From: an uncultured Planctomycetia bacterium | GTDB lineage: Bacteria > Omnitrophota > Gorgyraeia > JABMRG01 | Reading direction: 5' to 3' | Length of the DNA: 64,000 bases | NCBI GenBank assembly: GCA_964634945.1 | Contig: CAZWMG010000008.1 | Span: 268 to 64,267 of the forward strand | Shown here: in pieces, positions 1 to 64,000 of the stretch | How the letters are laid out: each line of letters opens with the position of its first letter | Numbering within the stretch: position 1 is the stretch's first letter | Notes under the pieces: generated by a model | The model's input: the letters and a program-made list of their open reading frames with translations, nothing else | The model's database searches: none | Told to the model about the DNA's origin: nothing | Translations under genes and position numbers: made by a program

Positions 1-720
1 CCTAATACAATATCAACTGAAGACTCATCAACAGGCTCTAATTCATATGACTGGACTATACCATATGACCTATCTACAACCGTTAGGATAAAGATTACAG
101 ATGCTGCTCAATCTGCTGTATATGCTCTATCCGACGTAAATTTTACTATTGCGGTTCCTGAAATTACAATTACATCACCTAACGGTACTGAGCAGTGGTA
201 TGCCAATTCTTCACACGACATTACCTGGGAAGCAGACGGAGACGTAACACATGTAAAATTGGAATACTCTACTGATGGAGGCTCAACCTACCCCAATTTA
301 ATAGCAGCCGCCGCGCCTAACAGCGGGACAACAGGTTCCTACTCTTGGACATTGCCATTTGATGTTTCCAGCCAGGTTAAGGTAAGAGGCACGGATGCTT
401 CAGGTGCAGCTTCAATCAGCCTTTCAGGTTCAGCGGCAGATAAGGTATCGGCAAGCGCTTCTTCTTATGAAAGTGATGACAAAACACTGGTTTTGGATGT
501 ATTGACTGATTTTGTGACAGGTGATGATTTAGTTATTTCAGGCCTGTATTTTACCGAATTCAGCATATCAGATGCTGATAATCTTGAGCTGGATATATAT
601 AATTCAGGCATAGCTTATGCCTTGGATGATAAGACTATTAAGGTTGTTGGAGAGTCAGGGTATCCGTATATTGGCGGAACCGGTGACGGATGGGATTCTT
701 TTGAGAGCGAAAGTTTTTAA
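1..720 (+). CDS. C-terminal part of a secreted Thr/Ser-rich beta-sandwich repeat surface protein (5' partial; frame open from nt 1)
   Basis: Frame +1 is open from nt 1 to the stop at 718-720. Repeated modules of the form ItW..g..v.I.YStdgG.tYp..I....n.GsY.WT.P have the same shape as those in the 2145-4286 protein. The C-terminal ~100 aa (LELDIYNSG...YIGGTGDGWDSFESESF) is homologous to the C-terminus of the 2145-4286 protein. Confidence 0.6.
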   Translation, partial: PNTISTEDSSTGSNSYDWTIPYDLSTTVRIKITDAAQSAVYALSDVNFTIAVPEITITSPNGTEQWYANSSHDITWEADGDVTHVKLEYSTDGGSTYPNLIAAAAPNSGTTGSYSWTLPFDVSSQVKVRGTDASGAASISLSGSAADKVSASASSYESDDKTLVLDVLTDFVTGDDLVISGLYFTEFSISDADNLELDIYNSGIAYALDDKTIKVVGESGYPYIGGTGDGWDSFESESF

Positions 721-740
721 CTGAAAAAGGGGTGATTAAA

Positions 741-2039
741 ATGAGAAAACTTATATTAATCTTACTATTGGCTATGGCCTGCGGGTTTTTAACTGTGCCG
801 GTATTTGCTAACAACGTGGCTGTTTCCGGTGTCAGCCTGCAAAATAAGGATTTAGGCGAAGGTACAATAGAGGTGAAGTTTACCTTAACCCAGGACAATA
901 CCTTTTCAGGCACAGACGACAACAGCGCGGCTTTTTATGACCGTATCTGGGTGTTCGTCAAATACTGGGTAGTAGGTTCAGACTCTGAAACAACCGGCTG
1001 GCACCACGCTACCTTGACTACAGGCGGCGCTGTTACGCCCACTTCTGACGGCATGGGCGCGTTCAGCTCAACAGGCGCGGACCAGGTTATCAAATGGTCA
1101 TATGTCACTGACAGTGTGGACCCTCAGAATACGGTAAAGGTTAAGGTCTGTGCTGTTGAAATGGTTTATATCCCCGCAGGTTCGTTTGTGTATAATTTAG
1201 CGGGCATAGGCGGTTCTACCTTTAATAACTACGGCGCAGGGTCACAGGTAACAGTTACCTCTGCCTCTGATATCCCCACAGGCGCCGCCGCAGGCTGGCC
1301 CAATGGTTATTCCGCGTTTTACATCGCCAAATATGAGGTCTCGCAAGGCCAGTACGCGGATTACCTTAATATGCTTTCAGCCTCAGATGCCGGCTCAAGA
1401 TATACAGATAATTACGACAGTTCCAGGCAGTCAGTCTCTTATACTTCAGGCAATGATTATGGCTCAAGGTACTCAGCAGGCAGGCCTGCCAGGGGCCAAA
1501 ATTACCTATCCTGGGATGACTGCAGGGCATATGCATCCTGGTGCGGGTTAAGGCCTTTAACAGAGATGGAGTTTGAAAAGGCAGGCAGAGGCGGCAGTAC
1601 AAGCAGTACCAATGTTTATCCATGGGGAGAGACCGCCCCCTCTTCTACTACTTATACGTTTGATGAGGCGACAATCAGCCAGTACTACGCCTGTTATAAT
1701 AATACATCAGCAGGCCCTACTGATGTGGGCCATTACCTGTCAGGTGATATAACCCGCACAGACGCCCAGGCAGGAGCCTCGGTTTATGGCGTTACAGACT
1801 TAAGCGGAAGCCTCTGGGAGCACCTGATAAACTGTGAGCATTTATCAGTGCCCTCTGATGGAAATGGTACCCTTACCTGGCCTATAAGTTGGCCGGACGC
1901 GGCATCAGGTAAGGGCATCCGCGGTGGTAGCTGGTACAGCGTTGCTACGCACTTGCGCGTGTCGGGCCGTGGCGGCGCTGGCAGCGCGTACGCGACTCGG
2001 AGCCACCATTTTGGGTTCCGCCCGGCCAGGACTCCTTGA
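741..2039 (+). CDS. DGR target protein 1: secreted protein with a C-terminal FGE-sulfatase/C-type-lectin-fold domain that carries the variable repeat
   Basis: Signal peptide MRKLILILLLAMACGFLTVPVFA, with an ATG at 741 behind the RBS-like aaaaagggg; the ORF track uses an upstream GTG at 732. FGE-family motifs are present: VEMVYIPAGSF, YIAKYEVSQGQY, RLPTEMEFEKAGRGG, YPWGE, GSLWEH, RGGSWYS and FGFRP. The last 126 nt are the variable repeat. Confidence 0.85.
   Translation: MRKLILILLLAMACGFLTVPVFANNVAVSGVSLQNKDLGEGTIEVKFTLTQDNTFSGTDDNSAAFYDRIWVFVKYWVVGSDSETTGWHHATLTTGGAVTPTSDGMGAFSSTGADQVIKWSYVTDSVDPQNTVKVKVCAVEMVYIPAGSFVYNLAGIGGSTFNNYGAGSQVTVTSASDIPTGAAAGWPNGYSAFYIAKYEVSQGQYADYLNMLSASDAGSRYTDNYDSSRQSVSYTSGNDYGSRYSAGRPARGQNYLSWDDCRAYASWCGLRPLTEMEFEKAGRGGSTSSTNVYPWGETAPSSTTYTFDEATISQYYACYNNTSAGPTDVGHYLSGDITRTDAQAGASVYGVTDLSGSLWEHLINCEHLSVPSDGNGTLTWPISWPDAASGKGIRGGSWYSVATHLRVSGRGGAGSAYATRSHHFGFRPARTP
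1913..2038 (+). repeat. DGR variable repeat VR1 (126 bp, ends at the target stop codon)
   Basis: Identical to VR2 at 5951-6076. Aligns without gaps to the TR at 6666-6791, with 16 mismatches at TR adenines and one non-A mismatch at the 3' end. Confidence 0.85.
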
Positions 2040-2105
2040 TGAGTTACACTTTGTTCTTTGAATTTTTTACGCTTTGGTTTTTATTTGGCAGGAAGCGGTG
2101 TTTAC

Positions 2106-2138
2106 GAGGGACGAGGGACGAGGGACGAAGAGACGAGG
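2106..2138. repeat. Tandem heptamer array GAGGGAC x3 (plus a degenerate GAAGAGAC GAGG) immediately upstream of the 2145 start codon
   Basis: The tandem is directly visible: gagggacgagggacgagggacgaagagacgagg. Confidence 0.5.
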
Positions 2139-2144
2139 TAAACG

Positions 2145-4286
2145 ATGAATAAGCGACTGATAATAACAGTAATCTTGACGGCAGCAGCAGCCATTACAGG
2201 CATCTGGCCTGTCTTTGCCGACCAATATACCGGCGGTACAGGTGACGGCTGGTCCGCAGCTGAATCCGCGGAGCTTGATATCGACGGGCCAGTAGTGGTT
2301 ATCTCAAGCGCCCAAAACCAGATATTCAAGGTGAGCGATTACAAAACCGCCGCAGCTGATATTACCATAACCGATTCTGCGGGAGGGGCTGTTACAGCTG
2401 CTAATGATATCAGGATTACAGTTCCTACTTCTTTTGGTGTGAAATGGAAGAGTTATTTTAGCGGCACTATCGATACTTCAGATGAGAACTTTGCCATCTT
2501 AAACCCAATAGCTGTATCAGCAAGCAATATAGACGTAACCACAGGCGCAGGCCCTTATATAATAGGTGATACTGTAACAGTAACCTGGGATAATACAGTA
2601 GCGACAGGAGACGGCGCAGGTACTGATAATGATGATGTGACAGGCGTGACATGTGATTTCTCATCAATGGAAGGCGGCGAAACAGTAACAATGTATGATG
2701 ATGGTACCAATGGAGGTGACGCTACAGCTGATGATGATATATGGACCGCAAGTTATGATATAACAGCAGGTACAGTAGATACAGCAACAGCCACAGTAGC
2801 TGTTACAGCTACAGACGGCACAAGCACAAAGACCACAGCAGACACCACAGACTTAACAGTAGATAACATAGTACCTGTATTAACAGATGGTAATATATCT
2901 ATTACATCAACCGGCTCAGGCACAGGAGGCGTTTACCTTGCAGGTGACACTGTCACAGCAGAGTGGGATGACACAGCTTCAGGCGATAACAACACAGATA
3001 CCATCTCAACAGTAACCTGTGATTTCTCTGCACTTGGTGGAGGAGCAGCAGTATCCATGACAGACTCCTCAGACACCTGGACAGCATCATATGATATAGA
3101 CAATACCTCAACCACAGGAACACACGCTGTATCATTATTAGCTACTGATAACGCGGGTAACACCACAACCACAGCAGATACAACAGACATTGAAGTAGGA
3201 GCAAGCACATTAACCCTAACATCTCCTGACCCCGGTACCACACACTCATTTAAGGCAGGTACTTCTCAAACAATAGCCTGGACAGCTGGGGGCGATACAA
3301 CAAGTGTTACCATCACTTATTCAACCAATTCCGGCGAAACCTATCCTAATACCATAACCACAGTAGCAAATTCCGCGGGAGCTAATTCCTATGATTGGAC
3401 AACAGCTTCCGATTTAAGCAGTAATGTGAGGATAAAATTGCATGACACTGATTGTTCCGCTGTTTATGACACATCGGATATTGATTTTACCATAGCCATC
3501 CCGACCCTGACTTTGTTAACGCCTTCAGCTTCAGGCATAACAATGTCCGTAGGTGACTCATATAATATTACATGGTCATCGGAAGGCGCGGTATCAGATG
3601 ACTTAAGCTTGTATTTTTCCACAAATTCAGGGACAGCTTACCCAGATACCATCTCTTCCTCAGAAGCAAATGACGGTACCTATACATGGACAGTACCCGC
3701 GGAAGCCGGGTCAGAGCTAAAAGTCAGGATACAGAATGTTTTTTATCAGGAATTGAACAATACCTCTGATGCTGATTTTGATGCCGGAACCGCTTCAAGC
3801 CTTACTGTTTCAGGCAGTGGAAGCAACGGAGCCCTTCAATTAGAAGATTATGTCTTAAGTTTTTCTCCTATGACTATTACGGATAATACAGGGGTCATTA
3901 CCGCGGCTAATGATATAAGAATAAGGATACCTTCTGCTTTTGGCATGACATGGAATACAGCGCATACTACAGCTGTTATTACAGGCAGCGCCGCGGGCAA
4001 GGTATCTACAGAAGTCAGTTACGAGTCTTCTGACAAGGTTTTAGTGCTGGATGTAATCTCGGACTTTACTGCCGGAGACGCTATTGTTGTTTCAGGGCTT
4101 GCTTTCAATAATCTTAGCGCTGTTTCATCATCGGATAATCTGGAACTGGATATATATAATACAGGGGCAACTTATATAACTGACAGCAATCATATTGAAA
4201 TTAAACCTGCTTCTTCCGCCTTGTTTATTGGCGGAACAGGTGATGGATGGGATTACGCGCAGAGCGCGGATCTGGTATTGGAGTAG
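2145..4286 (+). CDS. Secreted Thr/Asp-rich surface protein made of repeated beta-sandwich domains (713 aa)
   Basis: N-terminal signal peptide MNKRLIITVILTAAAAITGIWPVFA is followed by QYTGGTGDGWS, and the C-terminus ends FIGGTGDGWDYAQSADLVLE. Internal repeats recur (ITITDSAGGAVTAANDIRITVPTSFG ... MTITDNTGVITAANDIRIRIPSAFG) alongside YSTNSGETYP..Y.WT modules. The leader is paralogous to that of the giant gene at 8004. Confidence 0.7.
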   Translation: MNKRLIITVILTAAAAITGIWPVFADQYTGGTGDGWSAAESAELDIDGPVVVISSAQNQIFKVSDYKTAAADITITDSAGGAVTAANDIRITVPTSFGVKWKSYFSGTIDTSDENFAILNPIAVSASNIDVTTGAGPYIIGDTVTVTWDNTVATGDGAGTDNDDVTGVTCDFSSMEGGETVTMYDDGTNGGDATADDDIWTASYDITAGTVDTATATVAVTATDGTSTKTTADTTDLTVDNIVPVLTDGNISITSTGSGTGGVYLAGDTVTAEWDDTASGDNNTDTISTVTCDFSALGGGAAVSMTDSSDTWTASYDIDNTSTTGTHAVSLLATDNAGNTTTTADTTDIEVGASTLTLTSPDPGTTHSFKAGTSQTIAWTAGGDTTSVTITYSTNSGETYPNTITTVANSAGANSYDWTTASDLSSNVRIKLHDTDCSAVYDTSDIDFTIAIPTLTLLTPSASGITMSVGDSYNITWSSEGAVSDDLSLYFSTNSGTAYPDTISSSEANDGTYTWTVPAEAGSELKVRIQNVFYQELNNTSDADFDAGTASSLTVSGSGSNGALQLEDYVLSFSPMTITDNTGVITAANDIRIRIPSAFGMTWNTAHTTAVITGSAAGKVSTEVSYESSDKVLVLDVISDFTAGDAIVVSGLAFNNLSAVSSSDNLELDIYNTGATYITDSNHIEIKPASSALFIGGTGDGWDYAQSADLVLE

Positions 4287-4338
4287 TCCATAGTCCATAG
4301 TTGACGGTCAATAGTTGATAAGAACAGGAGAAAAGAAG

Positions 4339-4689
4339 ATGTTTAAGTTTGAGAAATTACAAGTCTGGCAAAAAGCGGTTGATTTTACCGCTGATATTCA
4401 TGGATTAAGCAGAAAATTCCCTAAAGAGGAATTATATATTCTAACAAGCCAGATTAAAAGAGCGGCGGATTCTATAGCCTTAAATGTAGCAGAAGGTTCA
4501 ACTGGACAGAGTAACAAAGGATTTCAACAGTTTATTGGTTATGCGATAAGATCAGCAATTGAGGTGGTACCCTGCCTTTTTGTAGGCAGAAAAAGAAAGA
4601 TTATAAGCGAAGAAGATTTTAATATGTTTTATAGCGACGCAGAAGAGATAGTTAAAATGTTACAAGGATTGCGTAACTCACTGGGATAG
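4339..4689 (+). CDS. Four-helix-bundle protein of the Avd / 23S rRNA intervening-sequence protein family
   Basis: MFKFEKLQVWQKAVDFTADIHGLSRKFPKEELYILTSQIKRAADSIALNVAEG matches the pattern of this four-helix-bundle family. An ATG at 4339 sits behind the RBS aggagaaaag; the ORF track starts at 4315, inside that RBS. Confidence 0.75.
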   Translation: MFKFEKLQVWQKAVDFTADIHGLSRKFPKEELYILTSQIKRAADSIALNVAEGSTGQSNKGFQQFIGYAIRSAIEVVPCLFVGRKRKIISEEDFNMFYSDAEEIVKMLQGLRNSLG

Positions 4690-4760
4690 TTTTTAGTTCA
4701 TAGGCTGTTGACTATCGACTATTGACTATCGACTTTGGACTAAAAAAGGAGGCAACCAAA

Positions 4761-6077
4761 ATGAGAAAACTTATTCGTATCTTGCTATTGACTATTGCCA
4801 TACTATGGACTGTTGACTATGGACTATCGACTGCAATAGCAAACGCCAACAACATAAGCGTGAGTAATACGGTGTTGCAGAACCAGGATGTGGAAAACTC
4901 TACTGTAGAGGTGAAATTTGACATTACATGGCAAAACTCTTTTTCCGATACAGACGGTAACGGCGCGGATTTTTATGACAGGGCATGGATATTTGTTAAA
5001 TACTGGGTGGTGGACGTGGACTCTGAAACAACCGGTTGGCACCACGCTACCTTGACTACAGGCGGCGCTGTTACGCCCACTTCTGATGGAAAAGGGGCAT
5101 TTGTTAATATCGGCGAAGACCAAACCGTAAAATGGAACTACGGCGCGGATGATATAACAGTTTCATCTAATGTAAGGGTGCGTCTTGATGCTGTTGAAAT
5201 GGTTTATATCCCCGCAGGTTCGTTTGTGTATAATTTAGCGGGCATAGGCGGTTCTACCTTTAATAACTACGGCGCAGGGTCACAGGTAACAGTTACCTCT
5301 GCCTCTGATATCCCCACAGGCGCCGCCGCAGGCTGGCCCAATGGTTATTCCGCGTTTTACATCGCCAAATATGAGGTCTCGCAAGGCCAGTACGCGGATT
5401 ACCTTAATATGCTTTCAGCCTCAGATGCCGGCTCAAGATATACAGATAATTACGACAGTTCCAGGCAGTCAGTCTCTTATACTTCAGGCAATGATTATGG
5501 CTCAAGGTACTCAGCAGGCAGGCCTGCCAGGGGCCAAAATTACCTATCCTGGGATGACTGCAGGGCATATGCATCCTGGTGCGGGTTAAGGCCTTTAACA
5601 GAGATGGAGTTTGAAAAGGCAGGCAGAGGCGGCAGTACAAGCAGTACCAATGTTTATCCATGGGGAGAGACCGCCCCCTCTTCTACTACTTATACGTTTG
5701 ATGAGGCGACAATCAGCCAGTACTACGCCTGTTATAATAATACATCAGCAGGCCCTACTGATGTGGGCCATTACCTGTCAGGTGATATAACCCGCACAGA
5801 CGCCCAGGCAGGAGCCTCGGTTTATGGCGTTACAGACTTAAGCGGAAGCCTCTGGGAGCACCTGATAAACTGTGAGCATTTATCAGTGCCCTCTGATGGA
5901 AATGGTACCCTTACCTGGCCTATAAGTTGGCCGGACGCGGCATCAGGTAAGGGCATCCGCGGTGGTAGCTGGTACAGCGTTGCTACGCACTTGCGCGTGT
6001 CGGGCCGTGGCGGCGCTGGCAGCGCGTACGCGACTCGGAGCCACCATTTTGGGTTCCGCCCGGCCAGGACTCCTTGA
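4761..6077 (+). CDS. DGR target protein 2: paralog of target 1 with a divergent N-terminal third and an identical FGE/C-type-lectin-fold C-terminus carrying the VR
   Basis: ATG at 4761 behind the RBS aaaggagg, followed by signal peptide MRKLIRILLLTIAILW. Nucleotides 5189-6115 appear identical to 1151-2077, and the last 126 nt are the VR. Confidence 0.85.
   Translation: MRKLIRILLLTIAILWTVDYGLSTAIANANNISVSNTVLQNQDVENSTVEVKFDITWQNSFSDTDGNGADFYDRAWIFVKYWVVDVDSETTGWHHATLTTGGAVTPTSDGKGAFVNIGEDQTVKWNYGADDITVSSNVRVRLDAVEMVYIPAGSFVYNLAGIGGSTFNNYGAGSQVTVTSASDIPTGAAAGWPNGYSAFYIAKYEVSQGQYADYLNMLSASDAGSRYTDNYDSSRQSVSYTSGNDYGSRYSAGRPARGQNYLSWDDCRAYASWCGLRPLTEMEFEKAGRGGSTSSTNVYPWGETAPSSTTYTFDEATISQYYACYNNTSAGPTDVGHYLSGDITRTDAQAGASVYGVTDLSGSLWEHLINCEHLSVPSDGNGTLTWPISWPDAASGKGIRGGSWYSVATHLRVSGRGGAGSAYATRSHHFGFRPARTP
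5951..6076 (+). repeat. DGR variable repeat VR2
   Basis: gggcatccgcggtggtagctggTacaGcgTtgctacgCac... compared with the TR shows substitutions (capitals) only where the TR has A, apart from a G/C difference in ccagGact versus ccagCact. Confidence 0.85.
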
Positions 6078-6126
6078 TGAGTTACACTTTGTTCTTTGAA
6101 TTTTTTACGCTTTGGAAAAAGCTCGT

Positions 6127-6474
6127 ATGAGTCAGACAACGCCTATAGTAAGTAAGACCTATGATTTTATTCTTTGGGTTTTACCGAAATTGGCAAAATT
6201 TCCCAAAGACCAAAGGTTCTTGCTGGGAGACAGGATTGAAACAACGTTGCTTGATTGTCTGGAGCTTTTGATTGAAGCAGTATATTCTAAGGAAAAAAGG
6301 AAGGTGTTAAGAGATGTTAACCTTAAACTTGAAAAATTACGGTTTTTATGGCGAATCAGCCGCGATATGCGCTATACCCCTCTCAGAAGCTATGAGTTTG
6401 GCGCGAGAAGTATTAATGAGATTGGTAAAATGGCAGGCGGTTGGATTAAGAGTGAATTACGCCGGAGTCTCTGA
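6127..6474 (+). CDS. avd: DGR accessory variability determinant (Avd), a basic four-helix-bundle protein
   Basis: It occupies the canonical position between target/VR and TR. The motif KTYDFILWVLPKLAKFPKDQRFLLGDRIETTLLDCLELLIEA matches the Avd family, and the protein is small and basic. The ATG at 6127 is preferred over the TTG at 6112 used by the ORF track. Confidence 0.75.
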   Translation: MSQTTPIVSKTYDFILWVLPKLAKFPKDQRFLLGDRIETTLLDCLELLIEAVYSKEKRKVLRDVNLKLEKLRFLWRISRDMRYTPLRSYEFGARSINEIGKMAGGWIKSELRRSL

Positions 6475-6665
6475 GTTTACGGATTCAGAGAGAGGCGCTT
6501 TTGATAAGGAGTCCAGGCCTTGTTTCCCGGCTCAGAAACCTAAGCCAAAAACATCGGAGTACCTTGCGCAGGTAGTAGCGGAAATCAGCGAACCTTGCGC
6601 AGGAAAAAGAAAAAACGTCCTTGATTTAAGAATGTTTAAGGATGGGCGCAAGGTCGAAAAAAGCC

Positions 6666-6791
6666 GGGCATCCGCGGTGGTAGCTGGAACAACGATGCTA
6701 CGAACTTGCGCGTGTCGGACCGTAACAACGCTGGCAACACGAACACGAATCGGAACAACAATTATGGGTTCCGCCCGGCCAGCACTCCTTG
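6666..6791 (+). repeat. DGR template repeat TR (non-coding, rich in AAC codons)
   Basis: 126 bp collinear with both VRs. The sequence aac aac gat gct acg aac ... aac aac gct ggc aac acg aac acg aat cgg aac aac aat tat is adenine-rich exactly at the positions where the VRs vary. The overlapping ORF 6314-6901 is therefore spurious. Confidence 0.85.
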
Positions 6792-6913
6792 TCAAGAGCG
6801 GGAAACAACGTTGTCATTCTGAGCCCGTAAGGCCGAAGAATCTAAATACTGGATTCTTTACTTCGTTCAGAATGACAAGGGAAAAAGCGCTCAGAATGTG
6901 ACAAGAAGATAAA

Positions 6914-7957
6914 ATGAAAACTTACAAGCATTTATTTGAAAAGATTACGAGTTTTGAAAACTTACTGCGCGCCGCAAAACAGGCGCAGAAGGGCAAGAAG
7001 ATGAAACACAATGTTAGTGAGTTCAACTTTGGATTAGAAAGCGAAATCCTAAAATTGCAGGATGAGCTTAAGAACCAGGCCTACAGGCCCGGCCGATATA
7101 GGCATTTTTATGTTAATGACCCTAAGCGCAGGCTAATTTCTGCCGCGCCTTACAGAGACAGGGTCGTGCATCATGCCTTTTGTAATACTATAGAGCCGTT
7201 ATTTGACAGGACTTTTATATTTGACTCTTACGCTTGCCGTGTTGGAAAAGGAACGCATAAAGCTATGAGCAGGTGTCAGGAATTTATAAAGAAAAACAAA
7301 TATGTTTTACAGTGTGATATAAGCAAATACTTTTCATCTATTAACCATGGGGTTTTACTTTCTATTCTTTCCCGAAAGATTAGGGATAAAAAAGTGATGT
7401 GGCTGGCAGAGCTTATTATTAATTCAGCATTAACTGTTAATGGCTTAACAGGCATTCCTATAGGTAACCTGACAAGCCAGTTTTTTGCTAATCTTTATCT
7501 TAATGAGCTGGACTATTTTGTGAAGTTTGACTTAGGTGATAAGTGTTATCTTCGCTATATGGATGATTTCCTGATATTTAGCGAAAATAAACAGCATTTA
7601 CATCAAGCTAAAGAAAAAATTAACCAATTCTTAGAAAGCTTTTTAAAGCTTAATTTGCACCCCAAAAAATCATCGGTATTACCCATAAACTTGGGTGTAG
7701 ATTTCTGTGGTTTCCGGATTTTTAAATATTTACGTAAATTGCGAAAAAGCAATATAATGTTTTTTAAAAAAAGAGCCGTAAAGATGCAGAGAGATTTTTG
7801 CAGGCAGAAAATTAATATAAATAAAATTTCTCAATCTATAAGGGCTTGGGTCGCCCACGCTAACTGGGGAAATACTTATAGGTTGCGCGAAAAAGTAATG
7901 GAGAATTTAATTTTTAGCAGAAGTTATATGAGTACAGAAGATCGGTCTAACAGGTAA
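6914..7957 (+). CDS. DGR reverse transcriptase
   Basis: RT motifs are present in order. The DGR-specific IGNLTSQFFANLYLNELD (I/LGxxxSQ) stands in place of the group II intron QGxxxSP, and the catalytic motif is YMDDFLIF. The gene lies directly downstream of the TR. Confidence 0.9.
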   Translation: MKTYKHLFEKITSFENLLRAAKQAQKGKKMKHNVSEFNFGLESEILKLQDELKNQAYRPGRYRHFYVNDPKRRLISAAPYRDRVVHHAFCNTIEPLFDRTFIFDSYACRVGKGTHKAMSRCQEFIKKNKYVLQCDISKYFSSINHGVLLSILSRKIRDKKVMWLAELIINSALTVNGLTGIPIGNLTSQFFANLYLNELDYFVKFDLGDKCYLRYMDDFLIFSENKQHLHQAKEKINQFLESFLKLNLHPKKSSVLPINLGVDFCGFRIFKYLRKLRKSNIMFFKKRAVKMQRDFCRQKININKISQSIRAWVAHANWGNTYRLREKVMENLIFSRSYMSTEDRSNR

Positions 7958-8003
7958 ACCGGCTAACAGGTTAACCGGCTAACCAGTAGATGAGAGGTTA
8001 AAA

Positions 8004-11000
8004 ATGAATAAGCGACTGATAATAACAGTGATTTTGACAGTAGGAGTAGCCATTACAGGTATCTGGCTTGCCTTTGCGGATCAGTATACAGGCGGCGCAG
8101 GTGATGGCTGGAGTTATTCCCAGTCTCAAGATCTTCAAATGACAGGGCCTGATGTTATTTTTACTTCAGCCGAGGGCAGTGTTGGCCGTTTGGGCCAGGT
8201 GCCTTCAGGTTATTTTATTTCCGATGTTTTGGATACCAATGGCAATTCTACTTTAGGCGTCTTAAGCTGGATAGCGGATTTATCCGCGGGCGGTGAGATA
8301 AAGTTCCGAATAGCGGGCAGTGACGACAACATCACCTGGACCGATTATTTAGGCCCGGACGGCACAGCCGGAACTTATTTTACCTCTTCAGGGGAATCTA
8401 TCCCATCCGCGTTAGATGCTAAGCGTTATTTAAGATACAAGGCCTATCTTACAACAGCAGATTACACGCCTGTTTTAGACAGCGTAAGCATACAGTTTGC
8501 GGATGATAATGAAGCAAAAAGAATAATAAGTGATACCTCTGATAATAATTTTACTATCCAGACAGCCTCTATTGTTACTGCCGATGTTGAGCCTGTAAGC
8601 CTTGTAGCCGGCGTAACAGGAACTGTGGTTGTCTCGTTTACTTCTATTAACCCTATCCCCGCGGATGGCAGCATAGAGGTAACATTCCCAGTAGAATTTG
8701 ACGTAAGCGCGGTAGGAGATACCGCTTCATCATCAACAATGGACGGCTCATTAACAGTAACCGTATCAGGACAGGTGATAACTATTACCCGCAGCGGCGG
8801 TAGTGAGCAGCCGGTTGCATCAGAAAGTTTAACCTTAACCAACATTAAGAATTCCAATACTTCCGGCATAACAGGGACATACCAAATAAAGACTATTCGT
8901 TCTGACGGAAACATTATTGATGAAAAAACAGATGTTTCAGCGTCAACTATTGTATCAGCAGCTACAGCAAGTGTAACGCTTAATGCTCCTGATGATATTA
9001 CAGCAGGAGGAGCAAGAGCGGCCTATACTGTCACTCGTTATGATGAGTTTAGTAATTTAAATGATCAGGGAGCTGAGACATTCTATCTATATACTACATC
9101 ACAAGGACAGAATGTTGGGTTCTATGATGTTGTTTCCGGAGGAAGCGCGGTTACAAGCATAGATGTTGCTGATGGCACATCAGAATCTGATTTCTGGTAT
9201 TATGATGAGTTGATGGGTACATTTACTAATACTATTTCAGAGATCAATTCCGGCGCTGTATATGATGTAGGAGATAGTAGTAGTACAGATTTTGGAGATG
9301 GCACAGCATCTGGTATTGCGGTTTCAGGCTCAGGTTCTAGTGCTGAATTGGCCCTTTTAGCGAAGAACCGTTGTGGGGTGGTTTATGCAACAGATGGAAT
9401 ATATGATACCCCAGGAACTGCTAGAGGCGTTTATGTTTCCGGAAACTACGCTTATGTGGCTGATGATACGAGTGGCTTAAAAATTATTAATATCTCTAAT
9501 CCAGATTTGCCAACTCTAACTGGGACGTATGGTACTGTTGGTAATGCTCGTGGTGTTTACGTCTCCGGCGACTACGCTTATGTTACTAATCAGATTGCCC
9601 TTGAAATTATTGACATCTCCACCCCCTCTTCACCAACCTTGACTGGGAGATACGACACGTCCGGTATGCCAGTAAATGTTCATGTTCTTGGTGATTATGC
9701 CTATGTAGCTGACTGGGGTAGTGGACTTCAAATTGTTGATATCTCTACACCTTCTTCACCAAGTTTGGCAGGAACATGTGATAGTACTCGTGCAGCAGAT
9801 GTCTGTACCTCCGGTAACTATGCTTATGTTGCAGACGATACAAGCGGACTTCAAATTATAGATATTTCAAATCCTGCTTTACCTACCATTGTAGGAACTT
9901 ATGATACTGCTAATAAGGCAACTTGTGTTTATGTTTCCGGAAACTACGCTTATGTGGGTGATTATCAAGATGACTTGGTAGTTATTGACATCTCTAATCC
10001 TTCTTTGCCAAGCCTAGTCGCAACTGTTAATACTACCGGTGAGCCTAACAGCCTATATATTTCAGGTGATTATCTCTATGTTTCCGATTATTATAGAGAT
10101 GTAAAAATAGTAGATATTTCAACCCCATCTTCTCCTTTTGTAGCTACATTAGTAAAAACTGATTCAAATTATCCCCGAGGTGTTTTCGTTGCTAATGATT
10201 ATGTCTATGTAGCTGATGGTACAAGTGGTTTGCGCATCAAGGATATGACAGATTTGACGCCACCTTCTATCATTACATCTTATGATACTTCCAGTAATGC
10301 CTGGGACGTATGTGCTCTAGGTGATTATGTCTATGTAGCGGATGCGGGACATGGCCTGAAAATTATTGATATCTCTACACCTTCTTCACCAGTTTTAACT
10401 GGAACATATGATACGTCTAGTGACGCCCATGGTGTTTATGTTTTATCCGATTATGCCTATGTAGCGGATGGTTCAAATGGCCTCCAAATCATAGATGTTT
10501 CCAGCCCAGCATCGCCAACAAGGACTGGGACCTGTGATACTCCCGGTGACGCACAAAAGGTCTATCTATCTGGCAACTACGCCTATGTTGCTGATGGTTA
10601 TAGTGGTTTACAGGTGATTGATATTTCTGATTTGTCGTCGCCAACCCTAACTGGAACATATGATACTCCTGGTTTTGCCAGAGATGTTTATGTTTTAGGT
10701 GATTACGCTTACGTGGCCGATAATAGCTCTAGTGGTTTACAGATTGTTGATATTACTGATCCATCTTTGCCGAGTGCTGTTGGGTCGTATAATATTAATG
10801 ATGAGGCCCACGGTGTTTATGCCTCCGGCAATTATGCTTATGTAGTTTTTAATGGCGCAGGTTTGCATATTATCGATGTTTCCACGCCTTCTTTGCCGAC
10901 ATTAACTGGAGCGTACGATACTTCTGGCTATGGCAGAGGCGTTTATGTCTCTGGTAACAATGCTTATGTGGCAGATGATGCAAACGGTTTACAGATTATC

Positions 11001-14000
11001 GATATCTCTAACCCAGCCTTACCAGTCTTGGTGGGCATTACGGAAACTCCGGGTAGTGCCAGGGCAGTTTATATTTACGGTATTTATGCCTACGTTGCTG
11101 ATTGGAATTTTGGAATTGTCATTACTGATATTTCAGGCTATTCTTCTTCCGGCACATTTGCATCACGTATCATGGATAGCGCATCAAATGAAACATTTAG
11201 CACTGCTTCCTGGAATGGCGTTGTTCCAGCTGATACTACCTTGACTATCAAGGCCCGCACTTCTGATGATTCAGCAATGAGCGGAGCAACTGATTGGGCG
11301 AGCTGTTCAGAGCTTACAAGTGGTCAGGATATATCAGATGCAACCGGAGTAACAGACACAGATAGGTATATTCAATACTATATTGAGATGGCAACGAGTG
11401 ATGTAACAGCTACCCCGTCTCTAAGTGATATTGCATTTGATTATAGCCGCTCAGCTACAGGTGGTATCTATGATACAGATAGTCTAAATGTTAAACATGC
11501 TGCTTCGAATAAGATAGCATTTACAACAGATATCACAACTCCTCAGAAAGCAGGCGCTGTATTTACTCTGCCGGCTATCAAGGCATTGGATACATATGGT
11601 AATTTATTAAATAATGACTATGGCGCCTCTGCCTATGCAGAGACTATCACAATCAGTTACGCGCTAAGTGGCGCCTCTGATGCCCCGGATGATAATGGAA
11701 CAGACTCGTTTACTACCAATGTAGCCTTTGCCAATGGTGCGTCCACCACCTCTTTAAGTACTATTCTATACAGGGCGCAGGATACAACCGTAACTCCTTC
11801 AACAGAAGCTGCGGGATTAACGGGCCAGACAACAGAGTCTAATTCTATAACAGTAAATCCTGAAACAAAGAACAAGGTAGTATTTACGCAAGAGCCGTCC
11901 GCGACAGGAAAGATAAATTATCCATTGGATACACAGCCTATAGTTGTGATACAGGATGTTTATGGTAACCAGACAGCTGATACAGACGCGATAACTCTGT
12001 ATGACTCGAGTTCAAATGAGGTATATATGGATGCAAGCGGTACATTGTCAGCAGCATCCAATCCTTTATCAGCTACTGATGGACAAGCGGAATTCAGCAA
12101 CCTGGAATACAGTTTGCCAGGTTCTATATATCTGTATGCCGAAACCGCAGGTATTGACGCGGACTTTTCACAGCAGATAGCGCTATCAGTATCATCAACT
12201 TCTACGGTTGATGCGGCGGCAACGCCAGCGCCTGATTTTGATCTTGTACCGACTAATGATGATATAGACCATAGCTTTACTGTATTGAAGTTTAAGATTA
12301 CAGACGCGGGAGTAGATGATACCCCAACCTTGATAGACAGGATAAAGGTAGCCATATCAGGCACAGGCGCAAGCGCCGCTACTGACATAACCTGGGCAGG
12401 CCTGTATATAGGCGAGACCCAAATCACCACTGTTACAGGTGAGGCTATAGCAAATGATTATATAACATTCGGCACTCTTCCGGATGGCGATTCTAACGCT
12501 GACCTTTACAGCTTAGCTGATAACACATCCGAAGAATTTACAGTTTATATTTATATGAAAGACGGAAAACTTACAGCAACAGAGGATGATACATATATCT
12601 TTGATGTTGATGAGACATTGATAGGAGTAGATAGCGGGTTATCGTCTCAAATGGCATCCGATTCCGCAAGCGTAACTCCGGTTACAGGGACCATAGATGT
12701 TACAATCTCTTATATAGAGGCTGTAACGGCTGCCGGAAATGAAGATGTTGAATTAACAGCAGGTATTGGTAATGATATAAAGCTTCGCGGTGTTGATGTT
12801 AATAAGAACGTAGATGAGGATTATATAGGTAACCAGACATTTAAGTTCTCAGGCCTGAACCAGATAGGAGTCTATAAACCTAAGACAGACGCTACTGTAT
12901 TTGGAAACAACAAGACCATTAGTTTTACAGCAGGTGTCTCAGCGACAACGACTCTTACTGCTTACGCAAAAGAGACAGGTACTCTATCAGCCCAGGACCA
13001 GAATCACCTATCTTATGAAACATACGCGCTAAATGTTACTACTGTAGCTGCACAGGGTGATAGTATAGTTCTTACAAGCGGTAACAACCAGTCCGGCGCG
13101 ATAAACGCGGTATTATCACAGGAGTTTATAGCTACTGTATCTGATGCTTATGCAAACCCTGCCACGGGTGAGGTTGTTGAATTTGCGGTAGATACAGCCC
13201 CTAATGGAGCAAGCGGCCAGAGCCTGAGCCAGCCGCAGGATGACACTGACGATGACGGCTTGGCATCTGTTCTCTTTACTCTGGGCAATGTAGCGGGAGA
13301 CTATTTGATTACCGCAACTTGCGGTAGCATAACAGGGTCTCCATTGACTTATACCGCGACAGCTTTAGAGCCTACAGGACTAAATATAGCAAGCGGCAAT
13401 AATCAGGTTGACAAAAAGGTTGCAGAGGATCTTAATCCTTTTGTTGTGGAACATACAGCCTCCGGCGATATACCTGTTCCTAACGTGGATATTGATTTTG
13501 AGATTATAAGTTTTCCTGATGGGGCTACCGGACAGTCATTGTCAGCGTCAAGCGCTACAACCAATTCAAATGGCCAGGCGACGGCCACCCTTACCCTTGG
13601 CACGAAGATAGGCAGTTATGTTGTGCGCGCTAGTGTTGGAGCGTTTAGTGTTGATTTCACAGCGACCGCTCTTCCTGAGACGCCTAATAAAATAATACTT
13701 TCAGGCCCTAGTTCCGTAGCGGCAGGAGGCGTATCAGAAAGCTTTTCAATATATATAAAGGATACATATGATAATTTAAGCGGCGTAACAAGCGCCACCA
13801 CAATTGGTGCGTCGAGTAGCGCAAGCGCTACATCAAGCTTTTATAGCGACTCGCTCGGTGAAAGCCTTCTCGTAGATGATAGTATATTGTTAAGCATTGA
13901 TACCCATAGCGCTACTTTCTATTACAAGGACACGCTGGTTGGCGTTCCGACAGTTACGGTATCTGTAACGAGCGGACAGGCAGGACTGAATACCGATAAT

Positions 14001-17000
14001 AATAATTCCGGTATCAGTGTTATACCGGGTGGCATACATAGCTTTAAGGTTACAGGTTCAACATCGGCTATGGTTGTCGGAGGAAGCCGTGAGATTACCG
14101 TAACAGCGTATGATGTCCATGATAACGTAAAGACCAATTATAATGGTGATATAAATGTAATATTCTCAGGCGTTGCAGTCTCTCCATCTGCTCAAGCTCC
14201 AACATGTTCTGATAAGGATTCAAATGATATAGCTGTTGGCAGTTCAACTACACTTACATTCTCATCAGGCGTTGCCACAACCACTCTAAAGCCTTATAAG
14301 GCAGAGGAAGTTGCAATAAAGGCTACAGCAGGTGCTGTTACAACAGCTTCTGATAGTGACCTTGAATTTGTTGTGCGCCACGGCGCGCACGACCACCTAA
14401 AATTCGCCGCTAATCTGCCTACTCCGCAGATAGCAGGTAGTGAATTTACATTAGAGACCACCATTGATGTTGTTGATATCTATGCAAATGTATGCGATGG
14501 CGCGAATGGCGCCACTGCATATGCTCAGACAGACAAGACTGTCACATGGACTCTAAGCGGCGAAGCTAACGGCCCCTTAAGCGGAACAGATACATTTACA
14601 AATCCTATTTCATTTAGCGCTGGGCATTCAGTGAATACCTTAATCGCTACTTTATACCGCGCTCAGAATACTACAATAACTCCAAGTGTTGTTGGTCTAA
14701 GCGGAACTAATGAGGCATCCAATACAGTAGTTGTTGCAGGAGGAGAGGTTAATAAGATCCGATATACGCAGCAGCCTTCAGCTACATGTATTACTACTCA
14801 AGCCCTGGCTCAACAGCCGCATGTAGCAATATCTGATGCGTATGGTAATGATGTAATATCAGCAGAAGGAAATATCTCTTTGGCAGCATCAACAACAACC
14901 GGCACATTTACACCTGTTGCAAACGGCACCTTAAGTGCCGCGTCATTGAGTTTAGCGCTGTCATCAGGCGCGGCGGACTTTAGCGAAGTAACCTATAACT
15001 ATCCTGAGAATATCTATATAAGAGCCTCAATATCCGGATATGAGCTGAATAATATCTATTCTTCATTAATAGCCTTCTCAACCGCTGATGAGGCTACTAT
15101 ATCAGCAGGGGCACTATCAGAGCCTTCATCTATCTCATCCTTGTCTGATAACGTGCTTGAGTTAACAGACGTCTTTGATTTTAAGGTTACTGACGGCGGG
15201 ACAGATGGGTATGCTACAAAGGTAAAACAGATAGTTATTACTCAGTCGGCGAATAACACAGCTGAAAGCTGGACAGACTATATCCAGGGCGCGTATATAA
15301 CAGACGGCACAACACAGATATTAGCTATTGTTGAAGAGACAATGCTTGTATTTGGAAGTGGATCAAGTATTATTTATTCTATAAGCAATGGCAGTCATAA
15401 GACATTTACATTGAAGGTATATCTAAAACCCACATTGCCGGCAGGAGCTGATGGCAAGGTAATCGGTTTTAGCGTTGATGCCGATACTTATATAGTTTTA
15501 CATAATTTGAGCTCGCAATTCCCTACAACCTCACCTCTTAGCACAGAGCCTGAGGTAGCTGTTGTGGCTACTAATTTTACGGTTACAGGTGACGCTACAA
15601 TGCTTGCGGGGACTTCAAATACGCTTACCCTGACAGCCGTAGATGCTAATGGCAACAAGGATAAGGATTATACGGGTGATAAGGCATTAGTCTTTAGCGG
15701 AGCTAATGTGTCAACAAATGGAAATAACCCTACGTGCACTTCATTTAGCGGTGCGGATATTGATTTTGCTGACAATACGATAATTACGTTTGTCGATGGA
15801 GTTAACTCATCGACTATTACCATGAAGCTTTATAAAGCAGAAACAGTTTCTGTAAGAGCAGGAGACGGGACACTGGTTACCGCATTAGCTGACGCTCTTC
15901 AGGTTACGGTTTCAGGTGGTACAGCATCAGACCTTCTATGGGGTACCGAACCCGGAACAGTCGCCGTGGCCAATGCGCCATGGAAGGAATTTACTGTAAA
16001 TGTCACTGATGCTTATGGTAATATCGCCTCAAGTGACGCTGATGTGACTATCAGTGCATCGGGTGGGACATTGGCGGATTCTGCTACAGCAGTAGTTGCC
16101 GCGTCATCAGGTGTCGCGACCTTCAGGAATTTTGCTGTTACATGTTCAAGCTATCCAGGTATAGTAGAGATTACAGGCGAATCAGACGGGGTAACGCCAA
16201 CACCGGCATCTAGTTCTGTAACTGTCGCGGAGAAATATTCAGTAACAGTCAATGTCAATGATTATACGAGTGGTGCAGCCCTTACGGAGCTTGCGTTTGA
16301 TCTTCTCTCAGACGCTGGTGTTACAATGTCTAGTGAAGGATTCCCAATGACCGGAAACAGCCCGTTTGAGTTTGAGTTGCCTTATGGCACATATACATTG
16401 TCATTCGAAAAAGAACAATATATGGCACACAGCACAGAGAAGATAGCTGGAGTGGCTGCCGATGCACTCGATGGAACATATGATAACGATATAAGCTGGA
16501 CAGTTATAGTATCATCCTTAGCAGAGGCTACGGCAGATTATAATGTAAAGAGCGGTATTACCTATGATGAGACTACCGATAGGCTTACTCTGCGTCTCTG
16601 GATTGAAAAGCGCGGCAAGATGATACTTAATGATGACGTAAATAAGCTGGGCCCTGCTACTATTGAAATTTATGACGATGCGACTTCTCAATGGCTAAGC
16701 GCTATAAGCCTTACACCGCCTAGCTTAACGAATACGACATCAGGCCTATATTACAAAGTTGTCAGTAACGTTAGCAGTGGAGGCACACCGGCACTAGTCG
16801 AGGGAAAGACATACTTTGCCAGTTGTAAGATAAATTATGGCGGCCTTGACGGAACAGGCAGGCTTTATGAGGGCGGCACGACATTTGCTCTTACTGTAAG
16901 CCAGAGTCTAAAGGCCGTAACTGAAGGCATTGAAATCATGACCGATGATATCAAGGCTGAGGTAACAGGGGTTACGCAATCAGTATCTGATCAGGCTGCC

Positions 17001-18107
17001 GCTACCCAGGCAGTTATTGTTGCCCAAACCGCTTCTACGCAATCAGCCATTGCAACGGGCACCGCCGCTACCCAGGCCGCTGTAGCAACAGGCACCGCCG
17101 CTACCCAGGCCGCTGTAGCAACAGGCACAGCCGCTACCCAGGCCGCTGTAGCATCCGGCACCGCCGCTAACCAGACCGCTATAACTACCATAGGTTCTAA
17201 TCTGGCTTCAAGCGTTGCCGCGACAGAAGAGGTATTAGCGGCGAGGTCAAAGTTAGAGGGCGCTTCAAGCATATTAAATCGGCAGAGCGCTATTCGTAAC
17301 AACGACACTATGGTTATAAGATACCAGACAAATACAGGGCTCGCCCCTGTAATAAGCGTATATGATCCGACCCATGATGAACGGATAGAGAGCGAGCTGA
17401 TGACAGAGACGATACCCGGAATTTCAGGGGTATATGAATACGAGGTTAAATTTATATGGGGGCTTGGTGAACATACTGTTGTCTGCAAAGAAGAGACCAC
17501 AGGCACCCTTGACGGTATGAATGTACAGGTTATCTCAACAGACTTAGAGGATATCTCAGGCTCGCTAACTACTGCTACAGCTACCTTGCAAGGTATCGAT
17601 ACAGATGAATTAGGAGGATTAAGCGTGAGGGTAGCGGATATTAATACATACGTCAGTCAGATGGTCAGTACCATTGACAAACTTTCCGCGTTAAAAGAGA
17701 AGACAACAGACCTGGCGACAGATGCTAGTGATGTTATCTATAAGCAGTTAGAGGTTGCAACGCAGAAGCTCAAAGAGATAAATGAGGGCCAGGGCATCAA
17801 GATAGAAAAGATGTATGACCTTAGTGAAGAACAGTCTGTGGATACAGATTACATCAAGAATAAGGCACTAGAGATCAAGGCATTAGTTGAACTTAGCCAG
17901 GATATCTTAGAAAAGACAGATGATACGCCTATTATGAAGAGCTGGTTAGAATCAGACGATGAATACGCATACCAAGGTGAAGAAGAATATGAAGAACAGG
18001 ACCATACATTAGAACAGGATCAAGAACAGGATCTGGAAGAGGCCCCGGCGCAGGATCAAGAACAGGATCTGGAAGAGGCCCCGGCGCAGGATCAAGAACA
18101 GGAGTAA
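8004..18107 (+). CDS. Giant secreted or cell-surface protein (3367 aa) with an LVIVD beta-propeller repeat region, many Ig-like domains and a C-terminal coiled-coil/acidic tail
   Basis: Signal peptide MNKRLIITVILTVGVAITGIWLAFADQYTGGAGDGW. About 15 tandem LVIVD-type repeats (YAYVADDTSGLQIIDIS.P..P...GTYDT.G.A.GVYVSG.) span nt ~9380-11150. Long Thr/Ser/Ala-rich beta-domain repeats follow. A coding 33-bp tandem (TGTAATQAAVA x4) lies at ~17020-17185, followed by a coiled-coil segment and a C-terminal 36-bp x2 repeat encoding QDQEQDLEEAPA. Confidence 0.85.
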   Translation: MNKRLIITVILTVGVAITGIWLAFADQYTGGAGDGWSYSQSQDLQMTGPDVIFTSAEGSVGRLGQVPSGYFISDVLDTNGNSTLGVLSWIADLSAGGEIKFRIAGSDDNITWTDYLGPDGTAGTYFTSSGESIPSALDAKRYLRYKAYLTTADYTPVLDSVSIQFADDNEAKRIISDTSDNNFTIQTASIVTADVEPVSLVAGVTGTVVVSFTSINPIPADGSIEVTFPVEFDVSAVGDTASSSTMDGSLTVTVSGQVITITRSGGSEQPVASESLTLTNIKNSNTSGITGTYQIKTIRSDGNIIDEKTDVSASTIVSAATASVTLNAPDDITAGGARAAYTVTRYDEFSNLNDQGAETFYLYTTSQGQNVGFYDVVSGGSAVTSIDVADGTSESDFWYYDELMGTFTNTISEINSGAVYDVGDSSSTDFGDGTASGIAVSGSGSSAELALLAKNRCGVVYATDGIYDTPGTARGVYVSGNYAYVADDTSGLKIINISNPDLPTLTGTYGTVGNARGVYVSGDYAYVTNQIALEIIDISTPSSPTLTGRYDTSGMPVNVHVLGDYAYVADWGSGLQIVDISTPSSPSLAGTCDSTRAADVCTSGNYAYVADDTSGLQIIDISNPALPTIVGTYDTANKATCVYVSGNYAYVGDYQDDLVVIDISNPSLPSLVATVNTTGEPNSLYISGDYLYVSDYYRDVKIVDISTPSSPFVATLVKTDSNYPRGVFVANDYVYVADGTSGLRIKDMTDLTPPSIITSYDTSSNAWDVCALGDYVYVADAGHGLKIIDISTPSSPVLTGTYDTSSDAHGVYVLSDYAYVADGSNGLQIIDVSSPASPTRTGTCDTPGDAQKVYLSGNYAYVADGYSGLQVIDISDLSSPTLTGTYDTPGFARDVYVLGDYAYVADNSSSGLQIVDITDPSLPSAVGSYNINDEAHGVYASGNYAYVVFNGAGLHIIDVSTPSLPTLTGAYDTSGYGRGVYVSGNNAYVADDANGLQIIDISNPALPVLVGITETPGSARAVYIYGIYAYVADWNFGIVITDISGYSSSGTFASRIMDSASNETFSTASWNGVVPADTTLTIKARTSDDSAMSGATDWASCSELTSGQDISDATGVTDTDRYIQYYIEMATSDVTATPSLSDIAFDYSRSATGGIYDTDSLNVKHAASNKIAFTTDITTPQKAGAVFTLPAIKALDTYGNLLNNDYGASAYAETITISYALSGASDAPDDNGTDSFTTNVAFANGASTTSLSTILYRAQDTTVTPSTEAAGLTGQTTESNSITVNPETKNKVVFTQEPSATGKINYPLDTQPIVVIQDVYGNQTADTDAITLYDSSSNEVYMDASGTLSAASNPLSATDGQAEFSNLEYSLPGSIYLYAETAGIDADFSQQIALSVSSTSTVDAAATPAPDFDLVPTNDDIDHSFTVLKFKITDAGVDDTPTLIDRIKVAISGTGASAATDITWAGLYIGETQITTVTGEAIANDYITFGTLPDGDSNADLYSLADNTSEEFTVYIYMKDGKLTATEDDTYIFDVDETLIGVDSGLSSQMASDSASVTPVTGTIDVTISYIEAVTAAGNEDVELTAGIGNDIKLRGVDVNKNVDEDYIGNQTFKFSGLNQIGVYKPKTDATVFGNNKTISFTAGVSATTTLTAYAKETGTLSAQDQNHLSYETYALNVTTVAAQGDSIVLTSGNNQSGAINAVLSQEFIATVSDAYANPATGEVVEFAVDTAPNGASGQSLSQPQDDTDDDGLASVLFTLGNVAGDYLITATCGSITGSPLTYTATALEPTGLNIASGNNQVDKKVAEDLNPFVVEHTASGDIPVPNVDIDFEIISFPDGATGQSLSASSATTNSNGQATATLTLGTKIGSYVVRASVGAFSVDFTATALPETPNKIILSGPSSVAAGGVSESFSIYIKDTYDNLSGVTSATTIGASSSASATSSFYSDSLGESLLVDDSILLSIDTHSATFYYKDTLVGVPTVTVSVTSGQAGLNTDNNNSGISVIPGGIHSFKVTGSTSAMVVGGSREITVTAYDVHDNVKTNYNGDINVIFSGVAVSPSAQAPTCSDKDSNDIAVGSSTTLTFSSGVATTTLKPYKAEEVAIKATAGAVTTASDSDLEFVVRHGAHDHLKFAANLPTPQIAGSEFTLETTIDVVDIYANVCDGANGATAYAQTDKTVTWTLSGEANGPLSGTDTFTNPISFSAGHSVNTLIATLYRAQNTTITPSVVGLSGTNEASNTVVVAGGEVNKIRYTQQPSATCITTQALAQQPHVAISDAYGNDVISAEGNISLAASTTTGTFTPVANGTLSAASLSLALSSGAADFSEVTYNYPENIYIRASISGYELNNIYSSLIAFSTADEATISAGALSEPSSISSLSDNVLELTDVFDFKVTDGGTDGYATKVKQIVITQSANNTAESWTDYIQGAYITDGTTQILAIVEETMLVFGSGSSIIYSISNGSHKTFTLKVYLKPTLPAGADGKVIGFSVDADTYIVLHNLSSQFPTTSPLSTEPEVAVVATNFTVTGDATMLAGTSNTLTLTAVDANGNKDKDYTGDKALVFSGANVSTNGNNPTCTSFSGADIDFADNTIITFVDGVNSSTITMKLYKAETVSVRAGDGTLVTALADALQVTVSGGTASDLLWGTEPGTVAVANAPWKEFTVNVTDAYGNIASSDADVTISASGGTLADSATAVVAASSGVATFRNFAVTCSSYPGIVEITGESDGVTPTPASSSVTVAEKYSVTVNVNDYTSGAALTELAFDLLSDAGVTMSSEGFPMTGNSPFEFELPYGTYTLSFEKEQYMAHSTEKIAGVAADALDGTYDNDISWTVIVSSLAEATADYNVKSGITYDETTDRLTLRLWIEKRGKMILNDDVNKLGPATIEIYDDATSQWLSAISLTPPSLTNTTSGLYYKVVSNVSSGGTPALVEGKTYFASCKINYGGLDGTGRLYEGGTTFALTVSQSLKAVTEGIEIMTDDIKAEVTGVTQSVSDQAAATQAVIVAQTASTQSAIATGTAATQAAVATGTAATQAAVATGTAATQAAVASGTAANQTAITTIGSNLASSVAATEEVLAARSKLEGASSILNRQSAIRNNDTMVIRYQTNTGLAPVISVYDPTHDERIESELMTETIPGISGVYEYEVKFIWGLGEHTVVCKEETTGTLDGMNVQVISTDLEDISGSLTTATATLQGIDTDELGGLSVRVADINTYVSQMVSTIDKLSALKEKTTDLATDASDVIYKQLEVATQKLKEINEGQGIKIEKMYDLSEEQSVDTDYIKNKALEIKALVELSQDILEKTDDTPIMKSWLESDDEYAYQGEEEYEEQDHTLEQDQEQDLEEAPAQDQEQDLEEAPAQDQEQE

Positions 18108-18204
18108 TGAACAAGTGCAAAGTGCAAGGCAGATTCTTAAGTTTACATTTCGGGCATTACCTACCTGTCGGTAAGTAAGCACCATTTTGTAAATTTAAGA
18201 ATAT

Positions 18205-18235
18205 TTGCACATTTACCCTTAAAATAATATATAAT
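18205..18235 (+). promoter_or_regulatory. Candidate sigma70-like promoter (TTGCAC-N17-TATATAAT) upstream of the 18259 gene
   Basis: Hexamers read directly from the sequence; no other support. Confidence 0.3.
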
Positions 18236-18258
18236 AAGTAAAGACCAGGGGGGTCGAT

Positions 18259-18999
18259 ATGAAAAAAAGATGGATATTAACAGCTTTAATGGTAATTATA
18301 TTTTCATTCTTAGCGCAGGAGGCGGAATGCGGCATTACCTTAAAGGCCTTGGTGGTAAATCCTTCCAAGACAAAGACGCAGACAGCCCAACTTAAGGCCT
18401 ATCTGCCAAAAGAGGCATCTGCGGACGATGTTATCGATTTGGGGGATTTAAAGATAGACTATGATATTGAGAAAGGCCTTTATTTTGTGCATCAGAAATA
18501 CAAGCTTAAACCGGGAGAGAGTATAAGCCGTGAGATAGAGATAAAAGATGTATGGGTGATATCAAAGGCAGAAATAGATGATCTTACCCGCCAGGCAGCG
18601 GATCTAGCCGAAAGGCTTAAAGGTACAGCCTATTTTAATATGGCGGTTACGTTGCAAAAAGATATTGAAAGCAAGGCGGAAGAGATTATGAATAGGCAGG
18701 AAAAGGCCTTAAATGCCAATCCCCGTGCGCATATAGGCGCCTATAGAAGCAATATGAATACGCTTGATGAGACTACGGCCTCTCTGGCAAAATTAGAGAA
18801 GATGGTCGAAGAGCTGCAGGAAGATAAAGGTTCAGGCTCAGAAAAGATTCACGTTAAGGCCACATGGCGGCTCATTGTAGCCATGGTTGTTGCGTTAGGC
18901 GTTCTCTCATTTATATTCTTTGTCATATGGAATCGTCAGGCTGCGGTAGAAGGAGCCAAGCGCAAAGCTGAGCAAGGTGATAAGAAAATTAGCTTCTAA
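18259..18999 (+). CDS. Hypothetical membrane-anchored protein with an N-terminal signal/TM segment, a coiled-coil middle and a C-terminal TM helix
   Basis: MKKRWILTALMVIIFSFLA at the N-terminus and LIVAMVVALGVLSFIFFVIW near the C-terminus. No recognisable catalytic motifs. Confidence 0.55.
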   Translation: MKKRWILTALMVIIFSFLAQEAECGITLKALVVNPSKTKTQTAQLKAYLPKEASADDVIDLGDLKIDYDIEKGLYFVHQKYKLKPGESISREIEIKDVWVISKAEIDDLTRQAADLAERLKGTAYFNMAVTLQKDIESKAEEIMNRQEKALNANPRAHIGAYRSNMNTLDETTASLAKLEKMVEELQEDKGSGSEKIHVKATWRLIVAMVVALGVLSFIFFVIWNRQAAVEGAKRKAEQGDKKISF

Positions 19000-19067
19000 C
19001 TTTACAAAATAGTGCAATACTCAAAATGTAAAGTTAGCGCTTAACTTTACAAATAGGAAAATAGTGC
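18996..19067. repeat. REP-like palindromic element plus a partial second copy, overlapping the stop codon of the upstream gene
   Basis: ctaactttacaaaatagtgcaatactcaaaatgtaaagttag has 11-bp arms (ctaactttaca / tgtaaagttag). Near-identical copies occur at 40119-40162 and 40583-40626. Confidence 0.7.
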
Positions 19068-19988
19068 ATGGATGTTTCTGACCTGATTAGAAAAGGCAAG
19101 ATTAGCAGGTTATTTCGCGCCAGGAATAAGATCAGTTTTCCCGACGCGATATGTCATATTACCCAGCATGCCGCAGGAAAGGAAAAATTATTTTCAGAAG
19201 ACTCAGATTATTTGTACATGCTGCACCTTCTCAAGGCAGTAGCAGAGAAGTATAAAATCGATATTTTTTCTTTTGCCTTTCTCCCCAACCACTTACACAT
19301 CTTGCTTCAATTATCAGACGACAATCTCTCTTTGGCGATGAAAAGCCTGTTTGAGAGCTATGCTAAGTTTTACAATAATAAATATAACAGGAAAGGCCAT
19401 TTATTCTGCGGCTCATTCAGGCAGGCCCTCTGTTTTAGCGATAGTTATCTTTTGGCCATATCTTTGTATATACACATAAATGCTGTTAAGGCAAGGCTGG
19501 TTAATCGGCCTGAGGATTACCGCTGGTCATCCTGCGCGTTATATTCATCCGCTTTTAATAAAAAGACATTTGTTAACTATAAATTCATTCTAGAGAGCCT
19601 GGATGAGGATTTGGCAAACGCGCGAAAGATCTATTCTGCATTATTGCGTAGCTCAGAAAAGGTAAAAACAGAAGAGGTTAGGGTAGATATCAGGGCATTG
19701 GAATCTTTTAAAACAAGGGCAATGGAGTTTTTTCCGGCTTTAGTAAAGCGTACAGGCAGAGATGCCCCAGGTTTTTTAGAAGATGAGAAATTAGAGGAAG
19801 CGGTGTTGCAATTAAGGCAGATGGGAAGGTTGTCTACTCCTGAGAGCTTTACAGCGCGCAAGAATTTGATTGAGCAACTGAAGGCAAGAGGCTATACAAT
19901 AAAGGTTATAGGCCAAATGCTGGGCATATCCAGACAAGCGATATACAAGACGCTTAAGTTGACAAATTCTGCAATGCACAAAATGTAA
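19068..19988 (+). CDS. REP-associated tyrosine transposase (RAYT; IS200/IS605-like Y1 HUH transposase domain) with a C-terminal HTH extension
   Basis: HUH motif in LPNHLHILL. Family pattern YNRKGHLFCGSFRQ....YIHINAVKARLVNRPEDYRWSS carries the catalytic Tyr. The C-terminal GYTIKVIGQMLGISRQAIYKTLK is a helix-turn-helix. The gene is flanked on both sides by REP-like palindromes. Confidence 0.7.
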   Translation: MDVSDLIRKGKISRLFRARNKISFPDAICHITQHAAGKEKLFSEDSDYLYMLHLLKAVAEKYKIDIFSFAFLPNHLHILLQLSDDNLSLAMKSLFESYAKFYNNKYNRKGHLFCGSFRQALCFSDSYLLAISLYIHINAVKARLVNRPEDYRWSSCALYSSAFNKKTFVNYKFILESLDEDLANARKIYSALLRSSEKVKTEEVRVDIRALESFKTRAMEFFPALVKRTGRDAPGFLEDEKLEEAVLQLRQMGRLSTPESFTARKNLIEQLKARGYTIKVIGQMLGISRQAIYKTLKLTNSAMHKM

Positions 19989-20056
19989 ACTTAAGCGTTA
20001 AGTTGACAAATTCTGCAATGCACAAAATGTAAACAAAATGTAAAGTTAAGCGTTAA
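19953..20056. repeat. REP-like direct repeats overlapping the RAYT stop (aagttgacaaattctgcaatgcacaaaatgtaaac x2 plus aaaatgtaaagttaagcgttaa)
   Basis: Tandem copies are visible. They share the aaaatgtaaagtta core with the REP at 18996. Confidence 0.65.
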
Positions 20057-20102
20057 TTTAGTGGCTGAATTAGGATTTAGTGGTTGATTTAGAATTTCGT
20101 AT

Positions 20103-20993
20103 ATGATAAAATTTTACACAGGAGATGATATTATATATAAAATCGGCTTATCCTGCTTATCCGCAGGTATATCACGGGCAAGTCTGCCTGTTTTAAAGCA
20201 AGTAAGCTTAAGGTATAGGGCTAAGATAACGGCAATCTTAGTTATTATGCTATCTTTCGTTATTTTATCTCCTGGTAAAAGCCTTTGCGCGCAGGATGAA
20301 GAGCATAGCGTCAGGAAGAGTAAACATTTTATTGTATATTATAGTGAAGTACCGACAGCATACGCTAGCAAGGTAACCAGAAGCGCGGAGCATTATTACA
20401 AGAGCATTATTAATTATTTAGGCTTTAACAGGTTTAACTTTTGGACATGGGAGAAACGCTGTAAGGTTTATCTATATCCTACTCAAGAGCGATATCAGGA
20501 GGCAACGGACGCGGAGCCCTGGTCAACAGGACGAGTACACGTTACCAAGAAGGAGATATCTACTTATGCGGGGAAGGAAGAGTTCCTAGATTATACGCTT
20601 CCTCATGAGATGGGGCACATAATATTTAGAGAAGCCATAGGAACCGATAAGAGCCTGCCTCTATGGATAGACGAAGGCGTAGCGACATTACAGGAGAAGG
20701 ATAGAGAGAAATACCTGCTAACCGCCAAGATGCTTGTAAAGGAAAAGAACTTTATACCATTAAGCGAGCTCTCGAGTATTAGAGGCTATGATGAGATTTC
20801 GCCGGCTCTTTTTTATAGCGAGTCAGCCAGTATAATGGAGTTTTTAATAGAGAAATTTGGCAAGCGAAAATTTGTTTTATTCTGCCACCGTCTTCGAGAC
20901 GGGGAAGGATGGCAAGAGGCGTTATTGCGTACGTATAAGTTTGAGAATTTGGAAGCATTAGAGCGGGCATGGGTAGAGAGTGTGACAGGTTAG
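20103..20993 (+). CDS. Putative zinc metallopeptidase (HExxH; peptidase-MA-like) with an N-terminal TM/signal segment
   Basis: LPHEMGHIIFREA carries the HEMGH motif, followed by a downstream Glu in WIDEGVATLQE. Hydrophobic N-terminal region ITAILVIMLSFVILSP. Confidence 0.55.
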   Translation: MIKFYTGDDIIYKIGLSCLSAGISRASLPVLKQVSLRYRAKITAILVIMLSFVILSPGKSLCAQDEEHSVRKSKHFIVYYSEVPTAYASKVTRSAEHYYKSIINYLGFNRFNFWTWEKRCKVYLYPTQERYQEATDAEPWSTGRVHVTKKEISTYAGKEEFLDYTLPHEMGHIIFREAIGTDKSLPLWIDEGVATLQEKDREKYLLTAKMLVKEKNFIPLSELSSIRGYDEISPALFYSESASIMEFLIEKFGKRKFVLFCHRLRDGEGWQEALLRTYKFENLEALERAWVESVTG

Positions 20994-21167
20994 ATACTAG
21001 ATGCTGGATACTAGATACAAGTAATTTGTATTGTGTATTGAGTGATGCGTATTGCGAAAAATCTTAATGCTATACCTGCCTGCCGGCAGGCAGGCGCGCA
21101 ACGCACGACGCATAACGAAATAAAGGTACAAGGGATAAGTGCAAAAGATAAAGAGGAGATAGGGCAG
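20994..21167. repeat. Composite intergenic repeat element: heptamer tandem, GTATTG octamers, a conserved ~60-nt block and a perfect 20-bp palindrome
   Basis: Heptamer tandem TAGATAC TAGATGC TGGATAC TAGATAC directly after the stop codon. Octamer repeats gtattgtgtattgagtgatgcgtattgcg follow. The block ...aaaaatcttaatgctata...cgcacgacgcataacgaaataaaggtacaagg is also present at 32738-32829. The palindrome cctgcctgccggcaggcagg sits at 21075-21094. Confidence 0.6.
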
Positions 21168-22064
21168 ATGGGCGAAGAATTTAATATGTTGGTGATAGAA
21201 GATGAAGATAGTACATTCAATGTCTTGACCGCGGCATTTAGTGACAAGAAGTATAAGCTCTGGAGGGTAACTACAGGAAAAGAAGCGCTTAATCTGATCA
21301 AGGATATCTATTTTATAGCCGTTATAAGTGAATTACGCATAGCGGATATGGATGGTGTTGAATTTATACAAAAGGCTAAAAAAATAGATTCCCGTACTAA
21401 CGTAATTGTTCTTACGGCTTATTCTTTTGCTGATTCAGCTGTTCAGGCGCTCAAAGCAGGTGCTTACGCGTACGTTTTAAAGCCTCTGAACTTGGAAGAA
21501 CTCAAATTAGTATTAAGGCGATCTATAGAAAATACATGTTTGCTGATACAGGCAGGACGAAAGAAGTATTATCAGGACATGTCCATGTTAGACGGACTAA
21601 CAAGGGTCTATAATCACCGTCATTTTCATGAGGTCCTGGAGTGGCATGTAAACCACATAAGACGGTTTCCGCAGGCCTTCTCCTTGTTTATGATAGATGT
21701 TGATGATTTTAAAAAATATAATGATACCAATGGGCACGTAGAAGGGGACAAGGTCCTGCATAATGTTGCCCAGTTATTAGTGACTCTTACAAGAGACGAT
21801 GATGTAGTCTTTAGATATGGAGGGGAGGAGTTTACCGTGATTATGCCGCAAACGCCCAACCAGCAGGCGCAGATCGCGGGGCAAAGACTAATTGAAGGGG
21901 TAAGGAAACAATCGCCGGTCACGATTAGTCTTGGGCTTAGTACCTTCCCAGATGACGCTCAGGTAAAAAAGGATTTGATTTCGTATGCGGACAAGGCGCT
22001 TTATCGCGCAAAACGATTGGGAAAAGACAGGATGTGTGTCTATGATAAGAATCTGGATCGATGA
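21042..22064 (+). CDS. Response-regulator receiver domain fused to a GGDEF diguanylate cyclase (REC-GGDEF)
   Basis: REC-like N-terminal half (MLVIEDED...ADMDG...VLTAY...LKP). GGDEF domain with RYGGEEF and the DVDDFKKYND motifs. The true start is probably the ATG at 21168 (MGEEFNMLVIEDED), because 21042-21167 is the repeat element. The stop overlaps the atpE start (ATGA). Confidence 0.8.
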   Translation: MMRIAKNLNAIPACRQAGAQRTTHNEIKVQGISAKDKEEIGQMGEEFNMLVIEDEDSTFNVLTAAFSDKKYKLWRVTTGKEALNLIKDIYFIAVISELRIADMDGVEFIQKAKKIDSRTNVIVLTAYSFADSAVQALKAGAYAYVLKPLNLEELKLVLRRSIENTCLLIQAGRKKYYQDMSMLDGLTRVYNHRHFHEVLEWHVNHIRRFPQAFSLFMIDVDDFKKYNDTNGHVEGDKVLHNVAQLLVTLTRDDDVVFRYGGEEFTVIMPQTPNQQAQIAGQRLIEGVRKQSPVTISLGLSTFPDDAQVKKDLISYADKALYRAKRLGKDRMCVYDKNLDR

Positions 22065-22273
22065 AGATATTTAGTATTATCTTAGTGATGTTAATAAGTA
22101 CATTAGGCCCGTCAGGAGTCATAGCGCTGGTTGGTTATGCCAGCGTAAGAGCCTTAGGCAGAAATCCTTCCGCAGCGCCAAAGATCCTGCTCTCTATGAT
22201 TCTGGCTTTTATGTTTGCGGAGACTATAGCTATCATGGGCCTGCTTATTGTTTATAATTTATTTGGAGGATAA
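22061..22273 (+). CDS. atpE: F0 ATP synthase subunit c
   Basis: 70-aa two-helix hairpin protein carrying the loop ALGRNPSAA and the conserved carboxylate in MFAETIAIMGL. Confidence 0.8.
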   Translation: MKIFSIILVMLISTLGPSGVIALVGYASVRALGRNPSAAPKILLSMILAFMFAETIAIMGLLIVYNLFGG

Positions 22274-22278
22274 AATAT

Positions 22279-22412
22279 AAATTCTAAACTCTAAATCCTA
22301 AATTCTAAACAATATCGAATAACCAAAATTTAAATGTTCAAAACAAAGTTTTGAATTTGGAAAATTAGAATTTTGAATTTGTTTAGGATTTAGATATTAG
22401 GATTTAGAACTT
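22279..22412. repeat. Imperfect ~33-bp inverted repeat built from heptamer tandems (AAATTCT-type / TAGGATT-type) flanking an inner palindrome, located between atpE and atpF
   Basis: The left arm aaattctaaactctaaatcctaaattctaaaca and the right arm tgtttaggatttagatattaggatttagaactt are about 80% reverse-complementary. The inner palindrome ttcaaaacaaagttttgaa lies at 22337-22355. Confidence 0.6.
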
Positions 22413-22436
22413 ATTTAAAAGCAAGGAGCTAAAATA

Positions 22437-23171
22437 ATGCCGATTTGGCAGTTGATACTAATACAGTTAGTTACGTTTATCTTTATTATTCTTTTCTTGA
22501 GATGGCTGCTCTCTACCCACATAGGCCATGCTTTAAAAAGGCTGCAGCAGTTGAATCAGCAGAATCTTGAAAAGGAGAAAGCGCTAAAAGAGGAATTAGA
22601 GCGCGCGAAAAGAGAGGTTAAGAGAAAGATCGAAGAAGGCCAGCAACAGGCTGACGAAATAAAAAAGCAAGCACGGGCAGACGCAGAAAAAGATAGAGAA
22701 GGCATATTTAGCAGTGCCAGACAAGAAGCTCAAAGAATGGTTAACGACGCGACAAGAGATTGCCAGAGAAAGAAAGTTGAGCTTACCTCAGAGATGCAGC
22801 AAAAGTCGGTATATTTGGCGACTGATATCATAGGTTATATATTTACAGAACAAAATCAGAAGGATTTGCATCTGAAGCTTATTGACGAGTTAATTGACGA
22901 TATAAAAAAGCTTCAGGAGGATAAGATAAAAGCAGAAGGTGACAAAGCAGAAATTGTCTGTGCCTATGCCTTAAGTGATGGCCAAAGAAAAAAAATGAAA
23001 GAGATATTGTCCTCTAAGATTAAGCGCGACATAGAGTTGATTGAAAGGATAGACAAAGAGATCATAGGGGGACTGGTAGTAAAAATAGGCGGGTTTGTAA
23101 TAGACGGTTCTATAAAAAACAAGCTTAAGAAAATTTTACCAATTTTAAAAGAAAAAGCGAAGACGTTGTAA
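22437..23171 (+). CDS. atpFH: Compact fusion of F0 ATP synthase subunit b with the C-terminal domain of subunit delta
   Basis: N-terminal TM helix and a charged coiled coil match subunit b. The C-terminus EIIGGLVVKIGGFVIDGSIKNKLKKIL matches the delta/OSCP C-terminal motif (..IRAGDMVIDGSVRGRLERL). At 244 aa the delta N-terminal domain is absent. Confidence 0.7.
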   Translation: MPIWQLILIQLVTFIFIILFLRWLLSTHIGHALKRLQQLNQQNLEKEKALKEELERAKREVKRKIEEGQQQADEIKKQARADAEKDREGIFSSARQEAQRMVNDATRDCQRKKVELTSEMQQKSVYLATDIIGYIFTEQNQKDLHLKLIDELIDDIKKLQEDKIKAEGDKAEIVCAYALSDGQRKKMKEILSSKIKRDIELIERIDKEIIGGLVVKIGGFVIDGSIKNKLKKILPILKEKAKTL

Positions 23172-23205
23172 TTCGTTATGCGTCGCGCGCCTGCCCCCCC
23201 GTGCA

Positions 23206-23589
23206 TGTCATTCCTGCGAAAGCAGGAATCCATAGGCACGGGATAAGCTCCAGCAGGAATTCGGAAATAAGATGAAACAGTACTATGTTTACATGCTGGC
23301 AAGCAACAAAAATGGAACACTGTATATTGGCGTTACTAATAACTTGATTAGAAGAATATATGAACATAAAGAAGGTTTAGTAGAAGGCTTTACAAAAAAA
23401 TATAATATAAAACGATTGGTATTTTACGAAGAAACAAATGATGTTGAGAGTGCAATAATTAGAGAGAAGCAGATGAAGAAATGGAAGCGACAATGGAAAA
23501 TTGATTTGATTCAGAAAAATAATTCTGAATGGAAAGATTTGTATAATGAAGTAGTTGGATAGTGGATTCCTGCTTTCGCAGGAATGACA
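23206..23589. mobile_element. Putative mini-element: a GIY-YIG gene bounded by perfect 26-bp inverted repeats, inserted between atpFH and atpA
   Basis: The left IR tgtcattcctgcgaaagcaggaatcc (23206-23231) is the exact reverse complement of the right IR ggattcctgctttcgcaggaatgaca (23564-23589). Each IR is itself a hairpin (attcctgc-gaaa-gcaggaat). Confidence 0.45.
23272..23562 (+). CDS. Small GIY-YIG nuclease-domain protein (UPF0213/YhbQ-like, 96 aa)
   Basis: YYVYMLASNKNGTLYIGVTNNLIRRIYEH matches the GIY-YIG core, with a conserved downstream Glu (VFYEETND) and R/K-rich helices. Confidence 0.8.
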   Translation: MKQYYVYMLASNKNGTLYIGVTNNLIRRIYEHKEGLVEGFTKKYNIKRLVFYEETNDVESAIIREKQMKKWKRQWKIDLIQKNNSEWKDLYNEVVG

Positions 23590-23687
23590 CGGTGTAGGCT
23601 TGCCCCTGTGAAACAGGGGAATGACACGGAGTAGACTTACCTCTGTAAAGCTTGTCCCCGCGAAAGCGGGGAGTAGGGGAATGACAC
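23564..23687. repeat. Array of three hairpin units, each followed by GGAATGACAC, downstream of the GIY-YIG gene
   Basis: Unit 1 is attcctgctttcgcaggaatgacac, unit 2 is cccctgtgaaacaggggaatgacac, and unit 3 is ccccgcgaaagcggggagtaggggaatgacac. The array has no intervening spacers and is not CRISPR-like. Confidence 0.65.
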
Positions 23688-23723
23688 ATGTGACAGGCTG
23701 ATTTCTGGCAAAGGGGAAGAAGG

Positions 23724-25196
23724 TTGATGAATAACTTGAAAATAGCATCTTTAGATATAAAGGATACCGGTACGATACGTGAGATCAGAAAAGGTATCGT
23801 CAAGATAGGCGGCCTACCATCATGCATAAATGGTCAGCTTATTGAATTAGGCTCAAACCTGCTTGGTATGATAATTGGTTTTGAAGGAGATGAAGTTTCC
23901 GCGCTGGTTTTAGGTGATGAGACAAAGCTGAATATTGATGGAACTGTTTATGCTGAGCCGGGAGTTTTTGAAATCCCTGTCGGCAATAATTTTATAGGCC
24001 GTGCTGTAAATGCCTTTGCCAGGCCAACAGATGGAAAAGGCAAGATCGAGGAGAGTGATTTTCGCCCTGTTTTCAGAGATGCGCCGGGTGTAATGGATAG
24101 GACCCCCATTGATGAGTCCATGCTTACCGGGATAAAGACTATTGACACGGTTATCCCCCTGGGTAAAGGCCAGAGGGAGCTTATTATCGGCGACAGGGTT
24201 ACAGGAAAGACTACATTGGCATTGGATACGATTCTAAATCAGAAGGGCAAGGATGTGGTTTGCATATTTTGCTGGATAGGAGGAAGCTTTTCGCCGTTTT
24301 TAAAACTTATTCAGCAGATGCATAGAGACGGAGTTCTGGAGTATAGTATTGTTGTCAGTGCCCTTGCCTCTGATTCTCCCGCGGAACAATACATCGCTCC
24401 TTATACCGCTACTACATTAGGAGAGCATTTTATGTACCAGGGTAGAGATGTTTTACTGGTCTTTGATAATCTTACCAGGCATGCATGGGTCTATCGTCAG
24501 TTATCACTTCTTTTGGAGAGGTGCCCGGGAAGAGAAGCGTATCCAGGGGATATATTTTATCTTCATTCCCAGTTGATGGAGAGAGCGGCAAAACTTAATC
24601 AGGATAACGGCGGCGGTTCAATGACATTTTTGCCGATAGTAGAAACGCAGGAAGGCGATGTTACAGGCATTATTCCATCAAACCTTATTTCAATGACCGA
24701 TGGACAGATATATTTAGATACGGGGCTTTTTTACGACGGATTTAAACCAGCTATCGATTTAGGCCTTTCTGTCTCAAGAATAGGCAGCAAGGTCCAGTGT
24801 GAGGCCATAAGAGAAGTATCAGGACAGTTAAAAGCAGAATATGCCCGGTACAAGGAGCTGGCAGGTTTAACGCGCATAAGAACCAAGCTTTCTCAGGAAG
24901 TAGAATTAAAGATAAAAAAAGGAGAGACCTTAACATTCCTTCTTGGCCAGGATAAATCAAGCCCGCTGACAATAGAGGAGATAATCATTGTTTTTTATGC
25001 TTTTGATAAAGGCATTCCCGAAATATTAGATGAGGCAAAAAGAGATAAATTTAAGAATGGTATATATGCGTATATATTAAAGGAGTATCCTGATCTGATA
25101 GGAAAGCTTGCCAGCCAGAAAGCATTGACAGAAGAGATAAAGATTTTATTGGACGAGGCATTCCAGAAATTTTTTACTGAAACCAGTGGCTTGTAA
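23724..25196 (+). CDS. atpA: F1 ATP synthase alpha subunit
   Basis: Walker A GDRVTGKTTLALDTILNQKG and an alpha-type architecture. The start is probably the ATG at 23727. Confidence 0.9.
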   Translation: MMNNLKIASLDIKDTGTIREIRKGIVKIGGLPSCINGQLIELGSNLLGMIIGFEGDEVSALVLGDETKLNIDGTVYAEPGVFEIPVGNNFIGRAVNAFARPTDGKGKIEESDFRPVFRDAPGVMDRTPIDESMLTGIKTIDTVIPLGKGQRELIIGDRVTGKTTLALDTILNQKGKDVVCIFCWIGGSFSPFLKLIQQMHRDGVLEYSIVVSALASDSPAEQYIAPYTATTLGEHFMYQGRDVLLVFDNLTRHAWVYRQLSLLLERCPGREAYPGDIFYLHSQLMERAAKLNQDNGGGSMTFLPIVETQEGDVTGIIPSNLISMTDGQIYLDTGLFYDGFKPAIDLGLSVSRIGSKVQCEAIREVSGQLKAEYARYKELAGLTRIRTKLSQEVELKIKKGETLTFLLGQDKSSPLTIEEIIIVFYAFDKGIPEILDEAKRDKFKNGIYAYILKEYPDLIGKLASQKALTEEIKILLDEAFQKFFTETSGL

Positions 25197-25259
25197 AGAG
25201 TAGGGCCTGTGAGTTTTAAGCAAACGGGAAAAAATTTGTCATAAATGAGAATTTAAACT

Positions 25260-26123
25260 ATGTTTAAATTAAATATGTTACGCAAGGAATTGATTTTTAA
25301 TCAGGACATAGGTGATATAATCAATGTCTTAAAAGGTGTTGCCTCTTCCGAATTTTATCGTCTCCAGAAGGAAAAGAAAAGTTTTGATGAATTTCTGGAT
25401 TATCTCCAGAGATTTTTTAGTATGGTAGATACTACAGGTTTGCGCCATCTTTTATTGGATGATTCTTCTTTGCCACAGGCCTTGGTGCTTATAACATCTG
25501 ATCTGGGTTTTTTGGGAAAGCTCAATGTATCTGTGGTCAATACAGCTTTAGAACAATCCTCAAAAGATGATGAATTGATCGTTGTTGGCAAGCAGGGCAT
25601 CAGATATATAGAGGAGTCAGGCAGAAATTTTACCGCTTTTGAAGGTATCACAGACGAAGTAGAATACAAAGAGGCGGATAAGCTGGCAGATTGTGTTCTT
25701 AAGGGTATTCTGGATAAGAAGTTTTGTAGAACCACTATAATATATCCACACTTTATATCATTTGCTGTTTGGAAAGTACAAACCTATCAGCTTTTTCCGT
25801 GCAGATTTTTATTCCAGGCAGGCACAAAGTCTGGACAGAAGCATGAGGAAGGCAGTATTATTATTGAACCAACTTTAGCAAAGATAGCAGAACGCTTGAT
25901 AAAGATATGGATAAATTATACCTTATACGGGATTTTTTGGGAAAGTAAACTTTCCGAGTGGGCAACGCGCGTTATGCACTTGGAAGGCAGTACGCATGAG
26001 ATTAAACAGATGAACAAGAAATTGCGTTCTCAATATTTTCGTCTTATACATGAAATTAGTGATAAGAATATAAGAGAAATTTTTGCGGCTAGACTTGCCT
26101 TGGAGCAAGAAGCGGTAGCGTGA
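25260..26123 (+). CDS. atpG: F1 ATP synthase gamma subunit
   Basis: Sits between alpha and beta. The N-terminal helix LRKELIFNQDIGDIINVLKGVASSEF and the C-terminal helix IREIFAARLALEQEA are typical of gamma. Confidence 0.7.
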   Translation: MFKLNMLRKELIFNQDIGDIINVLKGVASSEFYRLQKEKKSFDEFLDYLQRFFSMVDTTGLRHLLLDDSSLPQALVLITSDLGFLGKLNVSVVNTALEQSSKDDELIVVGKQGIRYIEESGRNFTAFEGITDEVEYKEADKLADCVLKGILDKKFCRTTIIYPHFISFAVWKVQTYQLFPCRFLFQAGTKSGQKHEEGSIIIEPTLAKIAERLIKIWINYTLYGIFWESKLSEWATRVMHLEGSTHEIKQMNKKLRSQYFRLIHEISDKNIREIFAARLALEQEAVA

Positions 26124-26172
26124 TTCTAGATACTAGATTCTGGATGCAAGATGCTAGGCATAAGGAGCAAGA

Positions 26173-27585
26173 GTGAAGAAGGAAGAAGCGAAAAAGGTAC
26201 AAAAAGGCAAGGTTATCGCGGTCCAGGGGCCTATAGTTATCGTAAGGTTTGAACCTAGCCCCCTAAAGGCCGCTATCTATGATATCTTAGAGACAACGAC
26301 TTACAACGGCCAGAGAGTAGTGCTGGAAGTGGTAGAGTATGTGAGCGAAAAGGCTAATGTTATCAGCAATGTCGTTAAATGTATACCATTAACATCCATC
26401 TTTGGTTTACAGAAAAACGCCGAAGTTTCCAACACAGGTTCTATGATTAATACCCCTGTAGGAGAAAAGGTATGCTCAAGGATATTAAATGTATTAGGTG
26501 AGCCAATAGATAAAAAGGGCCCTATAGACACGAAATTGAAGAGGCCTGTGCGCAGGAGAGAGAGCGCTAGCTTGAATATAGATAAGGCCAGAGAGATGCG
26601 TTTCGAGGTAATGGAGACAGGAGTAAAAGTAATCGATCTTCTCTTCCCATTGGTAAAAGGAGCAAAAACAGGAATATTAGGCGGCGCGGCTCTTGGCAAG
26701 AGCGTATTGATGCTGGAGCTTATGCACAACATTATTAGAAAGCAAAAAGGTTTTTGTGTTTTTACGGGAGCCGGAGAGAGAGTCAGAGAGGGTAACGAGC
26801 TTTATAATGAGATGTTAAAGCAGGATATATTAAGCAGATCGATCCTGGTCTATGGGCAGATGAACGAATCTCCCGGTGCGAGATTTGAGGTCGCCCATAC
26901 CGGCGTTACCTTGGCGGAATATTTTCAAGAGAAAAACGAAGATGTTTTATTCTTTATTGATAGTGTTTATAGATTTGCACAGGCAGGAAGCGAGCTATCT
27001 ACCTTGTTGGGCAGAATCCCTTCTGAAACAGGTTATCAACCCACTTTAACTTCAGAGATGAGTGAATTTCAGGAGAGGATTCGTTCGGGAAGTAACGCGG
27101 CTATTACGGCTATTGAGGCGGTTTATGTTCCGAGTGACGATTTAACAGATCCGGCGGTTGTCTGCATATTTAGCTATTTAGAGTCCATACTTATTCTTTC
27201 TCGTGAATATGTGCAGATGGGTTTTCACCCTGCTATTGATCCCTTGCTATCCTCCAGTTCTTATTTGGATCCGATAATTATAGGCAAGAGGCATTTTAAT
27301 GTTGCGCAGGATGTCCTAAGGATTCTTAATAAATATGAAGAATTAAGAAGGATAGTTTCTATCGTCGGAGTAGAAGAACTTTCAAAGGAAGATAGAATAT
27401 TGTTTGAAAGGGCGCGGAGAATGCAAAATTTTCTTACCCAGCCATTTTTTACCGCGGAACTTTATACAGGTAAGAGTGGAGAGTATGTGTCTTTGGAAGA
27501 AACTTTAATCGGCTGCGAGAAGATAATATCCGGTGAAATGGATAAAAAATTACCCGAAGACCTATACATGATAGGAGCATTATAA
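26173..27585 (+). CDS. atpD: F1 ATP synthase beta subunit (variant P-loop GGAALGKS)
   Basis: N-terminal beta-barrel [15 protein letters not shown]. The P-loop is [14 protein letters not shown] rather than the canonical [26 protein letters not shown] and the DELSEED-region analogue are present. Confidence 0.9.
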
Positions 27586-27734
27586 TTCGTTATGCGTTGT
27601 GCGCCTGCCTATTGGCGAGACAGGTATTGCGCATCATGTAAAATTTTTAACGCAATACACAATACGATATACGCAATACGAATTAAGCACAACACAATAC
27701 ACAATACACAATACGAAAAAGAGAGAGGCAAACA
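27586..27734. repeat. Intergenic repeat region: a conserved 27-mer after the atpD stop plus an octamer array CAATAC(A/G)C x~9
   Basis: taattcgttatgcgttgtgcgcctgcc also follows the atpFH stop at 23169-23197. The octamer array acgcaatacacaatacgatatacgcaatacgaattaagcacaacacaatacacaatacacaatacg lies at ~27650-27718. Confidence 0.6.
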
Positions 27735-29480
27735 ATGGCGATAAAAGTCGGAGAGATGCTTGTTAGTAAAAAACTTATCACGGCTGAACAACTACAACTA
27801 GTTTTACAGGAGCAGCACAAAACAGGCGAATTGTTAGGCCAGACTTTAAACAGAATGGGCTACATGGCTGAGGATCAATTTTTATTGGTGCTCTCCGAGC
27901 AACTCAATATTCCGTTTATTAAATTGCAGGATGTTGATATTGACACTGAAGCTATAAAGAAGTTGCCGCCTAAGTTCGCGTGGCATTACAAGATAATGCC
28001 TATTAGTTTGTCCGATGGAAAACTTACTGTAGCTACTTTTGATCCCTTAAGCTCCTTAAATGATGTAGAAAAGTTTTTAGGATGCGAGGCTGTCCCTGTC
28101 TTGGCAACGGAGAGCGATTTGATAAAGGCGATAGAAAAATATTATGGAGTTGGCGCGGAGACCATAGAAAAGATTATCGCCGCGGCGCCAAGAGAGAGTG
28201 TAGCTGTAGATACGGATAAAGAAGTAACAGATATAGAGAAGATGGCAGGAGACGCGTCAGTAGTTAAATTAGTAAATCAGGTAATAGTTGAGGCTTACCA
28301 GAAGAGAGCTACTGATATCCATTTAGACCTTTTTAGAAACAAGCTGAGCCTGCGATATCGTATTGATGGGATACTTTATCCGGCTAATACATCAGAAGAT
28401 ATGGTGCGATTTTTTCCGGCGATTATATCTCGTATTAAGATAATGTCTAACCTGAACATCGTAGAGCGTCGTCTCCCCCAGGACGGCCGCGCTGTAGTAA
28501 AGATAGGAGATATGGAACTTGACTTAAGAATATCGATTATACCTACACGCTATGGCGAGGGGCTGGTAATAAGGATACTGCCTACAAAGATGCTTTTTAG
28601 CTTAAAGGGCCTTGGGCTGCAAGATGCAGAATTAAAGGTGCTGGAATCGCTTATATACAAACCGCACGGTATAATTTTTGCTACAGGGCCCACAGGAAGT
28701 GGAAAGACTACTACATTATACGCATGTCTTAATAAGATAAAAAGCACAGAGAACAAGATAATTACATTAGAGGATCCTATAGAATATGAACTTGAAGGGA
28801 TAACGCAGATTCAGGCTATGCCTGAGATTGGGCTTACTTTCGCTGCCGGTTTAAGAAGCGTATTAAGGCATGACCCTGATGTCATGATGGTTGGAGAGGT
28901 AAGAGACTTTGAAACAGCGGAATTAGCTATCAGGATTGCCTTGACGGGTCACTTGATCTTTTCTACGGTACATACTAATGACGCCGCGGGCGGCGTAACA
29001 AGATTGCTTGATATGGGGGTTGAGCCGTTTTTGATAACATCCTCTGTGAGAGGTTTTATCGCGCAAAGGCTCTTAAGAGTCATCTGTCCTGATTGCAAGG
29101 AAGAGGACACATCAATAGGAGACGAGATCAGAAAACAGATAGTCCGGGAGATAGCGGAGTTTCGCCCGTTTTATCGTAAAAATCCTAAGCTATATAAAAA
29201 GTTTGTTGACCTCAAGGAATCTGATATCCATTTTTACAGGGGTAAAGGCTGCGAGGCATGCAACTTTAATGGTTTTAGAGACAGGACAGCCATATATGAG
29301 ATATTGGTAGTTAACAAGGCTATAAAAGAATTGATATTGAAAAAAGTATCTACGGATATCATACGAGATGAAGCGGTAAAGCAAGGTATGAAGACTCTTC
29401 GATTGGCTGGATGGGAAAGAGTTATTGAGGGCACTACAACGCCTGACGAGGTAATAAGAATTACACAGATTGAGGAATAA
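27735..29480 (+). CDS. gspE: Type II secretion / type IV pilus assembly ATPase (GspE/PilB family) with a T2SSE N-terminal domain
   Basis: N-terminal GspII_E-like domain (LVSKKLITAEQLQLVLQEQ...). Walker A GPTGSGKTT, the Asp box and Walker B are present, along with the tetracysteine motif CPDC....CEAC. Confidence 0.9.
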   Translation: MAIKVGEMLVSKKLITAEQLQLVLQEQHKTGELLGQTLNRMGYMAEDQFLLVLSEQLNIPFIKLQDVDIDTEAIKKLPPKFAWHYKIMPISLSDGKLTVATFDPLSSLNDVEKFLGCEAVPVLATESDLIKAIEKYYGVGAETIEKIIAAAPRESVAVDTDKEVTDIEKMAGDASVVKLVNQVIVEAYQKRATDIHLDLFRNKLSLRYRIDGILYPANTSEDMVRFFPAIISRIKIMSNLNIVERRLPQDGRAVVKIGDMELDLRISIIPTRYGEGLVIRILPTKMLFSLKGLGLQDAELKVLESLIYKPHGIIFATGPTGSGKTTTLYACLNKIKSTENKIITLEDPIEYELEGITQIQAMPEIGLTFAAGLRSVLRHDPDVMMVGEVRDFETAELAIRIALTGHLIFSTVHTNDAAGGVTRLLDMGVEPFLITSSVRGFIAQRLLRVICPDCKEEDTSIGDEIRKQIVREIAEFRPFYRKNPKLYKKFVDLKESDIHFYRGKGCEACNFNGFRDRTAIYEILVVNKAIKELILKKVSTDIIRDEAVKQGMKTLRLAGWERVIEGTTTPDEVIRITQIEE

Positions 29481-29736
29481 GAAAAAAGTCATGTTCCCTA
29501 TATCTATTCTTGATACAAAGACCACGGCCACTATCTTAAAAGGCATGGCTTCGTGCGTTATATTGCCCGGTGAAGAAGGCGAGCTCTCTATAATGGATTT
29601 CCACCAGCCGATAATAGCTTGCCTGAAAGAGGGGACAATCCAAATAGATAATTCCGATTCTATCCGCATTAAAAAAGGGATTGCGCGAATGGAAGGTAAC
29701 GAGCTTTCAGTTCTAGTGGAAAAGTCAGAAAAATAA
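29470..29736 (+). CDS. atpC: F1 ATP synthase epsilon subunit, N-terminal beta-sandwich domain only
   Basis: VILPGEEGELSIMDFHQPIIACLKEGTIQI....GIARMEGNELSVLVE follows the epsilon pattern V.V.G.EGELGI..GH.PL...L..G...I.......GG.LEV..N.V.VLA. The C-terminal helical hairpin is missing. The probable start is the ATG at 29491, which overlaps or abuts the gspE 3' end. Confidence 0.7.
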   Translation: MRNKKKVMFPISILDTKTTATILKGMASCVILPGEEGELSIMDFHQPIIACLKEGTIQIDNSDSIRIKKGIARMEGNELSVLVEKSEK

Positions 29737-29771
29737 TTTGTATTATATAAAATACTTTAGCGCGATAAAAA

Positions 29772-31016
29772 ATGACAAAATTTAATTACGAAGCAAAAAA
29801 AGGCCCAAAAGAGATTGTTAACGGAACAATTGAGGCAGATACCCAGGAAGCCGCGGTAGACAAGCTGAATCAGATGGGGTATATGCCTATTAGTGTTGTT
29901 CCTGCCGGCAAGGAGACGCCTGAAAAGAATGCTGATGCAAAGGATAAGGATAAAAAGGCCATTCAGCCATTATTGCCGGGCAAGGTCCGCTCTAAGGACC
30001 TTACTATATTTATAGAACAACTTGCCAGCTTGATTAAATCCAAAGTGCCTATATTGGAGGCGATAGAGGTCCTTCATGAGCAGATAGAGAGCCCGGCTTT
30101 ACGAAAAATAATATTGCATATCCAAGCTGAGGTGAGAGAAGGGAAAACATTATCCCATGCTCTCAGTAGATATCCGAAAGTTTTTCCTTTGTTGTATGTC
30201 AACATGATTGAGTCCGGAGAAGCGGGAGGCGTGCTTGAAAAGACTCTTATGCGGCTGGCTGAGTTTAGAAACAAGGAAGAGGAGACAAGGGCCAAAATAG
30301 TTTCAGCTTTGGCTTATCCGATCTTTATCATAATAGTCGGAATAGTTACTATATTTGCCTTATTTATTTTTGTTATCCCACGGATGACCTCTCTCTTTGG
30401 TGAAATGGGGCAAACCATGCCTTTACCAACCAGGATGCTACTGGCAATGAGTAATCTGGTTAGGAGTTATTGGTATTGGATACTCGCGGCAGTTGCGGGC
30501 ATGATGTTTATGGTCAAGCGAAGTGGAAAAAATAAGAATGAAAAGATTGTTCTGGATAGACTAAAGATTCAATTACCACTTATTGGAAATTTTATAAGGA
30601 AGACGTTAATAGCGGAGTTTTCTCGCACATTTGCCCTCCTTCTTGCTAATGGTATACCTATATTGCAGGCGATAAAGATAACTATACCAACTTTGAGCAA
30701 CGAAGTCTTTAAGAATGAGTTGAAAACAGTGCATAAGAATATAATTGATGGAATGAGTCTGGAGCAGAGCATGAAAAAGTCACAATGGTTTCCGCGTTTT
30801 ATGACTAATATGCTTGCCGTAGGTGAGAGAGGAGGCAATCTGGAAGAGGCGTTATTGGATGTAGCTAAATTTTATGAGAGGGAAGTTGATAAGACAACTA
30901 AGATTATAACCTCCCTGCTCGAGCCGGCGATAATCTTAGTGACAGGGCTTATAGTCGGATTTATTGTATTTGCCATGCTCTTACCGATATTCCAGCTGAA
31001 TTTTGGAGTGAACTAA
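29772..31016 (+). CDS. gspF: Type II secretion / type IV pilus inner-membrane platform protein (GspF/PilC)
   Basis: Two T2SSF repeats with 3 TM helices. Family motifs SHALSRYPKVFPLLYVNMIESGEAGG and NMLAVGERGGNLEEAL. Confidence 0.85.
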   Translation: MTKFNYEAKKGPKEIVNGTIEADTQEAAVDKLNQMGYMPISVVPAGKETPEKNADAKDKDKKAIQPLLPGKVRSKDLTIFIEQLASLIKSKVPILEAIEVLHEQIESPALRKIILHIQAEVREGKTLSHALSRYPKVFPLLYVNMIESGEAGGVLEKTLMRLAEFRNKEEETRAKIVSALAYPIFIIIVGIVTIFALFIFVIPRMTSLFGEMGQTMPLPTRMLLAMSNLVRSYWYWILAAVAGMMFMVKRSGKNKNEKIVLDRLKIQLPLIGNFIRKTLIAEFSRTFALLLANGIPILQAIKITIPTLSNEVFKNELKTVHKNIIDGMSLEQSMKKSQWFPRFMTNMLAVGERGGNLEEALLDVAKFYEREVDKTTKIITSLLEPAIILVTGLIVGFIVFAMLLPIFQLNFGVN

Positions 31017-31038
31017 GAAAATAGAAAAGGAGAATAAT

Positions 31039-31449
31039 ATGATGCTATTAAACCATCGCAAAAAGAAGGCCTTTACCTTAGTCGAGCTTTTATTGGTTGT
31101 AGTTATACTTGGCGCGTTAGCAGCCATGATAGTGCCAAGACTCGTTGGCCGCACGGAGCAGGCAAAGGTTTCTATTGCCAAAGCGGATATTACCTCTAAT
31201 ATACCATTAGCATTAGATCTCTACGAATTGGATAATGGTAAATACCCAACTACTATTCAGGCGCTTATCTCTAACCCGGGCGGGTTAAAGAGCTGGAACG
31301 GCCCTTACGCTAAAAATGATCCTATAGACCCTTGGGGCAATGAGTATAAATATAGATATCCATCTTCCCATGGTAAGGACTATGATTTGTATTCGTTAGG
31401 CCCGGATGGAGTAGAAGGCACAGATGATATTACAAATTGGAAGAAGTAA
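31039..31449 (+). CDS. gspG: Major pseudopilin (GspG-like) with a prepilin leader and an N-methylation motif
   Basis: Leader MMLLNHRKKKA followed by FTLVELLLVVVILGALAAMIVP. GspG-type globular domain: ALDLYELDNGKYPTT....GPY...DPWGNEY.Y..P...G.DYDLYSLGPDGVEGTDDITNW. Confidence 0.85.
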   Translation: MMLLNHRKKKAFTLVELLLVVVILGALAAMIVPRLVGRTEQAKVSIAKADITSNIPLALDLYELDNGKYPTTIQALISNPGGLKSWNGPYAKNDPIDPWGNEYKYRYPSSHGKDYDLYSLGPDGVEGTDDITNWKK

Positions 31450-31984
31450 TATTGTTGTGTGCATAACAGCAAGAGTTTTTTCACGCAATACGCAATACCT
31501 GCCTCGCCAATGTACTTTGCGCAAAGTCGCCGGCAAGGCGGGCCTGCCTTACCGACAGGCGGGCGCAATACGCAATACGAGAAAGGCTTTCACATTAATT
31601 GAAGTAATGCTGAGCGTAGCCATTTTATCAGTCGCCCTCGTTATGATACTGCAGGCGTTTGCGCATTCTCTAAATATATTACGTATAACGGAAGATAACC
31701 TAACCGGGACCTTGCTAGCCGGTAATAAGATGGCAGAAGCGCAGATACTGGCTAAAGGAGACTGGAGTGGTTTTGAAAATGGGGTGGATGAGAAATTTAA
31801 ACTTGATGATATCAAGTGTGATTGGGAGATTGACGTAACCCCTGTCGAGTTTGATACAGAGGAAGCCTCTGAGGGAGGCGAAACCTTGAATGAGGTCAAT
31901 GCTTTATTGTCATGGGAAGAGGGAAAGAGAAAAGGCGCTATCCCCCTCGCTACATATATGAGGAGCTTTAGCAGAGATAGATGA
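31424..31984 (+). CDS. Minor pseudopilin (GspI-like). The start codon is uncertain and is probably a non-ATG start within 31490-31560
   Basis: The prepilin cleavage/methylation motif KAFTLIEVMLSVAILSVAL begins at nt 31586. The annotated ATG would give a 54-aa leader that overlaps the repeat region. The 3' end overlaps the next gene (ATGA). Confidence 0.55.
   Translation: MILQIGRSNIVVCITARVFSRNTQYLPRQCTLRKVAGKAGLPYRQAGAIRNTRKAFTLIEVMLSVAILSVALVMILQAFAHSLNILRITEDNLTGTLLAGNKMAEAQILAKGDWSGFENGVDEKFKLDDIKCDWEIDVTPVEFDTEEASEGGETLNEVNALLSWEEGKRKGAIPLATYMRSFSRDR
31449..31585. repeat. Intergenic/5' repeat: CAATACGCAATAC octamer pairs flanking a GC-rich segment and a 14-bp palindrome actttgcgcaaagt
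   Basis: cacgcaatacgcaatacctgcc...actttgcgcaaagt...ggcgggcgcaatacgcaatacg. It overlaps the annotated 5' end of the next pseudopilin ORF. Confidence 0.55.
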
Positions 31985-32703
31985 ATAACCCTGTTGAAGT
32001 TTCCATGCCATACTTTGCGCGAAAGAAGAATTACGCGTTTACATTAATAGAGATCCTTGTAAGCGTAACCATAGTTTCTTTGGTAGGTGTAGCGCTATAT
32101 TCTATATTCGCAAATGGGATAAACGCCTGGCGCAAGGGCAGCGAAAATAAAGACTATGCGCGAAAGATAAGACTTGTCTCCGAAAAGATGACCGGTGAGA
32201 TAAGAAATGTCTTTGAATTCTCTATGATCGCTTTTGAGGGTGAAGAAGATTTTTTTATGTTTCCGGCCCTGATACCGACAACAGAGGATCAAGACGGGGA
32301 TATGATTACAGAATATTCTCAGGTAGGAAGAATAGCGTATTTTTATGACAATAAAAAAGACGCGTTTTGCAAAGAAGTTAGGACCTTGCCTGAGGCCCTT
32401 AATGAAGAGGAGATAGGTGACGGCGAGGTGCTGATAGAAGGCGTTAGCGGATTAGAAATAAATTATTGCTATCTTGATAACTTATCAGGTGAATATAAGT
32501 GGAAAGAAGACTGGAACAAGGAAGAACAGGATAGCATGCCACAGGCGTTAAGTGTCAAAATCTCTTTTAAGAAAGACGTAATGAAGAATGATGAGTTTAA
32601 TAAAACAGTATTTATTCCAATGGGGACGGGCGAGCAAAAAATGGACGCAGGTAGCGTTACACAGCAAATAGAAGAAGATGGGGTAGATGATGATGGATAC
32701 TAG
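31981..32703 (+). CDS. Minor pseudopilin (GspJ/GspH-like)
   Basis: N-terminal NYAFTLIEILVSVTIVSLVGVAL methylation motif and TM helix. Confidence 0.6.
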   Translation: MNNPVEVSMPYFARKKNYAFTLIEILVSVTIVSLVGVALYSIFANGINAWRKGSENKDYARKIRLVSEKMTGEIRNVFEFSMIAFEGEEDFFMFPALIPTTEDQDGDMITEYSQVGRIAYFYDNKKDAFCKEVRTLPEALNEEEIGDGEVLIEGVSGLEINYCYLDNLSGEYKWKEDWNKEEQDSMPQALSVKISFKKDVMKNDEFNKTVFIPMGTGEQKMDAGSVTQQIEEDGVDDDGY

Positions 32704-32829
32704 ATACTGGATGCTGGATGCAAGAAGAAAGGTTACAAGTAATTCGTATTGCGTGATACGTGATGTGTATTGCAAAAAATCTTAACGTTATATGCACGAC
32801 GAACGACGAAACAAAGGCACAAGGTCAAT
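32692..32829. repeat. Composite intergenic repeat element, paralogous to 20994-21167
   Basis: Heptamer tandem TAGATAC TGGATGC TGGATGC after the stop, then gtaattcgtattgcgtgatacgtgatgtgtattgcaaaaaatcttaacgttatatgcacgacgaacgacgaaacaaaggcacaagg. It lacks the 20-bp palindrome insert. Confidence 0.6.
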
Positions 32830-33855
32830 ATGATAATTAGGAGTAAGACAGCGAGTATATTGATCCTTACTCTTTGGATGGTGAGTTTTCTAACTATCTT
32901 TGTTGTCGGGCTCGGATATAAGGTGTCAGGCCAATTGCGCTTAGCCTCACATATGCAGGATAGGCTAAAGATGTACTATCTAGCTAAGGCAGGCATAGAG
33001 AGGGCAACTATCCGATTTGTTATGGATGAGACGCCTAAATGTACGAGTTTGGATGAAGAGTGGTCAAATAGTGAAGATTTTTTTAAAGAGGCACCTCTCG
33101 GTGACGGATATGTAACGGTTAGCTACCAGTTAGAAAATGAAATTGATGGCAAGGAGTCAACAGAAGACGTAGTTATGTATGGGTTAGTCGATGAGAATAG
33201 CAGGATAAATATAAACACGACCCCGCTTCAGATACTTAAAAACATGATCGAGAGTACAGATGAAGCCGAGACGGAAGAGGTCTCTGATATTGCTAACGCC
33301 ATTCTTGATTGGAGGGATAGAGATGTTATTCTCTCTCCCGGTGGCGCAGAGAATGAATATTACGAGGGGCTCGAACTGCCCTATTCATGCAAGAACGACG
33401 ATTTTCAGGTTGCCGAAGAGTTATTGCTGGTAAAAGGTGTGACTCCGGATATCTTTTTAAAGCTTTCTGATATAATCACGGTTTATGGCGAAGGCAAGGT
33501 CAATATTAACACAGCAGATTGGCGTACGTTTTACGCGATGGGACTAAGCAGTGATCTTGCAGAGAGAATAGTTCAATTTCGCAGAGGTGAAGATGATATA
33601 GATGGGACAGAAGATGACAATGTTTTTAATACCGTTGCGGAAATAAGAAACATTGGGTCATTGTTTACTGAGGAAGCGGAAGAGATAAACAGCCTTGTTT
33701 CTAGCAATGCGCTTACAGTACAATCAAATATTTTTAGGATTAACTCAGAAGGTATTATTCAAAAAGGTGATTATAGCATAAAGCGAAGTGTAGTTAGCGT
33801 GGTAGAAATAGTCCCTAATGAGAGCCCCAAGACGCTTTATTGGCATGAGTACTAA
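32830..33855 (+). CDS. gspK: GspK-like minor pseudopilin with two helix-hairpin-helix (NINTA) motifs
   Basis: TM helix ASILILTLWMVSFLTIFVVGL. Two motifs INININTTPLQILKNMI and VNINTADWRTFYAMGLSSDLAERIVQFR are typical of GspK. The start is taken at the ATG at 32830, because the track start at 32770 lies in the repeat element. Confidence 0.7.
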   Translation: MIIRSKTASILILTLWMVSFLTIFVVGLGYKVSGQLRLASHMQDRLKMYYLAKAGIERATIRFVMDETPKCTSLDEEWSNSEDFFKEAPLGDGYVTVSYQLENEIDGKESTEDVVMYGLVDENSRININTTPLQILKNMIESTDEAETEEVSDIANAILDWRDRDVILSPGGAENEYYEGLELPYSCKNDDFQVAEELLLVKGVTPDIFLKLSDIITVYGEGKVNINTADWRTFYAMGLSSDLAERIVQFRRGEDDIDGTEDDNVFNTVAEIRNIGSLFTEEAEEINSLVSSNALTVQSNIFRINSEGIIQKGDYSIKRSVVSVVEIVPNESPKTLYWHEY

Positions 33856-33915
33856 TAAAGGTACAAGGATAAAGTGCTAGATACTGGATACTAGATGCAA
33901 GATGCTGGATTGTTC
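33856..33915. repeat. Heptamer tandem repeat TAGATAC TGGATAC TAGATGC AAGATGC TGGATTG preceded by taaaggtacaaggataaag
   Basis: It lies immediately after the gspK stop. The leading taaaggtacaagg matches the 3' end of the element at 21122-21140. Confidence 0.55.
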
Positions 33916-34031
33916 ATCGAGATTCAAGCCGCTCCTTATGATGACAAACGTGGAACGACAGACAAGTGTTATGCTGAGAGTGATAAGTAAGTTTTGTTTT
34001 AACATGTGTTACCAATAAAAAACAGGATAAG

Positions 34032-35549
34032 ATGAAGTTATCATTTGTAAGAAAAAACCCGATTATGACTGTCTTGGAAATAGATGGCGATTGGCTTAAA
34101 ATAGTGCAGGTTAAGCCGTCAAGAAAAGAGAGTAAGATAGTTAGGATTGTAGTTGAGAAGATGCTACCTGACTCAGACGATAAGGCCCCTGATCGTATCA
34201 CAGCGCTACTTAAAGAGCTAAAAATAAATCCAAATCTTTTAACAGTATCAATACCGCATCAGCTTGTAGTTATTAAAAATCTCGAATTACCTTCCGTGAA
34301 TCCTGTGGAGGTAAAAGATATGGTCGAACTGCAGATAGGCAAGCAGACGCCTTTTACAAAGGACGAGATAATCTATGATTATGAGATAGTCAGTACTAAC
34401 GCGGAAGGTTACAGCAGGATCATATTGGTTATTGTCCATCAGGATGTTGTTCGGTCGAGCTTAAAAACATTAGAAAAGGCAGGGCTTAAGACGGAGAAGG
34501 TCTCTTTAAGCTCCGAAGGATTGTTTGCCTGGTACAAAGTCGCCTCCAAGGAAGAGGTTACTGACCAGCCATATGCTCTTATAGACGTAGATTATGACAA
34601 GAGTGATTTTATAGTTGTCTTAAAAGGGAAAGTTATATATTACAGAAATATATCCATAGGTTTTTTGCAGTCAATAGAAGCGCTTGAGAAATGGCACGCG
34701 AAGTTTATCGAGGAGATAAATCATTCTATATATGCTTATCATAGTGAGATGATAAACGAGGAGATCGCAAAGATCGTTATAACCGGGGCTAAAATGCTTA
34801 GCGGCAGCCTGAACAAGGATGTTCTAAAAGCTGTAGTTGGCCTGCCCGTCGATATTATACCTCAGATAGAGAACGCCCCATTAACAGATAAATGCCTTAA
34901 GGAATATGGCGAGATAACAAAAGATGTCTCTCTTTCCTGTCTTTTTGGCTTAGGGCTTAATCCTGACGGGGCAAGGATTAATCTTATACCGCAGCAACTG
35001 CAGATAGAGAAAGGGGTAAGGGAGAAGGGCAGAGACTTATACCTTTTTGGTATCTATTTAGCGTTTATTCTGGCAACAGCTTCAAGTATTTTTTTAGGTA
35101 GGCTCTATACAAAAGAGCAGTATCTAGGGGAATTAAAGCAGCAGGTTTCCAAAGTTCAGCACAAGATCAGCAGAATAAATGATATGATAGATGAGACAGA
35201 GGGCATAAAGATGCGCAGTAGCACCAGAAACCTTATGCTTAATTTTATCTTTGAAAAACACAGGGTTATTCCCCCGGACATATATTTAACATCAATTCGC
35301 TTTAATGGGAAGGACCGCCTGACTATTCGCGGGGCATCACCGGTTATGTCAGAGATATTTACTTTTGTTAACGTATTGGAGGAGTCAAAATATTTCCAGG
35401 ATGTTAAGACAAAGTTTGTTACGACCCGTAGCGTAAAGGGCAAAGATCTGACGGAATTTGAGATAATCTGCCCTTTAGATAATAGTCTTGAGGAAGCGTT
35501 AATCCTGTTGGATAACAGCCAATCAGGCGAACAAGAAGAAGATCGATGA
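34032..35549 (+). CDS. PilM-like actin-fold domain fused to a TM segment and a PilN/GspL-like periplasmic domain
   Basis: N-terminal ~300 aa have the PilM/GspL cytoplasmic-domain pattern (VLEIDGDWLKIVQV...). A TM helix LYLFGIYLAFILATASSIFLG at ~aa 335 is followed by a coiled-coil periplasmic part. Confidence 0.5.
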   Translation: MKLSFVRKNPIMTVLEIDGDWLKIVQVKPSRKESKIVRIVVEKMLPDSDDKAPDRITALLKELKINPNLLTVSIPHQLVVIKNLELPSVNPVEVKDMVELQIGKQTPFTKDEIIYDYEIVSTNAEGYSRIILVIVHQDVVRSSLKTLEKAGLKTEKVSLSSEGLFAWYKVASKEEVTDQPYALIDVDYDKSDFIVVLKGKVIYYRNISIGFLQSIEALEKWHAKFIEEINHSIYAYHSEMINEEIAKIVITGAKMLSGSLNKDVLKAVVGLPVDIIPQIENAPLTDKCLKEYGEITKDVSLSCLFGLGLNPDGARINLIPQQLQIEKGVREKGRDLYLFGIYLAFILATASSIFLGRLYTKEQYLGELKQQVSKVQHKISRINDMIDETEGIKMRSSTRNLMLNFIFEKHRVIPPDIYLTSIRFNGKDRLTIRGASPVMSEIFTFVNVLEESKYFQDVKTKFVTTRSVKGKDLTEFEIICPLDNSLEEALILLDNSQSGEQEEDR

Positions 35550-36106
35550 AAAATATTTTTTCAAAATTATCGAAGAGAGAGAAGTACGTATTATATATCT
35601 CAGCCGTTGTTATAGTGGCTGTATTTTTTGATAAGATAGTTATCAAGCCGCTTATGCAGAGAATAGAAACACTTAATAAAGAGATATTTATCCATGAAAA
35701 GCGGTTGCAAAAATCCCTATATCTATTATCGGAAGAAAAGCTTATTATAAAAGAACATAATAAATATACGAAAAATCTGAAACAGGTTTCTTCTGACGGT
35801 GAAGAGAAATCGAGACTCCTTGCGGAGATAGAAAAGACAGCAAGAAAATCTTCGGTTGCCTTAAAGGATGTAAAACTTGGAACTACGGAAAAGGCAGGCC
35901 CGTACACAAAATATACGGTTGAGGTAGTGGGCGAGTCCAAGATAGCGTATCTTATGGACTTTATTTACCAGCTGGAAATGTCACCAAGGATCCTGAAAGT
36001 GCGAAACTTTTATCTGGCCCCAATAAAAGAACATTCTGAGACCTTGAGGGCACAAATGACAATTACAGAGACTCTTATCTCCTCTAAAGAAGCCGCGACT
36101 GATTGA
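35546..36106 (+). CDS. PilO/GspM-like bitopic membrane protein
   Basis: N-terminal TM YVLYISAVVIVAVFF, then a coiled coil and an alpha/beta C-terminal domain. Assigned from position in the cluster. Confidence 0.4.
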   Translation: MKNIFSKLSKREKYVLYISAVVIVAVFFDKIVIKPLMQRIETLNKEIFIHEKRLQKSLYLLSEEKLIIKEHNKYTKNLKQVSSDGEEKSRLLAEIEKTARKSSVALKDVKLGTTEKAGPYTKYTVEVVGESKIAYLMDFIYQLEMSPRILKVRNFYLAPIKEHSETLRAQMTITETLISSKEAATD

Positions 36107-36121
36107 TCGGACAGATTACCA

Positions 36122-38332
36122 TTGAGAATAGTAAGTAAAAAATATTTATTCTACCCTGCTTTTTTTATGGTTTTAGCTTTAATGATTTATTTTGGGCTCT
36201 CTGCCTACATAAATTATATATATGTCCCTAAAAAAATAACACCTATAGTAGGAACGTATATCAATTCTGATTTATTTAAGCCTTTGGAGATCTCTGTTAG
36301 CGAGGTAGCTTTTCACCCCTTCAGAGGTTTTGTATTGCATGATCTAATAGTCAAAAGCCCGACGACATTACAAGGCAAAGATCTTTTGCGCGCAAGGCTT
36401 GTTGATATTGATATCGCTTTTCTGCCATTATTATGGAAGAAGATACATATAAAAAGGCTCCGTATCATAGGGGCCGATCTTACTGTAGGCCGCGATGCTA
36501 AAGGCGCCTGGAACTTTAACCATCTAAAGGATCTTTACAATACAAAGGGTGATGACTGTTTTGATATTACTATAAGTGAAATGCGTTTACCCAGATGCAA
36601 TATGGTTTATATGGATTATTTTAAGAAGGATAATTTCATTGAACGTGAATTCGATAATATAAAAGTCCGGCTTAATCGCTACGCTGAGTCTATGTATAGG
36701 GTTACTATTTCAGGTAGTGACAAAGACAGATCAAGAGAGTCTATCTCCTTGACATTGTTCTACGACGCGGTTAAAAATTCCGCAAAGGGAAAAGCGCGGC
36801 TCGCTACTACATACATTAATGACTATTGGGAATATTATCTAGACGAAGCGCTCAAGCCATGGCGCGTTACATGCGAAACAACAAAACTTGATACGACATT
36901 TTCTTACGCTGACAATGTTTGGACATTGGATGGTAACTACCATATAGATAAGGCTATATTGAGTTATGGAGAAGCCGCGATAACCGCGGATATAGTAGTT
37001 GGCCATGAGTTGACATGTTTCAGTAATTCGGCAAATAGAGCAGAGTCGCATATAGAGGCTCGTCTAAAGGATGTCTCATCTTTGCTAGGTAATTATAGGT
37101 TGCTTGATGAAGGTAAATGTTATATTATAATTGAGAATGACCAGATTAGGATACAGGAGATATCAGGTTTTGTAAAGGGCCAGCCCGTAGCCTTGACAGG
37201 CAAATTTATATTTGGCGATAAGCGTAAACTGGACTTAAGCGGTACGATAGCTGATGTGAAACATGATTTCTGTTTAAATCTTCCAACATATACATATGGC
37301 ACAGCTTATTGGGACCTGAAAAAAGATGATTCCTTCGTCAGCATAAACGCGGATATGCAGGACTTGAAGGATTCAGTATTTAGCCTCACTGTTAGAGGCG
37401 ATATAAATGTTGAAGAACTTTCAAGGCTTCTAAATATGGACAGGGAAGACCTTTTAGGCAGAATAAATTTTTCAGGCAGCTTAAAAGGTGAGGCTGATGA
37501 ATTGGATAGCCTGCAGGGAAAACTTGCGGTTATTGTGGATGACCTTTCCGTCCTTAAGCTGCAGCCGGTTTCTTTTCATTTTGACATGAAAGCTAAAGAT
37601 GGCATATTCGAAGGTGAAATGCCATCGGCGCATTTCTATAAAGGCAATATACGCGGCAAGATACGGACTAACATGGAAAAAATAGGCGCGGAACTTTATA
37701 TTAATGGGCTTGATATGGATAAATTTTCAAAGATACACCCACAATTGGAAAGCACAACAGGGCAATTAGCGGGATCCATCTCTTTTGTAAGCAAAATAAA
37801 GAACTCTTATGATACAATAAAAGGGTATGGTAGTATCAGGTTAAGGAATTGCGATGTTCGCAAGACGCCTTTCTTTACATCTGTAGGAGAGGGCATGAAG
37901 GAATTTGACAAAAACTTTGAAATGCCGGTTTTTAAAAAGGCAGAGGTAACATTCTTTATCGCGGATAAATGTTTTAATGTGGTTCATGCTTTTTTTATCG
38001 CGGATAATTTAAATGTGCACTTTTTAGGGAAGATAACATTTGATGGCGTATTTAATATAACAGCGGGAGGAAAGATTCTTGGGGATGGATTTTTGAAGCA
38101 GCTTCTATTGCCCCATCTTTTAGCGTTTAACCTGCTTAAGGATGTCGTAGAGATTAATGTTGTTGGAAAATGGCCCAACCTAAGATCAGCGGCTAAGGTT
38201 GAGCCAATGGCATGGCTCAATGAATTTTTTAAAGTTGGAGAGAGAGCAAGGCCGGAAAAATATGACCTTGATAAACTCTGGGGGACGGTCCTAAAGGGGA
38301 CACCCCTATGCACGGAAACAGATAAAATTTAA
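36122..38332 (+). CDS. Large N-terminally anchored membrane protein (736 aa) of unknown function, possibly AsmA/TamB-like
   Basis: Single N-terminal TM FYPAFFMVLALMIYFGLSAYI followed by ~700 aa that is predominantly beta. No catalytic motifs recognised. Confidence 0.45.
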   Translation: MRIVSKKYLFYPAFFMVLALMIYFGLSAYINYIYVPKKITPIVGTYINSDLFKPLEISVSEVAFHPFRGFVLHDLIVKSPTTLQGKDLLRARLVDIDIAFLPLLWKKIHIKRLRIIGADLTVGRDAKGAWNFNHLKDLYNTKGDDCFDITISEMRLPRCNMVYMDYFKKDNFIEREFDNIKVRLNRYAESMYRVTISGSDKDRSRESISLTLFYDAVKNSAKGKARLATTYINDYWEYYLDEALKPWRVTCETTKLDTTFSYADNVWTLDGNYHIDKAILSYGEAAITADIVVGHELTCFSNSANRAESHIEARLKDVSSLLGNYRLLDEGKCYIIIENDQIRIQEISGFVKGQPVALTGKFIFGDKRKLDLSGTIADVKHDFCLNLPTYTYGTAYWDLKKDDSFVSINADMQDLKDSVFSLTVRGDINVEELSRLLNMDREDLLGRINFSGSLKGEADELDSLQGKLAVIVDDLSVLKLQPVSFHFDMKAKDGIFEGEMPSAHFYKGNIRGKIRTNMEKIGAELYINGLDMDKFSKIHPQLESTTGQLAGSISFVSKIKNSYDTIKGYGSIRLRNCDVRKTPFFTSVGEGMKEFDKNFEMPVFKKAEVTFFIADKCFNVVHAFFIADNLNVHFLGKITFDGVFNITAGGKILGDGFLKQLLLPHLLAFNLLKDVVEINVVGKWPNLRSAAKVEPMAWLNEFFKVGERARPEKYDLDKLWGTVLKGTPLCTETDKI

Positions 38333-38443
38333 TGAAAATGCATATCTTTATTACATATAAATAAATAAGGATATCATTATAAAAAATAGCAAAAAACCAG
38401 TGAAACTCAATGTTAGGGGTGTCCCCTTTCTATAAGGAAAGAG

Positions 38444-40123
38444 ATGAAACAGCCGAATGTAATATCGAATTTTATAACAGAGATTATCGACAAAGACCTT
38501 AAGGCCGACAAATATGGCGACAAGGTTTGTACGCGTTTTCCGCCGGAACCAAACGGGTATCTACATATAGGACACGCTAAATCTATATGTTTGAATTTCA
38601 GTCTCGCCGCTTGGTACAAGGGTCTTTGCAATCTTCGCTTTGACGATACTAATCCAAGCAAGGAAGAGCTTGAATACGTAAAATCAATTGAAGCGGATGT
38701 TAAGTGGTTAGGCTTTGATTGGCAAGACCGGATTTTTTATACATCGGATTATTTTGATAAGCTTTATGAATTCGCCGTTAGCCTTATCAGGGCTGAAAAG
38801 GCGTATGTCTGCGATCTTAATTCCGAACAGATGCGAGAGTATCGCGGCACATTGACAGCGCCGGGGAAGATAAGTCCCTATCATAACCGATCGATAGAAG
38901 AAAACCTGGATCTTTTTAAGCGCATGAAAGAGGGTGAGTTTGAAGATGGCTCAAAGGTCTTACGCGCTAAGATAGATATGGCGCATCCTAATATTGCGAT
39001 GCGAGACCCGGCGATATACCGGATAAAAAAAGAGTCTCACCACAGGACTGATAACAAGTGGTGCATTTATCCTATGTATGATTTTGCGCATTGTTTATCG
39101 GATTCGATAGAGAAAATAACTCACTCCACATGCACATTGGAGTTTGAGAATAACCGCCCGTTGTATGACTGGATACTCGATGCCCTAAACGTTTACCATC
39201 CGCAGCAGATAGAGTTTGCGCGTTTAAACTTAAGCTATACTATTCTTAGCAAGCGCAAGTTGATAGAACTTGTAAAGGGAAAATATGTAAATGGCTGGGA
39301 CGACCCTCGTATGCCCACTATATCAGGGTTAAGAAGGCGGGGTTACACACCAAGTTCAATAAGAAACTTTTGCGCCGAGATAGGTGTTTCAAAAGTAAAT
39401 AGCCTTATAGATATTGTGGTTTTAGAGAATAGCCTGCGTGAAGAGTTGAACAAAAGCGCCCCTCGCGCAATGGCAGTTTTGAAGCCTCTTAAGGTAACAA
39501 TCACAAATTATCCGGAAGGGAAGGAAGAAGAACTTATTGCTATTAATAATCCCGAGGATGAAAATGCCGGCACAAGAAAGATACCTTTTTCCCGTACATT
39601 ATATATTGAGCAGGATGATTTTCAGGAAATTCCTTCGAAAAAGTTCTTTCGCTTGGCCCCTGGTAGAGAGGTGCGTTTACGCTATGGATATTTTATCAAG
39701 TGCGAGGAGGTAATAAAAAATCCAAATGGCGATATAGTGGAGCTTAGATGCAGCTATGATCCAGAAACCCGCGGCGGCGACGCGAAGGATGGCCGTAAGG
39801 TAAAGGCGACTCTGCATTGGGTGTCAGCATCGCATGCGCTTAAAACTGAGGTACGGCTTTACAATCATCTATTTTTGAAACCAAATCCTGATGATGTGGT
39901 TGAGGGCAAAGACTTTAAATCAAACCTAAATCCGGATTCTTTACAAACGATCTACCCTGCTTATGTAGAGCCGAGTTTAAAAAATTCAAAGCCAGGCGAT
40001 TCATACCAATTTGAAAGGCAGGGCTATTTTTGTATTGATAAAGACTCATCAAAAGAAAGACTCGTCTTTAATCGTACAGTGGCCTTGCGTAATACCTGGG
40101 CCAAGATATCTAAAAAGGCCTAA
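38444..40123 (+). CDS. glnS: Glutaminyl-tRNA synthetase
   Basis: [23 protein letters not shown] carries the class I HIGH motif in the GlnRS context. ILSKRKL supplies the KMSK-type motif. Size and domain order match GlnRS. Confidence 0.9.
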
Positions 40124-40162
40124 CTTTACAAAAAAGTGCAATACTCAAAATGTAAAGTTAGG
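40119..40162. repeat. REP-like palindrome (copy 2) overlapping the glnS stop codon
   Basis: cctaactttacaaaaaagtgcaatactcaaaatgtaaagttagg. Together with the upstream aaaaagg it forms a 51-bp perfect direct repeat with 40576-40626. Confidence 0.7.
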
Positions 40163-40208
40163 ATTATACTTGCTTAGAAGTACGAGTAACTTACGCACTT
40201 ATTTTGTA

Positions 40209-40237
40209 TTGACATTATATAGTCCTATATGTTTAAA
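40209..40237 (+). promoter_or_regulatory. Candidate promoter (TTGACA-N17-TTTAAA) upstream of the thi leader
   Basis: Only the hexamers are visible, and the -10 element is weak. Confidence 0.25.
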
Positions 40238-40242
40238 TAACA

Positions 40243-40528
40243 GAGAAAAGGAAGGGGAGGCCATAATAGGGCCTGAGAGTTCTGCTAATAGCAGATTACC
40301 CATAGAACCTGATCCACCTTTACTTTTTACAATAGCAGATATTGTTTTCAAGCCAAGGTGGACTCGCTGCTTTCGGTGTTCGGTATCAGATGATAGGTTA
40401 TCGCAAAGATTTGTGTTGCCACAAACGATAACCGAATATTAAAAACCAATAACCGAGAAAGCGGGTCTGGATAATGCCAGCGCAGGGAGGATAATATCTT
40501 ACCCATGCTTTCGGCATGGGTTTTTTGC
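40243..40528 (+). ncRNA. TPP (THI-box) riboswitch-like leader with an atypical ~165-nt insertion or duplication, ending in an intrinsic terminator
   Basis: THI-box elements are in the expected order: ggggaggcc...CTGAGAg...tACCCataGAACCTGATCca at 40255-40316 and gggtCTGGATAATGCCAGCGcAGGGAgg at 40463-40490. The terminator cccatgctttcggcatgggTTTTTT lies at 40502-40526. The leader sits upstream of thiE. Confidence 0.5.
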
Positions 40529-40582
40529 GTTAACAAGAACGATTTTTGTTAAAGACAATATACCCTGAGGCACCCAAAAAGG

Positions 40583-40626
40583 CCTAACTTTACAAAAAAG
40601 TGCAATACTCAAAATGTAAAGTTAGG
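40583..40626. repeat. REP-like palindrome (copy 3) just upstream of thiE
   Basis: Identical to 40119-40162. Confidence 0.7.
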
Positions 40627-40640
40627 TAAAATGAGATAAA

Positions 40641-41291
40641 ATGAATAATATAAGAAGCTATAATTTGTATCTAGTCTTAAGTTCGGAATACACGAACAGA
40701 AGGCCTATTTTAGATGTAGCTAAACAGGCAGTTGTCGCGGGTGTTGATATTCTACAGATGCGCGAGAAAGGTATGTCTGAAAAAGACTTGCTGACGCTTG
40801 GTAAAGACTTGCTATCATTGTGTAGGGAATTTAATACTACCTTTATTGTAAATGATAGTCCGTATTTAGCGAGAGATTTGAATGCGGATGGTGTTCATTT
40901 AGGGCAGGAAGATATTAAGAGGTGCCCACTTTTAAACGCGCGAAATATAATAGGGCAGGGCAAGATAATAGGTATCTCTACACACTCGATAGAAGAATTC
41001 AGGAAAGCCAATTCTGAGGATTTTGATTATATAGCTTTTGGCCCGATATTTCCGACAAAGACAAAAGATTATTGCATAGGAGCAGATGAGATAGATGAGG
41101 TGCTTGACATCACTAGTAAGCCAGTGATATTTATCGGTGGGATTAATATAGAGAACGTTGGTTTGCTCTTGGATAAGGGCGCAAAAAATATAGCAGCGAT
41201 ACGTGCTATTGTCGGATCTGATGATGTTGCCGGCGCGATAGATAGTTTCAGGAAAAAGATCAACTCATATAATACAGAGATAAGAGCATGA
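40641..41291 (+). CDS. thiE: Thiamine-phosphate synthase
   Basis: YLVLSSEYTNRRPILDVAKQAVVAGVDILQMREKG and the ThiE TIM-barrel pattern. Lies in the thi cluster. Confidence 0.85.
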   Translation: MNNIRSYNLYLVLSSEYTNRRPILDVAKQAVVAGVDILQMREKGMSEKDLLTLGKDLLSLCREFNTTFIVNDSPYLARDLNADGVHLGQEDIKRCPLLNARNIIGQGKIIGISTHSIEEFRKANSEDFDYIAFGPIFPTKTKDYCIGADEIDEVLDITSKPVIFIGGINIENVGLLLDKGAKNIAAIRAIVGSDDVAGAIDSFRKKINSYNTEIRA

Positions 41292-41488
41292 TATTAAGGA
41301 TAAACGGAGATGATGAGAATATCGTCAAGTGCGATAACCTTTTAGAGCTTATTAACGCTAAAAAGCTAAAAATAGACAGAATAGTAGTGGAGCATAACCG
41401 CAAGATTGTTCTTAAGCAAGACTGGTCCAGGGTTGCATTAAATGAAAATGACAGCATAGAGATAGTCAGCTTTGTAGGAGGGGGATAA
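41288..41488 (+). CDS. thiS: Sulfur-carrier protein ThiS
   Basis: 66 aa ending ...VSFVGGG with the C-terminal Gly-Gly. Overlaps thiE (ATGA). Confidence 0.8.
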
Positions 41489-41489
41489 C

Positions 41490-42266
41490 ATGGAAGATGT
41501 TTTACGTATTGCCGGTAAAAGCATAAAAAGCAGACTTTTTATAGGCACGGGAAAATTTCCAGATAAGGCTATTGTGCGAAAGGTGCTTGAAGCAGCTCAT
41601 GCGGATGTTGTTACAGTTGCCCTAAGAAGGGTTGATATGGGTTCTGTTGATGAGAACATCCTGGATCATGTGCCCGAAGGCTGTGTAATAATGATTAATA
41701 CATCAGGCGCAAGAGACGCGGATGAAGCGATAAGAATGGCCCGGCTTGGAAAGGCAATGGGGTGTGGCGATTGGATCAAGATAGAAGTTATACCGGATAA
41801 CAAGTATCTTTTGCCTGACAATATAGAGACCTTGAAGGCTACAGAGATTCTGGTAAAGGAAGGCTTTACGGTTCTTCCGTATATGAGCCCTGATCTTAGT
41901 ATTGCAAAACGCCTTGTAGGAGCCGGAGCTGCCGCTGTAATGCCCTTAGGTTCTCCCATAGGAAGCAACAGGGGGCTAAAGACAGAAGAGCTTGTACGAA
42001 TAATGGTAAGTGAGATAGATATTCCTGTAATAGTGGATGCCGGTATTGGATGGCCGTCTGAGGCGGCAGCATGTATGGAGCTTGGCTGTGACGCTGTTTT
42101 GGTAAATACAGCTATCGCTACAGCGGATAATCCGATAGCTATGGCAGGTGCTTTTAGTTGTGCGGTTAGCGCGGGCAGAATGGCGTATTTAAATAGTGGT
42201 ATAGCTGCAAACGAATCCGCAAACTCATCCTCACCCCTTACAGGGTTTTTAAGGGATGTCAAATAA
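41490..42266 (+). CDS. thiG: Thiazole synthase
   Basis: [19 protein letters not shown] and the ThiG TIM-barrel motifs ([26 protein letters not shown]). Confidence 0.9.
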
Positions 42267-42281
42267 AAGAGCACTTAAATT

Positions 42282-43385
42282 ATGAGTTTTATCAATTTGA
42301 TTAAAAAATATGAATCCGCTGAATTGAGCAAGAGGATAGATTCTGTGCTCAAGAAAGATATAGAACAGCTTCTCTCCAAGGATACATTGACTTCGATGCA
42401 GTTTCTTTCACTTCTTTCTCCGGCTGCTTCTTGTTGCCTTGAAGAGATGGCAAAAAAAGCTCACAAGATTACCTTGCGAAATTTTGGAAAGGCTATACAG
42501 TTATATACGCCAATATATATATCTAACTACTGCGATAATAATTGTATCTATTGTGGATTTAATATAAATGGAAAAAGCCCCAGAAAAAAGCTTACTATGG
42601 ACGAGCTTGACATCGAGGCACGATATATCGCGGATACAGGCTTAAAGCATATACTTATCCTTACAGGTAGCTCCAAATCAAAAAGTCCCCTCTCATACAT
42701 AAAAGATTCTATAAAGGTGCTAAAGAGATATTTTAGCTCTATATCCATAGAGATCTATCCATTAACAGAAGATGAGTATGGAGAGCTTATAGAAGAAGGC
42801 GTAGACGGACTTACAATATATCAAGAGACATATAATAGGACTATCTATGATAAGGTTCATCTTAAAGGGCCTAAGAAAGATTATGCCTTCCGTCTTGATT
42901 CAGCGGAAAGAGCCCTGAATAAGAAAATGAGAACAGTTAGTGTAGGAGCCTTGCTCGGCCTAGGCCAATGGCGAGAAGATGGTTTTTTCGCCGGCTTACA
43001 CGCGAAATATCTCCAGGATAAATTTCCAGAGGCGGAGATAGCTATATCGGTACCACGGATAAGGCCCCAGACAGAAGAGTATAGCCCGCAATATGATGTC
43101 TCAGATAGAGACATAACACAGCTTATACTGGCGTTAAGGATTTTTTTACCAAGAATAGGCATCACCCTCTCGACGAGAGAAGGTCAGGGCCTGAGAGATA
43201 ATATTCTACCGTTAGGCATTACCAAGATATCAGCGAACTCCACCACTGTTGTCGGTGGCCATACATTGAATAAACCGGAAGAGGCTACTGAGCAGTTTTC
43301 TACAAGCGACAAAAGGAGTGTGGCAGAGATAAAAGAATTTTTACTAAGTCGAGGGTATCAGCCGATTCTGAAAGACTGGGTCTAA
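42282..43385 (+). CDS. thiH: Radical SAM 2-iminoacetate synthase (tyrosine lyase)
   Basis: CDNNCIYCGF carries the CxxxCxxC motif. Size (~367 aa) and context between thiG and thiF fit ThiH. Confidence 0.75.
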   Translation: MSFINLIKKYESAELSKRIDSVLKKDIEQLLSKDTLTSMQFLSLLSPAASCCLEEMAKKAHKITLRNFGKAIQLYTPIYISNYCDNNCIYCGFNINGKSPRKKLTMDELDIEARYIADTGLKHILILTGSSKSKSPLSYIKDSIKVLKRYFSSISIEIYPLTEDEYGELIEEGVDGLTIYQETYNRTIYDKVHLKGPKKDYAFRLDSAERALNKKMRTVSVGALLGLGQWREDGFFAGLHAKYLQDKFPEAEIAISVPRIRPQTEEYSPQYDVSDRDITQLILALRIFLPRIGITLSTREGQGLRDNILPLGITKISANSTTVVGGHTLNKPEEATEQFSTSDKRSVAEIKEFLLSRGYQPILKDWV

Positions 43386-43453
43386 TCAGGGGACACTCCT
43401 AAAGGGGGCACCCTTAAGCACAAATAATGTAGAAATCTATTAATTTTTAAAAT

Positions 43454-44059
43454 ATGTTTATTAAAACAAAAAAAAGAAAAAAAGAGACCAACGGCGCGAT
43501 TAAGGGCGCCCCCTTAATAGGCATAGCCGGCTGTGGGGGGATAGGCTCTAACTGCGCTTCTAATCTTGTACGAAGCGGTTTTACTAAATTTAGGATAGTA
43601 GATTTTGATGTTGTGGAGAAATCGAACCTGAACAGGCAGTTCTTTTTTTTGGACCAGATTGGCATAGCAAAGGTGAATGCCTTAGAGGTGAATCTGAAAA
43701 GAATAAACCCTGAGATAGAGATAGACGCTATCCAGCAAAGGCTAACCCGTTTAAACGCAGCAAAAGTTTTCGCTGATTGCAGTATTGTGGTAGAGGCGCT
43801 TGATGAAGCAAAAGAGAAGAGTATGCTTGTATCGAGCATCTTAAATAAGGCAAAGCTTATAGTTACAGCTTCGGGCGTAGCAGGGTTTGGGGATTCGGAT
43901 AAGATACGCGTTAAAAAAATAAAGGAAGACCTTGTTCTCGTCGGAGACCTAAAGACGGGGATAGATAAGGCGCCACCGCTTTCTCCAAAGGTCAACATAG
44001 CGGCGGCAAAGCAGGCGGATGTTGTATTGGAATACGTGTTAAGAGGATCTGTATCGTGA
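43454..44059 (+). CDS. thiF: ThiF/MoeB-family E1-like adenylyltransferase
   Basis: GIAGCGGIGSNCASNLVRSGFTKFRIVDFDVVEKSNLNRQ carries the Rossmann GxGxxG motif and the ThiF-family signature. Confidence 0.75.
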   Translation: MFIKTKKRKKETNGAIKGAPLIGIAGCGGIGSNCASNLVRSGFTKFRIVDFDVVEKSNLNRQFFFLDQIGIAKVNALEVNLKRINPEIEIDAIQQRLTRLNAAKVFADCSIVVEALDEAKEKSMLVSSILNKAKLIVTASGVAGFGDSDKIRVKKIKEDLVLVGDLKTGIDKAPPLSPKVNIAAAKQADVVLEYVLRGSVS

Positions 44060-45054
44060 AGGCGATATCGCTATTTTCAGGCGGCTTAGATAGCATACTC
44101 GCTACGAGGTTGATCGCTGACCAAGGCATAGATGTCGAGGCGCTTTATCTTAAGACTGTATTTTGGGGTAAGTCCGACGATAAGCTTAATCACTCGATTC
44201 TTGAGAAGGCCGCGTCTCAAGCAAAATCAAGATTAAGCATCCTGGAGGTTAATAAGGATTATTTTAATGTAGTTAAGCACCCTAAGCATGGTTACGGGAA
44301 AAACCTGAACCCATGCATAGATTGCAAGATCTTTATTTTAAAAACAGCTAGAGAGTATATGAAGAAAAAGAAAGCGAGTTTTTTGATCACGGGTGAGGTA
44401 TTAGGACAGCGTCCGATGTCGCAACATCGATCTGTTTTGGATAAGATAGAGAAGGAAAGCGGAGCATCAGGCATCATCGTAAGGCCTTTAACAGCTAAGT
44501 TTTTCAAAGAAAGCATACCTGAGCAGAGGGGATGGATAGACAGGAAAAGACTTTTAGCGATAGAGGGAAGATCAAGAAAGCCGCAACTTGCTCTCGCTAA
44601 AAAGTTTGGTATTGACGAGTTTCCAAACCCCGCCGGTGGATGCCTTCTCGCGGATAAGATTTTTTCAGATAAGATGCGCGATATAATTAAATATGAAAAA
44701 GATTTCAAGGCAAATGATGTGGACCTCATAAAAAATGGCAGGGTATTCAGAGTTTCTCCTAAGGCTAAGCTTGTTGTGGGACGCAACGAGAAGCAGAATA
44801 GCCTGTTATCGTCCCTTGCCAGAGATAAAGATTATTTTTTTGAAACAGTCGACCTGCCAGGCCCTATAGGCATAGGAAGAGGGCGTTTCAGTGAAGATAA
44901 AATGACTACTGCCGCAAGCATTGTTGCCAGGTATAGTGATTCAAAACCAGGTAATAAGGTAAATATCTTGTGCAAGGAATGTTTTAGCAAGCAGGAAAAG
45001 TTGCTACTGGTGATACCGGTGACAGATGATAAAGCTAGTGGCTTTAGGGTTTGA
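44056..45054 (+). CDS. PP-loop ATP pyrophosphatase, ThiI-like (no THUMP domain). Probable sulfurtransferase for ThiS or tRNA
   Basis: SGGLDS PP-loop at the N-terminus. The ThiI-like pattern TGEVLGQRPMSQ....IIVRPL and CIDCK (CxxC) are present. Lies in the thi cluster. Confidence 0.5.
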   Translation: MKAISLFSGGLDSILATRLIADQGIDVEALYLKTVFWGKSDDKLNHSILEKAASQAKSRLSILEVNKDYFNVVKHPKHGYGKNLNPCIDCKIFILKTAREYMKKKKASFLITGEVLGQRPMSQHRSVLDKIEKESGASGIIVRPLTAKFFKESIPEQRGWIDRKRLLAIEGRSRKPQLALAKKFGIDEFPNPAGGCLLADKIFSDKMRDIIKYEKDFKANDVDLIKNGRVFRVSPKAKLVVGRNEKQNSLLSSLARDKDYFFETVDLPGPIGIGRGRFSEDKMTTAASIVARYSDSKPGNKVNILCKECFSKQEKLLLVIPVTDDKASGFRV

Positions 45055-45141
45055 CAATAGCTTTCTAGTATCTTAACCAGCTTAAGATTAACTTATAATA
45101 TATAAGCCTTGACCGCTTATACAAAAAAGGAGGGTATTAAT

Positions 45142-46191
45142 ATGGCGAAAATCGTGGATCTATTAGGCGAAGAGGGGCAGTATCTGCTGATGCATACTTG
45201 CAATACGATATCCAAGGATCTTTTGCATCTTCCGGGCCCGGATTTTATTGAAAGGATATTTTCTATATCAGACAGGCCAAAAGCTGTCTTAAGGAATATG
45301 CAGCTTCTGTTCAATCATGGCAGGTTAAAAGGCACGGGTTATCTATCTATATTGCCGGTAGATCAAGGCATAGAACACTCAGCAGGCGCTTCTTTCGCGC
45401 CGAACCCATTGTATTTTGATCCTGAAAACATTGTAAAACTTGCTATAGAAGGCGGGTGTAACGGTGTTGCCTCGACATTAGGTGTTTTGGGAATGGTATC
45501 CGCTAAATACGCTAAAAAGATACCCTTTATCCTTAAATTGAATCATAACGAGCTCCTGAGTTACCCTAATACATTTGACCAACGAATGTTCGCGTCCGTT
45601 GAACAGGCCAGCGATATGGGGGCAGTAGCTGTAGGAGCTACTATATATTTTGGCTCCGAAGAATCACGAAGACAGATAGAGGAGGTATCAGCCGCCTTCG
45701 CGAAAGCGCATAAGCTTGGAATGTTTACAATCCTCTGGTGTTATTTAAGAAACGACGGCTTTAAAAGTAATGGTGTGGATTATCACGCCTCCGCTGATCT
45801 TACAGGACAGGCAAATCACTTAGGCGTCACAATAGAAGCTGATATTATAAAACAGAAGCTTCCGATAAACAATGGAGGTTACATAGCGATTAATTTTGGC
45901 AAGACAAGCCCCTTAGTATATGATAAGCTCTCATCGGACCACCCGATAGATCTTACTCGTTACCAGTTGGCAAACTGCTACATGGGCAGGATCGGCCTTA
46001 TTAATTCAGGTGGGCCATCAGGAGAGAACGACCTCCAGCAAGCCGTAAAGACAGCTGTTATAAACAAAAGAGCCGGCGGCACAGGTTTGATTTCCGGTAG
46101 GAAGGCCTTTCAGAAGCCCATGAAGGAAGGCGTGGAACTACTTAACGCAATTCAGGATGTCTATTTGGATAAGGACATAACCATAGCTTGA
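45142..46191 (+). CDS. fbaB: Class I fructose-bisphosphate aldolase (FbaB/DhnA type)
   Basis: [59 protein letters not shown] and [27 protein letters not shown] are characteristic of FbaB. ATG at 45142 behind the RBS aaaaggaggg. Confidence 0.8.
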
Positions 46192-46260
46192 AGAAATGAT
46201 TTCGTATTGCGTAAAAAAGGGGGCAGATATCTTAATAAAAAGCGTCTGTCCTTTTTTTAA

Positions 46261-47016
46261 TTATTTCTTGGATTTACCCTGAGCAGCGACAGTATCCATC
46301 GCCTTTTTAACCTTTTCAGGATCTCCAAGGTAATAATGTTTTATGGCATTCAAGTCTTTGTCAAGTTCATATACGAGTGGTATACCCGTAGGGATATTAA
46401 GTTTAACAATATCATCATCCGAGATTTTGTCGAGATATTTTACAAGTGCCCTTAAGCTATTGCCGTGGGCCGCTATCAATATTTTTTTACCTGTTTTTAA
46501 TACAGGAGCGATCTCATTGTGCCAGTAGGGCAGGAACCGCTCTACAGTATCTTTTAGACACTCTGTCGACGGTATCTCGCTACTATCGAGTTCCTTATAC
46601 CTCGGATCATTCGCAGGATGACGCGGGTCAGTGGCCTCAATAGCAGGCGGCTGTATATCATATGCGCGCCTCCATAGAAGGACCTGCTCTTCGCCGTATT
46701 TTTTAGCGGTCTCAGCTTTATTCAGTCCCTGAAGAGCTCCATAATGTTTTTCATTAAGCCGCCATGAGCGGTATACAGGTATCCACATAAGATCCATCTT
46801 ATCAAGAGTTATCCACAGAGTTCGGATAGCTCTTTTTAATACAGATGTAAAGGCGATGTCAAATGTGTAGCCTTCGTTTTTTAATGTCTCTCCCGATTCT
46901 TTGGCTTCAGATATGCCCTTTTCAGAGAGATCCACGTCTGTCCATCCGGTAAAACGGTTCTCTTTGTTCCAGATGCTCTCACCATGCCGCAAAAGTACCA
47001 ATTTTGTATTTTCCAT
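46261..47016 (-). CDS. gpmA: 2,3-bisphosphoglycerate-dependent phosphoglycerate mutase
   Basis: [29 protein letters not shown] carries the RHGE catalytic-His motif. Further family motifs include LKRAIRT and [10 protein letters not shown]. Confidence 0.9.
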
Positions 47017-47269
47017 ATAATGCCCCTTTTTATATAGCAGCTTAATTGAAGCAGGCTGCTATTTCTCACCCTGCCTGCCCTGCCTACGGCAGGTATTCGT
47101 TCAGCGCAAAGCCCACTTCAGCTCCCTGTGAATTTCTGGCTTGCCCTAAACCACTCGTTACTTCGTAACTCGGGTTCAGGGCATTTCACCATTCAAAAAA
47201 CTATATGGCGAAGCCATGAATCTGAGCCATGTACCACTCATTTCATTTGGGTGCATGGCGAATGGTTCA

Positions 47270-47356
<87 letters not shown>

Positions 47357-47472
47357 AGCAGTGTTTAAAGTAGCATTGAGTATAGCAAAAAATATTATAG
47401 CAGGCAAGTTATTTTTGACTTGCATACCGAGAGACCGTTAGTGTAATATATAGAAAAGGGAGATTTAATAGA

Positions 47473-48090
47473 ATGCGTAAAAATTTATTGTTTTATATTA
47501 TAGTGTGTTTGATATTAGCAGGTAGCGTAAACAGCGCGTATGCGCAATTCTGGAAAAAGTGGTTTAATAAGGATGGCCAGGCACAGAAGGTTGAACCTGC
47601 AAAGGAAGCTAAGGCACCTGAAAAACAAGTAAAGAATAGCAGGCCTATCAAGAGCCAAACAGATAAAAAGAAGATCAAAGAATTGTCGCATACTGAGGCT
47701 CAAGCTATCGTTGAAAAGCAGTTGGCGAAAGATATGGAGGAGTTGAAATCATCAGATGCGAACGCTATGGCAGAACAAGCCGCAAAGAGCGCTTCAGAGA
47801 GCGCACAGGAGAAGGCAAAATATAGTTTAGAAGAAAATATAAAACAGGGTGAGACGGCACCGGAGGATATGAGTGATAGTGAAAAAGAAGAACAACTACG
47901 TCAAACGCAGGAACGTGTGGACCAGATACGAAAAACAAATGAGTTCAACAACGCCCAGAAGTCTCTGGATAATATAAACAAGATCAACGAGTTTAATAAG
48001 CAGCAGAAAAGAACAAATGATCTTAACAAGTTAAACAAGCAACAGAAAAATATTGATGATTTAAACAAACTTAACGCCGTAAAAAAATAA
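47473..48090 (+). CDS. Secreted low-complexity K/E/Q-rich protein with KINEFNKQQK / DLNKLNKQQK repeats
   Basis: Signal peptide MRKNLLFYIIVCLILAGSVNSAYA. The rest is charged and repetitive. Confidence 0.45.
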   Translation: MRKNLLFYIIVCLILAGSVNSAYAQFWKKWFNKDGQAQKVEPAKEAKAPEKQVKNSRPIKSQTDKKKIKELSHTEAQAIVEKQLAKDMEELKSSDANAMAEQAAKSASESAQEKAKYSLEENIKQGETAPEDMSDSEKEEQLRQTQERVDQIRKTNEFNNAQKSLDNINKINEFNKQQKRTNDLNKLNKQQKNIDDLNKLNAVKK

Positions 48091-48226
48091 TTAAAGAGAG
48101 GTTTTTCTCTTTACAAGGTAGTATTTTTCTTATATAGTAAAAATAGGCAGTAAAAATTCGGTGGGGTAGATGGAATCGACGAGGTTTTATATTTAATAAT
48201 TGCACATACTGATTCCCTTTATTTTC

Positions 48227-48256
48227 ACCGACTATAAAAAGTCGGTTTATTTATTT
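48227..48256 (+). terminator. Intrinsic terminator-like hairpin (accgac-tataaaaa-gtcggt) followed by ttatttattt
   Basis: 6-bp stem plus T-rich tract downstream of the 47473-48090 gene. The stem is short. Confidence 0.4.
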
Positions 48257-48272
48257 AAAAAAGGAGTAAGAT

Positions 48273-49088
48273 ATGTTAAAGAGAATTGCTATAGTAACTT
48301 GTGTTCTTCTGTATGCAGGTAGTTGTTTTGCGCAAGTTGCGGGCAATACATCAGATCCTAAGATTCCTTATGGGCCAGGTATCGCGAATTTGCAGGCATC
48401 CGGCATGGGCCCTATCAAGGTTGGTTTTGACGCGGATTGGATATTTGACAAGGATCTTAGTGGAGAAAATAGCGTAACCAGCGCGGAATTAGAAGGACAG
48501 AAATACCTCTTTCGTGTCGGCTATACTATAGCGGATAGGTTTGAGCCGTATATTAAAATTGGTACATCACACCTTAAGACATCATGGAACCAAAATAATA
48601 TTCAGGTAAAAGCGAGAGGAGAAGATGGTTTTGCTTTCGGAGTTGGCGGAAAAGCGCTCTTGTACGATATCCCAGAACATAGAATCAGATTCAGCCTTGA
48701 CGGACAATATCTTTATACAGACCCAGGTGTGAAAAGCGCGCATATAGAGGGTTCAGAGCGCTCAATAAGCGCGAGTGAATTTAAAGTAAGTGAGTGGCAG
48801 ATTGCGGGTATCGTGAGCATGGAGTTTGTTATTAATAATGATACTGGTAATTCAGCAACACCTTATTCTGTATTGCCATATTTAGGCATCGCATACGCGG
48901 ATTCAAAGACAGATGTAAAATTTACGACTGTTGATACCACTTATGACATAGGAAGCGCGAAGAGCGACGATAAGTTTGTATTTCTAACAGGCTGTGATAT
49001 AACGGCGCCTGAGAATATGTCCATTAATATTGAAGGAAGGTGGGTAGGTGAGACCGCGGCAAGCGGCGGCTGTACTTTGAAGTTCTAA
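48273..49088 (+). CDS. Putative outer-membrane beta-barrel protein
   Basis: Signal peptide MLKRIAIVTCVLLYAGSCFA. Alternating amphipathic beta-strand pattern and a C-terminal Phe (…GGCTLKF). Confidence 0.5.
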   Translation: MLKRIAIVTCVLLYAGSCFAQVAGNTSDPKIPYGPGIANLQASGMGPIKVGFDADWIFDKDLSGENSVTSAELEGQKYLFRVGYTIADRFEPYIKIGTSHLKTSWNQNNIQVKARGEDGFAFGVGGKALLYDIPEHRIRFSLDGQYLYTDPGVKSAHIEGSERSISASEFKVSEWQIAGIVSMEFVINNDTGNSATPYSVLPYLGIAYADSKTDVKFTTVDTTYDIGSAKSDDKFVFLTGCDITAPENMSINIEGRWVGETAASGGCTLKF

Positions 49089-49288
49089 TGCTATTTTTTA
49101 AAATAGATGTTTTATTCTAAGTTATAGGCCAAGAAAAACCAAGCCTTGTTTTGCATTTCTAATTTATGTTACGATTGATGCTAATAGTCATATCCTCCTC
49201 AAATTTTATCCTGATAAAAAAATAAAATATTGAATGTGGTAAAACTTTTTAATTCTGATGTAATGTTTAAATCGCGAAAGAAAACCTC

Positions 49289-51271
49289 ATGGCGGATAAG
49301 CGTAAACAAGTAACAGGAATTAATCGCGCAATGTCTCTATCCACTAAATATGTAATTTGGATAATTATATTAATAGCAACACTTTTTTTATCGGCATTAT
49401 TATTAAAAGTAACAATTGAAAACCGACAGAAACATAGTTTTAGCGGAAGAATAATCATTTTAGGCCTTGATGCGGTAAGCCCTGAAATATTAGAGCCTAT
49501 GATGGATCAAGGAGAGCTTCCCAATTTTAACCTATTAAGAGAGAAGGGCTCTTATCACCGCCTCTCTACAACAAATCCCCCTCAATCTCCTGTTGCCTGG
49601 TCGGGTTTTTCAACAGGACAAAATCCAGGCAAAAACGGCATTTTTGACTTTATTTTAAGGGATCCAGATACATATAAGCTTTATCTATCTCTTTTTAAGA
49701 TGGAACATGGTAAGCCCGTAAGGACACTTAAGAGCAAAACTTTCTGGCAGTATCTGTCAGAATCCAATATACCCAGTGTTATAATAGCGTGCCCTGTTAC
49801 TTTTCCTCCCGGTAAAATAAGGGGTAAAATGCTTTCTGGTATGGGCGTCCCCGATCTATCGGGCCATCAACAGACATATACATTTTATACAAGTGAGGCA
49901 ATCAGAAGAAATATATATTTAGGTGGCCGCGTATTCCATGTTGATAAAGCGCCCGTCATGATTATGGATCTCCTAGGGCCTAAGGTTGCTTTAATAAATA
50001 AGAGACCCGATGATGTAAAAGTCCCATTTAGGGTTAAGCTTGAACAAGAAAAAAAAGTGCTAATCGAGTACCAGAACGAGAGCATAGAATTAGAGCAGGG
50101 ACAGTGGAGCAACTGGTGCGAGGTAGAATTTAAGCTCGGACTGTTTAAAAGGGCTAAGGGAATATTTAAATTCTGTCTTATATCCATAGAACCAGAATTC
50201 AAACTATATATAAGCCCTATAAATTTCGATCCTAGAAGCCCCTTGTTTGATATCTCGCATCCTAAGGGGTACAGCAAAGAACTTTTCCGCGAAATAGGAT
50301 TTTATCATACTCAGGGGATGCCGATGGATATGTGGGCGCTAAATCAGGGTAGGCTTTCAGATAGTCTTTTTCAGGATGAAGTGAAAAACATATTAAATGA
50401 AAAACGATCCATGCTTAATTATGAAATGTCTAATTTCAAGAAAGGTTTGTTGTTTTGTTATTTTGAATCGTTGGATGTAATTCAGCATATGTACTGGCGA
50501 TACATAGATATAGGGCACTCTCTTTATGAGGGCAAAGCTCCTGATGGGTACAAAACTTTGATAAAGAAATGGTATAAGAAGTTTGACTCTGTTTTAGGCG
50601 ATGTTATATCTCAATTAAAGCCTAATGATACATTAATCGTCTTATCTGACCATGGCTTTGGCAATTTTAGAAGGGCAGTACACCTAAATACCTGGCTTAA
50701 AGACAACGGTTACTTAGTCCTTAAAGATGGGTGCATTATAGGTAGAGATTCTTTAGTTGATGTAGATTGGGATAAGACAAAAGCTTACGCCCTAGGTTAC
50801 GGCGCAATCTATATAAATCAAAAGGGAAGAGAACGTTTTGGTATAGTAGAAAAAGGGGCAGAAGCAGATGCGATTAAGGAAGAGATATGTAAAAAGATAG
50901 AGCAATTGATAGATACAAAACATAACCAACCTATTGTGAGCAAGGCATATGATGGTAAAGATATATTTATCGGCAAATACGCGGATTTAGGCCCTGATAT
51001 ATACATAGGCTTTAATAAAGGATACAGGGCGTCATGGAAGACAGCTTTTGGGGGAGAGGGAAAGGGTGTAGTAGATGATAACTTGCAAAAGTGGTCTGGT
51101 TCGCATCTTTTCGATCCGGCTCTTGTGCCAGGAGTAATACTTTCAAACAGAAAGATAAAAAATAATAACCCCTCAATATACGATATAGCCCCTACTGTAT
51201 TAAAGATCACAGGTTCAAGCCAGAATAGGCTTGATAAATGTGATTTTGATGGCAAGCCTCTTTTGCAATAA
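49289..51271 (+). CDS. Alkaline-phosphatase-superfamily protein (type I phosphodiesterase / nucleotide pyrophosphatase-like) with an N-terminal TM anchor
   Basis: IILGLDAVSPEILEPMMDQGELPNFNLLREKGSYHRLSTTNPPQSPVAWSGFSTGQNPGKNGIFDF matches the metal-binding core pattern of the PF01663 family. TM helix YVIWIIILIATLFLSALLL. Confidence 0.6.
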   Translation: MADKRKQVTGINRAMSLSTKYVIWIIILIATLFLSALLLKVTIENRQKHSFSGRIIILGLDAVSPEILEPMMDQGELPNFNLLREKGSYHRLSTTNPPQSPVAWSGFSTGQNPGKNGIFDFILRDPDTYKLYLSLFKMEHGKPVRTLKSKTFWQYLSESNIPSVIIACPVTFPPGKIRGKMLSGMGVPDLSGHQQTYTFYTSEAIRRNIYLGGRVFHVDKAPVMIMDLLGPKVALINKRPDDVKVPFRVKLEQEKKVLIEYQNESIELEQGQWSNWCEVEFKLGLFKRAKGIFKFCLISIEPEFKLYISPINFDPRSPLFDISHPKGYSKELFREIGFYHTQGMPMDMWALNQGRLSDSLFQDEVKNILNEKRSMLNYEMSNFKKGLLFCYFESLDVIQHMYWRYIDIGHSLYEGKAPDGYKTLIKKWYKKFDSVLGDVISQLKPNDTLIVLSDHGFGNFRRAVHLNTWLKDNGYLVLKDGCIIGRDSLVDVDWDKTKAYALGYGAIYINQKGRERFGIVEKGAEADAIKEEICKKIEQLIDTKHNQPIVSKAYDGKDIFIGKYADLGPDIYIGFNKGYRASWKTAFGGEGKGVVDDNLQKWSGSHLFDPALVPGVILSNRKIKNNNPSIYDIAPTVLKITGSSQNRLDKCDFDGKPLLQ

Positions 51272-51547
51272 TCCACGCGGTTATGAGTGTAGCGCTATCT
51301 TCTATTATGAATATTTTCATCAATTGTAGATTAGCTGCTGTTGTAGATAATGGGACAGAGCAGCTATATTACAATGGCCTATTACCACCATATTAGTCTT
51401 CTTTTTTTTCTGATTTTAGTGTATACTATTTTTAAAAGGTAGCACTTTTTTCAGCTACAGAGGTATTCCAGGGAATATTCTGCCTGTATATGGTGTACAT
51501 TTTGTAATCACAGGTTCGATATGAGACAATAAAAATAAACAGAGTAT

Positions 51548-52429
51548 ATGAAAAATGTTTTTTTACCTAAAATAAGCATTGGCGTGCCGATATACAATGA
51601 ATCGGAAAATATTGACGAGCTGATAAAAAGCATACTAATCCAGATAGATATCGATATCAGCGAGGTTATTTTTATTGCGAGTGGTTGTACCGATGATTCC
51701 GTAAAAAAGGTTAAGCGTTATGTAGCAGAGAATCCACATTTTGTTTTGCTTGAGGAAGCAAGGCGCAACGGTAAGGCAGCGGCAATAAACCTTTTTCTAA
51801 AGAGAGCAGGTGGTAATATCCGCGTTATTCTTAGCTCGGATATTGTGTTGGATAAGAATTGCTTATCTTACTTAATAAGGCCTTTTAAACAGGAAGATAT
51901 TGGTATGACGGGTGCTCATGCTGTGCCCGCATCTAACAGTATTGGATTTGTATCTTCACTAAATAGAGTTCTTTGGGGGATCAATAACCAATTTAACAAG
52001 AAGAGCCCCAAATTAGGTGAGGCTGTTGCATTTAGAGACACAATGGACAGTATTCCCTGCGACACCGCTGTTGATGAGGCAAGTATAGAGGCTTTTTTTG
52101 TAAAGAGAGGTTTTAAGCTTTACTATGCAAATAGTGCAATCATATATAATAAATGCCCTTTGAAGATAAAGGACATTATTATGCAGAGAGTAAGAATTTA
52201 TTGGGGGCATATTGACGTAAAATCAAGTTCGGGATACGCAGTAGGTAGCATGAGTTTTTTATTAGCGATAAAAGCGGCTACTAATTATCTTATTTGCAAT
52301 CCCCGTTTATTTTTAGTATTTTTTTGCTTATGCATCCTGGAAGTAGTTAGCCGTATGACAGCTTTTTTTATGTACTATTTTACAGACAGGCCTGCGTTGT
52401 TTATCTGGTACACGTATAAAAAAGGATAA
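51548..52429 (+). CDS. Family 2 glycosyltransferase
   Basis: ISIGVPIYNESENIDELIKSIL, the DxD-like SSDIVLD and the GT-A fold pattern are present, with a C-terminal TM region. Confidence 0.7.
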   Translation: MKNVFLPKISIGVPIYNESENIDELIKSILIQIDIDISEVIFIASGCTDDSVKKVKRYVAENPHFVLLEEARRNGKAAAINLFLKRAGGNIRVILSSDIVLDKNCLSYLIRPFKQEDIGMTGAHAVPASNSIGFVSSLNRVLWGINNQFNKKSPKLGEAVAFRDTMDSIPCDTAVDEASIEAFFVKRGFKLYYANSAIIYNKCPLKIKDIIMQRVRIYWGHIDVKSSSGYAVGSMSFLLAIKAATNYLICNPRLFLVFFCLCILEVVSRMTAFFMYYFTDRPALFIWYTYKKG

Positions 52430-52441
52430 AGAGTATTTAGT

Positions 52442-54073
52442 ATGAAAGGTATACATATAAAGCGCTTAAAGATAGCGGGCTTTATTTCAATATTTCTCGG
52501 AGCATTGATCTTACGTATTTATGATATCAATAAATACGATTTATGGTTTGATGAGCTGGCATCAAATTATTATTCCTATCAGAATGTTAGCATGCTTGTT
52601 AAATTAGGCCGAACATCTATACTCAATGTTTTTATGCAGTATATTGCGTGCGATCCATCTTCCATATTCTATTATCTCGTTATTTATGTTTATAGTTTTT
52701 TATTTGGTGCGGCGAAAGCATTGAGGTTACTGTCCGTAGTCTTTAGCGTTTCCAGCCTTGTGGTGCTTTATAAATTGGCGCGCCAATTTTTCGATAAAAA
52801 GACGAGTATTTATGCACTTTTGCTTATGGCATTAAGCCCTATGCAGATATGGTATTCGCAAGAGGCGAGGGTGTATTCCATGGTCTCTTTTTTGGCTATC
52901 TCAACAGTATATTTTTATGTGCGAGCGCTGAAGACAGACAAGTTATTATATTTATTTTTATTTATGTTATCGTGTATAAGTGCTTGTTACGCAAGTTATT
53001 ATTCAGTATTTCTATTTTTGCCTATGGGCATTATGTTTATATGCAGTAAATATAAGCGAAATAACACAAGATGGTCGATAGCAGTCGTTATGATTCTGCT
53101 ATTAATTATCCCCTTGCTCTATACTTTTAAGATTCAGTGGACTTATATAAAAGATGGATTTTGGGTCTTGCCCCCATCGTTAAGGGTTACGTTAAGCACA
53201 TTTGCTGTTTTTGTTCTAGGGTATTCATCGACCATGTGGCAGATATGCACTGCCCCTGTTATTTTTCTAAGCTTGTATATTTATGGCGCCTATTCCTATT
53301 ATCATGATAATAGGAATAATTCGATAATTCTGTCACTATTTTTCCTGTTTCCAGTAACAGCGACCTATTTTATTTCAAAGCATATAACCCCACTGTATCT
53401 GTATAGGCAACTTCTTATGTATTGCCCGTTCTATTATATGTTTATAGCAAAAGGCATATTAAGCATAAGAAATAGCGCGCTTAAGAAGGGCGTTACTTTG
53501 TTGATCTTTACATTTATGGCGATTTCACTTATCAATTATTATAATAACTTTATACTGGCTTTTCCAGAAAGTAATAAAGATTTTTACCCGGGCATACATC
53601 TTAAGAAGAGTTATGCTAGTTTGATGCATTTAATAGAGGAAAGATCGAAAGCAGGAGACGCTATAGTAGCGACAGATATCCAATCTTTCGTTATTTTAGG
53701 CGCTTATTTTCAAGGCCATATTATACAAAAAAATGTTATCAGCGTTGGCTATTTGTTCTATCCATACGCAGCCGAGAGTTGCTTAGGTACAAAAGCTATG
53801 ATGCAGTCTTTAGGAATGGATACAATGGCTTTAAAAACAAGGAAACTTACAGGGTGGTGGTTAAAAGAAAGAGTAGAAGCATCTGTCAAAGAAGGGCTTG
53901 AATTTTCTAATTTTTCGCGCGTGTGGATAGTCTCCTCGGCCTGGCATCTCCGTGGCGATTTGAATAAAAATTCTAAGGATATTAGAAATAGTATGCTTAG
54001 CAAACATAAAAAATTGCTGTCAAAAGAAAAAGACGGCATCTATATAGATCTTTTTCAGGTTGTTTCTGAGTGA
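52442..54073 (+). CDS. GT-C family membrane glycosyltransferase (ArnT/PMT-like), paralog 1
   Basis: Many TM helices. N-terminal loop motif RIYDINKYDLWFDELAS is shared with paralogs at 54199 and 61481 (RIYNIDQYPLWFDELAS). Confidence 0.6.
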   Translation: MKGIHIKRLKIAGFISIFLGALILRIYDINKYDLWFDELASNYYSYQNVSMLVKLGRTSILNVFMQYIACDPSSIFYYLVIYVYSFLFGAAKALRLLSVVFSVSSLVVLYKLARQFFDKKTSIYALLLMALSPMQIWYSQEARVYSMVSFLAISTVYFYVRALKTDKLLYLFLFMLSCISACYASYYSVFLFLPMGIMFICSKYKRNNTRWSIAVVMILLLIIPLLYTFKIQWTYIKDGFWVLPPSLRVTLSTFAVFVLGYSSTMWQICTAPVIFLSLYIYGAYSYYHDNRNNSIILSLFFLFPVTATYFISKHITPLYLYRQLLMYCPFYYMFIAKGILSIRNSALKKGVTLLIFTFMAISLINYYNNFILAFPESNKDFYPGIHLKKSYASLMHLIEERSKAGDAIVATDIQSFVILGAYFQGHIIQKNVISVGYLFYPYAAESCLGTKAMMQSLGMDTMALKTRKLTGWWLKERVEASVKEGLEFSNFSRVWIVSSAWHLRGDLNKNSKDIRNSMLSKHKKLLSKEKDGIYIDLFQVVSE

Positions 54074-54198
54074 TAGCAACGCAATTCATCAGCAATAATT
54101 ACAAAGCTAATAAGATGTTTAGTAGGGTAAAAAAACTTTTCAACTTCAGGAATTGTTTAGGCAGAGAATATAATAAAAATTTTATGTAAGAGAGGCAA

Positions 54199-55809
54199 GT
54201 GATTATGCGAACACAAAAAGGTAATTTTTTTTACATATGTAAAAAAAATGTGACCTTGTTATTGGTTTTGTTGGCAACATTTGTTCTCCAGATTTTTTAT
54301 GCCGCAACAGAAAGCCTGTGGTTAGATGAATTTTTCAGTTGGGCAGTGATTAAAAGGCCCCTGAAAGAAATACTTTTCCTGCAAAAAGATTTCGCTCGCT
54401 GGTATATGAATAGCTTCCCCCCTCTTTATGAGGTGATTGTTCGCTTTTTTATTCAGATGGTGCCTATTAAAAATGATTTGATACTTCGTCTTCCATCAAT
54501 AATTTTCTATTTAGTAACCATTATATTGGTATATATGCTTACAGTGAAGATTTCCAGAAAGCGAGAATCGGGAGTTCTTGCAGCGTTTTTAGTTGCATTT
54601 AATTCAGCTTATTTTTCTCATGGCTATATGTTACGAGGTTATTTGTTCCTAACAGGTCTTTGCGTTTTGTCACTTTTTTTAGTTTATCAGTTTTTGACAT
54701 CAAAGCATAAAATTAAATACCTTGTTTTTATTTCACTGGTAAACTGCTGTATGGTCTATACATCTTATATCTCATTTGTTGTAATAATTGTTGAGGGACT
54801 GTTCTTGTATTCCTGCGCGTTAAGGCGCAATGATAAAAAAACTATACCATATATCATTGGTAGCTTTCTTATGCCTTTTATAGCCTTCCTCCCATGGGTT
54901 CATAATTTTGGAGTTGATTGTTTCTTAGAATCAGTCTCTACCTCAAGTAACACGCCTTATGAGAGGCTTGTAAGTCTCTTCTCAGGTAGTAACAGGATAT
55001 TTTTTGCCCATGCGATATTATTTCCGATAAGTTACTTCTATTGCTATAAGAAATTTAAGGACATTAGAAGGCTATTTTTTTTACTGCTTGCTGAGTTATT
55101 TTTTATATACCTTTTTTTGTGTGCATTTTTTATCGACCCGATTAACATAAGATACGTTTTGCCGATTTTGTTTATACCAGTCTTGTTCAATAGCATCTTT
55201 ATTGTTATGCTGAAAAAAAGTGCCCAGCTTGTATTGATAGCACCTCTCGTATTAGCTACTCTTTTTAGCGCAGGTAAATATAAGTTTCATGTTGATGAGC
55301 ATTTAGTTGATATCAAGAGCGTGGCTTATTATATTAACTCTCATGATTATGAGCCTAAGAGAACTATGATATTTTTTGAAGATATAATGGTTATGCCGGG
55401 ATTTTTTTATTATTTTTTAAGCCCAAAAGAAGCCTACTCTGCGACAGCGCCATTTTATGGATATTTTTTAAAGATCAACGAATCCCTTGCAGATAAAGAT
55501 ATCACTACCTGGGGAAATTGCCTTGGAGTGAGTTATTACGCGGATAATTTGATAATGCAAGATGACCATGATATACTTGTTTTGGTCGATACCGGTTATT
55601 TTAGACATGACATAGGTATCTATACAGATATAAGCGGTGAGGAAAATTTTATTAGGTCTTTTGAGAGGCAGGCAAAAGAAAGAGGCGCCCCCTACCAGCT
55701 AGTAGAGAAGAAGATTTTTAACGGGTATGTGGTAGCTACTTATAAAAAAAGTCAAGATTCACATTGGCGAAGCAATGCGCTATGGTCTTTGTTTTTAGAT
55801 AAGAACTGA
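54199..55809 (+). CDS. GT-C family membrane glycosyltransferase (ArnT/PMT-like), paralog 2 (more divergent)
   Basis: Polytopic, with ESLWLDEFFSW in the first loop and the same overall architecture. Confidence 0.5.
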   Translation: MIMRTQKGNFFYICKKNVTLLLVLLATFVLQIFYAATESLWLDEFFSWAVIKRPLKEILFLQKDFARWYMNSFPPLYEVIVRFFIQMVPIKNDLILRLPSIIFYLVTIILVYMLTVKISRKRESGVLAAFLVAFNSAYFSHGYMLRGYLFLTGLCVLSLFLVYQFLTSKHKIKYLVFISLVNCCMVYTSYISFVVIIVEGLFLYSCALRRNDKKTIPYIIGSFLMPFIAFLPWVHNFGVDCFLESVSTSSNTPYERLVSLFSGSNRIFFAHAILFPISYFYCYKKFKDIRRLFFLLLAELFFIYLFLCAFFIDPINIRYVLPILFIPVLFNSIFIVMLKKSAQLVLIAPLVLATLFSAGKYKFHVDEHLVDIKSVAYYINSHDYEPKRTMIFFEDIMVMPGFFYYFLSPKEAYSATAPFYGYFLKINESLADKDITTWGNCLGVSYYADNLIMQDDHDILVLVDTGYFRHDIGIYTDISGEENFIRSFERQAKERGAPYQLVEKKIFNGYVVATYKKSQDSHWRSNALWSLFLDKN

Positions 55810-55889
55810 TTTGCGTATTAAATTAAAAGTTATTTTTGAATCTTATTTGTCTACCTAAATGCGCTTGTGGTAAACGAAGATATTATAAT

Positions 55890-56627
55890 ATGAATAAGAA
55901 TATAAGAAAATTTTATCAAGCAGCTATAACGGAACGTGAGGGGGTAGGTACTGCTTATGAATACTTAGTCAAATACAGGCTGCTAAGTAAAGTTGTTAAT
56001 GAGAAAAAAAATAGCAATATCTTGGTTGCGGGATTGCCTGAAAAATATGGCTATAGCCTTGATTTCATTTTATTAAGTGAAGAAAACGATTGTAACTGTG
56101 AGGTTGTTGACGAGCGAATTGAGAAGCTGAATGGGATTAGAGGGATCTTTGAAAAAATCCATAAAGACGCGATATCTGTTCGATTGTGTGATCTATATAA
56201 TTTGGAAAACATTTATACGCAAAAGCATTTTGACCTAGCTTTTTCCTGCGAGGTTCTTCAGAGACTTTCTTCGGAGGATCAGATCCAGTATATAAGGTCT
56301 TTAAAAAGAATAGCTAAGAATGTAATTTTATTTGTTCCTAATGGTGATAATAGAAGCCATAAGGCTTCTTCAGGCTTGAATAGCATTACTCGTAAAGAGC
56401 TTGTTGGCCAATTTAATGCTTTAAATGGTTGCGAATATCGCGATATAGGTTATCTGGATATCCCCCCTTGGCCGCCAGGCGTTAAGGATAACCCCCTTAA
56501 GGGCCGTATTGGTAGGACACTTTGTAACATTTTATTAAATATCTTGCAGATTATTTCCGTGCTTGAACCATTTTATCCGAAGTCCGTTAAGTCAAAATAT
56601 GCCCATTTGATATATGTTATAACGTAG
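55890..56627 (+). CDS. Hypothetical protein, possibly methyltransferase-fold
   Basis: ATG at 55890 is preferred over the track start at 55836. NILVAGLPEKYGYSLDFILL is weakly Rossmann-like. Function not established. Confidence 0.35.
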   Translation: MNKNIRKFYQAAITEREGVGTAYEYLVKYRLLSKVVNEKKNSNILVAGLPEKYGYSLDFILLSEENDCNCEVVDERIEKLNGIRGIFEKIHKDAISVRLCDLYNLENIYTQKHFDLAFSCEVLQRLSSEDQIQYIRSLKRIAKNVILFVPNGDNRSHKASSGLNSITRKELVGQFNALNGCEYRDIGYLDIPPWPPGVKDNPLKGRIGRTLCNILLNILQIISVLEPFYPKSVKSKYAHLIYVIT

Positions 56628-56701
56628 CCCCGTAAGTATTTTGTTAGAAATCCTGTAATTTTGCTGCTGTATTTTGCTATGTAGCATTGCGAAAGTAGAA
56701 A

Positions 56702-58090
56702 ATGAAAAAACATAAAAAGCTGTTTCTTGTTATTGTTCTAGTGTGTGCTCAAATTATCGGATGTGCTTTGCCTGTGAAGCAAAATAACGAAAGGCCAAAT
56801 ATCATTTTAATTATTAACGATAGTTTGCGCGCAGATCGCTTAGGCTGCTATGGATATGGTAATGAAATCAGTCCTAATATAGATAAGTTAGCCCATGAAG
56901 GCGCACTCTTTACAAATGCTATTAGTCAAGCAGGGTATACACTGCCTTCTATCGCCTCCATCTTAACATCTAAATCTCCTCTAGCGCATGGGGCATATAC
57001 ACAATACCATAGATTGGGCAATGAAGAGAATACATTGGCAGAAATATTAAAGAGAAATGGTTACAAAACAGTCGCCTTTGTTGGAGGAGGGTATACAAGC
57101 AAAATATATGGATTAGATCAGGGCTTTGATATATATGAGGAAACTTATTGGGGAAGAATAGAGGAAGTCAATGGATTAGCGTTTGATTGGTTAAAGAACA
57201 ATAAGGACAAACCATTCTTTCTAATGTTGCATCACTATACAACCCATGACCCTTACGAGCCGCCAAAGCCTTTCAGCCGATTGTACGCGGACGTTGGCTA
57301 TAAAGGTATATATAGGGAGATGTTTTTAAATTATCTCTGCCTGGGAAAGATTAACAAAGGTGAGTTAAAAGTAGATAAGGCTGATATTCAGTATATTATT
57401 TCACAGTATGATGGAGATGTAAGCAATTGTGATCAGCGCCTAGGCGAGCTATTTAAATTGCTTAAAGATTTAAATTTGTATTCTAATTCTATTATCATAT
57501 TAACTGCTGATCATGGTGAAGACTTGATGGAGCACAATACTTTCTCTCATGGCGATATTTACGATCAGATTATACGCATACCATTAATTTTTAGGTATCC
57601 TCATATGCCTGCAGAGAATAGAAAGATAGATTCTGATATTGAGGCGATAGACATATTCCCTACGGTTTTGGATATTTTGCAAATCAATATACAAAAATAT
57701 TGGGATATAGAAGGATCCAGTTTTTTGCCCCTACTCTTAGGTGGGAGAGGCCCAGGAGAGCGCTTAATATTCAGCCTGGGCCATGACATAGAAAAAAATA
57801 TGCGTATATCATTAAGAAGTCAGGATTTTAAAATAGTTTTTGTATTGGATAAGCGTAGCTGGTTTTTGCCGGCATCGAAATTAGAAATAGAACGTGTTGA
57901 ATTTTACAATCTTAAAAAAGACCCGGAGGAGTTAGTAGATTGCGCTTATACAGAACCAGAAAGGTGCTTGGATTTAAAGAGAAAATTACTCAAATATCTA
58001 GATACAATAGATACGATTTTAGGCAAAAATGAAATTGTGATGGATGAAGGAACCAGGAGTAGATTAAAATCATTAGGTTATCTTCAATGA
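56702..58090 (+). CDS. Sulfatase-like hydrolase/transferase (alkaline phosphatase superfamily, PF00884-like) with a lipoprotein-like signal
   Basis: Signal peptide ending in Cys (VLVCAQIIGCA). PNIILIINDSLRADRLGCYGY is a metal-binding N-terminal motif of the sulfatase family, and TADHGE is present downstream. Confidence 0.65.
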   Translation: MKKHKKLFLVIVLVCAQIIGCALPVKQNNERPNIILIINDSLRADRLGCYGYGNEISPNIDKLAHEGALFTNAISQAGYTLPSIASILTSKSPLAHGAYTQYHRLGNEENTLAEILKRNGYKTVAFVGGGYTSKIYGLDQGFDIYEETYWGRIEEVNGLAFDWLKNNKDKPFFLMLHHYTTHDPYEPPKPFSRLYADVGYKGIYREMFLNYLCLGKINKGELKVDKADIQYIISQYDGDVSNCDQRLGELFKLLKDLNLYSNSIIILTADHGEDLMEHNTFSHGDIYDQIIRIPLIFRYPHMPAENRKIDSDIEAIDIFPTVLDILQINIQKYWDIEGSSFLPLLLGGRGPGERLIFSLGHDIEKNMRISLRSQDFKIVFVLDKRSWFLPASKLEIERVEFYNLKKDPEELVDCAYTEPERCLDLKRKLLKYLDTIDTILGKNEIVMDEGTRSRLKSLGYLQ

Positions 58091-59091
58091 GTTCGTTTAA
58101 TGGCACGAATATTTTAATAACAGGGGCCACTGGTTTTGTTGGAAGTCATTTAGTAAAAGCGTTATTAGAACATCGCCCTAAGATTAAAATAAATGTGTTT
58201 ATCAGAAAAACAAGTGATATATCCCGCTTGAATGGCTTGGGCAATATTGGTTATTTATATGGAGATTTGCGGGACAAGCACTCCTTAGAAAAATCTCTTA
58301 AAGATGTTGACGTAGTTTTTCATCTTGCGGGTATTTTGGGTAAGCACGGTGTTCCAAGAGCTAATTATTATGCTGTTAACGCAGAAGGCACCAGAAACAT
58401 TCTCCAGGCATGTGTGAAAAATGGACAGATAGGGCAATTTATATACTTAAGCAGCGCAGGTGTCCTGGGCCCTAATGTTAAAAATGCGGATGAAATGTAC
58501 CCACTTAATCCATCAAATGTGTATGAAAGAACCAAGGCAGAGGCAGAGGAGATAGCGTCTTATTATTATACCAAAATGAAAGTTCCTGTTACCATTCTCA
58601 GGCCCGAGTTTCTTTATGGCCCAGGTGACATGCATGTGCTCGGATTGTTTAAGGTTATTCAGAATAGAGTATTTTTTCTTATAGATAACGGGCAAAGTTT
58701 TCTGCACCCTACTTATATAGACGATCTAGTCAAGGCTTTGCTTAAGTGCTTTGACAATGCAGATACCATAGGCAAGGTTTATCTGATAGCGGGTGATAGG
58801 CGTGTTACGGTAAAAGAGTTTGCGAACATTATAGCCGAGTGTTTACATGTTAGACATATTAATAGATCGTTATCTAAAAAGTCAGCTTTGCATATAGCAA
58901 AGGCGCTTGAACCGATATCTGGCTTTTTAAGATTAGATCCGGCGCTTACAGAATCAAGGGTCAAGTTTTTTACAGAAAGTAGAAGTTACAATACCTCTAG
59001 GGCAAAGAATGAAATCGATTTTAAGCCGATACCTATTGAAGAAGGTATAAAAAGAACGATAGAGTGGTATAAGTTTAAAAGGTATTTATAA
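58087..59091 (+). CDS. NAD-dependent nucleotide-sugar epimerase/dehydratase (extended SDR)
   Basis: ILITGATGFVGSHLVKALL carries GxxGxxG, with a YxxxK in ...YERTKAEAE. Confidence 0.8.
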   Translation: MSSFNGTNILITGATGFVGSHLVKALLEHRPKIKINVFIRKTSDISRLNGLGNIGYLYGDLRDKHSLEKSLKDVDVVFHLAGILGKHGVPRANYYAVNAEGTRNILQACVKNGQIGQFIYLSSAGVLGPNVKNADEMYPLNPSNVYERTKAEAEEIASYYYTKMKVPVTILRPEFLYGPGDMHVLGLFKVIQNRVFFLIDNGQSFLHPTYIDDLVKALLKCFDNADTIGKVYLIAGDRRVTVKEFANIIAECLHVRHINRSLSKKSALHIAKALEPISGFLRLDPALTESRVKFFTESRSYNTSRAKNEIDFKPIPIEEGIKRTIEWYKFKRYL

Positions 59092-59106
59092 ACAGCAATT
59101 TTATAA

Positions 59107-60234
59107 ATGTGTATGTACAAAAATAATATATTGAAAATAATTTATTACTGGATATTTGGTTGCTTATTTAGGTTGCCGCTTCACTTTGATGTTATGCCAA
59201 TAAATTTGACCTTATCAGTAACAAATAGATGTAATGCGAAATGCAGAACATGCAATATATGGAAGATATATATTGATAATCCTGATTTAGTCAAGCAAGA
59301 GCTTGATTTAGGGGAGTGGGAGAGCATACTTAAGTCTATTGGAAGCTCGCCTGTATGGATTACAATAAGTGGAGGAAATCAGTTTTTACGGAATGATCTT
59401 GTTACTATAATAGGGTACGCTGTAAAATATTGCAGGCCCTCGATAATCAATATCCCGGTGAGTGGAATATTGCCTGAAAAGATTTACGCAAAAACGGAAG
59501 AGATTCTTGAAATATGTAAAAAAAATAAGGTCAGATTGATTATGAACGTATCACTAGACGGCATTAATGAGAAGCAGGATGAAATAAGAGGCTTTAGAGG
59601 TGCTTTCACAAAGACGATAGAGACCTATAGAAAACTCCAAGAATTGCGAGATAGGTATAATAATTTTAGTGTAGGTGTATATACCGTGATTTCCGAATTT
59701 AATGTGAATAATATCCCTGTTATATGTGATTTAGTATATAATAATCTTAAGCCTGACACCTATGCCATAGAAATAGCTGAACCGCGAAAAGAATTAGGCA
59801 ATCTTTTCGCTGAGATTACTCCGACTGCCGGAGCTTACAGAGACGCTGTTAACTATTATCAAAAGAAATTTGAAAAAAAGAACGATGGTATCCTGTATTT
59901 AAAGCAATTGATGCGAAGAAGATATTATTTTCTGATTGAAAAAGGCACCAAAGTCCCATGCCGCGCCGGAATAATCTCAGCGCAGATATCACCTTATGGC
60001 AATGTTTGGCCATGTTGCACCAGGGCAGAGGTAATGGGAAATTTGAAAGAGACAGGATATGATTTCAGGAAAGTATGGTTTAGCAGAAAAGCCGCTATTA
60101 TAAGAAGTGCTATTAAGAAAAGGTCATGTTATTGCACCCACTCTAATCCATATTATACAAATATGTTATTTCATCCGAAAAGCCTTATGGATTTATGCCT
60201 GGATTTTTTAAAGCATTTTATGAACAACTTATAG
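59107..60234 (+). CDS. Radical SAM protein with a C-terminal SPASM/twitch-like Cys cluster
   Basis: TNRCNAKCRTCNIW carries CxxxCxxC. C-terminal CRAGIISAQISPYGNVWPCC and CYCTHS supply the additional cysteines. Confidence 0.75.
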   Translation: MCMYKNNILKIIYYWIFGCLFRLPLHFDVMPINLTLSVTNRCNAKCRTCNIWKIYIDNPDLVKQELDLGEWESILKSIGSSPVWITISGGNQFLRNDLVTIIGYAVKYCRPSIINIPVSGILPEKIYAKTEEILEICKKNKVRLIMNVSLDGINEKQDEIRGFRGAFTKTIETYRKLQELRDRYNNFSVGVYTVISEFNVNNIPVICDLVYNNLKPDTYAIEIAEPRKELGNLFAEITPTAGAYRDAVNYYQKKFEKKNDGILYLKQLMRRRYYFLIEKGTKVPCRAGIISAQISPYGNVWPCCTRAEVMGNLKETGYDFRKVWFSRKAAIIRSAIKKRSCYCTHSNPYYTNMLFHPKSLMDLCLDFLKHFMNNL

Positions 60235-60259
60235 AATATAATAAGGGGGTCGACGTTTA

Positions 60260-61456
60260 ATGCACAAAGATAATATGATATTAATAAAAGAGAAGACAAG
60301 AAGCCTATGCAATATATGCCATAATGAGATAGACGCCTCTGTTTATGAGGACAATGGAAAGGTATTTTTAGAAAAGGAGTGCCTTGCCCATGGGACAACT
60401 AAATCCATAATAGAGAAAGACACCTATTTTTATAGAAAATTAGCGCACACTAAAAAAAGAACGGAAGATAATAATTTTTACGTACTTGTCGTGCCCATAA
60501 CGTATAGGTGCAATTTAAATTGCGAGTTCTGTTTTTTGCCGCAACGGGACAAAAAGGATATGTCTTTTGACAAAATAAAAGGCATAATTTCCGGTTTTAA
60601 AGGTTATTATATTGCGCTTTCGGGCGGAGAACCTACGTTATGCGATTATCTGCCTGAAATTATTCAGTATGTACATGCTAGTGATAAAAAATCGATATTA
60701 GTTACCAATGGCCTATTGTTAAGGGACATAAATTATGTAAAGGCACTTAAAAAGGCTGGTATCGATCAGGTTGAACTTTCCTTTGATGGGTTTGGACCTG
60801 AGGCTTACGGACCATCCAAACAGCCAGAAGATATCGTTAAGGGCAAGATAGCCGCTCTAAAAAACCTGGAAAAAGAAAATATACCGACTATGCTATCTAT
60901 TACTATATATAGGAATATCAATGAGAAAGAGCTGCAAAAAGTATTTGATCTTGCGGCTAAAAGTAGCGCTGTCTTCAGATTAAAAATCAGGACATCTGTT
61001 AAGGTAGGTAAATTTAACCAAAGCATAGATAGTTATTTTATGTCGGAATTACTAGAAATGTTTTCAGATACAATAAATATAAGGCCGGGAAAGTTGTTGA
61101 GCAGTTATGCGCCTAATATTCCATATTTCAGCCCGCACGGAGTCCCTTTAAAGATTTACTACATTATTTTCAAAGGAAAGATTATAATGATTCCTTTCGC
61201 AGCAAAGGTAATCAATTTTTTCTATTATTTATCGTTTGTTTTAATGGTCCGATTTCGATTAAAAAATGTATTACCAATCGCGTATAAACTAAAGAGGAAA
61301 AAAGGGAGTTTTTTGAGGTGCCTTCATTTACAAATATGCCAATGGCCGGTTTTAGAGACTGTTGACCTTGGTGAGCTCAAAGCAGGTACCGCGCATTTTT
61401 ACGATGGACAGGTTATTAATTTTTGTCATGCTGTAATTCTTAATCAGAGATTATAA
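60260..61456 (+). CDS. Radical SAM protein with an N-terminal Cys/His zinc-ribbon-like segment
   Basis: SLCNICHNEIDASVYEDNGKVFLEKECLAHG at the N-terminus, then ITYRCNLNCEFCF (CxxxCxxC) and ALSGGEPTL (SAM-binding). Confidence 0.75.
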   Translation: MHKDNMILIKEKTRSLCNICHNEIDASVYEDNGKVFLEKECLAHGTTKSIIEKDTYFYRKLAHTKKRTEDNNFYVLVVPITYRCNLNCEFCFLPQRDKKDMSFDKIKGIISGFKGYYIALSGGEPTLCDYLPEIIQYVHASDKKSILVTNGLLLRDINYVKALKKAGIDQVELSFDGFGPEAYGPSKQPEDIVKGKIAALKNLEKENIPTMLSITIYRNINEKELQKVFDLAAKSSAVFRLKIRTSVKVGKFNQSIDSYFMSELLEMFSDTINIRPGKLLSSYAPNIPYFSPHGVPLKIYYIIFKGKIIMIPFAAKVINFFYYLSFVLMVRFRLKNVLPIAYKLKRKKGSFLRCLHLQICQWPVLETVDLGELKAGTAHFYDGQVINFCHAVILNQRL

Positions 61457-61480
61457 ATATCATTATTTAAAGGTGTTTTT

Positions 61481-63139
61481 ATGGCTAATATAAGAACGGA
61501 TTACAAAAGCAATGACTATAGCAACCAGAGAGGGCATATAGTTTCGTTTGGACTTTTACTTTTTATTATCACGGTAGGATTTATTCTGCGTATTTATAAT
61601 ATTGATCAATATCCATTGTGGTTTGATGAATTGGCATCCAACCGTTTTTCAGCAGAACTTGTTAATCTTATAACTAATTTGCATGGACACGATTCAGTTA
61701 TTGACCATTTTTCATATTATTGCAGTTCAGATCCATCCTCGATTTTCTATTATTTGATTGTATTTATTTACAGCCTTTTTTTTGAAGGCGGCCAATCATT
61801 AAGGTTCATATCAGTTATTTTTAGCGCATTTTCCTTAGTAGCATTCTATTTATTCGCTCGTTTGTTCTTAAATAAAAGGGGCAGTTTGTATGCTTTATTA
61901 ATGATGGCTATCAGCCCTTTTTATCTATGGTATGCTCAGGAGGCAAGGGTATATTCGATGGCTTGTTTCTTTGCGATTCTAACATTGTATTTTTTTGTTA
62001 GGGCGATTAGAAAAAGCAAGCCAATTTTTTGGTTTTTTTTCACGCTTTTCGCTATTTTCGCCCTATATGCCAGTTATTATTTTTCTATACTGCTTATCGT
62101 TACAGGAATAGTTGTACTGCATAAGGAATACCGACGATGCTTTAAGCTATGGATGGTTTCAGTTGCTGTTATTGTAATTTCATTTCTGCCCAGCGTATTT
62201 CTTATTAGAAGTAATTTATGCATTGTAAAAAACCAATTCTGGCTCTATTTACCAAACTTGAAGACCGTGTTTACGACATTCTCAGTTTTTAATTTTGGCT
62301 ATTCGGCTTATAAATGGCAGTATTATTTGGGCACGACCTTTTTTTTAGGGCTGCTCATTTATGGTACGTATTCATGCTGTCGGAAAAGTAAGAATGATGC
62401 AGCAGTTTTGCCAATCTTGTTTTTTATACCTCTTGCGCTAATATACGCGCTTTCTTTTTTATTCATGCCTATTTATATAGACAGGCAGCTTATTATTTTC
62501 TCCCCGCTTTATTATCTTTTGATAGTACAAGGATTGAGCAATATTAAGAGAAGATCTAGCCAAGTGATATTGGCAGTTATTGTTTTGTTTTTAATTATTT
62601 CCTCAGCTATAAATTATTACCGAGGGTTTATGCTTTCGAATTCTTATGGAAACGATTTTTATGTTGGGGTTCATTATAAGAAAGATTACCGGGGGCTAAT
62701 GGAATATATTGAGAACAATCTGAATCCCGATGACTTTATTATGGCTACAGATGCTCAGTCGTTAGTCATTGCTACTAATTATTTTAGTCCTTACATTAGT
62801 AATAAAAAGATTATAGGCATAGGGCAACTTTTTTATCCTTATATTTTAAATAGTTTTGATAGTATTAGCGCAGAGCTTGGACTCAACGAATGGGAAGTTA
62901 TTAAGGCAAGTAAGGCATTATATATTAGGTGGTTTAAAAGCGAAAAAGAATATCTTCAGAAAATAAGCCCCGATTATTTGTCCTCAAAACGCATATGGCT
63001 TATTTCTTCCACATGGGAGAGAAAGAATTATCGGAACCACAATTATTTTAAAGTAAAAGAATGTCTTTTAACGAGTCACCGGCAAGATTTGTCTATGAGC
63101 AAAGATGGTATATTTCTTGAACTTTACAATCTGGAATAG
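61481..63139 (+). CDS. GT-C family membrane glycosyltransferase (ArnT/PMT-like), paralog 3
   Basis: RIYNIDQYPLWFDELAS... and LWYAQEARVYSM match paralog 1 (MQIWYSQEARVYSM). Confidence 0.6.
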   Translation: MANIRTDYKSNDYSNQRGHIVSFGLLLFIITVGFILRIYNIDQYPLWFDELASNRFSAELVNLITNLHGHDSVIDHFSYYCSSDPSSIFYYLIVFIYSLFFEGGQSLRFISVIFSAFSLVAFYLFARLFLNKRGSLYALLMMAISPFYLWYAQEARVYSMACFFAILTLYFFVRAIRKSKPIFWFFFTLFAIFALYASYYFSILLIVTGIVVLHKEYRRCFKLWMVSVAVIVISFLPSVFLIRSNLCIVKNQFWLYLPNLKTVFTTFSVFNFGYSAYKWQYYLGTTFFLGLLIYGTYSCCRKSKNDAAVLPILFFIPLALIYALSFLFMPIYIDRQLIIFSPLYYLLIVQGLSNIKRRSSQVILAVIVLFLIISSAINYYRGFMLSNSYGNDFYVGVHYKKDYRGLMEYIENNLNPDDFIMATDAQSLVIATNYFSPYISNKKIIGIGQLFYPYILNSFDSISAELGLNEWEVIKASKALYIRWFKSEKEYLQKISPDYLSSKRIWLISSTWERKNYRNHNYFKVKECLLTSHRQDLSMSKDGIFLELYNLE

Positions 63140-63341
63140 AACAATATATTTAATTCTAATATGCCGATAAATAACGTTAGCAAATTCTAAAAAAGCGCCA
63201 AGCTTTAAGATGTTTAAATAGACATAAATAAATTTTTTAGTCTACTATGAAGTTTTATGTCTTTATGCTTGGATTTTTTAAGATATAATATAATGACATA
63301 GTTGTAAATATCAACATAAGTTACTAGATAAGGTAGATCAT

Positions 63342-64000
63342 ATGGGTGGAGGTAATTTAATATTGTTAAAGCAAAAAACAGAAAGCTTATGCAACGTATG
63401 CTATAAAGAGATAGAAGCTTCTGTTTATGCTATTAACGAGAAAGTGTTTCTGGAAAAAAATGCCCTATTCACGGAACATTTAAATCAACCGTAGAATCAG
63501 ATATCGATTGCTATAAGAGACTTGCGCATTTAAAGGATAGGCCGTTTGAGGATAAGAATTTTTGTGCGCTAGTTATACCAATAACTTATAAATGTAACTT
63601 AAATTGTGAGTTCTGTTTTCTGCCGCACCGGGAAAAGAAAGATCTGAGCCCGGAAACAGTAAAAAAAATAATCTCTAATTTTAAAGGGCCCCATATAGCG
63701 CTTTCAGGTGGGGAGCCTACATTATGTACATATTTGCCAGAGATTATCCAGCATGTACGGGCAAGAAAAAAAAAGTCGATATTAGTTACTAATGGATTAC
63801 GGTTAGTGGATATCAACTATGTTAAAATGCTTAAGAGTGCGGGCCTTGATTACGTGGAACTTTCTCTAGATGGGCTTGACTGGAGGGCTTACGAATCGCT
63901 AAAGCATCCAGAACGCGTTTTTAAAGATAAGATGGCCGCATTAAGGAATTTAGAAAAAGAAAATATACCAATTACCTTGTCGGTTACTTTATATAAAGGC
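63342..64000 (+). pseudogene. Paralog of the 60260 radical SAM gene, interrupted by a frameshift at an A7 run (63454-63460). It runs off the window end
   Basis: MGGGNLILLKQKTESLCNVCYKEIEASVYAINEKVFLEK aligns to paralog residues 1-45. The frame then stops at 63492 while the +2 frame continues CPIHGTFKS...ITYKCNLNCEFCFLP...ALSGGEPTL, co-linear with the paralog. Confidence 0.55.

Follow-up and report, generated by a model that had tools for sequence, protein, structure and literature searches.

The gene cluster described here is an instance, with a probability that we put at about 0.55, of the "symbiotic" F-type ATPase/T4aP locus of the Omnitrophota, in which a divergent F-type ATPase, with no a-subunit gene in the cluster, is interleaved with a T2SS/T4P-like system and would serve it as an accessory, hydrolyzing motor. 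Judged from its sequence, the ATPase is probably an ATP-hydrolyzing accessory of the secretion/pilus machine and not the ATP synthase of the cell. The interleaved system comprises c, b-delta(C), alpha, gamma, beta and short epsilon subunits together with GspE, GspF, GspG, GspH, GspJ, GspK, PilMN and PilO. Ahead of it lie the genes of a giant surface protein, of a metalloprotease of the MA type and of a REC-GGDEF cyclase. Co-location of ATPase and T2SS/T4P genes is already published (Seymour et al. 2023, Nat Microbiol, PMC10066038); the subunit-level anatomy seems to be undescribed. If the ATPase works with the secretion/pilus apparatus, it would be a rare rotary F-type motor redeployed, c-ring included, beyond ion-coupled ATP synthesis. 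It would also offer a view of the recruitment of rotary ATPases into export machines, an origin that has been suggested for the ATPase complex of type III secretion, and would be relevant to the attachment of ultra-small Omnitrophota to host cells or their predation on them.

Pfam and NCBIfam profiles placed every gene as the original prediction had it: REC-GGDEF, c, b-delta(C), GIY-YIG, alpha, gamma, beta, GspE, short epsilon and GspF, followed in the Pfam annotation by T2SS-type pseudopilins, PilMN and PilO (Table 1). The cluster genes lie on a single strand throughout. The gspE gene begins 149 nt after the atpD stop codon and epsilon sits between gspE and gspF; the claimed position of gspE between atpD and atpC was confirmed. 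The best homologues of beta and b-delta are Omnitrophota proteins, the named closest ones belonging almost all to Ca. Orphnella occulta or Ca. Omnitrophota, and the source organism is a member of the Omnitrophota near Ca. Orphnella.

Table 1. Features of the cluster in the window, the whole 64-kb stretch of DNA that was analyzed
Feature	Coordinates	Strand	Source
Giant surface protein, 3367 aa, LVIVD repeats and Big_1 domain	8004..18107	+	Pfam
c246, conserved 246-aa protein, signal peptide and C-terminal TM helix	18259..18999	+	
Zinc metalloprotease Peptidase_MA_2, HEMGH motif, membrane-anchored or secreted	20103..20993	+	
REC-GGDEF diguanylate cyclase; likely start ~21168	21042..22064	+	Pfam
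F-type c subunit, 70 aa, PF00137	22061..22273	+	Pfam, NCBIfam
b-delta fusion, 244 aa; b (TM helix and long helix) and delta/OSCP C-terminal domain only	22437..23171	+	Pfam, NCBIfam, AlphaFold2, Foldseek
GIY-YIG cassette; 96-aa ORF 23272-23562	23206..23589	+	Pfam
F1 alpha, P-loop GDRVTGKT, Arg finger LSVSR conserved	23724..25196	+	Pfam, NCBIfam
F1 gamma, full length, divergent	25260..26123	+	Pfam, NCBIfam
F1 beta, P-loop GGAALGKS	26173..27585	+	Pfam, NCBIfam
GspE/PilB-type assembly ATPase, N-terminal MshEN-type c-di-GMP-binding motif at residues 5-56	27735..29480	+	Pfam, NCBIfam
F1 epsilon, beta-sandwich only, 81 aa, PF02823 E 3.9e-12	29491..29736	+	Pfam, NCBIfam
GspF/PilC platform protein	29772..31016	+	Pfam, NCBIfam
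Four pseudopilins: GspG-like, N-methyl pilin, GspJ-like, GspK-like	31039..33855	+	Pfam
PilM-PilN fusion (GspL analogue) and PilO (GspM analogue), inner-membrane assembly platform	34032..36106	+	Pfam, NCBIfam

The F1 head, stator stalk and membrane sector

The alpha and beta subunits score above the canonical equivalog cut-offs (539 versus 484 for alpha with TIGR00962, atpA; 534 versus 463 for beta with TIGR01039, atpD). No variation is seen within the family in the P-loop, the catalytic Glu, the Arg finger or the Walker B regions, nor in two beta motifs of 15 and 11 residues; the beta P-loop is the unusual one that had been singled out from the sequence. The F1 head is most likely catalytically competent. 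Identity of alpha and beta to canonical enzymes is 41% and 46% (the alpha figure being a median over other phyla), whereas canonical alpha and beta subunits share 57% and 64% among different phyla. Because this divergence from housekeeping F1 far exceeds that seen across phyla, the enzyme is probably not the energy machinery of the cell, as which the original prediction had taken it; the V-type ATP synthase described in related Omnitrophota and the "non-respiratory" label of the literature point the same way. Alpha also lacks the delta-binding N-terminal tail of canonical enzymes, ~13-20 residues long, its alignments starting at residue 8-14 against PDB residue 21-30. The epsilon homologue proposed at 29470-29736 was recovered by PF02823 with its N-domain only; with TIGR01216, a model of 130 positions, the match runs over positions 10-81. 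Its predicted truncation therefore stood, but not its start: the TTG at 29470 is possible, and the ATG at 29491 is better backed, by gene callers and homologues. The inhibitory C-terminal helices are absent in 25/25 family sequences, which are typically 78-81 aa long against a control median of 140 aa. Since these helices are missing and the F1 residues are intact, we count the enzyme as a putative working ATPase whose catalysis would be biased toward hydrolysis.

The join of subunit b to the C-terminal domain of delta alone was likewise borne out. PF00430 covers residues 7-132 and PF00213 residues 146-233, the latter match spanning only profile positions 82-168 of 172, and the delta N-terminal domain is missing. 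The family numbers 161 proteins; among the matches listed, all are 197-262 aa long and nearly all 242-262 aa. Structure prediction, which had been suggested as a check, returned an AlphaFold2 model (pLDDT 87.6) with a single long helix and a delta-type C-terminal domain, and the best whole-chain Foldseek matches of this model are to V-ATPase subunit E. The stator is most likely a compact stalk like V-type subunit E, FliH or the N-ATPase AtpF, one that would attach without the delta N-domain.

In the membrane sector, both the RNP loop of the c subunit and its TM2 carboxylate Glu (FAE) are invariant in 36/36 sequences; TM1 has no GxGxGxG motif, and the protein scores far below the NCBIfam equivalog cut-offs. 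This ion-binding Glu is under very strong purifying selection and the TM helix of b is retained; the simplest account of their persistence is a functional Fo with ion coupling, and such an Fo requires an a subunit or something that takes its place. As predicted, no atpB accompanies atpE: ATP-synt_A had no Pfam match among ORFs of at least 110 aa in the window, a scan that covers all main plus-strand genes, and neither a tblastn probe nor an a-subunit HMM found the gene. The HMM matched in 0/44 Omnitrophota loci, the search extending over the cluster and as much as 10 kb beyond it in either direction. The same HMM found the gene beside other subunit genes in 39 of 41 control atp operons. The absence is thus established for the 64-kb window and, among the loci, for the cluster with up to 10 kb of flank on either side. 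The protein c246 was considered as an a subunit and rejected; it is not one.

Conservation of the cluster and its secretion partner

The layout recurs, rearranged variants included, in ~36 other Omnitrophota species, with the conserved order c, b-delta, alpha, gamma, beta, GspE, epsilon, GspF, pseudopilins and PilMN, and GspE follows beta in every locus that reaches far enough. This comparison of related genomes shows that the arrangement is not confined to this reduced genome; it is a conserved cluster across the phylum. Linkage of the ATPase to the T2SS genes outlasts rearrangement in L006, L037 and L038 (order b-delta, peptidase, c), in L015, in L033, and in L042 and L043, where epsilon has moved ahead of c. 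Conserved synteny within one phylum can, however, partly reflect inheritance and not function. In many species the GspE-epsilon gap is 3-7 nt and the epsilon-GspF gap 1 nt; intergenic gaps in relatives range over 1-76 nt, and terminator-like sites are no commoner than in shuffled sequence. With all genes on one strand, it is plausible that they are co-transcribed with the T2SS/T4P genes, as had been suggested. That atp and T2SS operons were joined by an error of assembly or binning has a negligible probability: ~36 species share the order, as do a closed 1.55-Mb chromosome and a 1.99-Mb contig. Independent assemblies of several sequencing runs gave contigs with the identical layout, which rules out misassembly, named earlier as a possible source of the layout.

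The giant surface protein gene opens the conserved supercluster. In most related loci with enough flank a very large ORF lies directly upstream on the same strand, the exception being L005, whose large upstream gene runs the opposite way. In some species c246 is not a separate protein but a C-terminal extension of the giant one. The Peptidase_MA_2 metalloprotease is kept in the cluster, between the b-delta and c genes in some species. The GIY-YIG insertion noted earlier was confirmed by Pfam and by the perfect 27-nt inverted repeats that flank the cassette; it is present at this position only in close relatives and is a mobile insertion, not part of the machine.

The T2SS parts matched by Pfam are T2SSE, T2SSF, T2SSG, T2SSJ, T2SSK, PilM, PilN and PilO/T2SSM, and by NCBIfam and Pfam profiles the partner system looks more like a T2SS than a T4aP. 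Neither GspE nor GspF reaches its NCBIfam equivalog cut-off. For the secretin GspD, no family match was found among ORFs of at least 110 aa in the window.

Known systems and possible roles of the ATPase

The passages on the locus in Seymour et al. (2023) describe an alpha phylogeny and co-location of the ATPase with T4aP genes within 10 kb. The co-location is reported there for 57 of 66 contigs, and the cluster is classed as non-respiratory. The likeness to the present locus is close: both come from the same phylum, with divergent alpha and beta genes directly beside T4P/T2SS-type genes and a giant ORF nearby. Here alpha and beta lie <10 kb from the T4P/T2SS genes of an Omnitrophota genome, and alpha is distinct from housekeeping enzymes. 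By contrast, the absent a gene, the retained c subunit, b-delta(C), the site of epsilon and the GGDEF-MshEN pairing are not described in those passages or the corresponding supplements. The "type 2/3" label used there is unsupported by the profile scores here, alpha scoring 539 bits with canonical atpA, 384 with MMOB1660 and 297 with MSC_0619 (these being scores, not a tree). The mycoplasma Type 2/Type 3 "F1-like X0" ATPases (Beven et al. 2012, PMC3369863; Berlureau et al. 2026, PMC12994834) resemble the present enzyme as an extra divergent F1 without a canonical Fo a subunit, with a host-interaction function in gliding or in the MIB-MIP antibody-cleavage system. Their seven-gene clusters encode alpha-, beta-, gamma- and epsilon-like subunits and three unrelated proteins but no c, b or delta, whereas c and b-delta are present here. 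Scores with their family models fall short of the cut-offs (MMOB1660, 384 versus 600; MSC_0619, 297 versus 520; MMOB1670, 400 versus 850; MSC_0618, 389 versus 570), and the solved G1-ATPase beta gave 316 bits versus 386-470 for canonical F1.

Several other enzymes share features of the stalk. The N-ATPase (operon atpDCQRBEFAG; Dibrova et al. 2010, PMC2881411), also argued not to synthesize ATP, has no separate delta gene, and its AtpF of ~246 aa consists of b and the C-terminal part of delta. AtpF is the best NCBIfam match of b-delta (TIGR03321; residues 4-233 to positions 5-241 of 246), at 71 bits versus a cut-off of 225. Thus the fusion claimed as non-standard is real, but a compact b-delta has this precedent. 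N-ATPase operons include a, AtpQ and AtpR, keep to one fixed gene order and are not linked to secretion genes; the pattern was not found here, where the order differs, the a gene is lacking and the gaps are too short for a further gene of that size. With N-ATPase models alpha scores 507 versus a cut-off of 750 and beta 492 versus 752. FliH, FliI and FliJ are also rotary-ATPase homologues that serve an export machine, and FliH has been proposed to combine a b-like with a delta C-terminal segment, as in the stalk here. Foldseek gave a weak FliH match to the b-delta model (5b0o_F, E 0.018), and no FliH family match appeared among Pfam matches at E <= 0.1. FliI, however, is a homohexamer, the flagellar system has neither c-ring nor epsilon, and its partner is a T3SS, not a T2SS/T4P-like system. 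Mycobacterial AtpFH also fuses b and delta, but it is ~445 aa long, includes a complete delta with the N-terminal domain and lies in a normal atpBEFHAGDC operon; superposition of its delta C-terminal domain and the model gives 1.1-1.4 A, and the two are 34-39% identical there. Relative to canonical F0F1, the cluster lacks the a subunit, a separate b and two-domain delta, the alpha tail and the two-domain epsilon, and keeps equivalog-level alpha and beta with catalytic residues and a c subunit with its ion-binding carboxylate.

We favor a model in which the F1 head would hydrolyze ATP as an accessory motor or energizer of the secretion/pilus machine while a V-type enzyme would handle chemiosmotic ATP synthesis; a physical coupling to the T2SS platform is presumed. 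That the ATPase (F1, c-ring and subunit E/FliH-like stalk) has no a subunit at all and is a physical part of the T2SS/T4P-like nanomachine, anchored on a GspF/PilMN/PilO platform by the b TM helix or by the c-ring, is a tentative proposal with the odds against it. Rotary ATPases would then have been drawn into a filament or secretion machine a second time, independently, and the present system would be a living counterpart of the step from which FliH, FliI and FliJ are thought to derive, except that the c-ring is still attached. It is unlikely that the locus encodes a genuine ion-coupled F-type ATP synthase or pump with atpB elsewhere, its adjacency to the T2SS genes being an inherited operon merger without coupling. 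Split atp operons, which are known in other bacteria, provide a general precedent, the canonical cut-offs are exceeded with catalytic residues intact, the c carboxylate and RNP loop and the b anchor are retained, and the genes are entered under F-type ATPase in KO-based surveys. Yet the a gene is missing within 10 kb at all 44 loci and present in nearly all controls, linkage to GspE/GspF has outlasted several independent rearrangements, the subunits diverge strongly from housekeeping enzymes, the epsilon regulatory domain, delta N-domain and alpha tail are lost, and these lineages are reported to have a V-type ATP synthase. Decidedly improbable is a scheme in which F1-c-b-delta is ion-coupled through a non-homologous membrane partner (GspF, PilMN, PilO or c246), ion-motive force with or without ATP driving the machine. 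An invariant c Glu in a cluster without an a gene, the co-encoding of several conserved membrane proteins and the mycoplasma precedent of a membrane sector replaced by unrelated proteins would fit it; but no candidate with a conserved mid-membrane Arg was found, the sole Arg common to two compared c246 sequences lies at the membrane boundary, and the scheme is entirely inferential.

Candidate c-di-GMP control

The motif and gene content of the cluster also suggest a circuit in which the GGDEF protein, translationally coupled to the ATPase genes, would make c-di-GMP that probably acts on the MshEN motif of GspE and so gates the system. Such a link is likely on sequence grounds and seems to be undescribed so far. 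The MshE-type motif of GspE scores above its NCBIfam cut-off. The TGA stop of the REC-GGDEF gene overlaps the ATG of the c-subunit gene by 4 nt (ATGA), and the same overlap is seen in 20 loci. Among REC-GGDEF orthologues the GGEEF motif is invariant, and the phospho-acceptor position of the REC domain is apparently Glu in 26/26.

Organization and distribution of the ATPase–T2SS cluster

The ORF map of the window, combined with profile searches (Pfam and NCBIfam), bears out the gene order of the original prediction, in which the genes for an F-type ATPase are interleaved with those of a T2SS/T4P-like apparatus (table). The ATGA overlap between the GGDEF and c genes and the position of gspE between atpD and a short atpC both stand. 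Downstream of GspF lie GspG-, N-methyl-pilin-, GspJ-, and GspK-like pseudopilins, a PilM–PilN fusion, and PilO; a secretin was not among the ORFs of at least 110 aa scanned over the 64-kb window. An AsmA/DUF748-like protein of 736 aa follows PilO, as it does in the related Omnitrophota locus L001, and is absent from that position in loci L005 and L006. The same layout recurs on contigs from several independent sequencing runs, which excludes misassembly. A promoter and terminator scan gave counts no different from those of shuffled sequence, and nothing firm on operon boundaries, and an Rfam scan of the window returned one tRNA only, with no riboswitch near the cluster.

Features of the window, from the ORF map and profile searches
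Feature	Position	Strand	Remarks
DGR target genes	732-2039; 4722-6077		paralogous; C-terminal FGE-sulfatase domain (C-type lectin fold)
DGR variable regions	1913-2038; 5951-6076		126 nt each
23S-rRNA-IVP family gene	4315-4689
DGR bAvd	6112-6474
DGR template-like copy	6666-6791
DGR reverse transcriptase	6914-7957		whole element 732-7957
Giant protein plus 246-aa region	8004-18999		246-aa ORF 18259-18999 (+)
IS200-like Y1 transposase	19068-19988		C-terminal HTH
Intergenic repeat copies	21021-21122; 23166-23195; 27580-27718	-; +; +
REC-GGDEF	21042-22064	+	true start probably near 21168; REC domain 21168-21650
c subunit	22061-22273	+	ATG overlaps GGDEF stop
b-delta fusion	22437-23171	+	244 aa; PF00430 residues 7-132, PF00213 residues 146-233
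GIY-YIG	23272-23562	+	96-aa ORF; cassette 23206-23589
Alpha	23724-25196	+
Gamma	25260-26123	+
Beta	26173-27585	+	P-loop GGAALGKS
GspE	27735-29480	+
Epsilon	29491-29736	+	81 aa, beta-sandwich domain only; alternative TTG start 29470
GspF	29772-31016	+
AsmA/DUF748-like protein	36122-38332

The nearest homologues of beta and of b-delta, the stalk protein in which subunit b is fused to the C-terminal domain of delta, belong to Ca. Orphnella occulta and other Omnitrophota. A search with the b-delta alignment located the cluster in 36 further species-representative genomes, and it is present in a closed 1.55-Mb Omnitrophota chromosome (beta 75% identical) and on a 1.99-Mb contig (JGI Ga0378408_0000001; beta 70% identical). 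The arrangement is not special to one reduced genome: the related loci, annotated using the window's own proteins as queries, share the near-invariant order giant protein (with or without the 246-aa module), MA-peptidase, REC-GGDEF, c, b-delta, alpha, gamma, beta, GspE, epsilon, GspF, G, H, J, K, PilMN, PilO. In all loci of sufficient length the gene after beta is GspE, the 4-nt GGDEF/c overlap is retained in 20 loci, and in many species only 3–7 nt separate GspE from epsilon and 1 nt epsilon from GspF. The linkage of ATPase and T2SS is kept where the order is b-delta, peptidase, c (L006, L037, and L038) and where the upstream genes are shuffled (L015 and L033); in the distant loci L042 and L043 (b-delta 32–36% identical) epsilon lies ahead of c, and beta, GspE, and GspF are still together in L043. 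This tight interleaving, retained through rearrangements across the phylum, favors a putative functional link between the ATPase and the T2SS. One related locus (L035) has a gamma–beta gap of ~3.4 kb, which may reflect an insertion inside the ATPase cluster.

Seymour et al. 2023 (PMC10066038) reported that many Omnitrophota have a “non-respiratory” F-type ATPase adjoining type-4a pilus clusters, that the two lie ≤10 kb apart in 57 of 66 contigs, and that such loci occur in every class, and they suggested a function in attaching to or moving on host cells. The phenomenon is therefore already known. Its anatomical detail seems to be undescribed: the portions of their main text and supplements available to us contain no account of subunit content, a missing a gene, a stalk fusion, or an interleaved epsilon.

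An outlying F1 head, a compact stalk, and no a gene

Alpha and beta exceed the cut-offs of the canonical atpA and atpD models of NCBIfam (539 vs. 484 and 534 vs. 463, respectively). They fall below those of the N-ATPase (507 vs. 750 and 492 vs. 752), the mycoplasma gliding proteins MMOB1660/MMOB1670 (384 vs. 600 and 400 vs. 850), and the mycoplasma Type 3 proteins MSC_0619/MSC_0618 (297 vs. 520 and 389 vs. 570); the solved mycoplasma G1-ATPase beta gives 316 bits, as against 386–470 for ordinary F1 betas. Gamma, epsilon, c, and b-delta all score under their equivalog cut-offs. Judged by sequence, the Omnitrophota family is an outlier relative to housekeeping F1, its alpha and beta being 41% and 46% identical to the housekeeping enzymes of other phyla, which are 57% and 64% identical among themselves. 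Profile cut-offs and gene content led us to reject membership of mycoplasma Types 2 and 3: the mycoplasma clusters carry three unrelated proteins and neither c nor b-delta, whereas the window cluster has both. The “type 2/3” label of Seymour et al. is not borne out by profile scores or gene content. N-ATPase membership was likewise rejected, on the basis of model cut-offs and operon content; the architecture of the stalk does match.

The catalytic motifs appear intact. The unusual beta P-loop is found as predicted and is conserved as GGAA.GKS across 28–31 orthologues, as are two further beta motifs, one of them catalytic, and the alpha P-loop and Arg finger; on these motifs the F1 head looks fully functional. 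The C-terminal helices of epsilon, correctly noted as missing in the window, are lacking in all 25 family sequences, which are typically 78–81 aa long (median 140 aa in the controls, non-Omnitrophota atp operons). Of all the proteins in the set, subunit c is the most highly conserved (median identity 81% within the family); its RNP loop and its TM2 glutamate are invariant, and its TM1 lacks the GxGxGxG motif.

The predicted b-delta fusion is confirmed by PF00430 and a match to only the C-terminal half of PF00213, and its homologues are nearly all 242–262 aa among the matches listed. Its best NCBIfam match, over the full length, is the N-ATPase AtpF model. AtpF had already been described as b joined to the C-terminal portion of delta and likened to V-type subunit E and FliH (Dibrova et al. 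2010, PMC2881411), so the compact fusion is not unprecedented; with mycobacterial AtpFH as a further precedent, novelty of the fusion in itself was rejected. AlphaFold2 modeling (pLDDT 87.6) predicts a single helix of ~135 residues with a small alpha/beta domain after it; this domain can be overlaid on the C-terminal domain of delta/OSCP at 1.1–1.5 Å. The best match of the whole modeled chain is V-ATPase subunit E (TMq 0.47–0.49), and FliH appears weakly among the structural matches. In bacterial F-ATP synthases, the N-terminal domain of delta grips the N-terminal tail of alpha. Both partners of this contact are missing here, the window's alpha starting just 8–14 residues ahead of the point that aligns to residues 21–30 of solved alphas, which suggests another way of attaching the stator, similar to that of subunit E or FliH.

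The absence of an a gene beside atpE also stands, and it is a family-wide property of the cluster, including flanks of up to 10 kb on each side. An HMM built from 40 sequences (39 a subunits from control operons and the E. coli probe) re-detected the a gene in 39 of the 41 non-Omnitrophota atp operons retrieved in the same scan and gave no match in the window and 43 Omnitrophota loci, even at E ≤ 10. Pfam assigned none of the scanned window ORFs of at least 110 aa to an a-subunit family, tblastn with E. coli AtpB as the probe found nothing, and a divergent a subunit hidden in the cluster was rejected. The one conserved ORF left unannotated, of 246 aa, is a signal-peptide protein whose only TM helix is C-terminal, and the intergenic gaps, filled with repeats, are too short for an a gene.

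A putative accessory motor and its possible regulation

The best-fitting reading is that the cluster would encode an accessory rotary ATPase that serves the T2SS/T4P-like apparatus and runs in the direction of hydrolysis. Hydrolysis is favored by the apparently intact catalysis, the loss of the inhibitory epsilon domain, the lack of an a gene in the cluster, and the separate V-type enzyme of relatives. The main evidence against this reading is the strictly conserved carboxylate of c together with the TM helix of b, which argue for an ion-coupled membrane sector and hence for an a gene elsewhere or an unrelated partner. An ion-coupled housekeeping enzyme whose a gene lies elsewhere in the genome is the less doubtful of these, and still unlikely: for every one of their Ace Lake Omnitrophota, including Ca. 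Orphnella occulta, Williams et al. 2021 list a V-type ATP synthase as the enzyme of bioenergetics, and a 2026 preprint on 176 complete genomes reports that most Gorgyraeia have V/A-type subunits and describes the F1F0 set as incomplete. Replacement of the a subunit by an unrelated membrane partner, which the same two features of c and b would favor, we consider improbable. Of the original proposal that energy and pilus machinery are co-transcribed, co-transcription of the ATPase with the T2SS/T4P genes is plausible; the cluster is probably not the cell's energy machinery.

The accessory motor may carry a regulatory layer, formed by the upstream cyclase and a predicted c-di-GMP-binding motif in GspE. 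The cyclase has an invariant GGEEF, and the N-terminus of GspE, conserved in the family, contains an MshE-type c-di-GMP-binding motif above the NCBIfam cut-off. The REC domain of the cyclase has an apparent Glu at the phospho-acceptor (Asp) site in all 26 aligned orthologues and, on this residue, may be a phosphorylation-independent pseudo-receiver.

Mobile elements, repeats, and neighboring genes

The GIY-YIG ORF, rightly predicted as an insertion, is present but is not part of the machine. It lies between perfect 27-nt inverted repeats with a hairpin in each, and only the closest relatives carry it after b-delta (L005 has a match elsewhere, after PilO); by these features it behaves as a small mobile cassette. 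A short interspersed repeat, with a ATTCGTTATGCGTYGYGCGCCTGCC core followed by ACACAATAC-type tandem units, occurs right behind the b-delta and beta stop codons, and also upstream of GGDEF; no copies are expected by chance. It accounts for gaps unusually long relative to those of related genomes.

Directly ahead of the cluster is a giant LVIVD-repeat/Big_1 protein of 3367 aa; T2SS-like loci adjoining giant genes were described by West-Roberts et al. 2023. The 246-aa module that follows it is, in other species (L020, L025, and L040, positions 1-7867), fused to the giant protein as its C-terminal end, which suggests splitting or fusion of one gene. The IS200-like transposase lies between this module and the peptidase; L005 and L015 have a homologue on the opposite strand. 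Further upstream is a diversity-generating retroelement (DGR), whose two variable regions have one and the same sequence, with 85% identity to the template-like copy.

Several cluster-bearing contigs were deposited under other names, including “uncultured Planctomycetia/Planctomycetales” (among L008, L010, L015, L023, and others) and “Methanosarcinales archaeon” (L019, the 87-kb contig JAIWAR010000001.1). These are probably binning or labelling errors; L019 is of note because V. archaeovorus has been reported to be associated with Methanosaeta.

Follow-up and report, generated by a model that had tools for sequence, protein, structure and literature searches.

The Ssn family of site-specific single-stranded DNA endonucleases, which are paired with repeats of the NTS/SRM type, was described only in 2025 (Chenal et al., Nat Commun, PMC11893778). 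SsnA, whose clade was equated in that work with cd10448, cleaves single-stranded DNA just 5' of the NTS motif and binds the DNA form of the repeat, not RNA, and the characterised Ssn enzymes do not cut double-stranded DNA (PMC11893778). The sole biological role tested for an Ssn is modulation of transformation in Neisseria, and the NTS-ssnA-NTS arrangement was likened to an insertion sequence, the question of mobile element or domesticated gene being left as a hypothesis by its authors (PMC11893778). Searching the literature, we found no follow-up paper testing Ssn mobility. The repeats themselves recall the CGTC-tagged REPs, of which family CGTC-1 includes Neisseria dRS3 and Rickettsia RPE-6 and for which no dedicated enzyme was found (Di Nocera et al. 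2013, PMC3733652); many REPs were argued in the same work to be transcribed and to lie downstream of ORFs, and CGTC-tagged REPs are reported to have no link to REP-associated tyrosine transposases.

Here we analysed a 64-kb stretch of Omnitrophota DNA (the window) in which an ssnA-type gene and its cognate hairpin repeats of the CGTC/TGTC-tagged REP family lie inside an ATP synthase operon, as the earlier note had placed them, the gene having the same orientation as those on either side. We consider it highly probable that this region behaves as a mobile unit over evolutionary time. The earlier note knew of no description of it as an element, but the REPs appear in Di Nocera 2013 (PMC3733652) and the pairing of Ssn with SRM in Chenal 2025 (PMC11893778). 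Whereas the pairing of an Ssn nuclease with NTS/SRM hairpins was thus known already, the comparative evidence of gain and relocation is new. Genes resembling those for type II secretion or type IV pili adjoin the operon.

Table 1. Features of the cassette, its neighbours and the R2 repeats (window coordinates).
Feature	Position	Strand	Details
R2 copy, upstream of GGDEF gene (third copy)	21075..21119	-	arms abut as perfect palindrome CCTGCCTGCC/GGCAGGCAGG
ATP synthase b/delta fusion gene, upstream neighbour	22437..23171	+	PF00430, PF00213
Local repeat R2 (TTCGTTATGCGTCG..GCGCCTGCC)	23172..23195	+	directly after b/delta stop codon; CCTGCC 23190-23195
5' extension of left hairpin unit (CCCCCGTGCA)	23196..23205	+	predicted Ssn cleavage region
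Left SRM/NTS-type hairpin	23206..23232	+ (forward)	tag TGTC, stem ATTCCTGC/GCAGGAAT, loop GAAA, tail CCA
Accessory module (TAGGCACGGGATAAGCTCCAGCAGGAAT) and short leader (TCGGAAATAAG) before ssn start codon	23233..23271	+	
ssn gene	23272..23562	+	96-aa single-domain GIY-YIG nuclease, SsnA clade
Right SRM hairpin unit 1	23563..23590	-	exact reverse complement of left unit
Right unit 2	23591..23627	-	tag GTGTCATT, stem CCCCTGT/ACAGGGG (23603-23619)
Right unit 3	23628..23687	-	tag GTGTCATTCCCC, stem TCCCCGC/GCGGGGA (23655-23672), GAAA loop
Right outer end of shared block (ATGTGACAGGCTGATTTCTGG)	23688..23708	+	homology to L030 other-site cassette ends here
ATP synthase alpha subunit gene, downstream neighbour	23724..25196	+	PF00006, PF00306, PF02874
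Gene-less R2 copy after beta-subunit stop codon	27586..27624	+	CCTGCC, 9 nt, GACAGG

The ssn product matched PF01541 over residues 3-77 (E=3e-16) and contained no other domain. A tblastn search of the N. gonorrhoeae chromosome gave a 4e-30 match to a locus with a 94-aa ORF, which we took as the SsnA orthologue because of its length, its residues Y6, Y17 and E64 and its flanking NTS repeats. BLASTP against this ORF showed 56% identity (E=1e-41), below the E < 1e-10 used to define SsnA homology (PMC11893778), and Y7, Y18 and E65 aligned with the catalytic Y6, Y17 and E64 of N. meningitidis SsnA and were invariant in 11 sequences, as were R28 and H32. Among solved structures the sole sequence match was 1ZG2 (BH0048, UPF0213; E=0.002, 21 bits). 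Judged by sequence, the protein belongs to the SsnA clade of the Ssn family; the earlier note had recognised the GIY-YIG domain correctly, but its assignment to the YhbQ/UPF0213 type gave way to this much closer relationship. NCBIfam, PHROGs and PADLOC returned only weak, domain-level GIY-YIG matches, so that neither a defence system nor a phage homing endonuclease could be assigned, and no homologue was found in a phage collection of 50,697 records. The gene is the only Ssn-like ORF in the window and has a G+C of 0.30, against 0.37-0.42 in the atp genes. Its protein was found on eight contigs, and the seven loci that were read were all identical to the window, indicating that the locus, being the same in independent assemblies, is not an assembly artefact. 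Sequencing runs SRR31802791-800, SRR8146440 and SRR29008690 also carry it.

The gene is enclosed by an inverted repeat of 27 nt (arms 23206-23232 and 23563-23589, 100% complementary, 330 nt apart), one base longer than the perfect 26-bp repeat originally noticed. Each arm is itself a hairpin, and folding as DNA gave -8.3 and -9.0 kcal/mol with z of -4.3 and -6.1, none of 200 shuffles being as stable. Of the 28 positions in the NTS consensus the arms shared 24, and two of the remaining four make up a compensatory stem substitution from C:G to T:A. In TGTC-ATTCCTGC-GAAA-GCAGGAAT-CCA the tag is unpaired, the stem has 8 bp and begins with AT, the loop is 4 nt long and the tail is CCA, as in the definition of family-1 CGTC-tagged REPs. 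Both tags face away from the gene. On the right, the CCA tail of unit 1 abuts the ssn stop codon, and this stop-codon/TGG junction recurs in L008, L030, L034, L179, L181 and L184; on the left, the 5' extension pairs with 23236-23243 and lengthens the hairpin (83-nt fold, -18.2 kcal/mol, z -3.8), and the CCTGCCCCGTG 5' of the TGTC tag is also present in L008 and L030. The accessory module TAGGCACGGGATAAGCTCCAGCAGGAAT occurs as 2-3 tandem 31-nt copies in L030 and as its reverse complement 3' of the gene in L008, and the leader AGAAATAAG/AGAAAGAGC is conserved at other loci.

Two further right-hand units with different GC stems and a common GGAATGACAC tail had been reported, and both were found, with their GGAATGACAC tails at 23618 and 23678. 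Unit 2 folded at -6.9 kcal/mol (z -3.3); unit 3 is homologous to a unit downstream of ssn in L030, with similar composite units in L037, and its GGAGT..TTACC tail resembles the GGAGTTTACCCCG module of other loci. Among the right-hand units a GNRA-type GAAA loop occurs only in units 1 and 3, the loop of unit 2 being 3 nt. Within the 64-kb window GGAATGACAC occurs exactly three times on the plus strand (23581, 23618 and 23678) and once, with one mismatch, on the minus strand (23205-23214), and the 8-mer GGAATGAC was found nowhere else. All four hairpin units of the window thus lie at the ssn gene, giving no sign there of a large repeat population as substrate for the enzyme.

The published degenerate SRM string, HGTCWYN(0-2)YYVSBRHN(0-5)WNVSBRGN(0-2)RNCYNB, had 0 strict matches in the window, and both arms matched once the two stem positions of the compensatory T:A pair were freed, although the relaxed string gives about 2 matches per shuffled window and is not specific on its own. 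Stem variants of this compensatory kind escape the published string, so that the association figures given in the literature are minimum values. An Rfam search of the hairpins returned no family at the gathering threshold or at E<=1. The same hairpin variant was present at no fewer than 120 loci in other genomes, from many phyla. In viral contigs, two GGAATGACAC units 20-50 nt apart turned up at 12 loci, every one of them an unrelated coding repeat or simple repeat, which shows that the 10-mer is not diagnostic by itself.

The whole cassette is a block of about 520 bp (23189-23708), alignable between the window and L030 from CCTGCC to GGCAGGC..CTRG. GACAGG at 23692-23697 is the inverted partner of the CCTGCC in the R2 repeat that follows the b/delta gene, and these outer arms enclose the cassette. 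R2 is repeated locally: a 27-mer, TAATTCGTTATGCGTYGYGCGCCTGCC, occurs at 23169 and 27583 (0 expected), and a third copy of this type lies on the minus strand at 21106-21119. It is in the spacer of the gene-less copy, after the beta-subunit gene, that the L030/L032 lineage has its full cassette, and L030 has R2 at the same two sites.

Empty and occupied atp operons were compared, as the earlier note had proposed. Nine syntenic Omnitrophota operons (L039-L047) had no ssn, with spacers of 19-36 nt between b/delta and alpha and 37-54 nt between beta and T2SSE; these short, gene-less spacers argue that the cassette is derived. In the closely related L030 and L032 the same cassette of about 520 bp lies in the other spacer of the same operon, between beta and T2SSE, and only the left hairpin module, with no gene, remains in the b/delta-alpha spacer. 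The atp protein identities place the window nearer L030 than L008. We sought a target-site duplication and a clean empty/filled junction between genomes and found neither, nor did a direct repeat flank the block, although this junction comparison is not a firm negative because the spacers outside the block are too diverged to align. The block is thus a derived insertion in a spacer that is otherwise tight, and these comparisons indicated that the cassette was gained in one Omnitrophota subclade, with a sister lineage having it in another spacer of the same operon.

The synonymous sites of ssn were likewise distinct from those of its surroundings. Three pairs gave ssn pS values of 0.175, 0.37 and 0.40, against 0.55-0.76 in five atp genes (Fisher p = 1.7e-11, 1.1e-5 and 3.7e-4), so that synonymous divergence of ssn was 2-4 times below that of every flanking gene. 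A general constraint on synonymous sites was rejected as the cause, since distant ssn pairs are saturated (pS 0.67-1.06). This contrast suggests that the cassette is much younger at synonymous sites than the genes around it. In its topology the ssn tree agrees with the host genes, and vertical descent with unusually slow synonymous change retains a small probability, the comparison covering 51 synonymous sites.

The same termini and the same hairpin-ssn layout were seen with close homologues of ssn in five other contexts. One homologue has a MerR-like gene and a serine recombinase as neighbours, one lies between hisS and aspS, one is beside DUF2130/UvrD, one follows a large gene with no annotation (L037), and one belongs to a Pirellulales genome. 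The homologue in L034 is 80% identical, and its upstream hairpin is identical to the NTS at 27 of 28 positions. Left and right stems co-vary by locus, as in L184 with TCCAGA/TCTGGA and 16-nt loops. Among gene-less hairpin dimers we found 5 with outward tags versus 0 with inward tags, and outward-tag dimers occur in other phyla; in N. gonorrhoeae the repeats nearest the gene have inward tags, so the outward geometry is not universal. Taken together, these comparisons say that movement or exchange of the cassette is faster than the divergence of species. Whereas published work only suspected movement of ssn, comparison with relatives here shows that the cassette moved, by a mechanism that we regard as putative. 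The locus amounts to a natural experiment in a conserved operon, combining empty, occupied and alternatively occupied sites, a remnant and a dS contrast.

A putative route of movement can be outlined. Like the Neisseria and Wolbachia enzymes, the 96-aa protein would bind the TGTC-tagged hairpin only in single-stranded DNA and would then nick a few nucleotides 5' of the tag (PMC11893778). As the tags point outward, on opposite strands, nicking is predicted immediately outside the cassette: around 23200-23205 (plus strand) and directly to the right of 23590, 23627 and 23687 (minus strand). Scans of the cassette for a promoter or terminator of its own detected none, and ssn is probably expressed by read-through. 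GIY-YIG enzymes hydrolyse DNA and carry out no strand transfer, which makes self-catalysed cut-and-paste unlikely. Nicks at single-stranded hairpins might instead become breaks or gaps that the host repairs by recombination with another locus bearing the same outward-facing hairpin dimer, and the gene would thereby be copied into, or lost from, gene-less dimers, a homing-like conversion and not a transposase reaction. The earlier suggestion of a mobile cassette of nuclease and structured repeats is supported by the empty sites, the second spacer, the low pS and the five contexts as far as mobility goes; a driving role of the nuclease itself in the movement is putative.

We tentatively extend this outline to a reading that is possible but doubtful, in which SRM-ssn-SRM would be an autonomous selfish element of a not-yet-established class, its GIY-YIG single-strand nickase targeting its own hairpins and spreading through host repair into gene-less dimers. 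Ssn would then fill, for CGTC-tagged REPs, the long-vacant mobilising role that RAYTs have for GTAG REPs, and the three R2 hairpins would be landing pads or footprints. If the nuclease does drive movement, this would account for how the CGTC-tagged REPs arose, repeats that had no known enzyme.

Considering that the only tested role of an Ssn is modulation of transformation, ssn could be a domesticated, immobile host gene with a cellular role, for example restricting incoming single-stranded DNA in transformation as in Neisseria, its hairpins marking or regulating the gene and the differences among genomes arising by repeat recombination and deletion. The identity of the locus across the independent assemblies of this species that were read, the single copy per 64 kb, the agreement of ssn topology with host genes and the neighbouring secretion and pilus-like genes would all suit such a gene. 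However, the gene is missing from the nine syntenic relatives, whose spacers are too short to hold it, two different spacers are occupied in sister lineages, synonymous divergence is below that of every flanking gene, and close homologues occur in unrelated surroundings, among them integrative elements that carry a serine recombinase. We judge this explanation unlikely and, as a cellular role is compatible with mobility, treat it as a rival only in its immobile form. Considerably less probable is that the hairpins are ordinary REP-like elements that work as RNA, to stabilise or attenuate the transcript of the operon, and among which a nuclease gene of unrelated function merely landed. That many REPs are transcribed and downstream of ORFs (Di Nocera 2013, PMC3733652) would agree with this, as would the transcription of all units here with the operon and the 115 of the 120 hairpin-variant loci examined in other genomes that had no Ssn-like ORF in the stretch covered. 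Yet the hairpins flank ssn in every context examined with stems co-varying per locus, none occurs away from ssn in the window, SsnA binds DNA and not RNA (PMC11893778), and neither a terminator-like site (22000-24000) nor an Rfam match was detected.

Two explanations that rely on other kinds of enzyme appear scarcely credible. A classical free-standing GIY-YIG homing endonuclease of the T4 Seg or I-TevI kind would cut the double-stranded atp DNA of empty genomes and be copied by repair through the conserved atp homology, and the intergenic, co-oriented insertion between highly conserved genes would fit it. Its weak profile matches (TIGR01453, 20 bits; PHROG homing endonucleases, E ~5e-4) point the same way, but the former is far under the cut-off of 56, and the protein has only 96 aa with no DNA-binding or second domain. 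Homologues elsewhere share the hairpins and not the neighbouring genes, 0 were found in the 50,697 phage records, and characterised relatives do not cut double-stranded DNA (PMC11893778). It is just as improbable that the hairpins are mobilised by an IS200-like or REP-associated tyrosine transposase encoded 3.3 kb upstream, with ssn as passenger, even though enzymes of this type act on single-stranded hairpins and the ORF at 19068-19988 matches Y1_Tnp (E=5e-8) and NCBIfam REP_Tyr_transpos (63 bits). The latter score is below the cut-off of 80; the gene is flanked by another hairpin, CTAACTTTACA-N20-TGTAAAGTTAG, with copies at 40.1 and 40.6 kb; no homologue was present in any locus examined, including the cassette-bearing L008 and L030; and CGTC-tagged REPs are reported not to associate with such transposases. 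We therefore favour an ssnA-type cassette that behaves as a mobile unit.

Set against known systems, this cassette shares with the T4 Seg and I-TevI homing endonucleases a GIY-YIG core, an intergenic position between conserved genes and, in the proposed repair-based spread, a homing-like route. It differs from them in having no DNA-binding domain, in an expected substrate that is a single-stranded DNA hairpin and not a double-stranded gene, and in belonging to a family not found in phage records. With REPIN-RAYT and IS200/IS605 it has in common a small nuclease gene between inverted copies of the single-stranded hairpin that the enzyme recognises, and gene-less inverted dimers elsewhere. The gene enclosed, however, encodes a hydrolytic GIY-YIG enzyme and not an HUH/Y1 transposase with covalent intermediates, so the same peel-and-paste chemistry cannot be assumed, and the tag is TGTC and not the GTAG of REPIN-RAYT REPs; nor does the cassette contain the transposase domain of an insertion sequence or transposon. 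Like CGTC-1 repeats, the hairpins combine a CGTC/TGTC tag, an 8-bp stem starting AT, a 4-nt loop and a CCA tail in head-to-head dimers, but here the dimer encloses an Ssn gene, and units 2 and 3 are hybrid units whose stems differ and whose ATT, next to the tag, stays unpaired.

The closest likeness is to the Ssn family itself. The protein has about 95 aa and a single GIY-YIG domain, shares 56% identity with the Neisseria orthologue and keeps its Y, Y and E, and its gene stands between tagged hairpins that are almost the same as the NTS and whose stems co-vary with the protein by locus. As to differences, the host phylum, Omnitrophota, is absent from the paper (PMC11893778); the compensatory T:A pair in place of C:G lets the stem slip past the published SRM string; the tags are turned outward where the nearest repeats of N. 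gonorrhoeae face inward; and the 64 kb hold only the gene-flanking hairpin copies, not hundreds. In contrast to the Ssn loci of that study (PMC11893778), the cassette lies inside an ATP synthase operon, where comparison with relatives provides evidence for both its gain and its relocation.

The GIY-YIG open reading frame (ORF) is bounded by a perfect inverted repeat, as the earlier note had claimed, although this is one base longer than the 26 proposed, and the two extra units described to the right of the gene are present, with different G+C stems and the GGAATGACAC end common to both. Both arms of the inverted repeat are hairpins with stem ATTCCTGC/GCAGGAAT and loop GAAA, and none of 200 shuffled sequences folded as stably. 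No copy of the 8-mer GGAATGAC was found elsewhere in the 64-kb window. The gene, ssn, follows the ATP synthase b/delta fusion gene and precedes that of the alpha subunit, co-oriented with both, and has a G+C content of 0.30 versus 0.37-0.42 in neighbouring genes; the locus was identical base for base in all seven loci read from independent assemblies. Since promoter prediction across 22000-24000 gave nothing above shuffled-sequence background and a terminator scan of the same interval found no terminator-like site, ssn is likely expressed by read-through of the operon. Co-orientation with the upstream neighbour held in 8 of 8 contexts.

Coordinates of features in the window and in comparison loci (L numbers) fetched from other genomes and metagenomes
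Feature	Sequence	Coordinates	Strand	Remarks
Inverted repeat arms	Window	23206-23232 / 23563-23589		27 nt, perfect complementarity
ssn ORF	Window	23272-23562		96 aa; GIY-YIG domain, PF01541, E=3e-16
Alignable block	Window	23190 to ~23708		Starts at CCTGCC; ~520 bp
R2, upstream of GGDEF gene	Window	21075-21119	-	Arms abut as perfect palindrome
R2, after b/delta gene	Window	23172-23195	+	Arms enclose whole 496-nt hairpin-gene-hairpin unit
R2, after beta gene	Window	27586-27624	+	Arms 9 nt apart
atp operon with type II secretion/pilus genes	Window	22061-29480 and downstream		Also in L030, L040-L046
Unusual atp order	L038	1414-3737		
ssn homologue, MerR-like/recombinase setting	L034	139-2468		
ssn homologue, MerR-like/recombinase setting	L179	1-5198		
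Hairpin-derived N-terminal extensions (P0003, P0018)	L008; L179	4001-4036; 3001-3066		Artefacts of repeat
Five tandem units	L084	6500-8000		~300 bp each
Tyrosine transposase-like ORF	Window	19068-19988		IS200-like/REP-associated; C-terminal HTH
CTAACTTTACA-N20-TGTAAAGTTAG hairpin	Window	18996-19037		Precedes transposase-like ORF; related tandem copies after it (region 18996-20050)
CTAACTTTACA-N20-TGTAAAGTTAG hairpins	Window	40120-40161; 40584-40625		Bracket ~420 nt at 40.16-40.58 kb
Terminator-like hairpin	Window	~40505-40530		At end of ~420-nt stretch
Direct duplication	Window	868-2077; 4906-6115		1.2 kb, 93% identity
Segments related to duplication	Window	6666-6791; 7988-8111		125 nt
Low-complexity CGCAATACACAATACG-type stretches	Window	21020-21060; 27640-27715		
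Different, similar-looking stretch (GGTTAGCGGTTTACGG / CCGATAACCG)	L038	2139-2245		Fills spacer

The Ssn family was described by Chenal et al. (2025, PMC11893778), who reported that the N. meningitidis member SsnA, a single-domain GIY-YIG protein of 94 aa, binds the NTS motif CGTCATTCCCGCGMAVGCGGGAATCYRG only in single-stranded DNA and cuts that strand alone, a few nucleotides before the motif, and that such motifs lie near 71% of SsnA homologues and flank 42% on both sides. From an N. gonorrhoeae chromosome we recovered the Neisseria orthologue (94 aa, Y6/Y17/E64) with NTS repeats around it; this orthologue and the window protein share 56% identity (E=1e-41), and their three catalytic residues align. 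The label YhbQ/UPF0213 type given earlier proved imprecise, because similarity to the UPF0213 structure 1ZG2 reached only E=0.002. The window unit TGTCATTCCTGCGAAAGCAGGAATCCAT and the NTS agree at 24 of 28 positions; of the four that differ, two make up one compensatory change of a C:G to a T:A pair. The published degenerate string for the Ssn-recognised repeats (SRM) matched none of the window hairpins because it forbids this T:A pair, a shortcoming of the string that does not set the hairpins apart in kind. The parts of the window hairpin, namely an unpaired TGTC tag, an 8-bp stem beginning AT, a 4-nt loop and a CCA tail, are those that define CGTC-tagged REP family 1, which includes Neisseria dRS3 and for which Di Nocera et al. 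(2013, PMC3733652) found no associated enzyme. In N. gonorrhoeae (NZ_CP119140.1, NZ_CP119142.1) the tags of the NTS repeats closest to ssnA face the gene, opposite to the Omnitrophota layout; these two records, ~2.17 Mb each and labelled plasmids, are evidently whole chromosomes.

The closest proteins were annotated Candidatus Omnitrophota, and homologues of ~96 aa number in thousands. We read the flanks of homologues with 69-90% identity at eight further loci. In L008 and L030/L032 the gene lies in the same atp operon. A small MerR-like gene and a large serine recombinase flank it in L034 and L179 (77-80% identical to the window protein), and hisS and aspS do so in L181; in L184 its neighbours are DUF2130 and a UvrD-like gene, in L037 it follows a large unannotated gene, and in L117 it lies in a Pirellulales genome. 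A D5-type primase-helicase gene adjoins it in L179, which identifies that setting as an integrative element, and such elements could carry the ssn cassette between genomes. The termini proved to be shared: in seven of the eight loci a plus-strand hairpin with a gene-distal tag comes first, then a short leader and ssn, and last a minus-strand hairpin whose TGG abuts the stop codon and whose tag is likewise gene-distal. In the exception, L037, the stop-codon/TGG junction is missing and ATGAC-tagged hairpin units form a more complex array around the gene. Left and right stems vary by locus and co-vary within some, most clearly in L184. Some Ssn proteins were extended N-terminally by gene callers that translated the upstream hairpin ('MSFPCKRES..', 'VIPMKMGIQ..').

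A scan for the T:A hairpin variant in one genome per species showed that copies also occur elsewhere, at no fewer than 120 loci (at least 120) in many phyla, with an Ssn-like ORF in the fetched stretch of only 5 of the 120 loci listed. Among the loci listed, close hairpin pairs without a gene were outward-facing in five cases and inward-facing in none, and the cassette therefore looks like an outward-facing hairpin dimer with a gene in its middle. In L084 (Flavobacteriaceae bacterium GF1, AP035880.1), an Ssn-like ORF that runs past the end of the fetched stretch stands beside tandem units, each with an outward-facing hairpin pair and, on the minus strand, what seems to be the 3' remainder of a truncated ssn; the array resembles a decayed cassette amplified in tandem.

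A metagenome search with the b/delta protein yielded nine further Omnitrophota operons, more distantly related and in the same gene order as the window (GGDEF, c, b/delta, alpha, gamma, beta, T2SSE), whose b/delta-alpha spacers (19-36 nt) and beta-T2SSE spacers (37-54 nt) contained neither ssn nor hairpins. Comparison of these empty sites with the occupied one thus indicates that the window arrangement is derived, not ancestral. Three closer genomes carry ssn, at differing sites. The window and L008 (GCA_030593065.1) have the full cassette in the b/delta-alpha spacer and none in the beta-T2SSE spacer (22 nt in L008, from called gene coordinates), while L030/L032 (including Ca. Orphnella occulta) have the left hairpin module without the gene in the former and the full cassette in the latter. 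By atp protein identity L030 is nearer to the window than L008, and one simple history places the cassette at the first site in the common ancestor and lets it pass later, in the L030 lineage, to the second. The operon itself is interleaved with type II secretion/pilus genes, with a GGDEF response regulator before subunit c, a T2SSE/MshE ATPase separating beta from epsilon, and T2SSF and pseudopilins after it, an order kept in all Omnitrophota relatives fetched; in L038, tblastn placed gamma right after b/delta, ahead of alpha.

We compared the proportion of synonymous differences (pS) in ssn and five atp genes for three genome pairs. The values were 0.175 versus 0.56-0.72 for window-L030 (Fisher p 1.7e-11), 0.37 versus 0.66-0.75 for window-L008 (p 1.1e-5) and 0.40 versus 0.55-0.76 for L030-L008 (p 3.7e-4). 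Synonymous sites are saturated in distant ssn pairs, which rules out a general synonymous constraint on the gene. The low ssn values therefore suggest that the cassette copies share a more recent common ancestor than their genomes, and point to exchange or re-insertion after the lineages split. A local repeat, R2 (TTCGTTATGCGTYG..GCGCCTGCC with the inverted arm GRCAGG after it), has three copies in the window where none would be expected, all of them in spacers of the atp operon. The L030 lineage has R2 at the same two post-stop sites as the window, and R2 is absent from L008 and the distant relatives. These copies may be landing pads or footprints, both compatible with repeated local movement.

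Single-stranded DNA arises in replication, transcription, repair and DNA uptake. By homology, Ssn would bind the tagged hairpin in such DNA and introduce a nick immediately 5' of the tag, so that outward-facing tags would give one nick per strand, just outside the cassette. A nick at a hairpin dimer could lead to a break or gap and to repair from a dimer holding the gene, and the reverse of this copying could cause ssn loss. GIY-YIG enzymes hydrolyse DNA without covalent intermediates, and for this reason host repair seems to us a likelier route of movement than transposition. For the mobile or selfish cassette proposed earlier, comparison of relatives supports gain and change of site; a part of the nuclease in the movement is our inference.

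Other readings were weighed against movement by host repair. Given its differing sites in close relatives, ssn is unlikely to be a purely domesticated, immobile host gene. The hairpins might be RNA-level REP elements with no relation to ssn, as their many gene-less copies would allow, and this we consider very improbable beside the layout shared around the gene. A classical homing endonuclease aimed at atp genes would suit a co-oriented insertion between conserved genes, and is scarcely credible alongside the hisS-aspS and integrative settings. Mobilisation by the nearby tyrosine transposase is equally hard to credit, and its ORF is accompanied by hairpins of its own type.

This transposase-like ORF and the CTAACTTTACA-N20-TGTAAAGTTAG hairpins may form a second, independent repeat-plus-enzyme system in the window. 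The ~420-nt stretch between two of these hairpins holds short ORFs only and had no match in an Rfam search. The window also contains a direct duplication with related shorter segments, and low-complexity stretches fill several intergenic spacers, where spurious ORFs such as 'TIHNTQY' arise.

The earlier note knew of no description of the element, but its kind is already known, the pairing of Ssn with SRM repeats having been published in 2025 (PMC11893778) and CGTC REPs in 2013 (PMC3733652). A role for Ssn as the enzyme that mobilises CGTC-type REPs we regard as possible, if doubtful; a literature search found no follow-up paper on Ssn mobility. The host phylum is without mention in Chenal et al. 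(2025, PMC11893778), and the window cassette is distinguished by its compensatory stem variant, consistent outward geometry and location within an ATP synthase operon. New here is comparative evidence, drawn from sequence, for gain, relocation and recent exchange of the cassette, which bears on the mobility hypothesis that Chenal et al. (2025, PMC11893778) raised without test.

Follow-up and report, generated by a model that had tools for sequence, protein, structure and literature searches.

A probable TPP riboswitch interrupted by a paired-hairpin insertion 5' of an Omnitrophota thiamine operon

The window (the whole 64-kb stretch of Omnitrophota DNA that was analyzed) has the gene order glnS, leader, thiE-thiS-thiG-thiH-thiF, with all features described here on the forward strand. 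The glutamine–tRNA ligase gene glnS (positions 38444..40123; taken from the open reading frame list and matched by NCBIfam TIGR00440 at E=8.6e-228) ends in a TAA codon at 40121-40123, and the thi operon (40641..44059) lies 3' of the leader, comprising thiE (40641-41291), thiS (41288-41488), thiG (41490-42266), thiH (42282-43385), and thiF (43454-44059); thiG was recognized by Pfam PF05690, read on an identical Logan gene, and the other four by NCBIfam matches. Two copies of a 51-nt repeat bracket the leader, one at 40112..40162, with the glnS stop codon inside the 5' arm of its palindrome, and one at 40576..40626, between the terminator and thiE. A putative sigma-70-type promoter was read from the sequence at 40209..40238, consisting of TTGACA (40209-40214), an 18-nt spacer, and TTAAAT (40233-40238). 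This promoter was absent from the list returned by a simple scan, while both hexamers and their spacing are kept in a related contig (L147), which carries glnS, a homologous split aptamer, and thiE, with a leader ~85% identical to that of the window.

The sequence-only reading of this DNA had proposed a split TPP aptamer 5' of thiE, and both parts are indeed present, although the gap between them is 153 nt (40314-40466) instead of ~165 nt. The 5' part (40254..40311, or 40313 with the bulge), supported by a partial Rfam match of 25.1 bits, folds, and the family alignment, reads GGGG...CUGAGA...ACCC...GAACCUGAU(C) through 40313 and contains the P2 5' strand (40254-40256), P3 (40258-40274), J3-2 CUGAGA (40273-40278), P3a (40281-40295), the P2 3' strand ACCC (40299-40301) followed by J2-4, the P4 5' strand CCUG (40308-40311), and the J4/5 bulge nucleotides A and U (40312..40313). 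The 3' part, CUGGAUAAUGCCAGCGCAGGGA (40467..40488; partial Rfam match of 19.1 bits and family alignment), contains P5 (CUGG at 40467-40470 with CCAG at 40477-40480) capped by L5 AUAAUG, J5/4 CG (40481-40482), and the P4 3' strand CAGG (40483-40486), with GA after it. No match reaching the RF00059 gathering score of 54.3 bits was found in the window, and with permissive filters only two sub-threshold matches appeared, of 25.1 bits (E=0.011, 40243-40329) and 19.1 bits (E=0.34, 40364-40505). The RF00059 search, which had been named as the check able to refute the assignment, was thus borderline, and the TPP identity was settled by comparative evidence instead. The failure of the model on the window is due to the 153-nt insert, and the gathering score is an operational rather than a biological criterion. 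The intact thiE leaders of Omnitrophota relatives (L008, L012, L013, and L018), whose contiguous aptamers are near-identical in sequence to that of the window, score 58.7 to 66.9 bits, and all 13 insert-bearing aptamers examined fall below the gathering score. Comparison with such intact leaders, as the earlier reading had recommended, places the insertion between CCUGAU and CUGG, the intact relatives reading CCUG-AU-CUGG.

A reference profile and alignment of 110 intact related aptamers was used to gauge how complete the interrupted aptamer is. Of 53 near-invariant columns (at least 95% conserved in these relatives), 52 are kept in the window, including CUGAGA, ACCC, CCUG, UAAU, and CG, which correspond to the ligand-contacting nucleotides U39-A43, U59/G60, and C77/G78 of Escherichia coli thiM (PMC3764141). 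Against this profile the unexcised window gives two matches of 49.9 and 23.3 bits; with the insert excised, it scores 83.2 bits, within the range of intact members (5th percentile, 80; median, 92.5). The excised aptamer is predicted to form P2, P3, P3a, P4, and P5, and the minimum free energy (MFE) fold of the whole leader (z=-5.0) contains P2, P3, P3a, a long-range P4, both inserted hairpins, P5, and the terminator. P1 is only ~4 bp in the window, yet stronger than in 77% of the intact members; a weak P1 is the rule across the subfamily and was rejected as a sign of decay. Because excision of 40314-40466 gives a normal family member, the leader is read as holding one complete aptamer and not two partial ones, in line with its single CUGAGA/ACCC set and single P5/L5 set, which leave no room for two complete aptamers. 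The conserved nucleotides, the order of helices around the three-way junction, the homology, and the position in a thi leader with an expression platform are together those of a TPP riboswitch.

The 153-nt insert interrupts the pyrophosphate-sensor arm at its J4/5 bulge, between CCUG-AU and CUGG, so that the large insertion suggested earlier for the J2-4/P4-P5 region does belong to the P4-P5 region, but not to J2-4. It is predicted to fold into two abutting hairpins. Hairpin A (40314..40361, 48 nt, CCACCUU...AAGGUGG) is matched by a homologous hairpin in L147, at whose base a C-G pair has become U-A, a compensatory change, and hairpin B (40362..40466, 105 nt; supported by folds and the L147 alignment) has the basal stem ACUCGCU/AGCGGGU and an apex, GGUUAUCG...CGAUAACC, at 40396-40433. 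The extended hairpin GGTTATCG...CGATAACC that had been pointed out in the gap is this apical part of the 105-nt hairpin. Likewise, the "second ccGAGAaa...gcggg" (40452-40465) exists, but as the 3' strand of hairpin B, paired with 40362-40378, and not as a second J3-2. Since the insert forms two hairpins, P4, hairpin A, hairpin B, and P5 would meet at a four-way junction, closed by the long-range P4 (40308-40311 with 40483-40486), and the hairpin pair would fold out of the way of the aptamer; with two helices, P4-P5 stacking may continue while A stacks on B. Hairpin B of the window is unusually long, exceeding its L147 counterpart by ~74 nt (105 versus 31 nt), and may have expanded recently and not yet have been purged. 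When 40050-40700 was scanned against Rfam with permissive settings, nothing credible emerged apart from the TPP half-matches and a terminator look-alike, and the idea that the insert harbors some other known RNA family was rejected on this ground. The 5' strand of hairpin A as a conserved "anti-P4" partner of GCG.AGGGAG in the aptamer 3' strand was also rejected as a general feature, the duplex energies having z scores of about -1 to +0.6 relative to shuffles in eight of nine cases and reaching -2.3 only in L016.

Such inserts recur among relatives. Among ~120 aptamers of a single sequence-defined subfamily, sampled without regard to the insertion site, eight had inserts in J4/5 and three in J5/4 on the opposite strand, about a tenth in total; L016 and L019 add two further J4/5 cases, giving 10 independent contigs besides the window. 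The J4/5 inserts of the other contigs span ~29 to 153 nt, and all 14 inserts (window plus 13 contigs) fold as exactly two hairpins with 0- to 2-nt linkers and z scores of -3 to -8, a hairpin pair arising in only 4 to 11% (about 7%) of shuffled sequences. In the MFE structures predicted for the leaders of L016 and L019, the canonical P4 was missing, and single-sequence folding alone is therefore not decisive. The insert-bearing aptamers lie 5' of thiE, thiS-thiG, or a Thi4-type thiazole synthase gene, with a conserved terminator, and are scattered among intact relatives. The insert sites are always the same two phosphodiester positions, and one subtype of insert has conserved internal loops (UAY/UWC and GAA/GAA) and covarying stems. 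Otherwise almost identical riboswitches differ by clean indels, of 65 nt with CG at both borders in L107 versus L157 and of 29 nt in L075 versus L118. None of the 14 inserts had a further copy in 0.92 Mb of contigs plus the 64-kb window, and they are unlike both the REPs and, save by descent, each other.

The leader ends in the intrinsic terminator ACCCAUGC-uuucg-GCAUGGGU followed by six U residues (40501..40527; detected by a terminator scan and by the family-wide platform analysis), with a 9-bp stem at 40501-40521 and a T run at 40522-40527, 13 nt 3' of the aptamer. A clean terminator had been noticed beforehand, and only its limits needed correction, from 40502-40526. Across the family, 103 of 125 aptamers are followed by a terminator, with CCCUUAUGC as the 5' arm in 56, and the complementarity of these 5' arms to the aptamer 3' strand exceeds that of shuffled arms (p=2e-15). 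For the window, the corresponding pairing is -8.8 kcal/mol versus -5.4 kcal/mol for shuffled arms, although the antiterminator helix is short, with ~6 bp and a bulge. By analogy with the family, bound TPP would hold P4 and P5 together and sequester the aptamer 3' strand, and the terminator would then form and stop transcription. Without TPP, the 3' strand GCAGGG would pair with the terminator 5' arm CCC(A)UGC as an antiterminator, and RNA polymerase would read into thiE.

The repeats flanking the leader were suspected to be REP elements, and the window bears this out. REP copy 1 has a palindromic core at 40119-40162 with a 12-bp stem and a 20-nt loop; copy 2 is 100% identical to it, just as the sequence-only reading had it, and a third copy with three mismatches lies at 18995-19038. 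Three copies and variants of the 44-nt palindrome thus occur within 64 kb, with zero expected by chance. A gene for a REP-associated tyrosine transposase (RAYT; 19068-19988) matches Pfam Y1_Tnp (E=4.9e-8; 33.6 bits, cutoff 23) and covers the full NCBIfam REP_Tyr_transpos profile (E=2.1e-17), at 63 bits against an equivalog cutoff of 80. It lies between the same palindromes, with the REP at 18995-19038 on one side and variant REPs at 19954-20059 on the other, and this RAYT locus (18995..20059) is the source of the REPs. Judged from its sequence, a short, palindromic, extragenic, multicopy repeat with a Y1 HUH transposase gene between its copies is a REP/RAYT system. The first 7 nt of copy 1, AAAAAGG, are the final glnS codons, as supported by the glnS 3' ends of relatives, and as copy 2 carries these 7 nt of glnS 3' coding sequence too, it was probably copied from copy 1 together with the flank. 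All Logan contigs with an identical thiE break inside copy 2. In L147, one different REP variant is present at the glnS stop and there is no second REP.

The sequence-only reading had ascribed the split to REP-mediated rearrangement. Two identical REPs in direct orientation do bracket the leader like the ends of an IS200/IS605-type element, the second copy does carry glnS coding sequence, and three contigs (L006, L007, and L011) have glnS-thiE with no leader or riboswitch between; a REP-flanked mobile regulatory cassette was tried as an explanation on this last account. L147, however, has the homologous leader and split aptamer without a REP pair, which undermines the cassette and means that the aptamer was not split by the REPs; split aptamers elsewhere occur in contexts without such repeats, and the insert borders are 150 to 200 nt from either REP. 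We regard an origin of the split by REP rearrangement, or delivery of the leader as a cassette, as very improbable, and the REPs would be later additions at transcript-end positions, unrelated to the split. Another suggestion was that of partial aptamers, recombined or in tandem, with a 5' half and a separate 3' half that has degenerate 5' elements (the "second GAGA"), and the 19.1-bit match does align 40364-40505 to the full-length Rfam model. That alignment is good only at P5 and the P4 3' strand, its "P2/P3" portion being mismatched and a 55-nt block skipped, GAGAAAGCGGG belongs to hairpin B as its 3' strand, and removal of 40314-40466 leaves a single normal aptamer, so this explanation is hardly credible.

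That the insertion killed the riboswitch, leaving a decaying relic and a thiE that is constitutive or controlled by the terminator only, would agree with the sub-threshold half-matches, the weak P1, and the closest leaderless relatives (L006, L007, and L011), which do without a riboswitch. Moreover, the insert adjoins the pyrophosphate-binding nucleotides, lying 2 nt from G60, which contacts pyrophosphate and metal, and ligand binding may therefore be impaired. Retention of 52 of 53 near-invariant positions is unexpected under decay, however, and the preserved promoter and terminator, the compensatory change in L147, and the normality of a weak P1 in this subfamily count against it as well. 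With the architecture also kept in 13 other contigs 5' of thiamine genes, the disrupted riboswitch considered earlier is quite improbable. A mobile or selfish palindrome, that is, a MITE- or REP-like hairpin pair tolerated in a permissive site without any role, would account for the clean indels, the scatter among intact relatives, the labile hairpin length (31 versus 105 nt), and the palindromic nature of inserts in a genome with an active-looking RAYT/REP system. It is unlikely nonetheless, given the lack of second copies, the dissimilarity of the inserts to REPs and to one another, the constancy of the two sites and two hairpins, and the subtype with conserved loops and covarying stems. As a more tentative possibility, still doubtful on present evidence, the paired hairpins may be functional and may set apart a structural class of TPP riboswitch of its own, in which the junction lies directly beside G60 or G78; their repeated precise gain and loss would then re-tune individual thiamine operons. 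Such hairpins might adjust the affinity for the ligand or the selectivity for phosphate, set a time window for cotranscriptional folding, or dock a second factor. The junction in the pyrophosphate-sensor arm would be four-way, with six helices in L111.

Taken together, 40209-40527 likely comprises the promoter and the 5' leader of thiE-thiS-thiG-thiH-thiF, with one complete TPP riboswitch that would switch transcription off, and the hairpin pair is likely an expansion module that recurs in this riboswitch subfamily and is labile in evolution. The leader is probably a functional, transcription-terminating TPP riboswitch and a structural variant not described before in the literature searched; no description of J4/5 or J5/4 insertions in TPP riboswitches was found in those full texts, though one may exist elsewhere. 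The window shares with the canonical TPP riboswitch (THI element, RF00059; E. coli thiM, PDB 2GDI) the same conserved nucleotides, P2, P3, P3a, J3-2 UGAGA, ACCC, P4, P5, L5 UAAU, and J5/4 CG, the location 5' of thiamine genes, and the terminator/antiterminator logic. It differs in that the P4/P5 internal loop, contiguous in the described examples found, is broken by 153 nt, in scoring 25 bits instead of at least 54.3, and in its very weak P1, a subfamily trait. Tandem riboswitches, such as the Bacillus anthracis tenA TPP aptamers, have two complete aptamers in series; the leader of the window likewise has more aptamer-like sequence than expected, but as one aptamer with a nested nonaptamer insert. 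The likeness to REPtrons, namely, a 44-nt palindromic extragenic repeat, a Y1 (IS200-like) transposase gene between the same palindromes, and copies at gene or transcript ends, concerns the flanking repeats only and not the aptamer insert. Riboswitches are known to carry "variable insertions," for example, the optional P3a stem of TPP riboswitches (Barrick and Breaker 2007, PMC2258182), and the inserts described here resemble these in being nonconserved, confined to a fixed site, and made of stable stem-loops with the aptamer core intact. Unlike the P3/P3a insertions, they lie in the internal loop of the pyrophosphate pocket (J4/5, or J5/4 in three contigs), and unlike single stem-loops they are an abutting hairpin pair in 14 of 14 cases.

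These findings suggest that the most conserved ligand-sensing internal loop of an extensively studied riboswitch can host large helical insertions. The inserts are apparently only hairpin pairs, which suggests a geometric rule whereby P4-P5 stacking is kept when the extra helices are even in number; this rule is testable and of potential use in RNA engineering. In addition, near-identical riboswitches that differ by a clean module indel provide natural matched pairs with which the effects of the expansion could be gauged. As every insert-bearing aptamer examined falls below the Rfam threshold, covariance models need insertion-tolerant states at J4/5 and J5/4, and the thiamine regulons of Omnitrophota-like genomes are under-annotated.

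The thiamine operon of the window, thiE-thiS-thiG-thiH-thiF (40641-44059), is separated from glnS (38444-40123) by an intergenic spacer (40112-40640), and the similarity of both thiE and glnS points to uncultivated Candidatus Omnitrophota. A likely promoter (TTGACA-18 nt-TTAAAT, 40209-40238; kept in the related contig L147) is followed in this spacer by the THI-box elements of a TPP aptamer, in canonical order and split between 40254-40313 (5' part) and 40467-40488 (3' part), and then by a terminator with a 9-bp stem and a T run (40501-40527). In addition, the spacer carries a perfect 51-nt direct repeat (REP1, 40112-40162; REP2, 40576-40626) whose core is a palindrome with a 12-bp stem. The features listed in an earlier, sequence-only reading, i.e., the ordered split THI boxes, the palindromic stretch between them, the terminator, and the 51-nt repeat, were all present. 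As for the TPP riboswitch-like character that it had proposed, a search with the Rfam TPP family RF00059 gave a divided answer: nothing in the leader reached the gathering score, and two half-matches of 25.1 and 19.1 bits (threshold, 54.3) were obtained with permissive filters. The only Rfam match of the window at gathering level was a tRNA-Leu(GAG) gene (47270-47356, reverse strand).

Contiguous TPP aptamers occur directly upstream of thiE in four Omnitrophota relatives (L008, L012, L013, and L018); they pass Rfam with 58.7 to 66.9 bits and are near-identical to the two parts in the window. Comparison with these insert-free leaders, as the earlier reading had advised, placed the interruption between ...CCUG-AU and CUGG-AUAAUG-CCAG..., in the J4/5 bulge of the pyrophosphate-sensor arm. 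Against a subfamily profile built from 110 intact aptamers, the window aptamer without the 153-nt insert (40314-40466) scored 83.2 bits, within the range of intact members (median, 92.5; 5th percentile, 80), and the unexcised sequence gave two separate matches of 49.9 and 23.3 bits. Since excision yields one aptamer in the family range, the suggestion of two recombined partial aptamers was abandoned; the second "GAGA...GCGGG" pointed out in the earlier reading belongs to a long hairpin, as its 3' strand, and is not a second J3-2. Moreover, the window retains 52 of the 53 alignment columns with ≥95% conservation among intact members. In the Escherichia coli thiM structure, J3-2 residues U39-A43 recognize the pyrimidine ring, U59, G60, C77, and G78 recognize the metal-bound pyrophosphate, and the L5 loop docks on P3 (PMC3764141); the equivalents of all these positions are among those retained, and the excised aptamer is predicted to fold into P2, P3, P3a, P4, and P5. 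As judged from sequence, a TPP-type aptamer that is complete and encloses an insert of two predicted hairpins was shown to precede the thiamine genes of the window, with a terminator on its 3' side. We rate the leader as a putative TPP riboswitch by all sequence and context criteria except contiguity, the lack of which also leaves it below the Rfam score.

The minimum free energy (MFE) fold taken over the whole leader (40225-40530; z = -5.0 versus shuffles) contains P2, P3, P3a, and the terminator, together with a long-range P4 (40308-11 with 40483-86) closing a junction that encloses the canonical P5 as well as hairpins A (40314-40361) and B (40362-40466). The GGUUAUCG...CGAUAACC hairpin singled out in the earlier reading forms the tip of hairpin B. 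Folded in isolation, the insert likewise gave exactly two hairpins with 0 nt between them. Because these abut inside the P4 junction, P4, A, B, and P5 are predicted to form a four-way junction, at which only the usual bulge nucleotides, AU and CG, are unpaired.

Metagenome contigs were scanned with a pattern restricted to the P3a/P2' part of one sequence-defined subfamily, so that the sample was blind to the insertion site. Among the ~120 aptamers recovered, 107 were contiguous, eight carried J4/5 insertions of about 29 to 104 nt at the same position as the window, and three carried insertions in J5/4, the other strand of this internal loop, where CG adjoins the 3' strand of P4; the L111 aptamer bears both types. 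Two further J4/5 insertions were found in reference genomes (L016 and L019). By thermodynamic prediction, all 14 inserts, which are only partly independent because some are related by descent, form exactly two abutting hairpins (linker, 0 to 2 nt; MFE z, -3 to -8), an outcome seen in only 4 to 11% of shuffled versions. Insert sequences are unrelated among most contigs; a subtype is common to L087 (reverse strand, from 3827), L111, and L158, and its basal stems covary. In this subtype, each hairpin starts from a 6-bp stem; a conserved 3x3 internal loop (UAY/UWC for hairpin A and GAA/GAA for hairpin B) then leads to a second stem (GCCC and GCYC, respectively). On L111 (4700-5000), the P4/P5 internal loop of one aptamer has a two-hairpin module in J4/5 and another in J5/4, which would bring six helices to one junction. 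The genes 3' of insert-bearing aptamers are thiE, thiS-thiG, or a gene for a thiazole synthase of the Thi4 type. None of the insert-bearing aptamers was detected at the Rfam gathering threshold, and on L087 only a second, intact aptamer was found.

By core sequence, most insert-bearing aptamers are closest to intact ones. L107 and L157 are almost identical in promoter, aptamer, and terminator; within this stretch, the two-hairpin module itself is a clean 65-nt indel between them, with CG at either boundary. A clean indel of a 29-nt module separates L075 from L118. The L147 leader is homologous to that of the window; identity is ~85% in the stretch that starts at the promoter and runs into hairpin A, and 97% in the 3' part. 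The foot base pair of hairpin A is C-G in the window and U-A in L147, and hairpin B measures 105 and 31 nt, respectively, indicating that the module is kept as a structure and is labile in length. Neither a second copy of any of the 14 inserts nor evidence for inserts as mobile repeats was found in the window or in the 0.92 Mb of other DNA retrieved. A ~55-nt element (GCAGAAAGCAACACACCCGC...hairpin) lies directly past the riboswitch terminator in L107 (reverse strand); the near-identical L157 lacks it, and the terminators of L087 and L115 are followed by similar sequence.

The sequence-only reading had taken the bracketing repeats to suggest rearrangement mediated by REPs. The name itself is justified, since a REP-associated tyrosine transposase (RAYT) gene in the window (Y1 type, 306 amino acids, C-terminal HTH; 19068-19988) is flanked by the same palindrome (18995-19038) and tandem variants (19954-19990, 19998-20034, and 20033-20059), all in direct orientation within this REPtron (18995-20059). 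The gene exceeds the Pfam Y1_Tnp cut-off and covers the full NCBIfam REP_Tyr_transpos profile (E = 2e-17), yet falls below the cut-off of the latter. A REP-mediated origin of the split did not hold: in L147 (reverse strand, about 2495-2560), a different REP variant covers the glnS stop, the split aptamer homologous to that of the window comes next, and thiE follows without any equivalent of REP2, and thus REPs do not explain the split. In L147 and within the 64 kb of the source genome analyzed, stop codons seem to be the precise landing sites of REPs: at 40119-40123 and 18995-18999 of the window, respectively, the TAA stops of glnS and of the open reading frame upstream of the RAYT-adjacent REP (18259-18999) fall inside the REP 5' arm (CTAAC). 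REP2 (40576-40582) and REP1 (40112-40118) have 7 extra nt in common, AAAAAGG. In REP1 they form the final codons of glnS, which relatives lacking this REP also conserve, so that REP2 appears to be a duplicate of the REP at the glnS end that carried a short flank along. In L006, L007, and L011, the closest glnS-thiE relatives, the two genes are syntenic with no riboswitch leader: in L007 (2995-3003), the stop codon of glnS and the ATG of thiE overlap; in L006 (1680-1748), the genes are 66 nt apart, and the spacer holds a perfect palindrome of another sequence; and the L011 junction is at about 647-727. The leader may have been lost in these three, possibly through recombination between flanking repeats, or may have been gained in the lineage of the window and L147. 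Other repeats of the window include plus-strand arrays of a 7-nt unit, CTRGATR, with 4 to 5 copies each (20986-21022, 26122-26158, 32696-32732, and 33873-33909; 13 matches to a 15-mer versus 1.6 expected by chance), a duplicated block (838-2252 versus 4876-8111) with 100% identity stretches 4038 nt apart (e.g., 1151-1450 and 5189-5488), and coding repeats of 126-nt period across 9395-11102.

A hairpin plus U run occurs within 140 nt 3' of the aptamer in 103 of 125 subfamily members, and its 5' arm is CCCUUAUGC in 56 of those 103. Pairing of this arm with the aptamer 3' strand (GCG.AGGG) averaged -8.6 kcal/mol versus -6.3 kcal/mol for shuffled arms (Wilcoxon p = 2e-15), with -8.8 versus -5.4 kcal/mol in the window; the subfamily platform is a classic terminator/antiterminator arrangement. 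Subfamily members generally have a weak P1, with a median of -0.8 kcal/mol for its duplex energy; the P1 of the window surpasses that of 77% of intact members in strength. Bound TPP would stabilize P4/P5 and leave the terminator free to form (OFF), and in its absence the aptamer 3' strand would pair with the terminator 5' arm (ON). Hairpins A and B may stack together, so that P4 and P5 could retain their coaxial stack, and the 153 additional nt would postpone completion of the aptamer during transcription. In the literature searched, the coverage of which was incomplete, we found no description of TPP aptamer insertions in J4/5 or J5/4 or of a hairpin-pair rule for these aptamers. The recognized optional element of TPP riboswitches is P3a (PMC2258182), whereas the two-hairpin inserts described here lie at J4/5 or J5/4, where the split architecture was shown to recur with its structure conserved.
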